Source: Lytechinus pictus (Eukaryota). From it: a stretch of 64,000 nucleotides of DNA. The notes under the pieces were generated by a model. That model did no database searches. It was not told the DNA's origin and saw nothing but the letters and a program-made list of their open reading frames with translations. This document shows, piece after piece, positions 1 to 64,000 of the stretch. Each line of letters begins with the position of its first letter. The stretch's first letter is position 1. Both the position numbers and the translations under genes were made by a program. The DNA lies in NCBI RefSeq assembly GCF_037042905.1, contig NC_087245.1, positions 29,948,001 to 30,012,000 of the forward strand, read 5' to 3'.

Positions 1-786
1 ATTTTTTTTAAAAGAAGATTTGTGTAATGTCTTTAATATGAGTTTAGTGAGAAAGCACAAAGGTTTGCCCCTTTCTCATGAATGAACATAATTATGGATA
101 TTGACAATAACCAATAGTTCCCAGATGGAGTATATGTGTGACCCAGTAACTTCCAGTAGCTATTGGGCAATTTCATGAAATGATCAACCTTTTTGTACGT
201 CCGACCCCCATTTTCAAGTCTTACTTCACTTAAGAAACTGACCAAGGCATGGTCCTTTGAGACATGTTACAGACTATCAAAAGAACAAGAAATCAGAGAG
301 GGAGTCGGATGTGCATATTTTATGGAATCGCCCTATTATGTGTTAGTATTATCTCTCTCCACTTATTAAACAAAGCGCCTGACAAGAAGGCAGAAGGTCC
401 TTAGTACATGTATGTTGCTGTTTAGGATCAAATCCACAAGTTACCATTCATGATCTCTACTACTGAGCCACCATGCCTGGGGTGGCGTTTCATAAAGATT
501 AAAGTGTGAATTAAAATCATGCTTAAATACCGACGTGCACATGATATTTAACAAGCAATCAAATTGGTTAATCCCCAGAAATGCGCATCCTCTTAGCATG
601 ATATTACCAGTGTTTTGATGCGTTATATACCGCCCGCAGCCAGGAATCTAGGTGCAACTTTGAGTCATACTTAAATCTTTGTGATCTCTTGGTGGTATTA
701 AGTACAAAGAACTAATTGTTGAATATTCTTACTTGAAACCAACTGGAAATCATGTAATCCCTGCTCCCTCTTCCATTTTATACTAG

Positions 787-922
787 GGAGAGAATGCACA
801 TTCCGGCTTCCCTGAGATAGCGTTTAGTCGGTACAGTGATACGCTAATCCAGAAGGGGTACCGTGTTGCTCGGGTGGAACAGACGGAGACCCCAGATATG
901 ATGCAGGAAAGAATTAAAAACA
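787..922 (+). CDS. MSH6: MSH6 exon ([18 protein letters not shown]...MQERIKN)
   Basis: tag acceptor, gtaagt donor; mismatch-binding domain sequence. Confidence 0.93.
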
Positions 923-3900
923 GTAAGTTAATAATACCATATATTATTTCTTTATTTCATGTTCATGATAATGACTTTCATTCAACTGCCATGCATGAGA
1001 AATGAAGGCACATAGAGTCTATATCTTAATATTTATGTATTCATTTCTTCATGGTTCAACAGCTTACATGGTATGAGTAGGATAACAGCAAGCATGGGAA
1101 TAATAAAAATTAAAGTGGACACACTTTGAAAATAATTTTGGCTAAATTTGGCATAGTTTGATGGGAAAGGGTATGTATAAGTTATTTAAGTAGATAAAAT
1201 GCTTAAAAACCAAATTAATTTCTTGAAAATAACTTTGGATAGAATCCATTTTCCTTTCTGAACTTGGGAATAATTGGTTGCAAAGCTGCAGTTATGTCAC
1301 AGGAAGAAGATGGTTTTGAATAGTCATTAGTAAGAAATCTTGAATAATTTTCATGGTGATCATCTTTCATCAGTGTCATCATCATTGTCATCACCACCAC
1401 CACCATCGTCATCATCATCATCATGATCATCATCATCATCATCAATCATCATTTTATGCAACTTAAGTTTATTCATTCCATTTCATTTTTTCTTTTCAGT
1501 GAGCAGATCTGTAACAAAATTTGACAAAGTTGTCAAGAGAGAGATATGCAGGATTTCAACTCAAGGTATGTTGTTTACCTCTGTTCTATTTTTTTTCTTT
1601 TCTCTATGTTATTTATCATAATTATGTGGACATTTTCTTGAGCTCCTTACTGTATTTAAAATTTGTCTTGCTTCCTAATCCACAACTTATCTACAAACAT
1701 TCTGGCCCATATTCTTAACTCGGGTTTGAATCGACCTCTGTTTTGTATAAGTTGTGGGTCAACTATGGAAAGCCTATTGTGACAAAATTATCTAAAAGTA
1801 GATGTTTGATTTATGGGACACTGACACTGAAATTATTCTCAAACTGTCTTGGAATGATAAATAGGATAGTTGTCTTCATTTAATGAAAATGGGAAAGATC
1901 AAAGCAAATATAATAAAATACAATGTAAACAAAATTTTGACATCTTAGGCTTAGACTTAGACCGTGATCTAAGATAATCAGACTTCATAATATAGGTCGC
2001 TGTATTTGACCTCATATCTTGCTTCGTGAAATCATTTATAACATAGTGTATCATTAATAGTCTGTAAACAGTGTTAGTATATGTATTCATTCCTTATTCC
2101 TTATAATCGTCACAATGACTCTTGAACTTTGATTACTTCTTTCCTTCTCCTGACATAGCGACAAGAACCTATAACTTTATAGATGGTGATACATGTGAGG
2201 CACAGAGCAGCTATCTTCTTGCAGTCACTGAGAGGCAGAGTGACGGGAGCTTCGGTGGGGAGAGTGTCTACGGTGTATGCTTTGTGGAAACATCCATTGG
2301 CAAATTCTATGTGAGTAGTTCTCATCGATATGGAATACATCTGCTCTTGAGAATTTTGTGGTTAGGATTGATTGATGTACGGGGCTGCTATTCAATGCTT
2401 GCAACAGAAAATTATCATTTTACTTAGGTTTTTGTTTGGAAAATATACTTTGTCAAGTTTTGTATTTGGTTCATGATTTTGGCTTCGTATTTGAATCTAT
2501 ATTTATGTAACCTAATGAGGAGATGTAAGCCAATTAATTTGAAAATCTGTTTTTGTGCACGTCCGAAATAAGAAACTAATGTTAGTGTAAGAAGTAGGCT
2601 TCGGTAAGAAGTCTCGGTCATATGTTGGTACCACATTATACACTAAATAGACTAAGAACTGAAATTTTTCTGGCATGATGAAGACAGTATGACGTGCTGA
2701 AAAAGATGTGTTTATTATTTCCTATCACTTCTGTAAATTTTTTTAAAGGATTTTTTTGGTTGGAATTTGATGAAGTAGTATTTCATTTCTTGTTTCCTTT
2801 AAATATTTATTGCATTTTGCTTATGACTCATGATTTGTTTCTGTTGGCCATTCTGTTTTATTTTGTTTATAGATTGGTCAGTTTGAGGATGACCGTCATA
2901 GTTCTAGATTCAGGACACTGATAGCTCACTATCCCCCTTCCCAGGTATGTGATATTCACACACTAATGTTCCTTTCATGGGTGTTTTACAATAATTTTTT
3001 AATTCAAATATGGACCCAAAATAAAAATGTGTAAACCAGATTTATAGTATGTTTGTTTGCTGAGAGAAGGCATGTAATTAGAGTGACAAAACTTGGCAGA
3101 AAAGAAGGAGACCCTTATGTGTATTGTTGATAAAGACCATTATGTGTGTTGTTAATAAAGACCATTATGTGTATTGTTAATGCCAAAAGAAAACTACTAT
3201 TCAGAAGTGTCTGATTTGATGGGGAGGTGAATTTTTCAATTTTGGATTCTAGGTTGATTTGTGTGTATTTACACCAATATTGTAGTATTTCTGCCACGTT
3301 TTGTCACTAATTTGCATGCCTTCTCTTACCATATGGACATACTATATTTGTTTTCACTCCCCAATTATTTGAAGAACCCTGTCCAGCTGACAGGTTTGAG
3401 TTAGCAGGGCAGATTGACAAAATCCTGTAACTCCTTCCGAGTAACCAACATATCAGTCTTCAAATATTTTTCCTTCAGAGTTTGTTGAAAAATCCTCCTA
3501 GTTCTAATTAGTCACTTGCATATTGTAAATTCTATAAAATGATAATTTTGGACACCATTCTTACTTTACTGCATGAACCACTCGAGTCATGGTCATATCC
3601 AAGTGTTACAACTTTCCATTTGAGCTGTAAAAGTGAGCCCATTCATTTCAGGAGAGTCCCACATGTAGGGTAACAGACATACAGAATGCCCTTATTCAAT
3701 ACCTGTCACCATAATTTTTACTGACAATGTTTTGTTATCAGAGCAGAAACAGTTCTTTCAATGTCTCATAAAATTTACCTGCTTATCAGATCACTGATGT
3801 TTCATGATACGCCCCGCAGGTTTTGTTTGAACGCGGCAAGCTCCTCGGGAAGACCCAGCAGCTCCTGTCCAGTAACCTGATGTCCGTCCTCAAAGACTCT

Positions 3901-6900
3901 CTCCTTCCTGGATCTGAGTTCTGGGATGCTGCTAAGACACTGAAGGTACTCAAGGAGAAGGATTACTTTGAGGATAGCGAGAGAGACAAGGATGAAGAGG
4001 AGAAGGAAAGACTGAACTGCTGGCCAGATGAACTGAAAGAGATGCTGTCAGATGGTAGGATTTAATGTTGATGATGATGGTTATAATAATATAATATGCA
4101 ATGTTTGTATGATATACTGTATATATATGATATATATCTGCACTGATCATACAATTTCACTTTGATATATCTAAGTGCTATGATTTAAGAAAATTGTATA
4201 ACTCTCCATTACCCAAAATTGTAGACTCTGATGATTTTGAATCCATATAAAAGTCGTTCGATCATCGTATGTAACTGTGAGGAGATCATACATTTAGCAG
4301 GATACGATCACCCTACAGGCACCCTACTATAACTGACATATTATTTACATTATGAAAAATAATATATAATACAGAGATGCCAGTCTTCAAGTTATGTATT
4401 CTAAAGCACATTGTGTTCTATCTTCTTTTCATGACCAGTGCGTAAAACTGACAGGCATAGTTGGACGTAGTCATGAAAGAATGTGCAAAAAGAGTCTTTA
4501 AAAGCTTTTAGTTTCGCATAGAGAAGTTCAGTAGACTCTGCATATGCTGACCTTCCATAAGTGGAAAAATATCCTAATTTGAAGCATTATTTCAGACCAA
4601 AATATGCAAAATTGTTTTACTAATATCTTCTTAGTCAAATTTCACCCAAGTCGAACAAAGTTGTGTTGCCCAGAGAGATTTTTAGGAAGACTGACCTGTA
4701 TTCTATTGTTCAAATAATTTGTTAATCATTTCTTTGTTTTAGCTGATTCTCTTGGATTGACTCCTAAGGAGGGATGTGAGATGGCCCTATCTGCTCTTGG
4801 GGCATGTACATGGTAAGAGAGCTAAGTTAGATTGTAGAGATAGTATTTCACTATACATTCCTGTAGTTTACATCTGGCTCTACACACGATCAATTCCCGA
4901 AGGGGGTCAAATTTTTACCATATCCCTGCAAAATAATATCATTGGTATATAAAATAAAAAACTAACTGATCTTTCATCGGGGATTTTGGGCAGTAGTAAA
5001 AATTCATACCCCTCAATGATCTTGAGACTATGGGCATACTATTTTCTCTCTCTTCGGGGGAGGGGGGGGGGGTAGGCCTATCGTCTCAAGTTCACTTCGG
5101 GGCAATAATTTTTACTGTTGCCCTAATGAGCTTTCCCTATTTGTATAATACTGTGGTGACTTTGTTGACTAGCATGGATACAATGCTCAAATATGAAAAA
5201 CAAGGATTCCATGGAATTTACAATCTAGTGGCAAATTTATCTAATGGGGTCCAGGGCTGGTATACAATTCAAGTCAAAATTACCTTTTTACTTGGCTGAG
5301 CAAAATGCTTCTACTTGTATGCATATCACTTTTAAGTATTTTACTTTATCAAGCCAAATTTAAGAAAAAATAATCACAAATAAAAATTGTGACATTACCT
5401 CTATTAAAAAGCAAAATATTACACAATGTATGTACCAGTTTCCTCTCTTTTTATGATTTCACTTATTTATTAAGTATCAAATTGAATTGGCGCCCAGGTG
5501 TTTTTTTTTAAGCAGGTTTGATTGATCTATCCTGGCAGGTACCTCAAGAAGTGCTGTCTGGAGCAGGAGCTGTTGTCCATGAGGAACTTTGAGGTGTACA
5601 AACCTCTAGATGCAGAGCCCACCAAACCCTCCTCACCCCTCCCAACCTTCACATCTAAACAACACATGGTGAGATTATCTAGACCAGGGATAAAGGGGCC
5701 AGTTGGACCCCATTGAAACCAGGGGCCTGTTTCATAAAGGACTTCCAACTGTTGTAACTTTGCCATAGTGGCAACTACAATGGTAACAGGGCTCAGCAGC
5801 CAATCATAATCGAGGTTACCATGCTAGTTGCCATAATGACAAAATTACAACAGTTGCAAGTCCTTTATGAAACGGGGCCCCTGAAAGGGTCAGAGTGAAC
5901 TGGGGCCCGTTGCAAAAAGAGTTGCAATCAATCGCAACTCCAAAAATCATGCGCAACTTGATTTTCAACCAATCAACAGCGCGCATTTTTGACTTGCGTT
6001 TAAACGCAACTCTTTCTGCAACGGGCGCCTGGAGACTAGTGGTGTAATGAGCCCCCAAAATGAGGGCGCCAGATATGGCGAATGGGGCAGAATGTATACC
6101 TAGACTCTTTTTCTTTACAGATGGGTGTTTCATAAAGCTGTATGTAAAGTTACGCACAGCTGCATGCTAGACTGGATTATGTGCTTTTGTGACAGGTCAG
6201 TTACATAGGGATATATCATGTAGCACGAGAAAGGGTCACCAGTCGTGGGTTAAGTCATTTGTAACTTAAAAACAGCTTCATGAAACATCAGCTAGGTTCT
6301 CTCTGAAGTTCTTGGAAACATAGAAAACTCTTTGATTTTATTCCAAGAAATTTGACTTGTAGGTAGTAACATCTTTTGCATATAATATTTGGTCTAAAAC
6401 TGGATATGACTCTGGAAGTTTTATTCTGATAGAATAATCGCAATATCTTGAGTTATACAGTAATTTCACCCAAAATAATGCAAGTCAGTATCACACATGA
6501 TTATGTACATGTGGTGAATGCCTATAATCTGCCCCAGCGTCAGGGGTCATGAAAACATATATATGCATATTATTTGCATATTGAGACAAGAATTTGTCTT
6601 GTTGATTATGTTGATACTGATCAAAGTCATGAATATTTGTGTATTTTTTTATTTTTATTTTTTATTTTTTTGGGGGAGGGGGCATACTGATTAATTTTCT
6701 CAAAATGTATAGTTGCTTATTTATTATTTATGAATTATGTTTTAAGGTCCTAGACAGTATAACACTGAGCAACCTCGACATCATTGAGAATAGCAGCACC
6801 GGGACAAAAGAGGGCACCCTGCTGGAGACTCTAGATCGCTGTCGGACACCATTTGGGAAGAGGCTGTTCAAACAATGGCTCTGCACCCCTCTGTGCAATC

Positions 6901-9900
6901 CGAAATCTATCAGTGATAGGTTGGTATATTCCTCGCGTAAAAATATCTTCTTTTTTTTAAGATTCATTCTTTAGAGCAGAGCTTTTATGTAGTATTTGTT
7001 ATGTAGAGTATATTTAAAAAAAAGTTTAAGCAGAATGTCACTGATTTGGATCCCCATTTTAAAGGAACTCCACTGCTTACCCCTATTCCAATACATTCAG
7101 TTTAAAGTCTGTTTATATCTACAAAATTCTTAATCATTTGACACCTGAATATCTTATAACACAACCTAAGTATAGTAGTCCTGATAGACTGCTTAATTAC
7201 TGGTAGACTTTGTATTCCCTGTCGAAACTCCTCTGCTGAAAAAAGTTTTGCTAAATCAGCTGCCAAGACATTAAATCTTCCCTTAAAACATACCTTTGTT
7301 CCAGTAATTTATTTTTCTATTAATCTTTAATGTTGTTTTAGACTGGATGCCATTGAAGATATCCATAACAACCCAGACATTGTAGGAGAAGTTGCGGAAC
7401 TCATCAAAAAGCTGCCTGATCTTGAAAGACTACTCAGCAAGTAAGTACAGTAGAAGATTACTAACTGTGTTCTCAGCATCACAAAATATGCACTTTGCAA
7501 ACTTAATTATCATGCAAGAGTCTGTAGTATTAGTCTGCAAGCTAAACCCTTTTCAACTTAAATACAATTGTGCTCAAATGTTAGTGAACCCTACCACAGA
7601 ATGCACTCCTTCATGCTGAGTGTTGAATGCAGACAACAACACTACAATGTCCAGTAAGTCCAGAAAAAACAATGTTCTATTTTATCACCTGACTGTACAA
7701 TTAAATATAAAAAACATGGCAGAATTTGAACAATTTAAATATGTTCATTTTCTGGTGGGGTTCACTAACTTTTGAGCACCACTGTATATATTCCATGCCC
7801 AGTATTTAGTTAAATGATTTGATTATTCAGTGACTACCTGTGCATTATTCCTATGGATATACTCTTCTTCAAAGTCGTTTCTTTTACCAGCCGACTTGAA
7901 GGCACAGATGTAGGTATTTTAAAGACATTTCCTTTGGCTTTGATATCTTAGGATCCATACTCTTGGTTCATCCAAGAGGAACTCGGACCATCCAGACAGC
8001 AGAGCCATTTTCTTTGAAGATGCAGTGTATAGGTAAGAAACTTTCCTTCTTTATGCTGCTTCTGCTGGTGATGATGAAGAAAATGAAAATGGAGATGATG
8101 AAGAAAATGAAAATGGAGATGATGGTGATGGTGATGTTGATGATGGTGATGTTGATTATGATGGTGATGATGGTGATGATGACGATAACACAGGTGATGG
8201 TGATAAAGATTGGTAACCATTATGATGATGAAGATGATGATGGAGATGGTGGTGGTGGGGAAGATGATGGTAATGATAATGACAATAATGACAGTGAAAT
8301 AAAGATGATGATAGCAGTGGTGACAATAACATGTTGATGAGGATCTCATCACGTTCTAGTTGGAGATACGACTGGAGATATAAATGCCTCATTGTGATTA
8401 AAAAAATATACCAATGATTTCATTTGTAAAAAAAATCAATAGAGGCTGAGAGGCCGTACATTCTTTCCTTGAGGAATTATTATAGGGTTAACCTGTACCT
8501 GTATTATTTTCTTTTCTTTCTTTCAGTAGCGAACATAATATTGTTTGGGGATGAATGATTAAGTCATCCCCCCCCCTCCCGCTTGAATAGCGTGACATCA
8601 TGTACCTACGACAGTGTTCTTTTATATCTCTTTTTTCAAAGCAAAAAATTTTGTTTGTCTGTTTTTTCTGTAGTAAACGTAAGATCAGTGACTTCATCAC
8701 TGCACTAGATGGCTTTGAGAGTGGTCTCAAGGTCGTTAAACTCTTCAAGAAAGCTGTGCCAGATGTTAGGTAAGTCTGTTCTCTCATCTTGGACGATAGT
8801 TATGATTGAGAGGAAGAAGAGGAGAGAGAGGGGGAGGAGTAAGAAGATGATGTATTAATAGACAAATTTACTGTTGACATGTTCAAATTAGTACAGATAT
8901 AATCACGTTTTCTGTATGCTATTTTGCCATAATGAAACACATATTATGTAATTTCTCTATTAGCTCAAAGCGAACTCCTCAATTACCTGTTAATTTCCTA
9001 GATTTGTCCCTTTACCACACAGATTTATTGCCAGAAGTTATACCTGAAACTACATGTCTTATGTGAATGTTATCCCACTAACCTGTACCGATTCAAACTT
9101 TGATATGCAATGTATAAATTATATTTTCTCCTTCGATCTTTGATTCGACCCAAGGTCATCATTACTAAAGGCTTGTGTATCTCTGAAGTTGACTGGAGGC
9201 AAGTACCCTGACTATGCGGACACCTTGGAGTTCTTTGAGGTTCGTTCATTTGTTACATAAACAGAGCTACCAACTATTACAAAAATGTTTTACTTAGTAC
9301 AATTCTAGGATATGAATGTAAAATATGAAAGAGCTTTTAAAAAGTACGAATTAAGGGTTGAAAAGAGTAAAAGGAAATAAAGGGTAGAGGTGAAGGAGCT
9401 ACTTTCGCATAAGGAATACATGTAAACATGATATTGTATTGAAACACACATACGAGAGCCCGAGATTGTGTGCTTGATACGAGTATGTGTGCTATACAAT
9501 GGAGGCACTGGCGGATCCAGGGGGGGGGGGCACAGGGGGCACGTGCCCCCCTTTTGAGATATAAAAATGCCATTAAAACAGAGGTGTGCACCCCCACTTT
9601 TGAAATTGAAGACCTTTTTTTTTACTTGTCAAATTATTTTGGATACAAAATATCCTTAATTTGTGGTTGAAAACCTTTATTTTTTTTGCTTGCCAACTTT
9701 TTCGGGTACGAAATATCCTTAATTTGTGGTTGAATTTTTTTTTTATTTTCTTCCGAAAAATTTGCCCCCCCCTTTTGGAAAATCCTGGATCCGCCCCTGA
9801 ATGGAGGTTAGTAGCATACCTTAGGAGTTTCGACAATGCTGCGGTTGGCAGCCATGCCAAAGCCGTACCAAAATTGGCGCAGAAGTGAGACACTGCAACG

Positions 9901-12900
9901 ATGCAACAGTTGCACTGGGATTTATGTTTCTTGCAGACGTTGATCATATGACTTTGTCTTTAAGGTTTTTTTAAGGATATATTGATATACAGAAAGTTGC
10001 TGTCGAAAAAGAGGGCTCTTCCATTTCAGAAAAAATACCACGTACTCATTGCGAAAGAGAATGTTGAATCTCCTGTGCCCTTGGTTTCAAAACTCTTTTG
10101 TTATAATTGCCATGAATCTTCCATGGAAACTTGTCATTGCATGTCTGCCACAAGGATAGACACTGCATACTGTGCAGATCATGTGACATGTTACTGATCC
10201 AGAAGTCTGGCATCTTTGATGGGGATTTTCCTCGCTCCTTCAAAGTGGAGGGATTCCGCTTGGCTGTGATGTCACAACTTCTGTCATGTGGACCATGCCA
10301 TGGAGACCACAGAAGAAGTTTGTTCTTATTATTCCTTCCCGCTTTAAGTTCTTCATCTAGATTTGCCCATCTTTCTATCACACCTGGGGTCCGTTACACA
10401 AAGGTTTGCGATGAATTGCAAATATGAAAGAACCGCACTCATTGGCTCCCAGTCAGTATTTTAAACATAGTGCGCATGCAAGGATGATCTTGATTAGTTG
10501 CAAACCTTTGTGTTACGGAGCCCTGGTAGAGTTTTTTCCCTGTAGGTCTCCAAGTCCAAAAGGTAATTGAACTTTGACCTGGTGACATGGTACTAGGAAT
10601 CTGGTACAGAAGATTCTGTGATTAAGAGTTCTTAATAGATGGTCTCTAGTCTATTGAAGGCTGCTAATGTCCTGCAGTATTTCTTTGAAGACATCAAGGG
10701 TGCCGTTTGCAGATTTGATGGCAAGGTTAAGATAAGGCTTTCATCTCGTATTGCAACTCAACCACTTGAATTTTTCTTCAAAGTTTCATGAAATGAGTTT
10801 TCCAACTTTGCTTCAAAAGTATTTTTCTGCATAAGCTATATATGTACGATATATTAACAGAAATATGTCAAGAGACAGAATAATCAACTCAAATATGCAG
10901 ACCTTGAACACTGAGCTTGCAGCCGCGGCAGTATCGGATTATCAAGATATTACATAGAAATTTCAAATTTTCTGTGGAGAAAGTATTGTAGAAATATAGA
11001 TCATGCAGTAAAAATGCTTTTGAAGCAAAGCATGGGCATACAGATGGGGGGGGGGGGGGGGCTTTTTAATGACTAGAAAAGGAAAGGGACAAGGGTGAAA
11101 TAAATTTTTTCTGAATAATAGGTCAAAATCTATCACAAACTTTGATTTTTGTAATAAAAAATGTTGAAATTTTTGCTTGCTCGCAATTTTTTATTACTTT
11201 TATGTGATATGCCATATCTAGCCCCCTCAAAATTTTTTGCTTATTACACCACTGAAGCAAAGTTAGAAAACTCATTTCATGAAATTTTGAAGAAGATAAA
11301 GAGCTGTACTTAATTCGAATGCAAAGTAAACATCTAGTCCAGAAAATGTTTAGTTGCATTGCAATGTGTCAGGATTGATGCCACAGCACTTCAGGGAAGT
11401 TTTTGATGTGTATTTAAAGCGCTTCCTCTGATCACCATGAGAGCGCTTTCCTTGTCATATTTAAATGACATAAAGATACAAACTAATAATAATGGCATCA
11501 TGTATTTGAAAAAAAATTATCTCAGATTTACCTTTGTTTGTTGTGTTTCAGACTGCGTTTGATCAGAAGAAAGCAAAGGAAAAAGGAGCCATCATCCCAT
11601 GTAAGGGTGTCATCCCAGAATATGACAATGCCATCTCCGACATGGCTGACACCAAGGACAGGCTCCAGGAGTACTTGGAGAAACAGAAAAAGAGGCTTGG
11701 CTGCAAGGTAGGTTTCTATCCTCTCTGGTCATTTATTCATTACACTTTTGTGTTTGCAGTCTTGGTAATTATTTATTAGTCAGCACTTAGAAATATCTGT
11801 ATTAAGCACCATATAAAGGTTATTGTTGTTTTTGCTGTTGTTATCATTATTGTTAATATTATTATTATTATCATCATCATTATTTGCATCACAGTAATTT
11901 AAAGCGTGGCTGCACACACTATGCCATCTGTTTTCTATGTGGTTTTCAAAGTAATTGTAATCTTGTCTGATATGAAATCCAATGTATGAAATACTTGGAG
12001 ATCCAAGTAGTGGTATGAACACTAAATTTGATATTACACTCTATTCCGACCGTCTCTTCTATGAATAAACGCAAATTCAATGACATACTAAAATCCTTGA
12101 ATCTGATTGGCTTACAGCAAATTTGTCAGAGGAAATCACTATTTCCTTCACAAAATACCCCAGGAGTGATCTCAGCACTAACACTGAGCATAATGTTTTC
12201 TATAGAGATGTCAGGGATTCCACTCACTGTTATCCTCCTCCTTTTATCACAAAGAACATTGTCTACTGGGGCACGGCCAAGAACCGATTCCAAATGGAGA
12301 TCCCGGAGTCTGCCCTCTCTCGCCATATTCCCGAAGAGTATGAGCTCCAGTCCTCCAAGAAGGGTTACAAACGCTACTGGTCTCCGACGATTCAGAAGCT
12401 GCTAGCGGACATGATGAACGCAGAGGACAGGCGAGATGCTGCCCTCAAAGACTCAATGAGGAGAGTCTTTCATAAATTTGATGAGCAGTAAGTTGATGTT
12501 GCTTAAAACCTAGAGAGATTATGCAATTCAGTATTGAACAAGTTAAGGCAAAATATTCCTTAATCTGTCATAATACATGTTAAATTTTAACATATGCCTT
12601 CTGAATACGTAACAGGAAGGCAAATTATCTTTATTGTTTTGGAAGTCGGAAGGTCAAAGATGGCAGAGGTCATTATATTAATATATCAAATTTTTTAAAT
12701 TTTATTGTTATATAGTTATTTTTTGGTGATGGTTTAATTTATTTTGATTAATTGACTTGGTGGTTATGGTTTTTTACCCGATTGCTAAGAAAGCATGAAT
12801 GCTTGCAAGCAAGTAACCAGAGGACTGAAAGCCAAATGTCCTCTCTGAGGAACCTGGTAATGAGGATAAATACCTTTAATACCAAAGGGCCCTAGAGCAT

Positions 12901-15900
12901 CGAGTTTGCATTGAACACTGGATCACCGCAATCTGAAACTCTCGCTCTACCGCCAGAGCTATTTCTCCTCTATAATGTATTCGTATTCATTCTTGGGTGT
13001 GTTGTAGTCTAGTGGCTCTGAACCGTTGAAACTGAGGGTGATGAGTTTGAATCCCAGCCATGGCATATTCTCTTTTCACAAGAAAATTTTCCGTATTGTG
13101 GCGCACTCCAACCAAGTGAAGTGAATAGGTACCAGGGGGTGTTTCACGAAGATTTAAGTATGACTTAAGTCACACTTAAATCCAACACGTACATGATATG
13201 CAACGCAAACTTATTGATAGATGTGCAGTAGTGTGCGTCCTCATGACACGATCTGACCAATGTGGTCAAGCCTTTCATACCGTACGTAACTCTGTATTTA
13301 AAAGCGACTCTTAGTCATACTTAATTCTTTGTGAAACACCCCCCCCCCGTATGATTGCCTGTCTGAATGCACTGAGTTTTGCTTGATAAAGTGGTAGCTC
13401 AAGCTCAAGGCGGGGGTAATAATAGTTTGCGTTGTATCCTCTGGCAAAAAGATCTTTAAAAATCAAGAAATTATTATCATCATTTATCTTTGTAGCTACA
13501 AGTCCTGGGATGCTGCTGTCCAGTGCCTCTCAGTTCTTGATGTCTTGATGAGCTTTGCTGATTATAGCCAGTCTGCAGATGGCAACATGTGTAGACCCGA
13601 CATCATACTGCCCTCTGAGAGTGACCAGGTATTTCGCCAAGTCGCAATCTTTTGCGTCACTGACTTTGCGCCTTATTAAAAAAATTGCTTCTATTGGCTT
13701 TTACTAATAATAATGATAATGACAATAATAATTATTACAATTAATAATAATAATGATAATGACAATGATAATAGTAATATTTAAAAAATAGTAGTGACAT
13801 TAATAATAATAATAAAAATAATATTAATAATAATAAAAAAAAAAAAATAGTATTACTGCTACTACTACTACTACTACTACTAATCACAATGTCAAACGCT
13901 TAGAATCACCGAGTATTATGCGCTATATAAATGTAATATTATTTTGATCTGAGAAAACCTTAAGTCTCTTGAATATGAATAATATGTTTCATTTGTTCAT
14001 ATCATGTCTATCTTTTTTACAGCCGTACATCGCTATTGTAGAAGGGCGTCATCCTTGCATAGCACATACCTTCGCTGGAGGGGACTACATCCCTAACGAC
14101 ACATTTATAGGCATTAAAAATGTAAGAATACTCTTGCGATAAATTTTTTTTTGAAATCTCTTGTCTTGTTAGACCAATCTAAGATGTTTCTTGCTCGAAT
14201 TAACTAGTAGAAACCCACATGTAAACTTTTTTATTGGAATGTGATGGTTATGTTTATTCAAGGAACACTTTCAATACCTATCATATTTTCTAGCACTCTT
14301 GGACAGTATCATTAATTATTACCTAGACAAGGTGTTTTGGCAGCTAAATAAAGTAGTTGTAATTCGCACGCTATTTTCAATCTGAGACCAAGGTGGTAAA
14401 CATTTTACCACGTTGCCCTCTTCCGGGTTTTTCTCATCGGGATACTGTACAAAAATAGAGAGCAACTTTTGCCATATTCTTGCAAGTGCAATATTCATGA
14501 GTCTGGTTGGAACCAGTTGTGTTATTTAATGCGCAATCTGATTGATGGAAACACGGTAGTGGGCATCCTGTTCGCATAAACTGACCAATGCGGTGATGCG
14601 TTATATACTGTACACAACTGAAATTTAGATAATATAATTCTCAGTCACAAATGTTAGTGAACACCCCTCCCCGGATTTGGAACTTGCCCCAACGTTATTG
14701 AAATAATTATTCTCTTCTCAGGAGAATGAGATGGATGATGGAGAGGGTAACCATGGCAACAGCAGCTGTATCCTGGTGACGGGACCCAACATGGGTGGCA
14801 AGTCAACCCTGATGAGACAGGCGGGGCTGATTGTCGTCATGGCGCAGCTTGGATGCTACGTCCCTGCAGAGGGTTGTAGACTGACACCGGTAGACAGGGT
14901 CTTTACAAGGCTTGGTGCAAGAGATAACATTTTATCAGGTGAGTAGTTGACAGCTTTAAAGGGGAATCCAACCCAAATAAAAACTTGCTTTTATAAGAAA
15001 AAGAAAAATCAGACAAGTTGATAGGTGAAAGTTTGAACAATATTGGACAAACAACAAGAAAGTTATGAATTTTTAAAAGTTGTAAATATTGGTAATCACT
15101 ATACCCATGGAGACTACAAATTGGCCGCATATGGGATGTCATAATGATGTAAGGCAAGGACTACTCTTCCATGTACTCCAATAGATATTATGGTTAAAAT
15201 GTCATTTTTCCCAAAAGTTTTATTTCAAATTATATTTTTCTTTCATGAAGACATAAAACAATATACTACCTGGGTTATATTTAGATTATTGCCCAAGGGG
15301 AATGGGTACTTTGGAGAAAACCACAAATACCTGATAATAAAGTACATGGCCTATGGGAAAGTTGTCCTTGCCCCTTGTCATAATTTACTTGCCCAGTTGC
15401 CAATTTGAAATCTACATAGTATTAGTGATCTCAATTTTAAAGCAGCTATAACTTTCTTCTTGCTTGTCCGATTTCTTTCAAACTTTCACCATTCTGTTTA
15501 ATATATTTTTCTCCTTCCAAACCCATCATTCAATGGCCAAGGCTGGATTCCCCTTTAATAATTGCCCCCCCTCCTGTGTTCTGATCTTCATCATGGCACA
15601 GCTTGGATGCTTTGTCCCTGCAGAGGGTTGTAGATTGACACCGGTAGACAGGGTCTTTACAAGGCTTGGTGCAAGAGATAACATTTTATCAGGTGTGTAG
15701 TTGACAGCTTTAATAATTGCCCCCCCCCCCTCCTCCTCCTCCTGTGGTCTGATCTTCATCATGGCACAGCTTGGATGCTACGTCCCTGCAGAGGGTTGTA
15801 GATTGACACCAGTAAACAGGGTCTTTACAAGGCTTGGTGCAAGATATAAAATTTTATTAGGTGAGTAGTTGACAGCTTTAATAATTGCCCCTCCTTCCTC

Positions 15901-18900
15901 CTCCTGTGTTCTGATCTTCATCATGGCACAGCTTGGATGCTACGTCCCTGCAGAGGGTTGTAGATTGACACCAGTAAACAGGGTCTTTACAAGGCTTGGT
16001 GCAAGATACAAAATTTTATTAGGTGAGTAGTTGACAGCTTTAATAATTACCCCCCCTCCTGTGTTCTGATCTTCATCATGGCACAGCTTGGATGCTATGT
16101 CCCTGCAGAGGGTTGTAGATTGACACCGGTAGACAGGGTCTTTACAAGGCTTGGTGCAAGATATAAAATTTTATTAGGTGAGTAGTTGACAGCTTTAATA
16201 ATTGCCCCCCCCCTTCCTCCTCCTGTGTTCTTATCTTCATCATGGTATAGCTTGGATGCTACGTCCCTGCAGAGGGTTGTAGATTGACACCAGTAAACAG
16301 GGTCTTTACAAGGCTTGGTGCAAGATATAAAATTTTATTAGGTGAGTAGTTGACAGCTTTAATAATTACCCCCCCCCCCTCCTGTGTTCTGATCTTCATC
16401 ATGGCACAGCTTGGATGCTACATCCCTGCAGAGGGTTGTAGATTGACACCAGTAAACAGGGTCTTTACAAGGCTTGCTGCAAGAGATAATATACTATCAG
16501 GTAGGTACAATGTAGTTGGTAACTTTATGCCCCCCACCCCATCCTGGTCTCATTGTCATCATGGCACAGCTCAGTTGCTCCTTTCCCTATTTTAATTAGA
16601 TGGGTAATCATTTGTTCAATTTGTTCAATGATTGTTAGATGAAGACTTTATGTCAGCTTGCCTGGTATAGCAATCTGCAATATTTAACTGTAAGAAAGGA
16701 ACTACTGCACGGACCAGGTGACCGGACCTTGTACATGTAGGTTACATCAATCTACAATTGGGAAAGCTTCTGTTTTCTATTAAATTGTCTGCTTTAAACA
16801 TTCCTATCATTTGACAAACTGCCAAATCCCAACATCATTGACTACCGTAAGTAACGGACTATAAACCGCACCCGTGGATTAACCGTACCCCCAACTTTGG
16901 ACTAAAAAGAAAGAAAGAAAAAAAAAAAAAAAATCCTCACAGTTAAAGATTTCAAAGTATCCAAAGAGATTACCGGTATGCTGTTCTTGATCAATTCATC
17001 TACAAATGTTTGCAAGAAAGAAAGGTCCCGACAATATTGGCCACTTACTCACTCACTCACCTCACAGTCACAGTGTACACACACACAGCACTGCCGTTCT
17101 TGTACATTGCAAACTACGATACTGTACCAGTACATCTTATAAAATAATGATCTGTGTCTTTCCCGCCGTAGGAGGAAGAAACATTCACATTTCTTGCATC
17201 ACAAACTCACAATCACTTTCAGAATTTGTCTAGCATTCGATGTCTTAGCATGAATTTTGGATACGGGATTACAGGAAGGTTCAAGAAACAAAGAAATTGG
17301 CATTTTTTACAGTTGTTTTGACGGCTTCGTGCCGTCTCTCTCGTTGCGTGGTGTACATGGTATCTTATGAAAAGCAAACGGGAAAGAAAAAATAAGCTGC
17401 CGCGAAACGGGACTTTGGAGGGGATGGAGGGTAAAATGAATAGCGCCAGCTTAAGTCGCACTATAACCACAATACAACGTAAGCTAGCTCAGCTAACTCA
17501 AATCTCGTGCTCGCTCAGCTGTGACAAAATATTACCGAGTATGCTTGGCTTCTCTTTGAACTTAGCCAGGGAACTTCGCTGCTTTGAACCGAGAATAAAG
17601 TCGAAATTAGTGTCATGAAGGTGGGTGCGTTTGTTATGGACAATATTTGATAAGATAGTTAATAATCGCTTCTCATTACCCGCGGCTCATACCCCTCTAA
17701 ACGACATTGCCCTGGGCGGCTACGCCCGGCCACTCGATGTGTTGTGAACTGGCAGACGCCTTACACGTTCGGGAAGGGTTACGACGGGCTGGCTCAGACC
17801 CGTCACCGTGGATAAACCGCACCCCCGACTTTTGCTTCTATCCCGCCGAGAAAAAGGTGCGGTTAATAGACCGTTACTTACGGTAAACACTTTTTTACTA
17901 GCAGCAATTACCCGTGACAGCACAGGGGGTAGGAGTCACTTTTCTTTATCAAGGTATGTGTGCGTGTGTTTGTGGGGGGGGGGTGATATTCTTGTATGTT
18001 CAGCTAGACTGCCTATTCACACTGAAAGCCAAGCAGTTTATTGATGAAATATATTACACAACTGATTCATAGCAGACTTCTCTTTCAATATAGATAGGAA
18101 GTTCAATTAAGTTAAGCATCTTGGGTTGAACTGGAGAAAGAACTTCAATAATCATAGCAGAGTGAAATAAAATCGAACTATAAAATGGAAAAATGTATTA
18201 GAACATGGTGTATTCAGTAAGCAGTCAAGAGGCAATTATTGTGGTATAGAAATGTTATCATTACATGTATTTGGTTAGAAATAAATATGTAAGTACATTG
18301 CACATGTACCTTACAATGTACATTAGACTGCGGTTGTTTGTACTTTGTAAATTAAAAGTTGCTCAATCATGTATAAGTACAGCGGGATGTCGAAAAGAAG
18401 TGAGAGTAAGGGAAGGGGGGGGGGTGATAAATCAGTGGTCGGAAAAATGAGTCAGACAGACAGTGAGGAAAATGAGAGACAGACAATGGGAAAAAAATGA
18501 GAGAGGGAGGGAAAAATGCAAGAGACCCACACAGGGAAAATGAATGAGAGAGAGACAGACAGAAAGTGGGAAAAATGAGAGAGACAGTGGGGAAAATGAA
18601 TGTGAGAGACAGTGGGAAAATCAGAGAGATGAAGAGAGAGATAGAGAAATTATAAAGAATACAAAAGAGCGAGAAAGAGAGAAAAGGTTTTAAATGTTAA
18701 TTGTAATAAAAGATAAGATTTGTATGGCTTCCATGGGCTTTTAAAATGTTTTTTTAAGTAGCCTAGGCCTAGGGCTAGGCTATAGATTTCTAGATCTAGA
18801 GTCTTTTAAGTAACGTTAAAGGAGAATGAAACTCTTGGAGCAAGTTAGCTTTTGTGAAAGCAGAAAAATCAAAGAATAAGATCAACAAAAGTTTGAGTAA

Positions 18901-21900
18901 AATAGGACTAGCAATAGAAGAGTTATGAGCATTTGAATGTCGAGATCACTAATGCTATGGAGATCCTCCAATTGGCAATGCGACCAAGATCTATGATGTC
19001 ACAGATGAACAACTCTCCCCTTTTGGACACTGAAAATATACCCCAAAACATCTCTTTTTGCTCATTCTAATCATATATGACCAACAATTCATCAATGATA
19101 TAATGTTGTGAAACCTCTGTACTTGTCCTCTCATAAAGAGAACACCTCACCTTGTAATAGACTCTATAAAAGTGAGAATACAAGTGAAATAAGTACTAAA
19201 GTAATGAGGGAGTTGTACGTGTGTGACATCACAGATCTTGGTCGCATTGCCAACAGGAGGATCTAGATGGCATTAGTGATCTCAATTTTCAAATGCTCAT
19301 AACTTTCTTATTATTTATTCAATCTTCCTCAAACTTTCAACAATATGTTTCTTTGATTTTTCTCTTTGATATGGATTCAGTTGGTTTCAAGGGTTTCATT
19401 CTCCTTTAAGTTCTCTCGGCCTAGAGTCTACTGTAGGCTTGATCTATAATCTAAGTTAGATCTAACTCTAGCTGTTAGAACTATTCTGAATTTGAACCCT
19501 CTCCCATACAAAATTGAAAAAAAAAGTTTTGTATGGTACTCTGTACTACATCAGCCAAACAAATTTATTATACGTTAGAATTACAGAATAGGGCTTCACT
19601 GCAGAATCATTCACAATAAAATAAATAAATCGGTTTGTCAGAAAGTCGTACTCATGGTCAATGGTAACCACTGAGGACCCTTGGGGGGGATACTCGACCC
19701 AAAAATTGGTAGGTGTGTGCCGCGGGCGAGACAAAAACCGGGGGCCTTGGAGCGGACTTATTGTAAAAAGGAGGGTCCTCGGAACAGGCTTCGGAACTAC
19801 AAATGCTTGTGAAATGGGGGTCCTTGGAACGGGTCGCTTGCGTGTGCATCCCTATGGAACGGGCATACGTGTATGCAGCTAGCCCAGCGGCACGGGCGCC
19901 GGGTGTGCTCGCGCAGAGGCGATGGTCGGACAGCGCTCATCGGCTGCTTTTCACCAAAATTGCAGCTCATTGTGGCGGATCAATGCGACTGGAACGGCGT
20001 AACGAAAAATATGCGAAGCTTTGGAGTGGATTTCTTTCTTCTTTTCTCTCGATAAGAAGAAAATGCTATGCTTCGGAGCGGCTTTCTTACTTCTTTTTCT
20101 TAATAAGATGAAAATGCTATGCCCTGGAACGGAAATTTGAGTGTAAAAATGGGGGTCCCTTCCGTGGCACATACCCAATATGCATTATATACTGAGTGCC
20201 CCCCCCCCCCGGCCGATAGGGTATATTGTTTAGGTTTGTTTCAGCAGCACATGCATGCAGTCAGTGCATACCGTACCATACCCGGTCGGCATGATTGCAT
20301 GCATGCATTGTATTTCGCTGACCCGAGAGAGGTAAAAGGGACTGGGAACTTCGAAGCTATATTCAGGGCTGCGAAAAGGAATGCAAAAGAGTTAGGAATT
20401 GTAAAAAAACTTTAAATAATGCGACCAAAATAACACAAACAAAATACCACAAACAACCCCTCCATGACAATCTGCGAACAATATAACTATGTTTAGAAAA
20501 AATTCCAGCTCGAGTGGAAAACCACGGAGAAAAGCGCCGTCAAACAAACTTGAAGGACACATGATTAGCTAAATTATAGTAAGGATTCTCTAAATGGGAT
20601 AACAAGCAAGTTTTGAAATAGCATAAAAAAATCATGTGCATCTCAATGACCTTCATCTGCTTATGCTCAAATTGTAATTACGAAATGGTTTATTGACAAC
20701 ATGTTGATAGTTGTATGATTATTTTGATCTTACAAAGAGTAATGATAATAAATGATGAATGCAATTTTTCTTAAAATATTAGAATGCATAAAAATAAAAA
20801 CATTTCTTTGCACCTCATTGAAGTCCCTCTTTACTGTGCCATTCTTATGATGATGACACTAAATAAAACTTTAATTACATAGGTTATGTAGATTCATATC
20901 AATGATTGGTCTTTATATTCCCTTAGGTAATGTCTATCACTGCTTTTTGTGTAATCAGTTGGTTTGCTTGATGTCCACACTAGTGTGTACGTGTAGTTTT
21001 TCTATTATGACATATACAGATCAGAGCTGGAGCAAGCATTGTGTGTAAGTTTATCACAAAGCTTAATGCGGACCCTGATGGACAATTTTCATAGACTATA
21101 TAATATAACATATTTGCCTGGTTTGTCTGTGATAAATATTCCAACTCCCCTACGAAGCTAGAATTTATTCGCTGGCAAAATTTTTCCCTTAATGCTGTGT
21201 GCTTGGGGCAAAATATAATCCTTTTTGAAAAAATGTAGTATACCTCCATTGGGAAAATTAACTGTTATATTAAACCACTAGGTGGGCAATATCTGTAATA
21301 TTGAACATTTTGTTTTCTGTCAGGTGAGAGCACCTTCTTTGTGGAGCTCAGTGAGACGGCCAGCATCCTCAAACACGCCTCCAAGCATTCCCTCGTTCTC
21401 ATGGACGAGTTAGGGCGGGGCACGGCAACGTACGACGGCACAGCCATAGCAACGGCCGTTGTGAAGGAACTTTCCGAGGTGGTTGGATGTAGGACACTCT
21501 TCTCAACCCACTATCATTCCCTAGTGGAAGACTTCTCTCATGACCCGAACATCAGGCTAGGTCACATGGTACGTCATGTGATTAGTTAATTTGTGCATTT
21601 CATAATACATGCTTTACCAACAGTCATTATCATGAGAGGCTTGTCGGGCAACCACCTTTTCCTAAGACATACAAGATAGCACTGACCACGAGTAAGAAAT
21701 GAAAATTTTAGAAATTTGAACTGAATGGTGAATCCCAAGCGTAGGGAAGATAATAAGCTTTATCAGTAGAACAGCCAGCGAGTTCCCTAGAAAATTGTTG
21801 TGTTAAATGAGATTGTACTCACTTTGAAAGAGAAACACTGATACATGCATGGTTTGACTATAATAAGGGTGCAATTTGAGCAAATGTATTAAGAAAAACA

Positions 21901-24900
21901 CAAGTTAACCCTTGGTACAATTTTGATTTTTCTGCCTCCACCCTCGGGAGGGGGTGGGGGGGGGGGGCTAGATGTATTATGTAGTTATTCTAATGACTTT
22001 TTGATGGATTTACTTTAAAATTTGCTCTCTTATTCATATTGGAAGAAACTCCTGGGTTGCAAGGTCAAAGATTGAAGAGGTTGTTGTTGAAATAAAATGG
22101 TTTGTTGGTGTAATTTGGTTAGTGAAGTTTAATAAGAACTAGGCCAAGAGCATTAGGTTTAACATGGAAATTTTTGGTAACAAGCTGATTTTTTCAGGAT
22201 AGGTCTAGAAATATGTCTAGAATAACATACTAAAAGTCCTCATATATCCTTGAGGGTTTTCCGTAATCCAAGATGGCGTCCAAAATGGCCGCCATTCACA
22301 GAAAATGGTCATTACTCACTCATTATTCACCCTAGACATCAAATTTTGGTGCATATTTCATGGTTTATAAAAAAGGGGGTAAAAAGAGCTCTTGATACAG
22401 GTTAGAGTAACGTAAGCAGACCAGTATTCCTAAAAATCCAAGATGGCATCTGAAATGGCGCCAAAGCCTAAAAATCCACAATTCATCTATTATGTTAGTA
22501 TCTTTAATTTAATTTCTATTCAGTGGTGTTCAGGGTCAAGTAGTACATCGGGACAAGTTACAAGGGCAGTCGGTGGTCAAGTATGTCCAAAATTCGAAGA
22601 TTCCTTCCAAAAATGGGGTCTAAAATGGCTGCTATTACTTACAAATGGACAGTACATTCAATATCTGCCTGGGATATATGATTGTGGTATCTAAACCATG
22701 GTTTAAAGGGTCAGATAATACATAAGGACAGCTTAAAAGGACAGTCAGTGGTCCAGTATGTCCGAAAATCCAAGATGGCTTCCAAAGATGGTGTCTTAAA
22801 TTGACTGCTGTTACTGAAAAATTGACATAAAATAAAAAACAGCTTGTAAAAATGGAGTCTAAAAGTGACATAGTTAATCTATTATCTGCCTGGGAGATGA
22901 TATTTTGGGGTCTAAAACATTGGTTAAAGGGTAAAATCATGCATAAGGACAAGTTAAAATGACATTGCGTGGTTCAGTATGTCATAAAATCTAACATGGC
23001 TTCCAAAAATGGAGTCTAAAATTGATGTTTTTACTTTATGGACATAGTTCATTATTTTGATATCTGCCTGGGATATATGATTTTGGTGTCTTAACCATTC
23101 TCTAAAGCGTCAAATAATATATTAAGAAAGTTCAAAGGACAGTCAGTGGTCCTGTATGTCCAAAAATCCAAGATGGCTTCCAAAAATGGAGTCTAAATTG
23201 ACTGCTGTTACTTAAAAGACATACTTCATTAAAATCCAACTGAGAGATATTATTGTGGTTTTTTTTTGTGGTTTGAAGGGTCAAATAATACATTAGGAAA
23301 AGTTAAAGGACAGTCAGTGGTCCAGTTCCAAGAATTGAAGACAGCTTCTAAGAATGGAGTCTAAAATGGCTGTTGCTACATACAAATGGATATAGTTCAT
23401 TTAATATCTGCCTGGCAGATATGATTTTGGTGCATATACCATGGTTTATAGAGTCAAATGATATATTGGCACAAGTCACAAGGACAGCCAGTCGGTGGTC
23501 CAGTATGTCCAAAAATTCAAGATGGCTTCCAAAAATAAAATCTAAATTGACTGCCGTGACTGAAAAAATTGCATAATTATTAAAAATCCACCTTTGAGAT
23601 ATGATTTTGGTGTCTATACTATGTTTTCAAGAGTAAAATAATATTTTGGGACTGTTAACAATTATGTTGTTGTCCATTTTGCCCAAAAAATCCCAGATGG
23701 CTTCTAAAATGGTGTCTTAATGACTCCCATCATTTAAAAATAGTGTTAATTCATACAATATCCATCTGTGAGGAATGATTGCAGTGTCAACGCTTAAATG
23801 CATTGGGGAAAACTGATCCTATGGCTATGGTTTTAGGAGTAGGTAACAGCAGGCATTTTGCAATAATATTACCCCCTTGGATTTTTGCACATAATGAAAA
23901 GCTGAACATCCTTGTTACTTGTCCTATATTTGCCAATTTATTTCTCACAGGTGGATATGAAGTATGACCGTTTTTAAGTGATAGGAGTTTCACACCATTT
24001 TGGAAGCCCTGTTGGATTTTCATGCAAAATGGACAATTGCATATCATTGTGAGGAGTCCCGAAGTATTATTTGACCCCTGAAACTATAGACACCAAAATA
24101 TTATCTCTCACGCGGATTTAAATTTAACTAATGTCCCTTTGTAAGTAATAGCAGCCAATTTAGACTCCATTTTTGGCAGCCATCTTGGATTTTTGGACAT
24201 ACTGGACCACTGAGTGTCCTTTATTTTCTCCTAATGTATTATTTGACCCTTTAAACCATGGTTTGGACAACTAACTATTATCTCCCAGGCAGATATTAAA
24301 TTAACTACATTGTATGTCAATTTGGTTGTAACAACAGCCATTTTAGACTCCATTTTTACAAGCCGTCTTCAATTTTTTGACATACTGGACAACTGGCTGT
24401 CCTTTTTACTTGTCCTAATGTATTATTTGACCCTTTAAACCACACTATAGACACCATATTCATATCTCTCTGGTGGATTTTTAATGAAGTATGCCAATGT
24501 TTCAATAACAGTAGTCAATTTATACTCCATTTTTGGAAGCCATCTTGGATTTCTGGACATACTGGACCACTGCATGTCCTTGTAACCTGTCCTAATATAT
24601 TATTTGACCCTTTAAACAATGTTTTAGACACCAAAATATTATCTCCCAGGCAGATATTAAATGAAATATGTCAATTTTAGACTCCATTTTTGCAAGCCGT
24701 CTTCGATTTTTATGTCAATTTTCAGTAACAGCAATCAATTTAGACTCCATTTTTGGAAGTCATCTGGGATTTGTGGACATACTGAGTGTCCTTGTAAGTT
24801 GTCCAAATGTACTACTTAACCTTTAAAACCATTGAATGTAAACAAAATTAAAGATACTAACATAAGTAATAGATGAATTGTGGATTTTTAGGCTTTGGCG

Positions 24901-27900
24901 GCCATTTTAGACGCCATCTTGGATTTTTAAGGTATAGAATCTACCGGTCTGCTTATGTTCACTCTTAACCTGTATCAATAGCTCTTTTCATCCCTTTAAA
25001 CCATGAAATATGCACCAAAATTTGATGTCTAGGGTGGATAAGGAGTGAGTTATGGCCATTTTTGTCTCACCTGCATAGCAGAGTGAGACTATAGGCGCCG
25101 CTTTTCCGACGGCGACGGCGGCGGCGGCGTCAACACCAAATCTTAACCTGAGGTTAAGTTTTTGAAATGACAGCATAACTAAAAAAGTATATGGACCTAG
25201 TTCATGAAACTTGGCCATAAGGTTAATCAAGTATTACTGAACATCCTGCCTGAGTTTCATATCACATGACCAAGGTCAAAGGTCATTTAGGGTCAATGAA
25301 CTTAGACCATGTTGGGGGAATCAACATCAAAATCTTAACCTAAGGTTAAGTTTTTGAAATGTCATCATAACTTAGAAAATATATGGACCTAGTTCATGAA
25401 ACTTATACATAAGGTTAATCAAGTATCACTGAACATCCTGCATGAGTTTCACATCACATGACCAAGGTCAAAGGTCATTTAGGGTCAATGAACTTTGGCC
25501 AAATTGGGGGTATCTGTTGAATTACCATCATAACTTTGAAAGTTTATGGATCTGATTCATGAAACTTGGACATAATAGTAATCAAGTATTACTGAACATC
25601 CTGTGCAAGTTTCAGGTCACATGATCAAGGTCAAAGGTCATTTAGGGTCAATGAACTTTGGCCAAATTGGGGTATTTGTTGAATTACAGCCATAAATTTG
25701 AAAATGTGTTGGTCTAGTTCATAAAACTTGGACATAATAGTAATCAAGTATCACTGAACATCCTGTGCGAGTTTCAGATCACATGATCAAGGTCAAAGGT
25801 CATGTAAGGTCAAAGAACTTTGGCCACGTTGGGGGTATTTGTTGAATTGCCGTCATATCTCTATAAGTGTATTGGTCTAGTTCATAAAACGTGGAAATAA
25901 GAGTAACCAAGTATCACTGAACATCTTGTGCGAGTTATAGTAGTTTTCAAAATCAGCACTGCTGCTATATTGAATCGCGTGATGCAGGTGAGACGGCCAG
26001 AGGCATTCCACTTGTCTGTGAATGGCGGCCATTTTGGATGCCACCTTGGATTACGGAAAACCCTCAAGGAGAATATCTGACAACTTTTAGTATGTTATTC
26101 TAGACATATTTCTGGACCTATCCTAAAAAAATCAGCTTGTTACCTGAAATTTCCTTTCTTAAGCCTATTTTAGCCTAATGCTCTTGGCCTAAACTGAGAA
26201 AGATGGGTGTCGAAAATGAAGAAAGGTTTATTATCTAAAGTTGTTATTCTGTTTTGTCACTGTCTCATACTGAAATGTTTTTATTTGTCATGATAGGCAT
26301 GTATGGTTGAGAATGAGAATGAAGAAGACCCTTCACAGGAAACCATCACGTTCCTCTACAAGTTTGTGGGAGGGGCTTGTCCAAAAAGCTACGGTTTCAA
26401 TGCCGCCCGATTGGCTGACATACCAGATGAGGTAGGAGCTTGAAATATATATTGAATATATCTTTGTACTAGAACTCAAACAAAATCGCAGCCTATCATT
26501 ATTTTTTTTCAGAGAGAGAGAGAGAGAGAGAAAAGACAATTCTACTAGTTAGAAGATCTTTAATGTTATTTTTTATTATTTTTTTTACAGTTCCTGATGT
26601 GTTATAGATATTGGCCCGAATTCACAAAGGTGGACTAAAGTTATACCCGGGGTATAAAACGCGTCATTTGACGTCATTTTAATCCATGGACTAAAGTTAG
26701 CACCTAGGGGCTAACTTTTGCGATTCACAAAGGTCGACTAAAGTTATACCGGGGTATAAAACGCGTCATTTGACGTCACGACTTAGTCAGCTCTTTGGGG
26801 TGGACTAAATCGGTGGGTTAAAGTTAGTCCACTGTTTTAACCAATCAGAGAGCAGCATTTCGATTGCGGAAAAGTTTGCTGCAAGAAATTTTTTTTTGGA
26901 CAGAGACGAGATTCGGTGTGATCGGCTTATCTAAAGCTTCATATTTCACGACTTCGACCGAGATTGTAAGTAAATTACATAATTTTTGGAGCTTAAATCA
27001 TGACGGAGCCTTCAGTTCCATCTGTAACTATTATTGATAGCTTTAACTTTCCAAAAGGTATACTCGAAAACTTGAAATGGTATCTGAATCATTGTTATCG
27101 TCGCGTCTCTAAGCTGCTCAGTCCCAGCCATGTACTTTTGTGTGCGTTCATATCTATGAGCATTGCAGTGCGAGACGCAATTAGCGTACACTACACAGGC
27201 CAGGTAGTCGTGATTGAAAGGTCGATACTATTTGCTAGTTATGTCAGGCAGTGATTTTCGATTTCGTGTGATTTTCATGGAATTTTTGTTGTCTACGATA
27301 CCCCTGCCACTCCTCCTGGCCTGCCACTCCTCCTGGCCCTGCCAACACAGCTACTGTGCATCTAATTTTGTCTGAGACTGAAGCAAGGCCAAGGCAAGTC
27401 CAGGCATGCCAGGAGAGCAGCAATACAAATAAGTTTTTTTTAAACACTACAATACAGAGCCGGTCTAACTTAGACATTCTACTCTGGGCTGGCTTTTTCT
27501 TGGCTTGGATAGATGGTCAAGCTTTGAAGCTTACCTGGTAGCCATGTTAGAGTTAGTCCTACAACATCGTTGGAGTAAAAAAAAATATTTTAATAAGGGT
27601 CAACTCTAAATTAAGGCTAAGCCCTGATTAAATTATTTTTTGAAAAAATATTTAATAAAGATTGGGTTCCACTCACCGCTGTTTACTCCAACAGCTATAA
27701 ATGAGCTGATTTTACTTATACTAAAACTAAGTTTTACTGACCTTCGGCATTGCATTTGCGATCACTTATAGATTTACGGTGTCGTCAAAACATTAAAAAA
27801 TAATGGAAATCCTAGGCCTAATTGATTATTTGAGTAGATCTAACTGAGGTCTAACTTTGAAAATTCTCTCTTTTGGGGGTTATTATAAACTCTACCCCAC

Positions 27901-30900
27901 CCTCTTTGTTTCAAGTATTTTTTTTTCACAAGGAGTCCCAATGTTATATTCACATGATACCACAGACAAGTGCATTTGATCTTCAGTCCTCTACATTTGT
28001 AGTAGACCGATAAATAGGTTTATTTCTGTCAGGGATATGCTCCCCTGAGATTTCATGTGGCTCCGCAGCATCCCGTCCCACCAAAAAAAAATCAGAAATT
28101 GTTGAACGACTCCTCTGAAACAGCGGATTTTATCAATCTACATTTGTAGCTGCTTTATTATTTTTTTCTTTGATATACCTTGACATTGCAGTATGATTGA
28201 TGAATAAATATTTTTTTCATTATTTTTTTTCTTCCATATCAGCAACAGACCATACATACTCGGCAGATTGTGCTCAATCAAGACAAAGCAAACATGGCTC
28301 ACAATTTTGAACTGCTGTGCCGTCTTGCAAGAGAGTGAGGTATGCCTTATCAATTCATATTTAAAAAAAATTAAATGTCATTAAAATGGCCTTTTTTAAT
28401 AAAATATTATTTCTGGGATTTGAATTCATCATGTAATTGTAATTTGTAAATGTATCATGTGACATGTATGTTACTTTTTCATTCTTGTCATAGTAATTGA
28501 CAAAAAAGAAGAGGGGGGGGGGACCTTGCTTGTGTGTTATTAACATATATATTTGTCTACTGGTCACTAGGCTTGTTGATCTCCAATTAATCCTGACATT
28601 TTGTTGAATATTTATTTAAAAGAGAGAAAGAAAGCATTGTCAGTTTGATGAATGCCGGGGGGGGGGGGGTAGAAAAAAAGGTTTAATGAGACTTTGATGA
28701 AGATTCATGAAAATATGTTATTCGAAAGTCACTCGCAAGCAATAACCTCTATTTGTGTAAACAAAGTTCCATAAAATTAGTGCCTTGCCTTCATTATTAA
28801 AGCCAATTGAAAGTGATTCAGTAAATCAGTTTTCATAGAAGCATCTCTATGACGTGCGTGGTTTGATCAATGATGATGATCAGCAGCAATTGGCAGGTTT
28901 TTTTTCTTCACTTTTACAAGTAGGTAAATAGAAAAGCTACTCATGTCAATTAGAATTTTTATCCTATCTTTTTTAAAGGATTTCTGTATAATCTTTCACA
29001 TTTTGTTCCTCATTTTAAACACTTTTGAATTAAATGAAATTCAAAGAGTAAATTGCCCATTCATGGTGACTCTTAAACACAATCTTTTAACTTCCATGCA
29101 GATTCAGCAACACATAGAAAGACCACAGCATGGATTAAGAGACAGGAAGAATCCATTTGAATACTATGAGGATGAACCTCTCAGAGTGGGGTACCAACAG
29201 AGAGAACCACACATTGCCTGTCATGTTACAGGTTTTGACAGGACTTTGTTTTATGTCATTGGTGAGTTTTCATGTGCGAACTATAAAGCAGAGGGTAATT
29301 GGGGGGGGGGGTCAAATTATGTTCTATGAAAGTGATTTTCCAGGCCAAAAATGATGAGATTTTGATAAAGAACGATTCGACTAGCAAAAACCATCAATAT
29401 TGGATGGAGAATCATGAATTGATTCAGTTTTAAAGTTTTACATAACTTGGGGGAAACAGTTCTGTGTATCTCATATGCAATATTCATATCCCCACTTGTT
29501 CTCTAGTGATCTGAAATCATAATCATTATTTTTTTTCCTCCAGGAATGTAAAAATGGGGTTGACTGCTGATTATATATTTAAGATAGTTATTGCGAGTTC
29601 AGAATAATGTAAGGATCAAGGATTGGAAGTATCTAGTCATGAAAATTAAGTTTTATGTGTTGCTTAGCATGCAGATTTTCCATTGAGTAATTGTCGCCAG
29701 AGCAAATATCATGGAACCCTTGTACATTCATGTGTGGAAAATGTGTGGATGTGACATCATCAGGCTATTTCTTGCATATTCATGAAAACATGCACATGTT
29801 TCACAGAAATAATTAATGCAAAACCTAATATTCATTATTAATCATCCAAATTGTATGATTTTTGTTTCTGCTTTCAGCCAGGAGTACTAGTAATCCCTTA
29901 CAGGGGAGGGGGAGTGTTGGGGGTATTTCACAGAAAGGTTTTTGTAGGAATGAAACATGTAACCCTTTGGGTTGGAAATAGGTGGGGATTTTATTTTTCT
30001 CTCATTTTTTACAATGTAGCAACATTTTTTAATACAAATATGTCATATTCAAGTGGGAAATTATCATGAAGGATGATTTATAACCACCCAAAAAGAAATA
30101 TTGGTATGTCATTTCAGCTTAACAGAGATATTCTCCATTTTGCATGGATTGTTATTGCAGTAGAGTTTTTTTTTAATGAATCGAAGAAAAATCTCTTTAA
30201 GCAGTTCCAGTGCATCATAAAAATCAGGTCATAACAGAAGCACAATGTTTGCAAACGTAAATGGTAAAGTATCAATTGGCTTTCATATCAATAAACCAAT
30301 TACTAGTACATAACATCACTTATCATTCGATAATTAAAGGTACCTTTTAGAAGATGCAAGCAGACGAAGCAACTATATCACAGTCATCCGTGTGCAGAAT
30401 CATCAAAGATTTTTCTGAGGCAATAGCAAGGAGTAACAGTCAATGCAGATTCCGATGACGAGAAATTCAAACCACCCAGCGACAATTTGATGATTGCTAC
30501 AGGTTTCCAAGAGTCATAGGTGCTATCGATTGGGGCCAATCCAGGCCATGTCTGCATCAGGAGTCCTGATGGGGAACAAGCCCTGTACTTAGCAGGAAGA
30601 ACAGGTCTTCTGTAAATGTATAGGTTTGTATACTCACTCAGTTTTTAATGTGATATTCTCTGTATTCAACACCTACTAGAGGTATGTGATAATGAAGAAA
30701 AATATATTGGCCCCTACTACATACTGTCTTTTATCAAGTTTCAATCTTGTTGTTAGTCGTGATTGAAAGGTCGATACTATTTGCTAGTTATGTCAGGCAG
30801 TGATTTTCGATTTCGTGTGATTTTCATGGAATTTTTGTTGTCTACGATACCCCTGCCACTCCTCCTGGCCTGCCACTCCTCCTGGCCCTGCCAACACAGC

Positions 30901-33900
30901 TACTGTGCATCTAATTTTGTCTGAGACTGAAGCAAGGCCAAGGCAAGTCCAGGCATGCCAGGAGAGCAGCAATACAAATAAGTTTTTTTTAAACACTACA
31001 ATACAGAGCCGGTCTAACTTAGACATTCTACTCTGGGCTGGCTTTTTCTTGGCTTGGATAGATGGTCAAGCTTTGAAGCTTACCTGGTAGCCATGTTAGA
31101 GTTAGTCCTACAACATCGTTGGAGTAAAAAAAAATATTTTAATAAGGGTCAACTCTAAATTAAGGCTAAGCCCTGATTAAATTATTTTTTGAAAAAATAT
31201 TTAATAAAGATTGGGTTCCACTCACCGCTGTTTACTCCAACAGCTATAAATGAGCTGATTTTACTTATACTAAAACTAAGTTTTACTGACCTTCGGCATT
31301 GCATTTGCGATCACTTATAGATTTACGGTGTCGTCAAAACATTAAAAAATAATGGAAATCCTAGGCCTAATTGATTATTTGAGTAGATCTAACTGAGGTC
31401 TAACTTTGAAAATTCTCTCTTTTGGGGGTTATTATAAACTCTACCCCACCCTCTTTGTTTCAAGTATTTTTTTTTCACAAGGAGTCCCAATGTTATATTC
31501 ACATGATACCACAGACAAGTGCATTTGATCTTCAGTCCTCTACATTTGTAGTAGACCGATAAATAGGTTTATTTCTGTCAGGGATATGCTCCCCTGAGAT
31601 TTCATGTGGCTCCGCAGCATCCCGTCCCACCAAAAAAAAATCAGAAACTGTTGAACGACTCCTCTGAAACAGCGGATTTTATCAATCTACATTTGTAGCT
31701 GCTTTATTATTTTTTTCTTTGATATACCTTGACATTGCAGTATGATTGATGAATAAATATTTTTTTCATTATTTTTTTTCTTCCATATCAGCAACAGACC
31801 ATACATACTCGGCAGATTGTGCTCAATCAAGACAAAGCAAACATGGCTCACAATTTTGAACTGCTGTGCCGTCTTGCAAGAGAGTGAGGTATGCCTTATC
31901 AATTCATATTTAAAAAAAATTAAATGTCATTAAAATGGCCTTTTTTAATAAAATATTATTTCTGGGATTTGAATTCATCATGTAATTGTAATTTGTAAAT
32001 GTATCATGTGACATGTATGTTACTTTTTCATTCTTGTCATAGTAATTGACAAAAAAGAAGAGGGGGGGGGGACCTTGCTTGTGTGTTATTAACATATATA
32101 TTTGTCTACTGGTCACTAGGCTTGTTGATCTCCAATTAATCCTGACATTTTGTTGAATATTTATTTAAAAGAGAGAAAGAAAGCATTGTCAGTTTGATGA
32201 ATGCCGGGGGGGGGGGGGTAGAAAAAAAGGTTTAATGAGACTTTGATGAAGATTCATGAAAATATGTTATTCGAAAGTCACTCGCAAGCAATAACCTCTA
32301 TTTGTGTAAACAAAGTTCCATAAAATTAGTGCCTTGCCTTCATTATTAAAGCCAATTGAAAGTGATTCAGTAAATCAGTTTTCATAGAAGCATCTCTATG
32401 ACGTGCGTGGTTTGATCAATGATGATGATCAGCAGCAATTGGCAGGTTTTTTTTCTTCACTTTTACAAGTAGGTAAATAGAAAAGCTACTCATGTCAATT
32501 AGAATTTTTATCCTATCTTTTTTAAAGGATTTCTGTATAATCTTTCACATTTTGTTCCTCATTTTAAACACTTTTGAATTAAATGAAATTCAAAGAGTAA
32601 ATTGCCCATTCATGGTGACTCTTAAACACAATCTTTTAACTTCCATGCAGATTCAGCAACACATAGAAAGACCACAGCATGGATTAAGAGACAGGAAGAA
32701 TCCATTTGAATACTATGAGGATGAACCTCTCAGAGTGGGGTACCAACAGAGAGAACCACACATTGCCTGTCATGTTACAGGTTTTGACAGGACTTTGTTT
32801 TATGTCATTGGTGAGTTTTCATGTGCGAACTATAAAGCAGAGGGTAATTGGGGGGGGGGGTCAAATTATGTTCTATGAAAGTGATTTTCCAGGCCAAAAA
32901 TGATGAGATTTTGATAAAGAACGATTCGACTAGCAAAAACCATCAATATTGGATGGAGAATCATGAATTGATTCAGTTTTAAAGTTTTACATAACTTGGG
33001 GGAAACAGTTCTGTGTATCTCATATGCAATATTCATATCCCCACTTGTTCTCTAGTGATCTGAAATCATAATCATTATTTTTTTTCCTCCAGGAATGTAA
33101 AAATGGGGTTGACTGCTGATTATATATTTAAGATAGTTATTGCGAGTTCAGAATAATGTAAGGATCAAGGATTGGAAGTATCTAGTCATGAAAATTAAGT
33201 TTTATGTTTTGCTTAGCATGCAGATTTTCCATTGAGTAATTGTCGCCAGAGCAAATATCATGGAACCCTTGTACATTCATGTGTGGAAAATGTGTGGATG
33301 TGACATCATCAGGCTATTTCTTGCATATTCATGAAAACATGCACATGTTTCACAGAAATAATTAATGCAAAACCTAATATTCATTATTAATCATCCAAAT
33401 TGTATGATTTTTGTTTCTGCTTTCAGCCAGGAGTACTAGTAATCCCTTACAGGGGAGGGGGAGTGTTGGGGGTATTTCACAGAAAGGTTTTTGTAGGAAT
33501 GAAACATGTAACCCTTTGGGTTGGAAATAGGTGGGGATTTTATTTTTCTCTCATTTTTTACAATGTAGCAACATTTTTTAATACAAATATGTCATATTCA
33601 AGTGGGAAATTATCATGAAGGATGATTTATAACCACCCAAAAAGAAATATTGGTATGTCATTTCAGCTTAACAGAGATATTCTCCATTTTGCATGGATTG
33701 TTATTGCAGTAGAGTTTTTTTTTAATGAATCGAAGAAAAATCTCTTTAAGCAGTTCCAGTGCATCATAAAAATCAGGTCATAACAGAAGCACAATGTTTG
33801 CAAACGTAAATGGTAAAGTATCAATTGGCTTTCATATCAATAAACCAATTACTAGTACATAACATCACTTATCATTCGATAATTAAAGGTACCTTTTAGA

Positions 33901-36900
33901 AGATGCAAGCAGACGAAGCAACTATATCACAGTCATCCGTGTGCAGAATCATCAAAGATTTTTCTGAGGCAATAGCAAGGAGTAACAGTCAATGCAGATT
34001 CCGATGACGAGAAATTCAAACCACCCAGCGACAATTTGATGATTGCTACAGGTTTCCAAGAGTCATAGGTGCTATCGATTGGGGCCAATCCAGGCCATGT
34101 CTGCATCAGGAGTCCTGATGGGGAACAAGCCCTGTACTTAGCAGGAAGAACAGGTCTTCTGTAAATGTATAGGTTTGTATACTCACTCAGTTTTTGTCTC
34201 ACCTGCATAGCAGAGTGAGACTATAGGCGCCGCTTTTCCGACGGCGACGGCGGCGGCGACGGCGGCGGCGACGGCGGCGGCGGCGGCGACGGCGGCGTCA
34301 ACACCAAATCTTAACCTGAGGTTAAGTTTTTGAAATGACAGCATAACTTAGAAAGTATATGGACCTAGTTCATGAAACTTGGCCATAAGGTTAATCAAGT
34401 ATTACTGAACATCCTGCCTGAGTTTCATGTCACATGACCAAGGTCAAAGGTCATTTAGGGTCAATGAACTTAGACCATGTTGGGGGAATCAACATCAAAA
34501 TCTTAACCTAAGGTTAAGTTTTTGAAATGTCATCATAACTTAGAAAATATATGGACCTAGTTCATGAAACTTATACATAAGGTTAATCAAGTATCACTGA
34601 ATATCCTGCATGAGTTTCACATCACATGACCAAGGTCAAAGGTCATTTAGGGTCAATGAACTTTGGCCGAATTGGGGGTATCTGTTGAATTACCATCATA
34701 ACTTTGAATGTTTATGGATCTGATTCATGAAACTTGGACATAATAGTAATCAAGTATTACTGAACATCCTGTGCAAGTTTCAGGTCACATGATCAAGGTC
34801 AAAGGTCATTTAGGGTCAATGAACTTTGGCCAAATTGAGGTATTTGTTGAATTACAGCCATAAATTTGAAAGTGTGTTGGTCTAGTTCATAAAACTTGGA
34901 CATAATAGTAATCAAGTATCACTGAACATCCTGTGCGAGTTTCAGGTCACATGATCAAGTTCAAAGGTCATGTAAGGTCAAAGAACTTTGGCCACGTTGG
35001 GGGTATTTGTTGAATTGCCATCATATCTCTATAAGTGTATTGGTCTAGTTCATAAAACGTGGAAATAAGAGTAACCAAGTATCACTGAACATCTTGTGCG
35101 AGTTATAGTAGTTTTCAAAATCAGCACTGCTGCTATATTGAATCGCGTGATGCAGGTGAGACGGCCAGAGGCATTCCACTTGTTAATGTGATATTCTCTG
35201 TATTCAACACCTACTAGAGGTATGTGATAATGAAGAAAAATATATTGGCCCCTACTACATACTGTCTTTTATCAAGTTTCAATCTTGTTGTTGGTCAAAT
35301 TTTCTTGTAATTTTATACTCTTAATATGTGAAATAAGACAATTTTAAAGATTTCACTGAAGAAAAAAATATAGATAATCTGCTAACTTTCCTATTGCAGG
35401 AGAAATGAAAAATAGAAGAAAAAAAATGCATTTTGCTTATTCAGGTAAAGGAGGTATTAATTGCTTGATCAATGAAGATATATTTGCAGAAAGAATACCG
35501 AAGAGCAAATTTTCTAATATTCATTTTGTTTTTATCCTTATTGCAGGTATCCGTTGCTCCCCTCTTTGATGAATTCCTGCCTGCATTCTGTTGTCAATAG
35601 AAAAGGACGGTGTGCTACGGGTATAAGCATTCCATTGGATTATCTGTGCATGAAAGTGGACACTTGTGATAAAAAATGGTAGCTTGGTTGTAGTGGCGTA
35701 CCTAGGATTTTCCACAGGGAGGGCAAAACCGTTCGGCCGAAAAATTTTACAAGTTAAAAAAAAAAGGTCTTCAATCACAAATAAAGGATTTCGTACCAGA
35801 AAAAAAATTGACAAGCAAAAAAAAAAGGTGTTCAAGCTCGTCAGGGGGGCAGGTATACGTCCTTTGCATGGGTTGTGGCTCGTCAGGGGGGGGGGGCAGA
35901 GTGCCCCCCCCCCCCGTAGGTACGCTAGTGCTTGGTTGATAGGATGTATTCATGCATTCCAATTTATCATTAGTGATCAAATGACCATCTTGCTTTTTAA
36001 AAACCTAAGTTCACAACATTTTTCTTGTTTGATAAAAGGTTTGGGACGTGAATTCCAGGATATAAATGACACATATGATGGGCTAATGTATAAGCAGGGA
36101 CATGAGAGTTATAAGCAACATTTTTTTCATGCTTAATTAAGTTTGGCATGAGATGGACTTGGTCTTTCTTATGATTCAAGTCTATTTTATACCAATTTTG
36201 TTTTAATCAACAATCAATGTTTTAAGTCTCATGATTTCAATTTCAAAACCTCTTTGTTAATTAAATATTCATTTTTCCTTAGCATTTGCATCTTCTTAAT
36301 TTATCAAATTTAAATTATAAGACATCATTATTGCTGAATATCCTTTTTTTCACCTATTTTCATAGGCCCTAAGATACATTTCTGTAGTAAGCACTATAAA
36401 TACATTGCAAGCTATTATCATTTGTTTGATATTACTATTTTATAGAATCATCTTTTAATTTCTTTCAGAAAGATATTTGACAAATTACTTGTGATATCCA
36501 TGCTTTAGCTGTAGAGTTTAAAATCTTCATTAAACTTTATTTAATCCGTTGTTTATCTATTTTCATTCAGAGTTTCTGAAAACGTAAACATATCATTTAT
36601 ATCATTATGTAAAGAATTTCAATCTACCTTAAAAAGTAATGCACTAAATAAACTGCTCTGTCTACTACACATGTACATATAAGTTTTGATTTTAAAGGTC
36701 AAGTCCTCCCCAGAAAAAAAAATCGATTTGAATTAATAGAAAAAAAAATCAACCGAGCATAATGCTGAGAATTTCATCAAAATCCGCGTCGGTTGTAAAA
36801 TAGGAACGTTATGAAATTTTCAAGTTTGGCTTATTTTTCACAACACAGTTATATGCACAGATCAGTGACATGCAAATGAGACAGTCAATGATGTCCACAT

Positions 36901-39900
36901 GTTCGGGGGGGGGGGGGGGGGGGGGGGGGGACGACTAATCTTGGTTTCACTTGACAATGAAGGGAAAATTTGAATATTTCATCTCGTAGAATTAAAAGAA
37001 ATAGTTTGCATGCCGACTGGGATGTACATATAAGTTTGTAGTCAAGCAAAACTTTAAAAATGTCATAACTTAATATCTTTACATCAGATTTTGATGAAAT
37101 TTTCAGTGTTACGCTCGTTGTGTTTTTCTCTTTTTATTCAAATCAACTTTGTGGGGGTGGACTTGTCCTTTTATATCGTTTTCAAGTAATTGTGTCAGGA
37201 GAAAACAAAAATGAAATTCTTTTATCAATTCTGTCCATATGCTGCATGGTTCATCGTTCTTGCAGGAGGCAAAAAATAAATTTATATAAGAAAGTCTTAT
37301 TTTATTTACTTTCAGATAAAAATTGTGCTAAGGAGAGATTAAGGTTATGTGTAAGACAGGGGTGGTGGTAATGGTATGTTGGTTAAGGTTGTGTATGAAG
37401 AAAGTCAAGTGATTGCTTGCTTGTGCAGGAGGATATACTTCAAGAAACTTGTTGTAAGGCATAATGCAAAATTATTTATAATAGAACTTAATTGAGAGAA
37501 AAGTATTTGGCACGTTAAGATGCACAATAATGTACATGTGATTGAAGCAAATGAGAAATGAAAGGAGTAAAGGTAGCTACATGTGTCACTGAGAGAATTG
37601 CCTGTGGTGTTATATTTATAGCATAAATCTTTGTTTAAAAGTTATTTTATTTTAGGAAATTTAGTCCCTTCAGTTTGAAAGTATAGAGGGCGGACCATGG
37701 ACCACTGACCATGGAAAAAAGTCCCCCCCCCCAAAAAAAAAAAAAAAAAAAAAAAAATATTACCAAGAAAAGAAAGAAAGGTGAAACACATTATTTTCTG
37801 AATATTATGTCAAATCTATCACAAAATTGGATATTTGATTATTTTGATATTACAATTTTGAATATTTTTCCTTGCTCGCAAGTTTTTATTTTACCTGATA
37901 TGCCATATTTAGCCCACTGATATTTCCCCAATTTCAAATATATTATTGTGATTGGGTGGAATACCCTTTACACTTATCCAGGATTGATAAGTCTTTATTT
38001 TTCTGATAAGGAAATTGTGTTTCCTTTAAGGAAAAAAATACTGCAAGCATGGTGAATAGCTTGACCCCCCCCCCCCCCCCCTCCAAAGCAAACTGGAGTA
38101 TATAGGTTAAGGTTGGGAATAATGCGATTGCAAGAGTGACCAGTGAGTGTGGAGGAGCTACTAATGAGTATCTCAGCTCCTTTTAGAGATGTTGGTAGAA
38201 CTGACGTATAGAATAGGGAGGGGGGGGGGCTTGGGGCTCTTGCCCCCCCCCAAAAAAAAAAAAAAAAAAATCACGACCAAGAAAAAGATAAAAGAAATGA
38301 GGGTGAAATAGAATATTTTTTGATATTATGTGAAAATCTAACACAAACTAGGATTTTAATGTCAATTTAAAAGAAATTTTGCTCGCTTAATTTTTTTTTA
38401 AAATCAATTTATCGAGATACACCATATAAAAAGACAAGAATAAATAAATGAATTGAAAATATTACTTCGAATGGGAAAGCTAAAGTCAATTCTGAGGGAA
38501 AGGAAAAGAGGCACGCTTGTGGACGCGAGATCAGATCAAGGTCATGTCGCTTCACCCCACGCGACGCTGGCCCCATTTACCAAGTACATAACCCAAACAA
38601 AGATTCAATTCCATATTTCCATTTTCTATCAAAGCTAGCTCCGGGCAAAGTTCCACCGGACTTCGATAAGGTAGGTAGGATTATACAATCAGATTGGTTA
38701 TGATTTAATTCAAACAAATGTGCACTTGATCTAGATGTAATTGGCGTGTAACGTTATATTTATTTTTCCGTAGATCTAAGTAACTTCCTCAGGCCTAAAA
38801 CGCAGTTAAGTTACGGCACGCTATTATAGGCCTAGATCCACGTCTAACTGCACTGTAATACGATGGCGATCGATCTGGACTTCATATTAGACCAAAAAGG
38901 CAAAAAAAAAAAAAAACTTTGGTCTCTGTCATTGTTCCGCTGGACTCCGTTGCCTCCACTAACCAATTGAGAAATAAGAAATTGAAAAAAAAATGTGTAA
39001 AACCCCCTCGAAAAAGCCGGCTGCTGCAGCTGTCTATAAAAGGTTAAAACTTCTTCACGTTGCAGTGCACCTACCGCACGGTATACCGTACATTGACGGA
39101 GTTTGAACTTCTCGATACGGTACGATGCTGCAGGCGCAGTCGAGCTAGCTCGCACGCAGGCAGCGCTAACGTTAGTCCGAACCTAAGTTGGTAAATATTA
39201 ACAAATAAGTAGGCCTAATGACAATGTTCGTTGTCAACACCTCATTGCTAAGAAATTCAAGTTCATGCTGCTGATACATGATTTTGGGGTTGAGTTCTGC
39301 TTCCTAACTCATGTGATGCAATGGCGACATTTCATATGGCCCTAGCAGACGAAACTCTCAAATACGGCACTGAGCATGCTCAGTACTGCTTTATTACACT
39401 GAGCATGCTCAGTGCAGTGTTATAATAGTGTAGAGTGGCCAGAGCGGTAAAGGGCGTGGTTCTAAAAACTTACAGAGACATGAGACAACCTCACTCAGTG
39501 ATTGCCTGTGATGAACTGCCCTGGGCTGAATAACTTTAAACCTCAGGGGTTTATTTGGCATAAAATATTAACATGCATGATTTATATATAACAAAGGTAA
39601 ATAATGAATATTCAAATATCAAAGATAGCAAATAAAAGAAATACATGAATATACATGGCAAATGAATAGCTGCTAATGAATTATAATGAACCTAAGTCAG
39701 AGGGAGAGAACCAATCAGAGAATAAGAACTTAGCAAGAGTCAAGTATGAGTGAACATGAGCATGAACAAAAGAAAGGGATGGAAGAGTGAATCTGGTATG
39801 TTGAAATGAATGTAAAGAAGGTGATGGAAGAAAAGATGGAATTTTGATGACTAACAAGAGAAGAGAGGATGATCAAGAATAATGAAAACATCTATAAAAC

Positions 39901-42900
39901 CCTGTTCACACTACAGCTCTACAAACAATATCTCCTCTTACAAATAAAATGTCCTCATTTTAAAATTATCTTCATGTATGAGGAAAAAAAATATTTGACA
40001 ATATAAAAATGTATGTTTTCAACTATGATATTCATGATATTATGATATCTGAATAAAGTACAAATCAAGTTTACATTTCATATCAATCATGGTGACTTCG
40101 AAATATAACGTTTGATTTTTTTTTTTTTAAATGTATGTAATTTTTTTTTTTATATACACATCAATTCTGCAATGACAGTTTTATAAACCTTGATCAAAAA
40201 AGTGGCGATCAATTAATCAACATGTTAAAATAATTGTTTCATCATAAAAGAGTATCTTTCAAATTCTATGATCAGAGAAAAACAAATTACATCAATTTGT
40301 CGAAGTCATAATCAATTTGACCAAAACTTTGAAAACTTTTTCTTTGTAAAAAGACTAAATATACATGTACATTTTTTTTAATACAATAATTCAATAACTA
40401 TCTAGCATTGTCAATCGTTATCCAAGCAAAGTATATTTTGTGGGGAAAGCAAACTTCAAATTTCCCTAAAAGTGACATTTTTATCTCAATACTTTTTCTA
40501 ATTAAATATCACCTAAATTGAACTTTTCACGATTCAACTGACAAATTTTGTACGTCATTCAAAATGTATCGAAGTTTACCTTTGGAAAAAAAAATATACA
40601 TTGCAAACTTTTCATTTTACTAATAAAATGTGACCTTATTTTGTAAACAAAAGTTTATGAACTCTTCTTTGAATCTTATTTTTACAAGGTTTAGAACCAA
40701 AACTGTCCAACATCATATTCTTTTATACATAAAAATATGGATAATTTTCTATGACATATGACCCAAGAATTAAATGATTTCAAAATTGGATCATATATAT
40801 TCTAAAATACAAAAGAAATTACTTTTTCTCTTGTTACTTTTTATCTTTCGTTCTGCACAATTTACACAATTTCCAATTTTTTTTTTTGGAAAATTGAATA
40901 CACATTTGACAATTTACAATTTTATGAACGAAACTGCCAATCAAAATGTAAAAGTTCAAGTAAAACAGTTATTTACAGGAAATATTAATGCTTCTGGCAT
41001 AATCATGTGAAATCAGAATTTTTTGTATATTCCTGTAATAGATTGAAATATGTGTAAAATGGCATCAATCATGAAGGGAATAAACATGTATGCGACGTGC
41101 AATATTCAAATGTAATATGGAACTATACAAAATTTCACTAATGCATAAAAGACCTAATTTGCATATTAAAATCATTTGCTTCAGATGTCTGTTTACATTA
41201 TGAATGAAAAAGTCTTTATAATCAATATTCGATGAGAGTCCAGAATATATCGTCTTGATGAAAAATATGCTGATGAGGCTGATTAACTATGTTTTGATGA
41301 AAGTTCAAGTTAGCCTTATATGTAGTAAATTAATATATGGAAAAGGTTAATTTCTTCTCTCTACGCGAAATATTTAAAATGTCCTTGATTTTTTTTTTTT
41401 TTGGTTCATCTCGGAAAGAGGGTGTCGACGATAATGTCTTTCAATTATCGGTTATCATATGTCGATGTCATGCGCAATGATGAATTAATCAAATATCAAA
41501 ATTTATCATTTCTGTGAATTACGAAAGCGTTCTGGTCTAACAATTCTTCTTCCGTAACGTGAGATTGTAACAGTATCGTCTTTTGGTTGAGTTTTATCGC
41601 GGGTGTTGGCGTGTTGGACATCAGCTGAACCTGGGCCTGGTGGTTGGACTGGGTTTGGGTCGTCGTTAGCTGACGGGGGGTCAGCTACTCTTCTTTGTTG
41701 TGTAGATCCTGGATTGGTGTTAACTGACGGGGGGTCAGCTACCTGTCTTTGGTTTGATGAAGACCTTAGATTGGTTTTCGAATTAGTTACAGAGCCTGGA
41801 TTGGTTTTTGAGTGAGATTCAGAGCCTGGATTGGTTTTTGAGTGAGATTCAGAGCCTGGATTGGTTTTCGACTTTCCTGACCGTGGCTGGTGGTCAGTCA
41901 TGTCTGGACGATGCAGGGTATCTGGTCTAGGCTGGATAGGTTCCTCTGACCATGATAAGTGATCATTGGGACCTGATGTAGACATATCTGACCATGATGG
42001 TTGATCAGAAGATGAAGGAAGAGAATCAAGAGATCGTGGGTGAACTTCTTGTGCTGGGACAGACTGCCCTGACCATGAAGGTTGGTCAGTATCTGCCTGC
42101 TGTTGGGGATGGTCAGTTGACCATTCGATGTAGGAAGGTTCAAACTGTGGTTGAGTGTTTGAAGGAGGGTTGATAGGATGACTTTGGTTAGGCTGTTTGT
42201 CTGTTTCTGTTACTGTCTTTGATTGTGGAACTTTGGATCTCCATAACTTGAGACGATTGTGATGGACTACCTTCTGATATTTTTCGTTGTGAATATCAGC
42301 TATTCTGTAGTTCAGTCCATCGTCTGAAGAAGATAGGATTGAGTATGGACCTGTCCAATTTGGATTGAGTTTGTTCCTGACGTTTGTAGGATCATGTAGC
42401 CAAACAAGATCATTGATGTTGTACTTTTGTGTGCGAACCTTCTTATCATATCCCTCTTTCTGTTGTCTTTGAGAGGATTGAGTTTTCTGTTGAACATACT
42501 GGAAGGACTTCTTCAAACGGGAGTGAAGATCCAGTGCATACTGTTCGGGTGGATCAGAATATTGGATAGGTACTGGGCATGTGATGTTGGCTGGTACTCT
42601 GGCTTCTCGTCCATGAAGGATGAAGTAAGGGGTCATGCCAGTGGTTGAGTGGACGCTAGAATTGTAAGCGAGTTGGAGTTGGTGAAGGTGGTTGTCCCAA
42701 TCTCCGCCTTGATCTCTAACGTACCGTGCGAGTTGTTCCTTTATGACGCGGTTAGCTCTTTCCACAAGTCCAGCTCCTTGTGGGTGATAAGGTGTTGACC
42801 TTGACTTGCGAATTCCTAGTTTCTGGCATAACTGTTGGACTAATCTGGATTCGAATTGGCGACCCTGGTCGGTGTGTAGAACTTCTGGGATACCGTGTTC

Positions 42901-45900
42901 AGTTATATAGTCCTCAAAGATATGTTTTGAAACAGTCTGAGCAGTTTGATTCTTCATCGGATAGATGTTAACGTATTTGCTGAAATGATCTACGATGACT
43001 AAGATATACTTATATCCTCGGCGAGATGTGGGAAGTTCTGCGATATCTGCAAAGACCATTTGCAGAGGGTGATCTGTAGTTATGTTGCGTAGTGGAGCTT
43101 GGTACTTCGGATTAGGAGAGCGGAATGCTTCACATATTGTACATGTTGAACAGTAGTTAGTTATGTCCCGACGCATACATGGCCAGTAGCAGGTTGCTTC
43201 AGCTCGAAGTAATGTACGTTGGAGACCAAAGTGACCTGAAGACGGATGACCATGAAGCTCTTGTAATACCTTCTGGATGAGGCTTGCTGGTATTACTGGT
43301 TGTTGTGTTGTTGCACCAAACTGATCTAGCTTTGTACGATAGAGGATGTCTTGGTCGATGACTAGACGAGGATACTCCCAAAGAAATTTCCTCATTCGCG
43401 GATTGTAGTTGCGAATTTCTCTTACAGAGGGTCTATATCCATCCTTGACAAACTCTTTGACATGCCGAATATCTCTATCTTCGTTCTGATAGTATCGTAG
43501 CTCAGATTCTTGACCAGTGAGGGTGAAGGTCTCTGGGGCATCTTGGGGTTGAGTGAATGTAGGCTGGGACTTGTCTTCAGCTTGGCTTTCATGTGTGGCT
43601 TGAGTAGAAGAACGAGTCTGCATCACATTGCACTCTAATGGAAGGGCGACTCGAGTAGAGGAAGTGTGGTTCCTTGTCATTACTACATCGTTAGCGACTT
43701 GTTCAGGAGAAGATGTAGGAAGACGAGACATAGCATCAGCATTGCCGTTCTGATGACCTTTGCGATGCTTAATGTGGAAAGAATAGGCATCCAGTTCGAT
43801 TATCCAACGAGCTCGTCGTCCAGAGAGATCGTCCTGAATAGGCACTTTCTCATAACCAAGAAGAGGTTGATGGTCAGTGAAGATGGTAAATTGCTGACCT
43901 CTAAGATAATGCCTGAAGTTGCGAACAGAAGCGATGATGGCCCAAAGCTCTCTATCGTAGGTTGACCATTTCTGCTGAGATTTTGAGAGCATCTGGCTGA
44001 AGTAGGCAACAACTCTCTCTTGGCCATCTTGTACTTGAGATAGTACAGCACCTATAGCATTGAGCGAGGCATCAGTTGAGAAGTTGAATTCTACTGAGAA
44101 GTCAGGGTAAGCTAGCAATGGAGGATTGGTAAGCGCTTTCTTCAAAGTGTTGAATGCGACTTCACATTGCTCTGTCCAGATGAATTTGGCACCTTTCTGT
44201 GTAAGAATGGTGAGCGGAGATGCTATCTTCGAGAAGTCTTGAATAAACCGGCGGTAGAACGAAGCAAGACCAAGAAATGACCTGATTTTGGTTGGGCTTT
44301 GAGGTCGAGGCCAGGATGATACCTTGGTGATGTTGGATGGATCCGGGAGAACACCATTGGCATTGATCACATAGCCTAGGTAAGTAACTTCTCTACGAAA
44401 GAATTGGCACTTAGACGGCTTCAACTTTAGACCAGCTTCTCTGAAGCGATGGAGGACGTCTTTAAGGTTGCGTAGATGATCTTCGAAGTTCTTCCCTAAG
44501 ACGATAACATCATCTAGATAGACTAAGCATGTGGACCAATGAAGACCATGTAGAACTGATTCCATTAGTCGTTGGAAGGTCATTGGAGCATTCTTCAGTC
44601 CAAAGGGCATTACGTTGAAGTGGTATAACCCTGTGCCAGTAGTGAACGCTGTTTTTTCTTTGTCCTCAGGGTTAAGTGGGACTTGCCAGTAGCCGCTTGA
44701 TAAGTCGATTACTGAAAAGAACTTTGAGGATGAAAGGGCGTCGATTGAGTCATCTTGCCTGGGTATGGGATGTGAATCTTTGATGGTCACAGCATTTAAG
44801 GCTCGGTAGTCTACGCAGAAGCGAAATGTCTTGTCCTTTTTCTTGACCATCACGATCGGACTTGCCCAAGGACTGTAACTCTTTTCAATGATTCCTCTTC
44901 GCAAAAGTTCGTCGACTTGGGATTGAATGTCTACACGCATAGCTGGAGAAGTGCGGTAAGCTCTCTGACAGATGGGAACATCGCTTGTGGTGGTGATATG
45001 ATGATAGGTTGAATCGGTCTTGCCAATGTCATCAGATGATGAACTGAAGACATCTGAGTAGGCTGAGAGTAACTGTCCAGCATTCTTCTGTTGACTCTGA
45101 GAAATGTCTGACGTAGGGAGTAGTGAAACACTGCATTTCAAGGATGATTGCTCTTGATGTTGATCTTTGCTTACAAGTGGTATTGTCTGACCTGGTATAG
45201 TGAAGGAAGTTGGGGAGATTGTAGCATCAAACTTCCAGAAAAAGTCCCATCCTATTACGACGGAGTGACTAATACCTCTTGCGACTATGAATGTGTGTCG
45301 TCTACTGGTGTTGCCTAGATGGACCAAGGAGTGAATCGTTCCTAAAATGTCTAGTACTTCTTGGGTGATTGAAGTAGCCGATAAATGACACTTCATTAAC
45401 GGGCTCCTTTTGGATTTATGTATTGACTCATAAAACTCGCTACTGATGACAGAGATGTAGGAGCCCGAGTCAATGTATGCCAAAGCATACTTGCTATCAA
45501 AAGTGATAGGGATGTAGGGTGGTTGCTGTTCCTTTGAGGAGTTATATTCTATGTCAACATGGGTCGGGGTAGTGACTGTTGATGAGTGACCCACGTCACC
45601 AACTATTGGTAGTTTCCCTCGTCAAAGCGAACATGACGAGAGGGTGATCTTTGGTATCGTTGATCCAACCTGCCTCTAGGTTCTTGAGTACTGGATGGGG
45701 ATCGAGATCGTTGTGAATAACGTTGAGGGTGTGTTGATCTACGATGATCATCATAGCGACGTGGACTTGGTGATCGATAACGTTCAGGGTGTGTTGACCT
45801 ACGACGATCATCATAGCGACGTGGACTTGGTGAACGATAACGAGAAGATTGGTAAGGATAGGGTGGAGGACTAGGAGACCTATGGCGATCAGCCTGGCGA

Positions 45901-48709
45901 TGGTGGGTGTCATGCAAAGATGGAGAGAGCGACAAACCATCCATCTTCTTCTCTATATTGTCCAGTCGTTGTATCAACTTCACGTACAGGGGATCTATTG
46001 ATGTTGCTGCAACAGGACTTGGAGTTGGATTAAGGGAGACTTGTTGCCTCTTCTCTGTTTGCTGCGCTCTTTCGACTCTTAATGCAATTTGAAGTGCGTC
46101 GTTGAGAGTCATACCACCAAGTTCATGTATCTTCACTTGCAATTGAGTGTCGAGACCAGCGATGAACCGGCGAAAACATTCCCCCTCTTTTGCCTCCTGA
46201 TCGTAGCTAGGAAAAGCCTCTTCAACCATAGTAATAATGGCAGAAGCAAAGACTTCCAAGGGCTCGTTGTACTGTCTAACCCTGGCTGTAATACATGATT
46301 TGAAAGTTTCTATGTACTGGGATCTTCCAAACACTTGTGATAACTTGGCCTTGATTAAGCTAAAGTTCTTTTTTTGCGATTCTGGCAATCCTTCGTATAC
46401 TGTGAACGCCGAACCAGTCAGTCTAGCTGGCAGAAGGATATGGGCCTTGCTAGGACCATCAGGAATAACTTGGATTGCTAATTCAAATCGGCGGATCCAT
46501 TGATGGAAATCTTTTCCATCTTCACCTGAGAAAATTTCTGGTAATTCTAGGCGAAAATTATTCATCTTGGAGAGAAACAGGTAACAGGAATTAAAATACG
46601 TAACTGAAGAAGGAAGACCATGTGGCGATGACTTCTCTCTCTATGATGAAGGATGACTAATTATCTCTCAAACAAGTAAAGAAGATTGCATGTTACATGA
46701 AGAAGGTAGGTATATAATTTCTACCAACAATATCATGCAATCATTCAATACTAAGCTTAAAAGAGAATAATTATAAAACTGTCAAACATCAGTCTCGAAG
46801 AAGGAAGATAAAATCTTGTAATTGCTGTCATGTACTTGGCAGAATTTAAAGCTATATAAGTATCAACCTTGTCTGAAGTAGGATGACATATGTAAATATA
46901 ATAGAGTAAAAGTTTGAAGACTTACTCAATTAATGGAGACTTGACTTTCTGTATTTGTCAAAAATTCAAGATGGAGGAAGAAATCTGTCTAAATTGAAGA
47001 ACAGGAACTCCACATCCAAGTAAATTCACGCTGAGAAGAGCAAAGGTGTCTATCTTGAAGCAGGGTGAATATCAAAATCTCTGAAGTAGGATGAAAATTG
47101 CCAACCATGAAGTAGGGTGAATTAATTTTCTGAAGTAGGATGAAATATCATGCAAACTAAACTCAACTCGAAGTAGGGTGAATATAGCTTGAGGCTATCA
47201 CTTGCTTGAGTCTCTGCCTGAAGTTGTGGGGACCACCGCTGCCACCAATTTGTAGAGTGGCCAGAGCGGTAAAGGGCGTGGTTCTAAAAACTTACAGAGA
47301 CATGAGACAACCTCACTCAGTGATTGCCTGTGATGAACTGCCCTGGGCTGAATAACTTTAAACCTCAGGGGTTTATTTGGCATAAAATATTAACATGCAT
47401 GATTTATATATAACAAAGGTAAATAATGAATATTCAAATATCAAAGATAGCAAATAAAAGAAATACATGAATATACATGGCAAATGAATAGCTGCTAATG
47501 AATTATAATGAACCTAAGTCAGAGGGAGAGAACCAATCAGAGAATAAGAACTTAGCAAGAGTCAAGTATGAGTGAACATGAGCATGAACAAAAGAAAGGG
47601 ATGGAAGAGTGAATCTGGTATGTTGAAATGAATGTAAAGAAGGTGATGGAAGAAAAGATGGAATTTTGATGACTAACAAGAGAAGAGAGGATGATCAAGA
47701 ATAATGAAAACATCTATAAAACCCTGTTCACACTACAGCTCTACAATAGTATGCTAGCTTCAGTCCATGATTTAATCCATGGACTAAAGTTATCACCGGG
47801 GTATAACTCAGCCGTGGGTTAAATTTAGCACCGGGTGCTAAAGTTAGTCCATGGATTAGTTAGTCCATCGTTTGTGAATAGCGCGGTGGACTAACTTTAT
47901 ACCCCGGTATTAGTTAACCCCCGACTAAATTTAACCCCGGTATAACTTTAGTCGACCTTTGTGAATTCGGGCCATTGTTTGGCATTGACCATACAAACTT
48001 ATTGACAATTTTTGAAAAAATTAAATGCATGAGCTCTCAAATTTTGCCAGTTGTAGGATTTGAATGAAAATCATCTTCATTGATATAATTGAGGCCATGA
48101 GTTAAGAGATTCAGGCAGTTTCGTATTCAAATATTTGCAGCAGCATTATTTTCCCAAATCATGGATCTGGCTTTATTTGTGGCACTGAAATATTGAGAAA
48201 AAAAGAAAAGGAAATTAATAACACCAAAAATTTAAAGTTATTAAGAAAATTACGGCATGAACTTGTGCAATTTTTAACAAGTTATTTTTGGATTTTAACT
48301 TTGATTGTTCCACGGCTAATTGCATCAGGTGACAGGACGTCTCTTGTATCTGACATATTTTCAATGTCCCTGTGACAATACTTATGAATAATGATGATAA
48401 TTGTTCATTCATATTCCTTAATTTATATATGGGTAGAACTAAGAGTATGAAATTTGAAATTTTGAAGTTTTGTTGTAAGGCTTTATCACACTATATCTGA
48501 ACATGCTTCCTAAAAGGAAGTGAGAATATTGGATTCTTTATTTCCTTCTTCCATCTCATTCACAGATTATTCAGGTTGCTCGTCGGAAAGCCAAGGAGTT
48601 TGAGGAGTCGGCCGAGCGAATTAAATCCTTCCGTTCTATTCACAAGATGTGCGGAACATCTTCCAAGCTTGATATCACCAAATTCAAGCAAATCGTGGCA
48701 CGAGTATGA
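787..48709 (+). CDS. MSH6: DNA mismatch repair protein MSH6, 3' part (20 coding exons in window, 2757 nt spliced = 918 aa + stop; 5' exons upstream of window)
   Basis: Manual splicing at GT-AG sites gives one continuous frame with consistent intron phases. Motifs: [15 protein letters not shown] and [10 protein letters not shown] (mismatch-binding domain), [38 protein letters not shown] (Walker A), [20 protein letters not shown] (Walker B), [19 protein letters not shown]. The [17 protein letters not shown] and SGFPE segments point to MSH6 rather than MSH2/3. Confidence 0.96.
1355..1452. repeat. (CAT)n-like microsatellite
   Basis: Imperfect atc/cat trinucleotide run. Confidence 0.9.
1500..1565 (+). 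CDS. MSH6: MSH6 exon ([21 protein letters not shown])
   Basis: ttttcag acceptor, gtatgt donor, phase-consistent; VVKREICRI motif. Confidence 0.92.
2159..2310 (+). CDS. MSH6: MSH6 exon ([10 protein letters not shown]...[14 protein letters not shown])
   Basis: tag/gtgagt boundaries; connector domain. Confidence 0.92.
2873..2944 (+). CDS. MSH6: MSH6 exon ([24 protein letters not shown])
   Basis: tag/gtatgt boundaries; GQF-DDR--SRFRTL motif. Confidence 0.93.
3043..3346. mobile_element. MITE-like inverted repeat element
   Basis: Left tatagtatg..agagaaggcatgtaattag..gtgacaaaacttggcagaa mirrors right ttctgccacgttttgtcactaatttgcatgccttctct..catactata. Confidence 0.65.
3820..4054 (+). CDS. MSH6: MSH6 exon (VLFERGK...[10 protein letters not shown]...KEMLSD)
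   Basis: cag/gtagga boundaries; FWDA-KTL motif. Confidence 0.92.
4743..4812 (+). CDS. MSH6: MSH6 exon ([22 protein letters not shown])
   Basis: tttag/gtaaga boundaries; ALSALG motif. Confidence 0.92.
5539..5668 (+). CDS. MSH6: MSH6 exon ([17 protein letters not shown]...KQHM)
   Basis: cag/gtgaga boundaries; YLKKC--QELLSM motif. Confidence 0.92.
5723..5880. mobile_element. Harbinger/Tourist-like MITE
   Basis: TIR gggcctgtttcataaaggactt / aagtcctttatgaaacggggccc; CWG flanks. Confidence 0.8.
5903..6028. mobile_element. Harbinger/Tourist-like MITE
   Basis: TIR gggcccgttgcaaaaagagttgc / gcaactctttctgcaacgggcgc; CTG TSD both sides. Confidence 0.85.
6122..6291. mobile_element. degenerate Harbinger-like MITE
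   Basis: ggtgtttcataaagctg ... cagcttcatgaaacatc inverted termini. Confidence 0.6.
6747..6919 (+). CDS. MSH6: MSH6 exon ([12 protein letters not shown]...[16 protein letters not shown])
   Basis: aag acceptor, gttggt donor; core MutS domain III motif. Confidence 0.92.
7342..7440 (+). CDS. MSH6: MSH6 exon (LDAIEDI...LPDLERLLS)
   Basis: tttag/gtaagt boundaries. Confidence 0.93.
7565..7784. mobile_element. Tc1/mariner-type MITE
   Basis: TIR caattgtgctcaaatgttagtgaacc / ggttcactaacttttgagcaccactg; TA on both sides. Confidence 0.8.
7952..8032 (+). CDS. MSH6: MSH6 exon ([26 protein letters not shown])
   Basis: ttag/gtaaga boundaries; HPDSRAI motif. Confidence 0.93.
8068..8340. repeat. (GAT/GGT)n degenerate microsatellite
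   Basis: Trinucleotide low-complexity tract that generates spurious poly-M/poly-H ORFs. Confidence 0.9.
8674..8769 (+). CDS. MSH6: MSH6 exon ([14 protein letters not shown]...)
   Basis: tag/gtaagt boundaries; KI-DF--AL-GF motif. Confidence 0.91.
9155..9239 (+). CDS. MSH6: MSH6 exon ([10 protein letters not shown]...[14 protein letters not shown])
   Basis: aag acceptor, gttcgt donor; required for phase continuity between flanking exons. Confidence 0.85.
9506..9799. mobile_element. hAT-type MITE
   Basis: TIR cactggcggatccagg / cctggatccgcccctg; exact 8-bp TSD AATGGAGG (9498-9505, 9800-9807). Confidence 0.9.
9830..10690 (-). pseudogene. possible highly degraded piggyBac-like transposase remnant
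   Basis: Minus-strand fragments across frames resemble, in the right order, piggyBac motifs: FNRL..RPSI (DRLxKxRP), W..Q*HV.MICT (WxDxxxVxMLST), NYNK, STWYF..LF.S.F.LY, and a Cys-rich tail; many stops and frameshifts. Confidence 0.35.
10387..10522. mobile_element. Harbinger/Tourist-like MITE
   Basis: TIR gggtccgttacacaaaggtttgc / gcaaacctttgtgttacggagcc; CTG TSD. Confidence 0.85.
10750..11362. mobile_element. degenerate inverted-repeat DNA element
   Basis: tttcatgaaatgagttttccaactttgcttca (~10784) mirrored by tgaagcaaagttagaaaactcatttcatgaaa (~11253); ends uncertain. Confidence 0.5.
11552..11707 (+). CDS. MSH6: MSH6 exon ([16 protein letters not shown]...KRLGCK)
   Basis: tttcag/gtaggt boundaries. 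Confidence 0.93.
12255..12487 (+). CDS. MSH6: MSH6 exon ([18 protein letters not shown]...RRVFHKFDE)
   Basis: aag acceptor, gtaagt donor; clamp domain, KGYKRYW. Confidence 0.92.
12995..13480 (+). mobile_element. tRNA-derived SINE (degenerate), interrupted by a MITE at ~13136-13343
   Basis: A-box-like tagtctagtgg, B-box-like gagtttgaatccc; colinear with the better-preserved SINE at 56464-56740; (ATT)n-like tail. Confidence 0.7.
13136..13343. mobile_element. Harbinger-like MITE (related copies at ~480-685, partial ~14540-14670, and 51778-51987)
   Basis: TIR ggggtgtttcacgaagatttaagtatgact / agtcatacttaattctttgtgaaacacccc. Confidence 0.8.
13496..13628 (+). CDS. MSH6: MSH6 exon ([21 protein letters not shown]...CRPDI)
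   Basis: tgtag/gtattt boundaries. Confidence 0.92.
13706..13882. repeat. (AAT)n/(ACT)n microsatellite tract
   Basis: Direct inspection. Confidence 0.85.
14023..14121 (+). CDS. MSH6: MSH6 exon ([13 protein letters not shown]...YIPNDTFIG)
   Basis: tacag/gtaaga boundaries; GRHP and IPND motifs. Confidence 0.93.
14722..14938 (+). CDS. MSH6: MSH6 Walker-A exon ([16 protein letters not shown]...[10 protein letters not shown])
   Basis: ctcag/gtgagt boundaries; P-loop. Confidence 0.95.
14960..15554. mobile_element. Kolobok/T2-type MITE
   Basis: TTAA|aggggaatcca ... tggattcccct|TTAA; TTAA TSD with AGG termini; empty site preserved in the adjacent tandem copies. Confidence 0.9.
15555..16574 (+). 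repeat. tandem array (~155-168-bp unit, 6 full copies + 1 partial) of the MSH6 Walker-A exon 3' half, splice donor and intron start
   Basis: atgg(c/t)a(c/t)agct recurs at 15593, 15761, 15923, 16078, 16242, 16401 and 16561 (partial); full units encode [18 protein letters not shown](D/N)[13 protein letters not shown] sequence followed by a GT donor. Confidence 0.95.
16845..17883. mobile_element. non-autonomous Tc1/mariner-superfamily (Tc2/pogo-like) DNA transposon
   Basis: TA|ccgtaagtaacggactataaaccgcacc ... ggtgcggttaatagaccgttacttacgg|TA. Confidence 0.85.
18448..18685. repeat. GA-rich low-complexity/minisatellite
   Basis: Recurring gagagacagtgggaaaatga units. Confidence 0.8.
18820..19405. 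mobile_element. Kolobok/T2-type MITE
   Basis: TTAA|aggagaatgaaac ... gtttcattctcct|TTAA, with long imperfect internal inverted arms. Confidence 0.9.
19678..20212. mobile_element. non-autonomous DNA transposon with poly-G/poly-C termini (possibly EnSpm/CACTA-like)
   Basis: gggggggatactc ... gagtgcccccccc inverted ends; internal repeated ggggtcc(t)tcggaac motifs; TSD not resolved. Confidence 0.5.
21324..21568 (+). CDS. MSH6: MSH6 Walker-B exon ([11 protein letters not shown]...DELGRGT...FSTHYH)
   Basis: gtcag/gtacgt boundaries. Confidence 0.95.
22140..26191. mobile_element. large foldback DNA element with long inverted arms built from ~200-bp repeats (Academ-like termini); HINE nested in right arm
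   Basis: Termini taggccaagagcattagg / cctaatgctcttggccta flanked by AAC on both sides; left arm repeats (aaaatccaagatggcttccaaaaatggagtctaaa) are the reverse complement of right arm repeats. Confidence 0.85.
25064..26014 (+). mobile_element. HINE/Helentron-like non-autonomous element, copy 1
   Basis: 5' gtctcacctgcatagcagagtgagac hairpin/subTIR, (CGG)n tract, ~160-190-bp core tandem repeats, 3' tgcaggtgagac..cattccacttg; inserted in a T-run. Confidence 0.85.
26297..26431 (+). CDS. MSH6: MSH6 exon ([23 protein letters not shown]...ARLADIPDE)
   Basis: atag/gtagga boundaries; HTH dimerisation region. Confidence 0.95.
29102..30621 (+). pseudogene. HARBI1-like Harbinger DDE transposase remnant (second copy 32651-34170; C-terminal traces ~35548-35640)
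   Basis: Fragments [82 protein letters not shown]; frameshifts and stops. Confidence 0.8.
34196..35182 (+). mobile_element. HINE/Helentron-like element, copy 2
   Basis: Same structure as copy 1; empty site cagtttttaatgtg visible at ~30640 in the duplicate. Confidence 0.9.
35691..35930. mobile_element. hAT-type MITE
   Basis: Imperfect TIR tagtggcgtaccta / taggtacgctagtg; exact 8-bp TSD CTTGGTTG. Confidence 0.85.
36696..37169. mobile_element. Kolobok/T2-type MITE (same family as 60768-61353)
   Basis: TTAA|aggtcaagtcctcccc ... ggggtggacttgtcct. Confidence 0.75.
38860..39330 (-). pseudogene. possible Myb/SANT-like DNA-binding ORF2 remnant of the Harbinger element
   Basis: Minus-strand fragments [12 protein letters not shown] and [11 protein letters not shown]...WSNMKSR resemble the MSANTD consensus (ELExLxxEV ... 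VNAVxGxxR..KWSDxKS); position and orientation fit a convergent two-ORF Harbinger layout. Confidence 0.5.
39429..39923 (-). repeat. 3' LTR (495 bp)
   Basis: tgtagag...ctctaca; no mismatch to the 5' LTR found by eye. Confidence 0.97.
41506..45618 (-). CDS. pol: Gypsy Pol polyprotein (protease, reverse transcriptase, RNase H, integrase), probably expressed by -1 frameshift
   Basis: Uninterrupted ORF of 1362+ aa: AYIDSGS (PR), SPWASP/FCVDYR/YLDD (RT), TDAS..YDRELWA (RH), H-H-CxxC zinc finger, D..D..E core (HTDQG, GLVERAN), WTGPY module. Confidence 0.96.
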   Translation of the reverse strand, partial: GKLPIVGDVGHSSTVTTPTHVDIEYNSSKEQQPPYIPITFDSKYALAYIDSGSYISVISSEFYESIHKSKRSPLMKCHLSATSITQEVLDILGTIHSLVHLGNTSRRHTFIVARGISHSVVIGWDFFWKFDATISPTSFTIPGQTIPLVSKDQHQEQSSLKCSVSLLPTSDISQSQQKNAGQLLSAYSDVFSSSSDDIGKTDSTYHHITTTSDVPICQRAYRTSPAMRVDIQSQVDELLRRGIIEKSYSPWASPIVMVKKKDKTFRFCVDYRALNAVTIKDSHPIPRQDDSIDALSSSKFFSVIDLSSGYWQVPLNPEDKEKTAFTTGTGLYHFNVMPFGLKNAPMTFQRLMESVLHGLHWSTCLVYLDDVIVLGKNFEDHLRNLKDVLHRFREAGLKLKPSKCQFFRREVTYLGYVINANGVLPDPSNITKVSSWPRPQSPTKIRSFLGLASFYRRFIQDFSKIASPLTILTQKGAKFIWTEQCEVAFNTLKKALTNPPLLAYPDFSVEFNFSTDASLNAIGAVLSQVQDGQERVVAYFSQMLSKSQQKWSTYDRELWAIIASVRNFRHYLRGQQFTIFTDHQPLLGYEKVPIQDDLSGRRARWIIELDAYSFHIKHRKGHQNGNADAMSRLPTSSPEQVANDVVMTRNHTSSTRVALPLECNVMQTRSSTQATHESQAEDKSQPTFTQPQDAPETFTLTGQESELRYYQNEDRDIRHVKEFVKDGYRPSVREIRNYNPRMRKFLWEYPRLVIDQDILYRTKLDQFGATTQQPVIPASLIQKVLQELHGHPSSGHFGLQRTLLRAEATCYWPCMRRDITNYCSTCTICEAFRSPNPKYQAPLRNITTDHPLQMVFADIAELPTSRRGYKYILVIVDHFSKYVNIYPMKNQTAQTVSKHIFEDYITEHGIPEVLHTDQGRQFESRLVQQLCQKLGIRKSRSTPYHPQGAGLVERANRVIKEQLARYVRDQGGDWDNHLHQLQLAYNSSVHSTTGMTPYFILHGREARVPANITCPVPIQYSDPPEQYALDLHSRLKKSFQYVQQKTQSSQRQQKEGYDKKVRTQKYNINDLVWLHDPTNVRNKLNPNWTGPYSILSSSDDGLNYRIADIHNEKYQKVVHHNRLKLWRSKVPQSKTVTETDKQPNQSHPINPPSNTQPQFEPSYIEWSTDHPQQQADTDQPSWSGQSVPAQEVHPRSLDSLPSSSDQPSWSDMSTSGPNDHLSWSEEPIQPRPDTLHRPDMTDHQPRSGKSKTNPGSESHSKTNPGSESHSKTNPGSVTNSKTNLRSSSNQRQVADPPSVNTNPGSTQQRRVADPPSANDDPNPVQPPGPGSADVQHANTRDKTQPKDDTVTISRYGRRIVRPERFRNSQK
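45603..46565 (-). CDS. gag: Gypsy Gag (320 aa) with Arg/Ser-rich C-terminus and no CCHC knuckle
   Basis: ORF between PBS and pol; PEIFSG..W..RFE N-terminus and RQ..EP..F motif typical of retrotransposon capsids. Confidence 0.92.
   Translation of the reverse strand: MNNFRLELPEIFSGEDGKDFHQWIRRFELAIQVIPDGPSKAHILLPARLTGSAFTVYEGLPESQKKNFSLIKAKLSQVFGRSQYIETFKSCITARVRQYNEPLEVFASAIITMVEEAFPSYDQEAKEGECFRRFIAGLDTQLQVKIHELGGMTLNDALQIALRVERAQQTEKRQQVSLNPTPSPVAATSIDPLYVKLIQRLDNIEKKMDGLSLSPSLHDTHHRQADRHRSPSPPPYPYQSSRYRSPSPRRYDDRRRSTHPERYRSPSPRRYDDHRRSTHPQRYSQRSRSPSSTQEPRGRLDQRYQRSPSRHVRFDEGNYQ
45612..45618 (-). promoter_or_regulatory. -1 ribosomal frameshift slippery heptamer G GGA AAC
   Basis: In gag frame two codons before TAG; the -1 frame is open into pol; a downstream stem-loop is present. 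Confidence 0.85.
47233..47247 (-). promoter_or_regulatory. primer binding site, tRNA-Leu type (TGGTGGCAGCGGTGG)
   Basis: 3 nt inside the 5' LTR; complementary to the CCACCGCTGCCA-CCA 3' end of eukaryotic tRNA-Leu. Confidence 0.85.
47251..47745 (-). repeat. 5' LTR (495 bp)
   Basis: Contains a CCAAT box, minus-strand TATATAAA and AATAAA in the expected order. Confidence 0.97.
48566..48709 (+). CDS. MSH6: MSH6 terminal coding exon ([24 protein letters not shown]...VARV*)
   Basis: Strong polypyrimidine tract plus cacag acceptor; phase 0 matches the 26431 donor; A-RKA-EFE motif typical of the MSH6 C-terminus; TGA at 48707-48709. Confidence 0.9.
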   Translation: MIQVARRKAKEFEESAERIKSFRSIHKMCGTSSKLDITKFKQIVARV

Positions 48710-50089
48710 GATGGAAGAATGTGATCACATCATAATTCTTCTAACCTGCAGATTCAGGATTTCATGACCATCTTCAAGAAATAGGTAGGAACTGTGTTAT
48801 GAGATCACGTAATATTGCTCGTAATGATATTATTTTCTGTTTTTCTTTTACCCGTGAATGACAAGATTTCATGAGAAATAAGGAGATAGTCTTGGCCCCA
48901 CCGACATGCATTTGCGAAGTCGTGCTAAGTAAAATCATGGTTCGTAATACGCTAGCCAGAATTGGCACAATATTTACAGAAAGAAAGGGCAGTTTCTTAA
49001 GTCTTTTCATGACTTATAGCATAAGACTTAATGACAGGGGCCATATCTGGTGAAGTCAAGACAAATAATTCACAACTCTCTTAGTCTTTTATGTATTCCA
49101 TCAAAACTTTCAACAATATTCTTATTAAATCTTGCTGCTTTCAATGAAACAAATTTGTCACCCTGGTGAACTTTCCCTTTAAGAGAAATAATAGTCTTCA
49201 AGTTCAGTAATTGTCAATGCTGGACTGGACAGATGTCCATGGTCTCAAGAGATTCTACTAAGGCAGACACACTTGTATATAAATAATAATTTTACCTGAA
49301 AGGGGCCATTTCTTTTGGCTTTTAAGAGCATTAATATGAAAAATATCTTGGTGATTATTAAGTGGTCATCATGAAGTTATTCCTTTTTTTTTTTTACAGT
49401 ACTATGCCATGTGGCATCATTTAACCAAATAAATCCAAATGGATTTAAAAGAACATGAAGAGAGCATTGAAAATGAAATTGATGTTGGTGATGATGTCTA
49501 TGTTTATTCATATGTTACATCAAGTGTAGCCAGTCCTCATTTTCCATCGTTTATTATGTATTTTGCATGTTTATATCACATAGTGCCAAAGGTACAGTAT
49601 GTGATATTTCATATGGTGCTAATTCTGTATTTAAGGTACTGCATTTTAATTTTGGGGCTAAATTAGTGAAGGTAGTTAAGAAATAGTCACAGATATTAAT
49701 AACAAAGCGAGTACACATCTTATTTTATGGTGTAATGGGATCCATTTTATAATTTTATTTTGAATGAAAGTGATAATGGCAAGAAGTAAACAACCCCCAC
49801 CCTGCCACTCCGCTGTGGCCATCAATAACATTTGTACACTGCCAATTATTTGTTTGTAATCGTGTGACTATGTTCTTGTTCTACCCAAAGATAAACTTGT
49901 ATCAAATAGTTCATTGAGTATTAACATGTACTTTGTACTAATGTGATAGTGGTAGTATTAACTTGACTAATGTCGTTCATTATTGTCTACTCTAATCTGC
50001 ATTATAAATATAAACATGTAGAGATGATATACAAAAGATCCATTACATGGAGTATATGAAGAAACATGACTCTAGTTCTTCAGTACATG

Positions 50090-50095
50090 AATAAA
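50090..50095 (+). promoter_or_regulatory. candidate MSH6 polyadenylation signal AATAAA (alternative at 49428)
   Basis: Hexamer downstream of the stop with a T-rich tract at ~50150; not unique in AT-rich DNA. Confidence 0.3.
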
Positions 50096-53000
50096 ATGCA
50101 GTAAAATTTCTCTTAATGACCAATCTTCTACAGGAATCCTCTCTTAATAATTTTTTTTTTTTTTCCTTGAATATAATCTCTCATTGCTCAAGTGCTACTA
50201 CGGTACTACTCAAAATCCGTTCAAAACATCACTCATCTTCTTAACCTTGTTTTAATGTCGCCCGAGCATTTTCATCCTGCATTCCTAAATTTTAGGAGTC
50301 TTCCATTCTGAAAATAGTCTTTTCAATTCAGTGTGTGGCCACTGATGAAATACAAATTTTGAATTCCACAATAATACCCTGTAATATCCTGTCTTCAATA
50401 TTTAAAAGGGTAGATGACCTTGTATAAATATTTGGATGATAAAACACTTTTGCGACTATTGCACATTATTAACATATAATGTACTGTATTAACATAGAAT
50501 GCACCCACGTAGCTTATTGCGTGCTATGGGAATGTTCTATGTTGACCAATCGTATTGTATTCTATTATACCTAGAATTTTGAATTTTTCTTTGTTGCAAG
50601 GTTCTTTTTATGGAAAATTCTTTTTTTTTGTCTGTTTGCCAAAGTTTCATTGTTGGATGTTTAGTATTCCATTATATATGTTATTTGGAAAATGATAACA
50701 GGAAAGTAATCTGTTTGTCAGCATTTATGTACGATGTACACGGGTGTACGTACACACGTTATTCAACAAAGTATGTGTATACTACATGTTATGAAACAGT
50801 ATTCGTAATGAAAATATTTGTAATAAAAAGCTTTTTTTTTGTAAAATCCTTTTGAATGACCACTTTTGCTTAATATATTCATTTACCTGTTGCTCATGAT
50901 GATTGTCTGCGTTTGCAGAGCAGGGTTGGCTACACCGTTTCGAGAAAACCGGGGGAGCTTTTCTCGAAAGGTGGGGATGAGGGAGGGGAGTCATTAACGC
51001 ACCTTTTTTGAGACAACCAGGGGAGCTTTTGACAAAATCTGAGTAGTCTCTTGTACCAGCTGTTTATTTGTGTGTCTGTGTAAGTTGGCGCGAGGGTATG
51101 GAGGCCTAGGTAATGTGCGGGTGTGTGTGGGGTGTGTTTTGGTGCATGTGTGTGTAACTGAGGAAGGAAAGGAAAAAACAGTTTTGTGCATTTTCTGTTT
51201 AGGCCTTTTTCTCTCCGATATTCTAGGCGATGGAAAGCCAGTTTTTAGGTATTTTGCTTCATACTTTTATGCTATTTCTTCATTCCATTGTTTGAAAGAT
51301 TATGAGATTGAATGATTATGTAAAGTAACATTTTTGGATGGTTTGAGTGAGAAAAGAAAAAGCATGGAAGCTGTGAAAGACATATACATATATATATATA
51401 AGCATAGCTTTTAAGAGGCGCTGATTTTCTAGTCACGTATTCAATGTCATATATATCTACATATGTATATTTGAAATTACTGATAAAAGGATGCTTAAAA
51501 AGAATATGAATAGAATGATAGGCAATAGAGAGATTGATTGGTGTAGAATGGTGGTTGATTGAAAAAATGCTGGAGAAATTAAAAACCGAACACCCCCCCA
51601 AAAAACAAGGACGAAATGAAAACTGAAATCCTAAAAGGTTATTATATAATGTCTTAAGGAGGTTGCCTTAGCAGTACAGGTACCTCTGCCTAAGTTGAAT
51701 CTCTTGGGACCATGGTAATCTGTTTTTAGTTGAGAGAACTTTAAAGATGATGTTATGAACACTTTTTGCATATTCTGGGGGTGTTTGTCTGAGAGTCGCA
51801 TTTAAATGCGTAGTTGCGTGCAGTATAGAAGGCATGACCTCATTGGTCAGATATATCGAGCGAAGAGGACACGCACTACTGCGTATAGATCAATAAGATT
51901 GCGCGCTGCATATACGAGTCAGCATTTAAGTGCGTCTATATTTCTATATATTTCTATAGTCATATTTAAATCTTTGTGAAACACCCCCTGGTCCATGGAC
52001 CTGGGAAGCGGGGGTGCTGGGGTGCTGAAGCACCCTCAGAAATTTTCCTGGGGGTGCTGCGTGTATTATTTTCCATAGGCAGCACCCCCACGAAACCCCT
52101 GTATTTTTAAAAATATGTTATAATGTACGTAATTATCACATCCGACAATCACAAATCATTTATTACTGTCCTTCACATATATTCCAATAACATATGTCCC
52201 TCCAGTCCTAACGCGACTCAATAAAGCTCCGGCACTTCGATACAGACGTGGTTGCGTGCGATACGTGATAACCATACAAACTACTCGATGGCGGGGAGGG
52301 ACATAGGTGTGGTTGGACTATAGAGATATCTCTAATGGACTTGAAAACTTCCAGGTTTTATGTCGAATCAATAATCAAGTGTGCGCGGGCTCGACCACCC
52401 TTCTTTTGTATAAACAATATTACAAGTCGGACAAGAGAAATCAAATTTCAGTCTTTTTCGCCCCACCCCATGGCCCTGGGAAGCGGGGGTGCTGGGGGTA
52501 AAACACCCCCAAAATTTAGGGGTGCTGCGTGTGTTATTTTCCATAGGCAGCACCTCCTGGAAATCTGGTAGGTATGATAAAATAATGACAGAAATGTAAT
52601 GAAAATGAACGACGTATTGTAGAAACCTCCCCCGTTCAGAATTTTCAGACACAGTACTTGAAATAATGTTTAAATTTATTTATTTATTAGAACATGTCTA
52701 TTCAGGTACAAAAGATCAGCATAATACTGTTTTTTATCAATGACCTGATGAAACATAAGAACAACATAAATCATATCATACATGAAAATAAAGTCAAAAT
52801 CTAAGTCAAAGATAACGATGCTTAGCAACATAAACAAATATTTTTACTTAAATGATAATATGAATCATGAATACTGAAATATTTCAAGTTATCAAAAGGG
52901 AACAGTTACTAATTATAATTCACTCTTTTTCAGATTTGGAATATCAAATATTTTCTGCTCACACTACTGATGTTTATAATAATAAAATGTATTTAGAATG

Positions 53001-53700
53001 CCCAGATACTAGGTCTAAATCTAATCACGCGCACGCATGTTTATTCAGAACGCAGTTTTTTTTTTTTTGGGAGGGGGGGTACTTCGGGCTTAATGTATTT
53101 GTATCAAACACATTTTATCATAATAATTTTTTGTTATCAGATTTTGATAAAATTTCTTCAAGTTATTTAATTTCAAAGTTTAGCAATATTTTGTGAAAAT
53201 GGTTATATGCATGTCATGAATATTTAATAGGTGGGTTGATGATGTCACATCCACGCTATCCTTTTCCTTATGTTATTACATGGGAGCAAAATTGGTTCAT
53301 TATTTCATACCATTGTGAATGATATGTCTCCCTTATTATGAAATAAGTTGCAGCATAAAATATATAATGGACTAAATCAGTTTTCAATTCAACTGTTTTG
53401 TTCTTGAAGGGAAAATACTGAATAAATCTAATTTTATAAAATAAAATGCAAAAGAACAAGTGGTGATATGACATCATCAGTTTGCTCATTGAATATTAAT
53501 GAAGACATGCCTGAAACTATTTCACCGGAATAATGCTAATCTTTAGAATGCAATTACTTTGATATTCCTTGTCTGATTTTAATCAAATCTTTATTCTTTT
53601 ATTCTTCTGATTTTTCTTTATCTATTCAAACCATATTACATTCAGTATGGAGTACCCCTTTAAACGTGCCTGATTATTAAGTTTCAGATCAGAATATCAA

Positions 53701-54633
53701 CAAGTGGAATGCCTCTGCCGGTCTCACCTGCATCACGCGATTCAATATAGCAGCAGTGCTGACTTTGAAAACTACTATAACTCGCACAAGATGTTCAGTG
53801 ATACTTGGTTACTCTATTTCCACGTTTTATGAACTAGACCAATACACTAATACAGAAATATGATGGTAATTCAACAAATACCCCCAACGTGGCCAAAGTT
53901 CATTGACCTTACATGACCTTTGACTTTGATCATGTGACCTGAAACTCGCACAGGATGTTCAGTGATACTTGATAACTCTTATGTCCAAGTTACGAATCAG
54001 ATCTATAAACTTTCAAAGTTATGGTAATTCAACAGATACCCCCATTATGGCCAAAGTTCTTTGACCTTGGTCATGTGACCTAAAATGCGCACAGGATGTT
54101 CAGTGATACTTGTTTACTCTTAAGTCCAAGTTTTATGAACTAGACCAATACACTTATACAGAGATATGATGGTAATTCAACAAATACCCCCAATTCGGCC
54201 AAAGTTCATTGACCCTAAATGACCTTTGACCTTGGTCATGTGACGTGAAACTCATGCAGGATGTTCAGTGATACTTGATTAATCTTATGTCCAAGTTTCA
54301 TGAACTAGGTTCATATATTTTCTAAGTTATGATGACATTTCAAAAACTTAACCTTAGGTTTAGATTTTGATGTTTATTCCCCCAACATGGTCTAAGTTCA
54401 TTGACCCTAAATGACCTTTGACCTTGGTCATGTGACATGAAACTCAAGCAGGATGTTCAGTAATACTTGATTAATCTTATGGCCAAGTTTCATGAACTAG
54501 GTCCATATGCTTTCTAAGTTATGCTGTTATTTCAAAAACTTAACCTTAGGTTAAGATTTGGTGTTGACGCCGCCGTCGCCGCCGGCACCAGAAAAGCGGT
54601 GCCTATAGTCTCACTTTGCTATGCAGGTGAGAC
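53701..54633 (-). mobile_element. HINE/Helentron-like element, copy 3 (more diverged, minus strand)
   Basis: caagtggaatgcctctg..gtctcacctgca ... gctatgcaggtgagac is the reverse complement of copy 1 ends. Confidence 0.88.
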
Positions 54634-54961
54634 AAAAATGTTCTGCTCATGCTTCGCGCTCACATTATTAGTGTAGGAAGATATCCAATTACCCATCATT
54701 TTCTTGATTTACAAAACATGAATGGAATGTCCCGTTTTTAGGCCTGAAATCTCATTTTTATTTCCGCTCGCGCTTTTCGCTCGCATCAATCGTATAGTTA
54801 TATACCTATCCTCTTCATGATTAGAAAAGTGCTTAAAATGTCTTGTTGTTTGGTCTAAAATCTCAATTTTGTTTCTGCTAGTGCTTCGCGCTCGCATCAA
54901 TTGTATAGTTATATACCTATCCTGTTCATGATTAGAAAAGTGCTTAAGGTGTCTCGTTTTT

Positions 54962-55912
54962 GTCTCACCTGCATAGCAGAGTGAGACTATAGGCGCCGCT
55001 TTTCCGACGGCGACGGCGGCGGCGGCGGCGACGGCGGCGTCAACACCAAATCTTAACCTGAGGTTAAGTTTTTGAAATGACAGCATAACTTAGAAAGTAT
55101 ATGGACCTAGTTCATGAAACTTGGCCATAAGGTTAATCAAGTATTACTGAACATACTGCCTGAGTTTCATGTCACATGACCAAGGTCAAAGGTCATTTAG
55201 GGTCAATGAACTTAGACCATGTTGGGGGAATCAACATCAAAATCTTAACCTAAGGTTAAGTTTTTGAAATGTCATCATAACTTAGAAAATATATGGACCT
55301 AGTTCATGAAACCTATACATAAGGTTAATCAAGTATCACTGAACATCCTGCATGAGTTTCACATCACATGACCAAGGTCAAAGGTCATTTAGGGTCAATG
55401 AACTTTGGCCGAATTGGGGGTATCTGTTGAATTACCATCATAACTTTGAAAGTTTATGGATCTGATTCATGAAACTTGGACATAATAGTAATCAAGTATT
55501 ACTGAACATCCTGTGCAAGTTTCAGGTCATATGATCAAGGTCAAAGGTCATTTAGGGTCAATGAACTTTGGCCAAATTGGGGTATTTGTTGAATTACAGC
55601 CATAAATTTGAAAGTGTGTTGGTCTAGTTCATAAAACTTGGACATAATAGTAATCAAGTATCACTGAACATCCTGTGCGAGTTTCAGGTCACATGATCAA
55701 GGTCAAAGGTCATGTAAGGTCAAAGAACTTTGGCCACGTTGGGGGTATTTGTTGAATTGCCATCATATCTCTATAAGTGTATTGGTCTAGTTCATAAAAC
55801 ATGGAAATAAGAGTAACCAAGTATCACTGAACATCTTGTGCGAGTTATAGTAGTTTCTGCTGCTATATTGAATCGCGTGATGCAGGTGAGACGGCCAGAG
55901 GCATTCCACTTG
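54962..55912 (+). mobile_element. HINE/Helentron-like element, copy 4
   Basis: Near-identical to copies 1 and 2; inserted in a T-run. Confidence 0.9.
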
Positions 55913-56363
55913 TTAGGTCTTAAATCTCATTTTTATTTCCGCTAGCGCTTCGCGCTTGCATCAATTGTATAGTTACATACCTATCCTGTTCATGATTACA
56001 AAAAGTGCTTAGAATGTCTAGTATTTAGGTCGGAATGTCAAATTTTTCTGCTCGCGCTTGGCGCTCGCATTATTTGATTGTTGATATATTGATTGTCTTC
56101 ATTGATAACTGCAAACAGTCCTTATAACACGTCCCTTTCGATCATGCCAGAGCGTATATAAAAATTATCTGCTCGCGCTGATCGTGCTCTCAGTTATTTC
56201 TTACATCCACATCATGTTCAGGACCACAAACTTAGCTCAAAATGTTCAATTTTCAAAACAAAAAACATGAAATCCCCCCCAAATAGCTCGTGTTTCGCGC
56301 TCGAATTATTTTATTATATTTCTAAGTTCTCCTATAAGAATAAAGCTGGCCAAAGTGACTGTC

Positions 56364-56371
56364 ATATATAA

Positions 56372-56418
<47 letters not shown>

Positions 56419-56425
56419 TATATAT
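56364..56425. repeat. (TA)n microsatellite
   Basis: Direct inspection. Confidence 0.95.
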
Positions 56426-56463
56426 AGGCGTGTGTTTGGGTGTGTGCATATGTGTGGTGCCCT

Positions 56464-56740
56464 TAATAATAATAATAATAGCTGGATTTACAAAGCGCTT
56501 TTTGCCTGAGGATACAAAGCGCTGCTATTATTACCCCAGCTTTAGCTCGAGCTACCATCACCGGCGCTCAGTGCATGCAAGGAATTACCCCTGCCGGGTA
56601 TCCATTCACCTCACCTGGGTCGAGTGCTGCACAGTGTGGATAAATTTCTTGCTGAAGGAAAACACGCCATGGCTTGGATTTGAACCCACGACCCTCTGTT
56701 TCAAAGGCGAGAGTTGGAACCACTAGACCACGACGCGCCC
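56464..56740 (-). mobile_element. tRNA-derived SINE, well preserved
   Basis: Minus strand gggcgcgtcgTGGTCTAGTGG (A box) ... gGTTCAAATCC (B box), conserved core cactcgacccaggtg..gaatggatacc, (TTA)n tail. Confidence 0.85.
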
Positions 56741-57026
56741 TTAGAGGTGTGTGTGTGTAAAAGAACAATGGAAGCTTCAATTGTGTCCCCCCTCCACTTT
56801 TGAGGAGAGATTTCAGCACCCCCACTGAAAAAATCGTTCCCAGGGCCCCGCCCTGGTCTGAAATAATGCTTTGAGACAATTATTTGACTTATGGATGGTC
56901 GACTTATGCAAAGTCTACAGTACATGTAGTTTGTGTTGTGTACTTTGTTAAGGATGAAAAGATAAAGATACAGAAAGATAATTAGATAGGTAGGAGAGGG
57001 AAAAGAGGGATAGTAGTAAAAAGCAG

Positions 57027-60000
57027 GGCCCGTATTCCATAAACAAGATAAGCTTTTTGCTTAAGTCTTAGCAATTTGTCTTAGCATTTTGCTTGTCTAA
57101 GAAATCTTCCCTAAGGATATTCTATAAACTTTAAGACATTTGTCTCAAGTCAGACGATATGGCTAAGCCAAAGTCTCAAAGTCAAATTCTATGACCTTCT
57201 AAACTGCTGCAGGGGTGACTGCAACAAAATAGCAAAAATGTCATTGAAGTTGTTTTTTCTTAACAAGTTTGATTTTATTGAAACTAATTACAACTATTGT
57301 AGTAGAAGAAGAGCATTCATCACCCATATATGGTAAGAATTTTTTATTCAGATTATCTATATATTTTTAATTACCAAAACATTTCAATCCCAAACCGAGT
57401 GACTTGCACAGTTTTTTATGTATCAGTCCCATTCATTACTTTTCATGTATTGTTTGTCGAAATCTAAATGGAATAGATTCCTCTCGACATCTTTATTCTA
57501 CTTCAGTTGAAGTAGACCTAGGGTCTAAGGGAAAACATTTGTAACTTTTGAGACTAGTCTTGGGTCTAACATTAGGCCTAGATCTAGCCTAGGCCCAAGA
57601 TCTACAACTAATATCCGTCTGTTTGGAGGAGAATTGAACATTGTTTTTACTTTTTACTTTCCTGAAGGCTGAAGCAAAACGTAACTTTGTTAGTCTAGTG
57701 CCGTAGTTGAGCAACTGAGACTGAAGCTACACAGGCCTAGATCTAACGATAGACCTATATTAGTATTGGTCTAGGCCTAGAACATGCAGGACTTAGCCTG
57801 GCTTAGCCTTAAGACAGGGATAGATCTATCTAGATCTACATGTAGGTCTAGAATAGATCTGACTTAGACCAAAAGCTTCAGTCTCCGACTGTATTTTGGT
57901 TGTTCCGCTATTACGAGTACGACACTAAACAATCTAACGTTACGTTGGCCTAGTCTCACCAATGTGATATGACAGTAAATGTCAGAAACTTTTAAATAAA
58001 TCCCCAGAAACGACGGTTATTCCTGTCAACAGTGCTAGATCTATCGCTACGCATTGCTTGCCAACTATGCCTAAAGTTAGATCTAGTCCTAGTAGTAGTC
58101 TAGAGACTAGACATCTGATCTATCTTGCCCCGGGGACCTCAACACGACGTCTTTAGACACAGTACGTGTTCGGGCTGCCGCAGTAAGACATCTATCTAGA
58201 TCTACTCCTGCTTTTTTTAGGTCCATCTGTTTGTTTGGAGTTTTTATTTTATACATTTTGAGGACTTGTTTAGATCTAGGTTTCCAGGACTAGAAAACAG
58301 GCCTAAACCTAGACCAACACTGGCAACAGCTCAGTCTAGACTAGGCCTAGGGCCTAGATTTATATAAGAATTTAGATCTAGGGCCTAGGCGGCCTAGCCT
58401 GTGCTTTCTTCTATTCATTCTAGATTCTATTTCTAGCCTATCCGGTAGCCCTAACGTTAGGACTGGCTGATCTAGTCTACTGTTTGATCTAGAAATCTCT
58501 AACCTAGGCCTAGATCTAGACTAAATGACTTACTCACAGTAACTTAGACTAAAAGTTAGACCCTATCTAGATCTAGAACTATACCAATCTAGGTGTACAT
58601 AGGGTCATAGTAATAGGTATAGATCTAGAGACTTGTAGACTCTATCTCAATGTAGATTCTAGATCTAAAAATAGTAAATGTAGGCTAGATCTAGTCTAGT
58701 TCTACTCATCTAACGTTAGGCCTGAGAAAGGAAGTAGGCTAGGGATCTAGCATTGGATTATTTCTAGGACTAAAGGATCTTGATCTAGGCTTAGATCTAA
58801 ACTAGGGGCTGTAGTTCGAAATCTTGAGGTCTAGCCCCCCCCCCCCCCAAAAAAAAAAAAAAAAAAAAAAACTAGAACTAAGCCCTCAGCTACATGTAGT
58901 TCTCTATGTAGCCAAACAAAAGTTAGCATTGACCATTGTCTTAATCTTTTTTTGGCGTATACATGTAGTTATCATACAAACACATATTTTGATGAATGAG
59001 AAAATGTGTCTTGCAGATTATTTTAGCTCAAAACCTACATTTCATGGACATATAGGCCAATGTCATAAAATGAAGAAGTAGTTCAATACACATCATGCTG
59101 TTTACACATTTATTGATCTGATATGCTGTTATTATGGCAACACATTTTCCAATATATGTCTTGCAGATCTACACCTCAAAATCAATTTGTGAGCCAACTT
59201 TTATAAGAATTGGTAAAACTGATAAAGGGATTCAAACCACAAGATTTTCACCTAATTTCTTTATATAATATGTTGTTACCTTGGCAACACGATTTCTGAT
59301 ACAGACAAAAATAGTCTTGCACATCTTCAACTCAAGACTATTGTGTGTGCCAAATTTCATGAGCATTGGTTGAAAAAAGATGAAGGAGTTCGAACTACAA
59401 GATTTTCACCTTATTTTCGTTATATAATATGTTACCATAGCAACCCGAATCTGATACAGGCAAAAGTATATCTTAGACATCTTCAACTCAAGACTATTGT
59501 GTGCGCCAACATTTTAGGAGAATTGACCAGTTGAAAACTGATAAAGTAATTCAAATTACAAGATTTTCATCTAGTTTTTGTTATTTTATTTGTTGCCATG
59601 GCAACGCAATTTTTTATAAAGGCATAAAATATACTTTGCACATCTTCACATCAAGACTAACGTTTGTGCCACATTTCATGAGAATTGATTAAAACCTGAA
59701 GAAGTCGTTGGAACTGCAAGATTTTTACATAATTTTTGCCCTAATATACCGTTACCATGGCAACACAATTTCCGACACATGCGAAAATGTGTCTTGCACA
59801 TCTTTACCTCAAGACTTATGTCTGTGGCAAACATCATGAGAAGTGGTTGAAATATTGTTAACTTGTTAAAACCACAAATTTTTCACCTAATTTTCGTTAT
59901 TTAATATGTTGTTACCATGGCAACGCATTTTTTTTATATAGGCATAAAATATGTTTTGCACATCTTCACATCAAGACTAATGTTTGTGCCACATTTCATG

Positions 60001-60694
60001 AGAATTTGTTAAAAACTGAGGAAGTAGTTGGAATAGCAAGATTTATACATAATTTTTGCCATAATATACTGTTACCATGGCAACACAATTTCCAACACAT
60101 GCAAAATTGTGTCTTGCACATCTTTTCCTCAAATCCAATGTGTGAGCCAACTTTCATGAGAATTGGTAGAAAACTGATGAAGTAATTTAAATTTTAAATT
60201 TTGGCCATAATATACTGTTACCATGGCAACACAATTTCTGAAAAAGCAAAAAAAAAAATTTCTCACACCTCCTTACTTTAAGACCAATGTGTGTTCCAAA
60301 TTTCATGAAAATCGGTTAAAAACTGAGGAAGTAGCTCGAAATGCAATATAGGTATAAATTCTTAAAAAAAATTGGCCATGATTTGTTGGATTTAAACCAG
60401 GTTGTCTTAAAGCAATTAAGACAACTCACACCTGTCTTAAAGTTAGGGCTAAATTCTTAGCCATGTTGTATTTATAAAATACAGACTCTGCAGTTTTAAG
60501 AAAAGTTACTTAGCCATTCATCCTATATCTGTCTTAGTCGCGCAAAACCTCTTAGCCAAATTCTAAGACAAAATTCTTAGCCAATTCTTATGGAATACGC
60601 GTTTTGGCTAAGAATTTTGTCTTAGACAGAAAATAAGACAAAATGCTTAGATTTTTGACTTAAGCATGCTTATCTCGTTTATGGAATACGGGCC
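57027..60694. mobile_element. 3.7-kb non-autonomous Harbinger-type element
   Basis: TIR ggcccgtattccataaac / gtttatggaatacgggcc; CAG TSD; subterminal cttag/ctaag repeats. Confidence 0.88.
59000..60345. repeat. ~160-bp diverged satellite array (about 8 units), possibly the core of a second HINE family starting near 58870
   Basis: Recurring ttgcacatctt..caagacta and gttaccatggcaac at ~160-bp spacing. Confidence 0.85.
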
Positions 60695-60767
60695 CAGGAT
60701 CCTGAAAATAAAGAGATTCGAAGAGGGATAAAGACAATGGAAAACGACAGGGCTTGATATTTTTCAA

Positions 60768-61353
60768 AGGGAAAGTCCACCCTAACAAAAAGCTAATTTA
60801 ATAGAAAGAGAAAAATCAAACAAGCATAACACTGAAAATTTCATCAAAATCGGATGTAAAATAAGAAAGTTATAAGTTAAGTTTCACTTAATTTCACAAA
60901 ATAGTTCTATGCACATCCTGTTTCGTATGCAAATAAGGGACCGATGACATCACCCACTCACTATTTCTTTTGTATTTTATTATATGAAATATTCTAATTT
61001 TCCCCTCATTGTCAAGTGAAAGAGTGATTAATTCCTCCCTGAACGTGTGGAATTAGCATTGTTTAATACTATATGGTTCAGTCAGGTGGGTCCCTATGGT
61101 CAAATCTGTAAAAAATGAAATATTATATAATTCAAACAATAAAAAACAAAGGAAATAGTGAGTGATGGACATCATCGACTGAATCATTTGCGTGTTACTG
61201 AGTTGTGCATATCACTGTTTTGTGAAAAGGTAAAACTTAAAATGCCATAACTTTCTTATTTTACATCCGATTTTGATGAAATTTTCAGCGTTATGCTAGT
61301 TTGATTTTTCTCTGTTTATTCAAATCAACATTTTTCTAGGGTGGACTTGACCT
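60768..61353. mobile_element. Kolobok/T2-type MITE
   Basis: agggaaagtccacccta ... tagggtggacttgacct|TTAA with long inverted arms. Confidence 0.85.
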
Positions 61354-62136
61354 TTAAGGATAAAAAGATAAAGATACAGAAAGATAATTAGGTAGGTAGG
61401 AGAGGGAAAAGAGGGATAGTAATAAAAAGTATGATCCTGAAAATAAAGAGATTCGAAGAGGGATAAAGCCAATGGAAAACGATAGGGCTTGATATATTTC
61501 AAAGGGGAAAATTTGGAAAATTAAGGAGAGTCTAGAATGATTTAAACATTTAAAAGGATATAGAGAGCACAGAAAATTGGATTGAATAAATAATATTAAA
61601 AAGAGAGCTTGACAGTCTGCAGTAAAAATAAGAATATAGATGCGTGAAGAGATGAAAATAAGCCACTTCAGCTCTTTTGAACTGTTTTCCCTGCGGGCCC
61701 ATGAAACATAGCTTTGTTTTTACCCTTCTCCATTCTAAAACGTCTAGCGCCTGACAAGAAGGCAGAAGGTCCCATTTTTAAGTCTTTTTTTTAAGGACCC
61801 AGCGGAGATCGAACTGGCCCTAGTTCATAGGGCCAGCGCTCTATACCTCTTGGACACCATATCCATTAATCTGGCTATCAAAATCTATTGCCAGTCAACA
61901 CAAAGCTTATAAATGGCAAGATCATTCCATCCAATATTTGTAATTTATTTGATGAATTTACTACTCTGATCACACAAAAAGCAGGCGAGTAACATTATTT
62001 TTCTGTGCATTTTTTTATTCAGAACATGTGACAAAATGCAAATAACAATCTACTGTTCTAACAACTGTAATGATAGCAATGGTGCTTCTCATAAATGATT
62101 TACTGTTACATATTATTGTACATATTTACAGTCATT

Positions 62137-62447
62137 GGTCCGTATTCTGAAGTCGGGTTTAACTTAGACCATGGTCCAACTCTGTGCTAAAATTATGGGA
62201 AGCCAAAAGTGTCAAGATTTTTATTAAGTTGTATGTTTCTTATATTTACTGTGCTCTTTCCTGATTCTTCAATGGTGAAGGCAATCATCCATTTATACTT
62301 CCTAGACAATTATGAATGATTTGACAGCCAAACGAGCTGAAATATGATAGCTCTACTGTCAGTGATTTATGTAAGAATTGGCTATCCATACTTAAACCAC
62401 AACTTTAAACCTGAGTTTAAGTTAAACCCAACTTCAGAATACGGGCC
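62137..62447. mobile_element. Harbinger-type MITE (degenerate relative at ~1704-1998)
   Basis: TIR ggtccgtattctgaagtcgggtttaactta / taagttaaacccaacttcagaatacgggcc; ATT TSD. Confidence 0.88.
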
Positions 62448-62864
62448 ATTAAGTCCCTATTTTCATTTCATTAAATACCAATTCAATGTATTTGCTATGC
62501 CAAGCAAATTATTCCACATTTTTAAAGCAGTGTTAACTGGTAAGTATCAAGTAGAAGTCTATTTGTTTTTTTTTGTTGTAATTTCATGCTGTAGATTTTG
62601 TCTTTGTCATTTTTTTTTCTTTAATAGCAGTTGTTTTCTTGGTAAATACTTTTTTATAATACCAATAACAAGAGGCTGGTACCAGCCCCCCAAAAAACAA
62701 AAACAAACAAACATTCAGTTTGTGTAGTTTGTGAAGTAGTGGCAACTTTATTTGACCACTAAGAATATTGCTTGTATAGTGATTGGCAACCAAAGGTCGG
62801 ACGACAATATGAAGTCTCTGAGAAAACCAGATGATGAGCTTTTTTTTTTTTTATATAAATAATA

Positions 62865-64000
62865 AATAGTCATTTGTCATTGGGGGGGGGGAACTGCCCC
62901 CATAAATACTACAAGTAAAATCAGATGAATAAAATTATATTAAACCATATCAAATTAATACAATAACTTGATAAGTGTACATTTATAGAAAATGATACAA
63001 AATAAAATCAATCATTTGTGGGGGGGGGGGGGGTGGTACTATTGCCCCCTCAAGTTCTACTACCATTAAAATCAAAAGAACAAAATAATATTAAATTAAA
63101 TCTAATTAATACCTTAACTTGATAAATGTACATCTACAGATATTAATACTAGATAAAATCAATCAATCAATGAATCAATCATAAGGGGGAGAAGGGGGTA
63201 CATCTGCCTCCTCAAGTACTACTACCAGTAAAATGAAATGAACAAAATGATATCAAATTAAATAAAATTAATACAACTTGATAAATGTACACCTGTAGAA
63301 ATTAATACAAAATAAATAAATAAATAAGTAAATCAATCAATTAATTAATTAATCAGTCAGTCAATCATAATGGGGGGGGGGGGCGGGCGAAGGGGGTACA
63401 ACTACTACAAGTACTACCAGTAAAACCATATTGATATAATATCAAGTTAAATAAAATTAATACAACTTTATATATGTACCCCTATAGAAATTAATACAAA
63501 ATGAAATCAATCAATCAACAAATCAATGAATGAATCACTTAATCAGTCAGTCAATCATGATGGGGGGGGGGGGGGGATGAAGGGAGTACATCTGCCCCCT
63601 CAAGTACCACTACCAGTAAAATCAAATGAACAAAATGATATCAAATTAAATAAAATTAATGCAACTTGATAAATGTACACCCATAGTAATTAATACAAAA
63701 TAAAATCAATCAATGAATCACTTAATCTGACAGTCAATCATAATGGAGGGGATGAAGGGGGGTAAAACTGCCCCTCAAGAAGTACAAGTAAAATCAGATT
63801 AACAAAATAATATCAAATTAAATAAGTCAATACAATAACGTGATAAATGTACACCTATAGAAATAAATACCAATCAACGAGTCGGTCAATCATAATGGGG
63901 GGGGGGGGGGGGTACTACTGCCACCTCAAGTACTACCTGTAAAATGAGATTAACAAAATAATACCAAATTGATTAAAATTAATATAATATGTACACCTAT
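62865..64000. repeat. AT-rich tandem repeat with poly-G spacers (~7 units of ~140-200 bp, runs off the window end)
   Basis: Recurring gggg..tgcccctcaagtactac..gtaaaatca..acttgataaatgtaca..aatcaatc. Confidence 0.9.

Follow-up and report, generated by a model that had tools for sequence, protein, structure and literature searches.

The intron behind the Walker A exon of MSH6 in the analysed window (64,000 nt of Lytechinus pictus contig NC_087245.1) contains six tandem copies of the 3' half of this exon together with its donor site. Most probably, the array is a neutral exon-boundary minisatellite of the 'mirage' type in a Lytechinus-type MSH6 intron, in which one old duplication was amplified and the true donor was kept. 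Neutrality had been the fallback of an earlier note on this DNA; the loss of CpGs and of conserved residues, as well as a copy number of 1 in a close relative (organism B) against 6 here, make it the best reading. The array is thus a new case of a known minisatellite class and probably neutral, an ordinary decaying duplication scar, and a regulated poison-exon role for it is unlikely. The features of the locus are as follows.

14722-14938, plus strand: Walker A exon of MSH6, length 217 nt, entered in phase 0 and left in phase 1
14827-14938, plus strand: 3'-terminal 112 nt of the Walker A exon, which form the exon-derived portion of unit 0
14939-14959, plus strand: start of the unit-0 spacer (21 nt), with the Walker A exon's donor gtgagt and, at its end, the left TTAA
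14960-15554, no strand assigned: non-autonomous DNA transposon, MITE-like with Kolobok-type ends, 595 nt, with TTAA at 14956-14959 and 15555-15558
15559-15580, plus strand: remainder of the unit-0 spacer, a C-rich tract ahead of copy 1
15581-15692, plus strand: copy 1, 7/112 differences from the exon, donor gtgtgt, candidate cassettes 15602-15692 and 15624-15692
15749-15860, plus strand: copy 2, 10/112 differences from the exon, donor gtgagt
15911-16022, plus strand: copy 3, 11/112 differences from the exon and 1 from copy 2, donor gtgagt
16066-16177, plus strand: copy 4, 9/112 differences, a mosaic with copy-1-like 5' part and copy-2-like tail, donor gtgagt
16230-16341, plus strand: copy 5, 13/112 differences, MSH6-frame stop upstream of both acceptors, donor gtgagt
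16389-16500, plus strand: copy 6, terminal, 12/112 differences, diverged tail with 3 synonymous changes and 1 replacement, donor gtaggt
16501-16545, plus strand: diverged spacer after copy 6, 10 mismatches in 38 aligned bases and 3 gaps against the unit-0 spacer
16546-16575, plus strand: relic of exon bases 14824-14853, 24/30 identical
21324-21568, plus strand: Walker B exon of MSH6, the next exon and normal splice partner of 14938

The exon 14722-14938 corresponds to the Walker A region of MSH6 (best PDB hit MSH6, E 1.3e-29; Pfam MutS_V), and the next exon begins at 21324 as had been proposed. The 20 MSH6 exons in the window form 919 codons free of internal stops, with 899 of 918 positions identical to P0001. 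The spacing between Walker A and Walker B is 75 in all 88 homologues in which both motifs were detected (93 homologues in the set). The array adjoins just one of the 20 MSH6 exon edges in the window, and no exon-end echoes were found at the edges of the other 19 exons.

As had been described, the exon end (14827-14938) with its donor and ~45 nt of intron is repeated in six full copies (15581-16500), each with a GT donor (6/6), and the additional partial copy is the 30-nt relic. TRF reports a repeat with period 162 at 15570-16489 (5.7 copies, 92% matches), and also a period of 485 x 2.0. The units are 155–168 nt long, and the copies differ from the exon at 7–13 of 112 sites. The tail of copy 6 and the following spacer are far more diverged than the rest of the array; at the other end, copy 1 is identical to the exon over the last 57 exon bases. 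The match of the relic (24/30) is reached in none of 234 control 200-nt windows, the best of which gives 21/30, and the relic is likely the seed or a remnant of the first duplication. The window also contains a separate 3.5-kb duplication with 99.94% identity, which may be an artefact.

The copies had been placed immediately downstream of the exon, but a 603-nt TTAA-bounded stretch (14956-15558) splits unit 0. It harbors the 595-nt element, whose terminal inverted repeats match at 17/18 bases. Read depth on the element is 1e5–1e6 compared with 41–77 on unique DNA, which indicates a high genomic copy number, and loose read ends are seen at its borders (14955/6 and 15558). TTAA target duplication and RR..YY termini are the rule given for Kolobok elements in the consulted part of PMC9587614, and 14960-15554 shows the TTAA duplication, 5'-RR and YY-3' termini, inverted repeats and high copy number. 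At the orthologous site of organism B the element is missing, as can be seen from the empty-site joint 14956>15565 in run X13.

Reads of four of 24 listed runs (X1, X8, X13 and X24) were compared over 13900-15715, which covers the Walker A exon, the MITE and copy 1; X8 and X13 are DNA runs of organism B from two samples and two studies. In both of them a single contig holds the exon (689 nt in X8, 750 nt in X13) and extends 444 and 508 nt, respectively, past it. The X13 joint has 15 letters between its sides and a depth equal to that of the exon contig (77.2). The organism B piece on copy 1 also has the depth of the exon contig and ends at ~15694, where the donors of copy 6 and copy 1 diverge. 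Both runs of organism B thus present the earlier state, in which the exon is followed by a single copy similar to copy 6 and the element is lacking. The comparison with a related species suggested earlier therefore gives a difference in copy number, with one copy in organism B and six in the window. Divergence between the two is ~7% in pieces nearby that are mostly intron (18/259, 14/196 and 15/207). Copies 1–5 share the spacer of the exon, and that of copy 6 is 26% diverged; copy 6 appears to be the oldest copy and the counterpart of the single copy in organism B.

Judged by their substitutions, the copies appear to decay like neutral DNA. Every copy has lost 3–4 of 4 CpGs. In copies 1–5, 3 of 10 changes are synonymous against an expected fraction of 0.244 (P 0.46), and in all copies together 6 of 15 (P 0.14). 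The changes D>N, D>Y and G>A alter residues invariant in 93/93 homologues, and the exon has none of the derived amino-acid changes of the array. All four two-site combinations are present among the units (four-gamete pattern), which means that units have swapped sequence with one another. Copies 2 and 3 differ at 1/112 sites; together with the mosaic pattern and the diverged tail and spacer of copy 6, this indicates concerted evolution inside the array, from which the boundary units are left out. The period of 485 x 2.0 together with the pairings of copy 1 with copy 4 and of copy 2 with copy 5 indicates a triplet duplication.

These data can be arranged into the following scheme. An old local duplication would have placed one copy of the exon 3' half, with the relic, ~160 nt past the true donor, giving the one-copy, element-free state seen in the two runs of organism B. 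Exon and copy may then have misaligned by one unit, and unequal exchange would have produced hybrid units that combine a copy-type junction with the tail and spacer of the exon. Six copies could then have been reached by further exchanges, among them the apparent three-unit duplication; unequal exchange is the most likely route of the amplification from one to six. The TTAA-targeting MITE, the presence and absence of which are observed directly, presumably entered unit 0 afterwards. By analogy with known cases, the spliceosome would stay with the most upstream donor and join 14938 to 21324. Rare cryptic inclusion would be noise with no selected role, leading to nonsense-mediated decay with the 91-nt form and to a little aberrant protein with the 69-nt form. 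Nothing speaks in favour of a selected role for the array. Among the open-access papers listed, no report of this MSH6 locus was found, and none on MSH6 poison exons as judged by title and abstract start.

On paper, the copies hold candidate pseudo-exons whose predicted strength counts against the neutral reading. The proposed candidate acceptor and 91-nt pseudo-exon (15602-15692) are present, and both AGs are kept in every copy. The inclusion of one copy had been supposed to shift the MSH6 frame; this reasoning needs to be modified, as the 91-nt form would truncate the protein directly via its own stop (15631 in copy 1, with an equivalent in all six copies), and an in-frame option had been overlooked. 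Another AG, already present in the exon, defines a 69-nt cassette (e.g. 15624-15692) that is in frame and stop-free in all six copies. The premature stop lies ahead of later exon junctions in 6/6 copies of the 91-nt form, which is untrue of the 69-nt form. With a 19-site matrix that includes the Walker A exon's own donor, the copy donors score 8.9–11.3 compared with 4.0–10.8 for the true donors (leave-one-out). The 91-nt acceptors score 5.6–6.0, at the low end of the true acceptors, and in copy 1 the 69-nt acceptor scores the same (5.6 vs 5.6). The remaining introns of the gene (42,905 nt) hold only 2 decoys of equal score, so that by predicted strength the pseudo-exon candidates rank among the strongest cryptic exons of MSH6. 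The first pseudo-donor lies 754 nt from the true donor because of the MITE; without it the distance is 155–161 nt.

It is possible, though unlikely, that the copies are leaky, unselected cryptic exons with an inclusion of a few percent, either via the 91-nt acceptor (stop, nonsense-mediated decay) or via the 69-nt acceptor, which would lengthen the stretch from Walker A to Walker B by 23 residues; MSH6 mRNA would then be lowered slightly, and incidentally, in keeping with the number of copies. The strong donors and middling acceptors are consistent with this, and the exon-derived body may hold enhancers. In run X1, where the exon has a depth of 42.4, contigs with array letters reach 5.3, 5.5 and 2.1, and unique intron bins are mostly 0; collapsed pre-mRNA or an allele would fit these low-depth contigs, and so would some inclusion. 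In the consulted part of PMC1557585, two downstream pseudo-donors are reported as used in human CBS and 6-16. On the other hand, the same introns hold 94 weaker decoy exons, hence decoys alone say little, and RT-PCR in amphioxus suggested no interference with splicing, as far as the consulted text of PMC3087553 goes. There is no inclusion joint among the joints listed, but this list is dominated by the MITE, and 263 further joints, 906 variant rows and 1763 loose ends fall outside the listing, so that the absence carries no evidential weight. In run X24 (raw RNA, ~6% read) exon depth is 1–4. Eleven X24 reads at 15607-15616 with four other letters were not scored as inclusion; their probable source is a different locus, perhaps a MutS-family paralogue.

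A further alternative takes the array as a reservoir for turnover or conversion of the exon end: the terminal copy would be a former working exon end (or derive from a diverged working allele), exon and copies would have swapped sequence, and the array could replace the 3' half of the exon. Synonymous changes are frequent in the tail of copy 6 (3/4) and in the relic (4/5), 7 of 9 together, which counts against the neutral reading; however, two of the relic changes are at CpG and the overall figure of 6/15 is not significant. The body of copy 6 is less diverged from the exon (5/78) than its spacer is (10/38; Fisher P 0.006), suggesting past homogenisation between exon and copy; the identity of copy 1 with the end of the exon also favours a reservoir. 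The comparison of body with tail (5/78 vs 4/24) is not significant (P 0.21); the test without post-split sites (1/78 vs 4/24, P 0.01) is post hoc and was set aside. At the non-CpG site 14881 the window exon has a letter that none of the six copies shares and organism B does not share either, so there was no recent copy-to-exon flow there. Site 14844 was also considered as a sign of a derived exon and dropped, since 3 of the 4 exon differences between the window and organism B lie in CpGs; 14881 alone is informative. Most array alleles would harm invariant residues, which makes exchange into the exon a hazard rather than a function. Of the gene-conversion pool suggested earlier, exchange between units holds, but recent flow from copies to exon is not seen at 14881, and the exon lacks the amino-acid changes of the array. 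We consider the reservoir very improbable.

Poison cassette exons carry splice sites and a stop that takes effect upon inclusion. An array of such exons, with controlled inclusion tuning mismatch-repair dosage and copy number under selection, would find would-be targets of nonsense-mediated decay in the 91-nt cassettes, all six with a stop ahead of downstream junctions, and a GT donor and both AGs in every copy. But retention of splice sites is expected after a recent amplification, and copies 1–5 differ at only 1–10 of 112 sites. In copy 1 the in-frame acceptor competes at equal score, a single one of the 20 MSH6 exon edges bears such copies, and copy number (1 vs 6) and neutral-looking decay do not suggest selection. 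Copy number, CpG decay and replacements show conservation no higher than the neutral intron level in the one relative compared. Regulation of this kind is hardly probable. Just as doubtful is its extended form, in which controlled inclusion of the 91-nt or the 69-nt (ATPase-domain) cassette lets array length set MSH6 dosage, and a longer array loosens control over its own expansion. An assembly artefact inflating the copy number is very unlikely: the 3.5-kb duplication suggests that the window may hold such errors, but all 15 copy pairs differ (1–10 of 112 sites) with shared mosaic substitution patterns, in line with the earlier argument from copy-specific substitutions, and the exon-spacer-copy junction was found independently in the two DNA runs of organism B.

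As a neutral minisatellite, the array offers a dated example of the birth of this class, with a one-copy precursor, the formation of hybrid units, the duplication of a triplet and a transposon whose later entry marks the order. It also serves as an experiment of nature on six strong donors that follow the true one, each behind half an exon, and that may or may not stay silent. Diverged repeats recombine less where mismatch repair is active. If regulated inclusion were true, a variable repeat would be tied to mismatch-repair dosage, and with array length in control the minisatellite would act back on itself through the repair gene in which it lies; nothing found points there.

A satellite born from a coding exon had been called unusual, but exon-boundary minisatellites are a described class (consulted parts of PMC3087553 and PMC1557585). 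The MSH6 array consists of head-to-tail repeats whose first unit spans the boundary, unit 0 being contiguous apart from the element and contiguous in organism B; its units of 155–168 nt with 6/6 GT donors compare with a reported range of 10–160 bp (PMC3087553, in part). The 'mirage' minisatellites of amphioxus, as described in the consulted sections of PMC3087553, occur in Adh3 and the globin genes BflGb6 and BflGb9 with units of 150–160 bp, including a 157-bp duplicate of an exon 3' boundary in BflGb9 and six units in one BflGb6 haplotype. Like the MSH6 array they are tandem copies of an exon-intron boundary with ~160-bp units, splice signals are kept in many units, inner units are homogenised and boundary units excluded. 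Their copy number is unstable; for the MSH6 array the counts are 1 in organism B and 6 here. The MSH6 array differs in its host, a sea urchin and not a cephalochordate, in the MITE that splits unit 0 and in the one-copy precursor in a relative; in amphioxus RT-PCR suggested undisturbed splicing, which is presumed for MSH6 with indirect support from the intact frame and the invariant Walker A-B spacing.

In human F7, according to the available portion of PMC1557585, the first unit of the 37-bp VNTR of intron 7 lies across the exon-intron border and the donor is reiterated downstream, as in MSH6. The same portion lists CBS intron 13, 6-16 intron 2, LAMIN B2 (100-bp) and PDGF (81-bp) as related, with the authentic donor alone used in F7, LAMIN B2 and PDGF. 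The F7 unit contains 4 exon bases and the MSH6 unit 112 with internal AGs, hence each MSH6 copy might serve as a cassette exon as well as a pseudo-donor. Human CBS 844ins68 is likewise a partial duplication of an exon boundary, spliced out harmlessly and proposed as a conversion template for the real exon (PMC2630376, in part). There, 68 bp on the acceptor side are duplicated once and splicing uses the distal site, whereas the MSH6 array has six copies on the donor side and shows no recent copy-to-exon conversion at the one informative site. General context on repeats and splicing is given in parts of PMC10078293 and PMC2812944. Tandem exon duplications (PMC9013439, in part) similarly put exon-derived sequence into a neighbouring intron; compared with these and with poison exons, the MSH6 copies are half-exons that lack their own original acceptor and show no conservation, and they form candidate cassettes.

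The exon at 14722–14938 covers the Walker A region of MSH6, with MSH6 as the top solved-structure match (E 1.3e-29) and a Pfam MutS_V match. The encoded 72-residue peptide matches P0001 (a Lytechinus variegatus protein named Msh6-like) at 100% identity and the Strongylocentrotus purpuratus counterpart at 94%. The gene occupies 20 exons from 787 to 48709; its 919 codons contain no internal stop and 899 of 918 are identical to P0001 (residues 438 to end), so the window derives from a sea urchin of Lytechinus type whose MSH6 frame is intact. All 20 exons were examined, and one carries an exon-edge repeat, composed as follows:

14722–14938 (+), Walker A exon, of which 14827–14938 (112 nt) is repeated
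14939–21323, host intron, 6385 nt
14960–15554, transposon, 595 nt
Copy 1, 3' end 15692, 7 differences from the exon per 112 sites
Copy 2, 3' end 15860, 10 differences
Copy 3, 3' end 16022, 11 differences
Copy 4, 3' end 16177, 9 differences
Copy 5, 3' end 16341, 13 differences
Copy 6, 3' end 16500, 12 differences
16546–16575, relic of exon sequence, 30 nt

The six copies and one partial copy reported in the earlier note are confirmed, and direct reading reproduces the donor sequences that it listed. Units are separated by spacers of 43–56 nt with a variable C/CCT tract. The relic shares 24 of 30 bases with the exon; none of 234 control windows reaches 24 (maximum 21). Contrary to the earlier note, the array does not directly adjoin the exon: the 595-nt element separates copy 1 from it.

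The inverted ends of this element match at 17 of 18 positions, flanking TTAA included. Its read depth of 1e5–1e6 (41–77 on unique DNA) and the loose read ends exactly at its two borders identify it as a high-copy non-autonomous transposon. A duplicated TTAA together with RR..YY termini is described as diagnostic of Kolobok elements (PMC9587614). A second TTAA-bounded element (18816–19409, 594 nt, 22-nt terminal inverted repeats) is about 75% alike to it across the subterminal parts, and a related one lies near 60766–61357. Just downstream of the array, at 16843–17885, two 30-nt inverted repeats (93%) separated by about 1 kb probably belong to one more non-autonomous transposon.

The window holds other repeats as well. 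In the intron that follows the Walker B exon, an element consists of 177-nt tandem units forming long inverted arms (22265–24920). In the last MSH6 intron an apparently intact LTR retrotransposon (39429–47746, minus strand) has 496-nt LTRs that are 100% identical, an open frame of 1371 codons whose RT, RNase H and integrase domains follow the Ty3/gypsy order, and upstream of it a 345-codon frame lacking a Pfam match; it is a very recent insertion. The same intron has a tandem duplication of ~3.5 kb (27205–34195) whose halves differ at only 2 of 3442 bases; it is either of very recent origin or an artefact of assembly. Four copies of a ~950-nt element (25059–26015, 34263–35187, 53699–54640 and 54957–55915) occur in both orientations, are 89–98% alike and contain 192- and 163-nt tandem units.

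The age of the array is indicated by a close relative, organism B. Reads of four of the 24 runs listed were compared with 13900–15715 (exon, element and copy 1); two of them, X8 and X13, are DNA of organism B from separate samples and studies. Each gives the whole exon on one contig, with 5 letters differing, extending 444 and 508 nt beyond it. In X13 a joint from 14956 to 15565, with 15 letters between, has a depth of 77.2, equal to that of the exon contig, which shows that this site lacks the element. Copy 1 is covered by a single piece of that depth, stopping in both runs at ~15694 (26 nt inside the last bin), the point where the donor of copy 6 diverges from that of copy 1. It carries the copy-6-type letter at 15614, a CpG where parallel change is possible. 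Depth on the exon (14754–14936) and on copy 1 (15608–15668) is that of one contig, which leaves no further copy of at least 85% likeness. Organism B thus has the exon and one copy-6-like copy, without the element. At the listed exon sites where B differs, run X1 of organism A agrees with the window except in one low-depth contig at 14881; we infer that organism A and the window probably belong to one species.

Between the spacer that follows copy 6 and the unit-0 spacer, behind the exon, there are 10 mismatches over 38 aligned bases, and 3 gaps. This greatly exceeds the divergence of about 7% that separates window and organism B in neighbouring pieces; the first duplication therefore predates their split. 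Most simply, amplification and element insertion are younger than it. Loss by organism B of copies, together with a precise loss of the element, is less parsimonious but, with a single relative compared, may still have occurred.

Copies 1–5 have a copy-type junction at the 5' end and an exon-type spacer behind, the expected product of unequal exchange between exon and old copy, by which these hybrid units may have arisen. A TRF period of 485 (x 2.0) and the closest pairings, copy 1 with 4 (4 differences) and 2 with 5 (3 differences), suggest a triplet duplication within the array. Sites 14893 and 14923 occur in all four combinations among units, which demonstrates sequence exchange between them. 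Copy 6 is closer to the exon in its body (5/78 differences) than in its spacer (10/38; P 0.006), suggesting earlier exon-to-copy homogenisation. The earlier note had also considered a donor pool for gene conversion. The site equivalent to 14881, not a CpG, is T in all six copies and in organism B's exon, and C in the window exon; the exon would have changed here after templating the copies, with no conversion by them at that site since.

Of the 4 CpGs that were duplicated, every copy has lost 3 or 4. Synonymous changes make up 3 of 10 distinct ones in copies 1–5 (0.244 expected, P 0.46) and 6 of 15 in all copies (P 0.14). The changes D>N, D>Y, G>A and V>I fall where 93 of 93 homologues have the same residue, and organism B's copy has an invariant proline codon altered. 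The copies are not maintained as protein-coding sequence. The array is most likely neutral.

Scored with a matrix built on the 19 introns of this gene, the donors of the copies reach 8.9–11.3 (true donors 4.0–10.8, leave-one-out). A 69-nt candidate cassette (acceptors 3.1–5.6) keeps the frame, lacks a stop in each of the six copies and would add 23 residues; copies 1 and 4 offer a 45-nt in-frame option. Walker A and B lie 75 residues apart in all 88 homologues with both motifs found (93 examined), and none has a duplicated strand motif. Run X1, whose kind is unrecorded, has a depth of 42.4 on exons and of 0 in most bins of unique intron; its contigs with array-type letters (depth 5.3, 5.5 and 2.1) could stem from pre-mRNA in which the six intron copies are collapsed, from an older-letter allele or from inclusion. 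Raw RNA run X24 has depth 1–4 on exons, and read joints across 13900–15715 are dominated by the high-copy transposon.

One oddity is that, against the exon, changes in the copy 6 tail (3/4 synonymous) and relic (4/5; 7/9 together) look codon-like, as if 16477–16575 had once been coding, the numbers being small and two relic changes lying at CpGs. For the 91-nt pseudo-exons put forward in the earlier note, acceptors score 5.6–6.0, the 94th–95th percentile among 2510 decoy AGs (true acceptors 0.1–10.5, all except three at least 5.7), and a stop occurs ten codons in, in 6/6 copies; read-through of the true donor meets one two codons in. Elsewhere in the introns (42,905 nt), only 2 decoy exons are equally strong; a laxer donor threshold raises the number to 94. 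The array is a real feature. Leaky, unselected inclusion of copies is unlikely, turnover of the exon end is highly doubtful, and a regulated array of poison exons, as suggested in the earlier note, is very improbable; an assembly artefact can practically be dismissed.

Repeats of this kind are already described. Amphioxus 'mirages' are reported as tandem duplications of exon-intron boundaries: BflGb6 has 150–160 bp units, 6 and 3 in two haplotypes, and BflGb9 a 157-bp duplicate of an exon 3' boundary; they evolve in concert with boundary units spared, and RT-PCR suggested that splicing is not disturbed (PMC3087553). Human F7 intron 7 is described with five to nine identical donors, the most upstream alone being used; LAMIN B2 and PDGF are given as similar, and two further donors are used in CBS and 6-16 (PMC1557585). 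A 68-bp CBS duplication was proposed as a conversion template (PMC2630376). The MSH6 array has the structural features of mirage or F7-type boundary repeats and is a further case of them; the likeness is one of structure, and by analogy splicing here would be normal.
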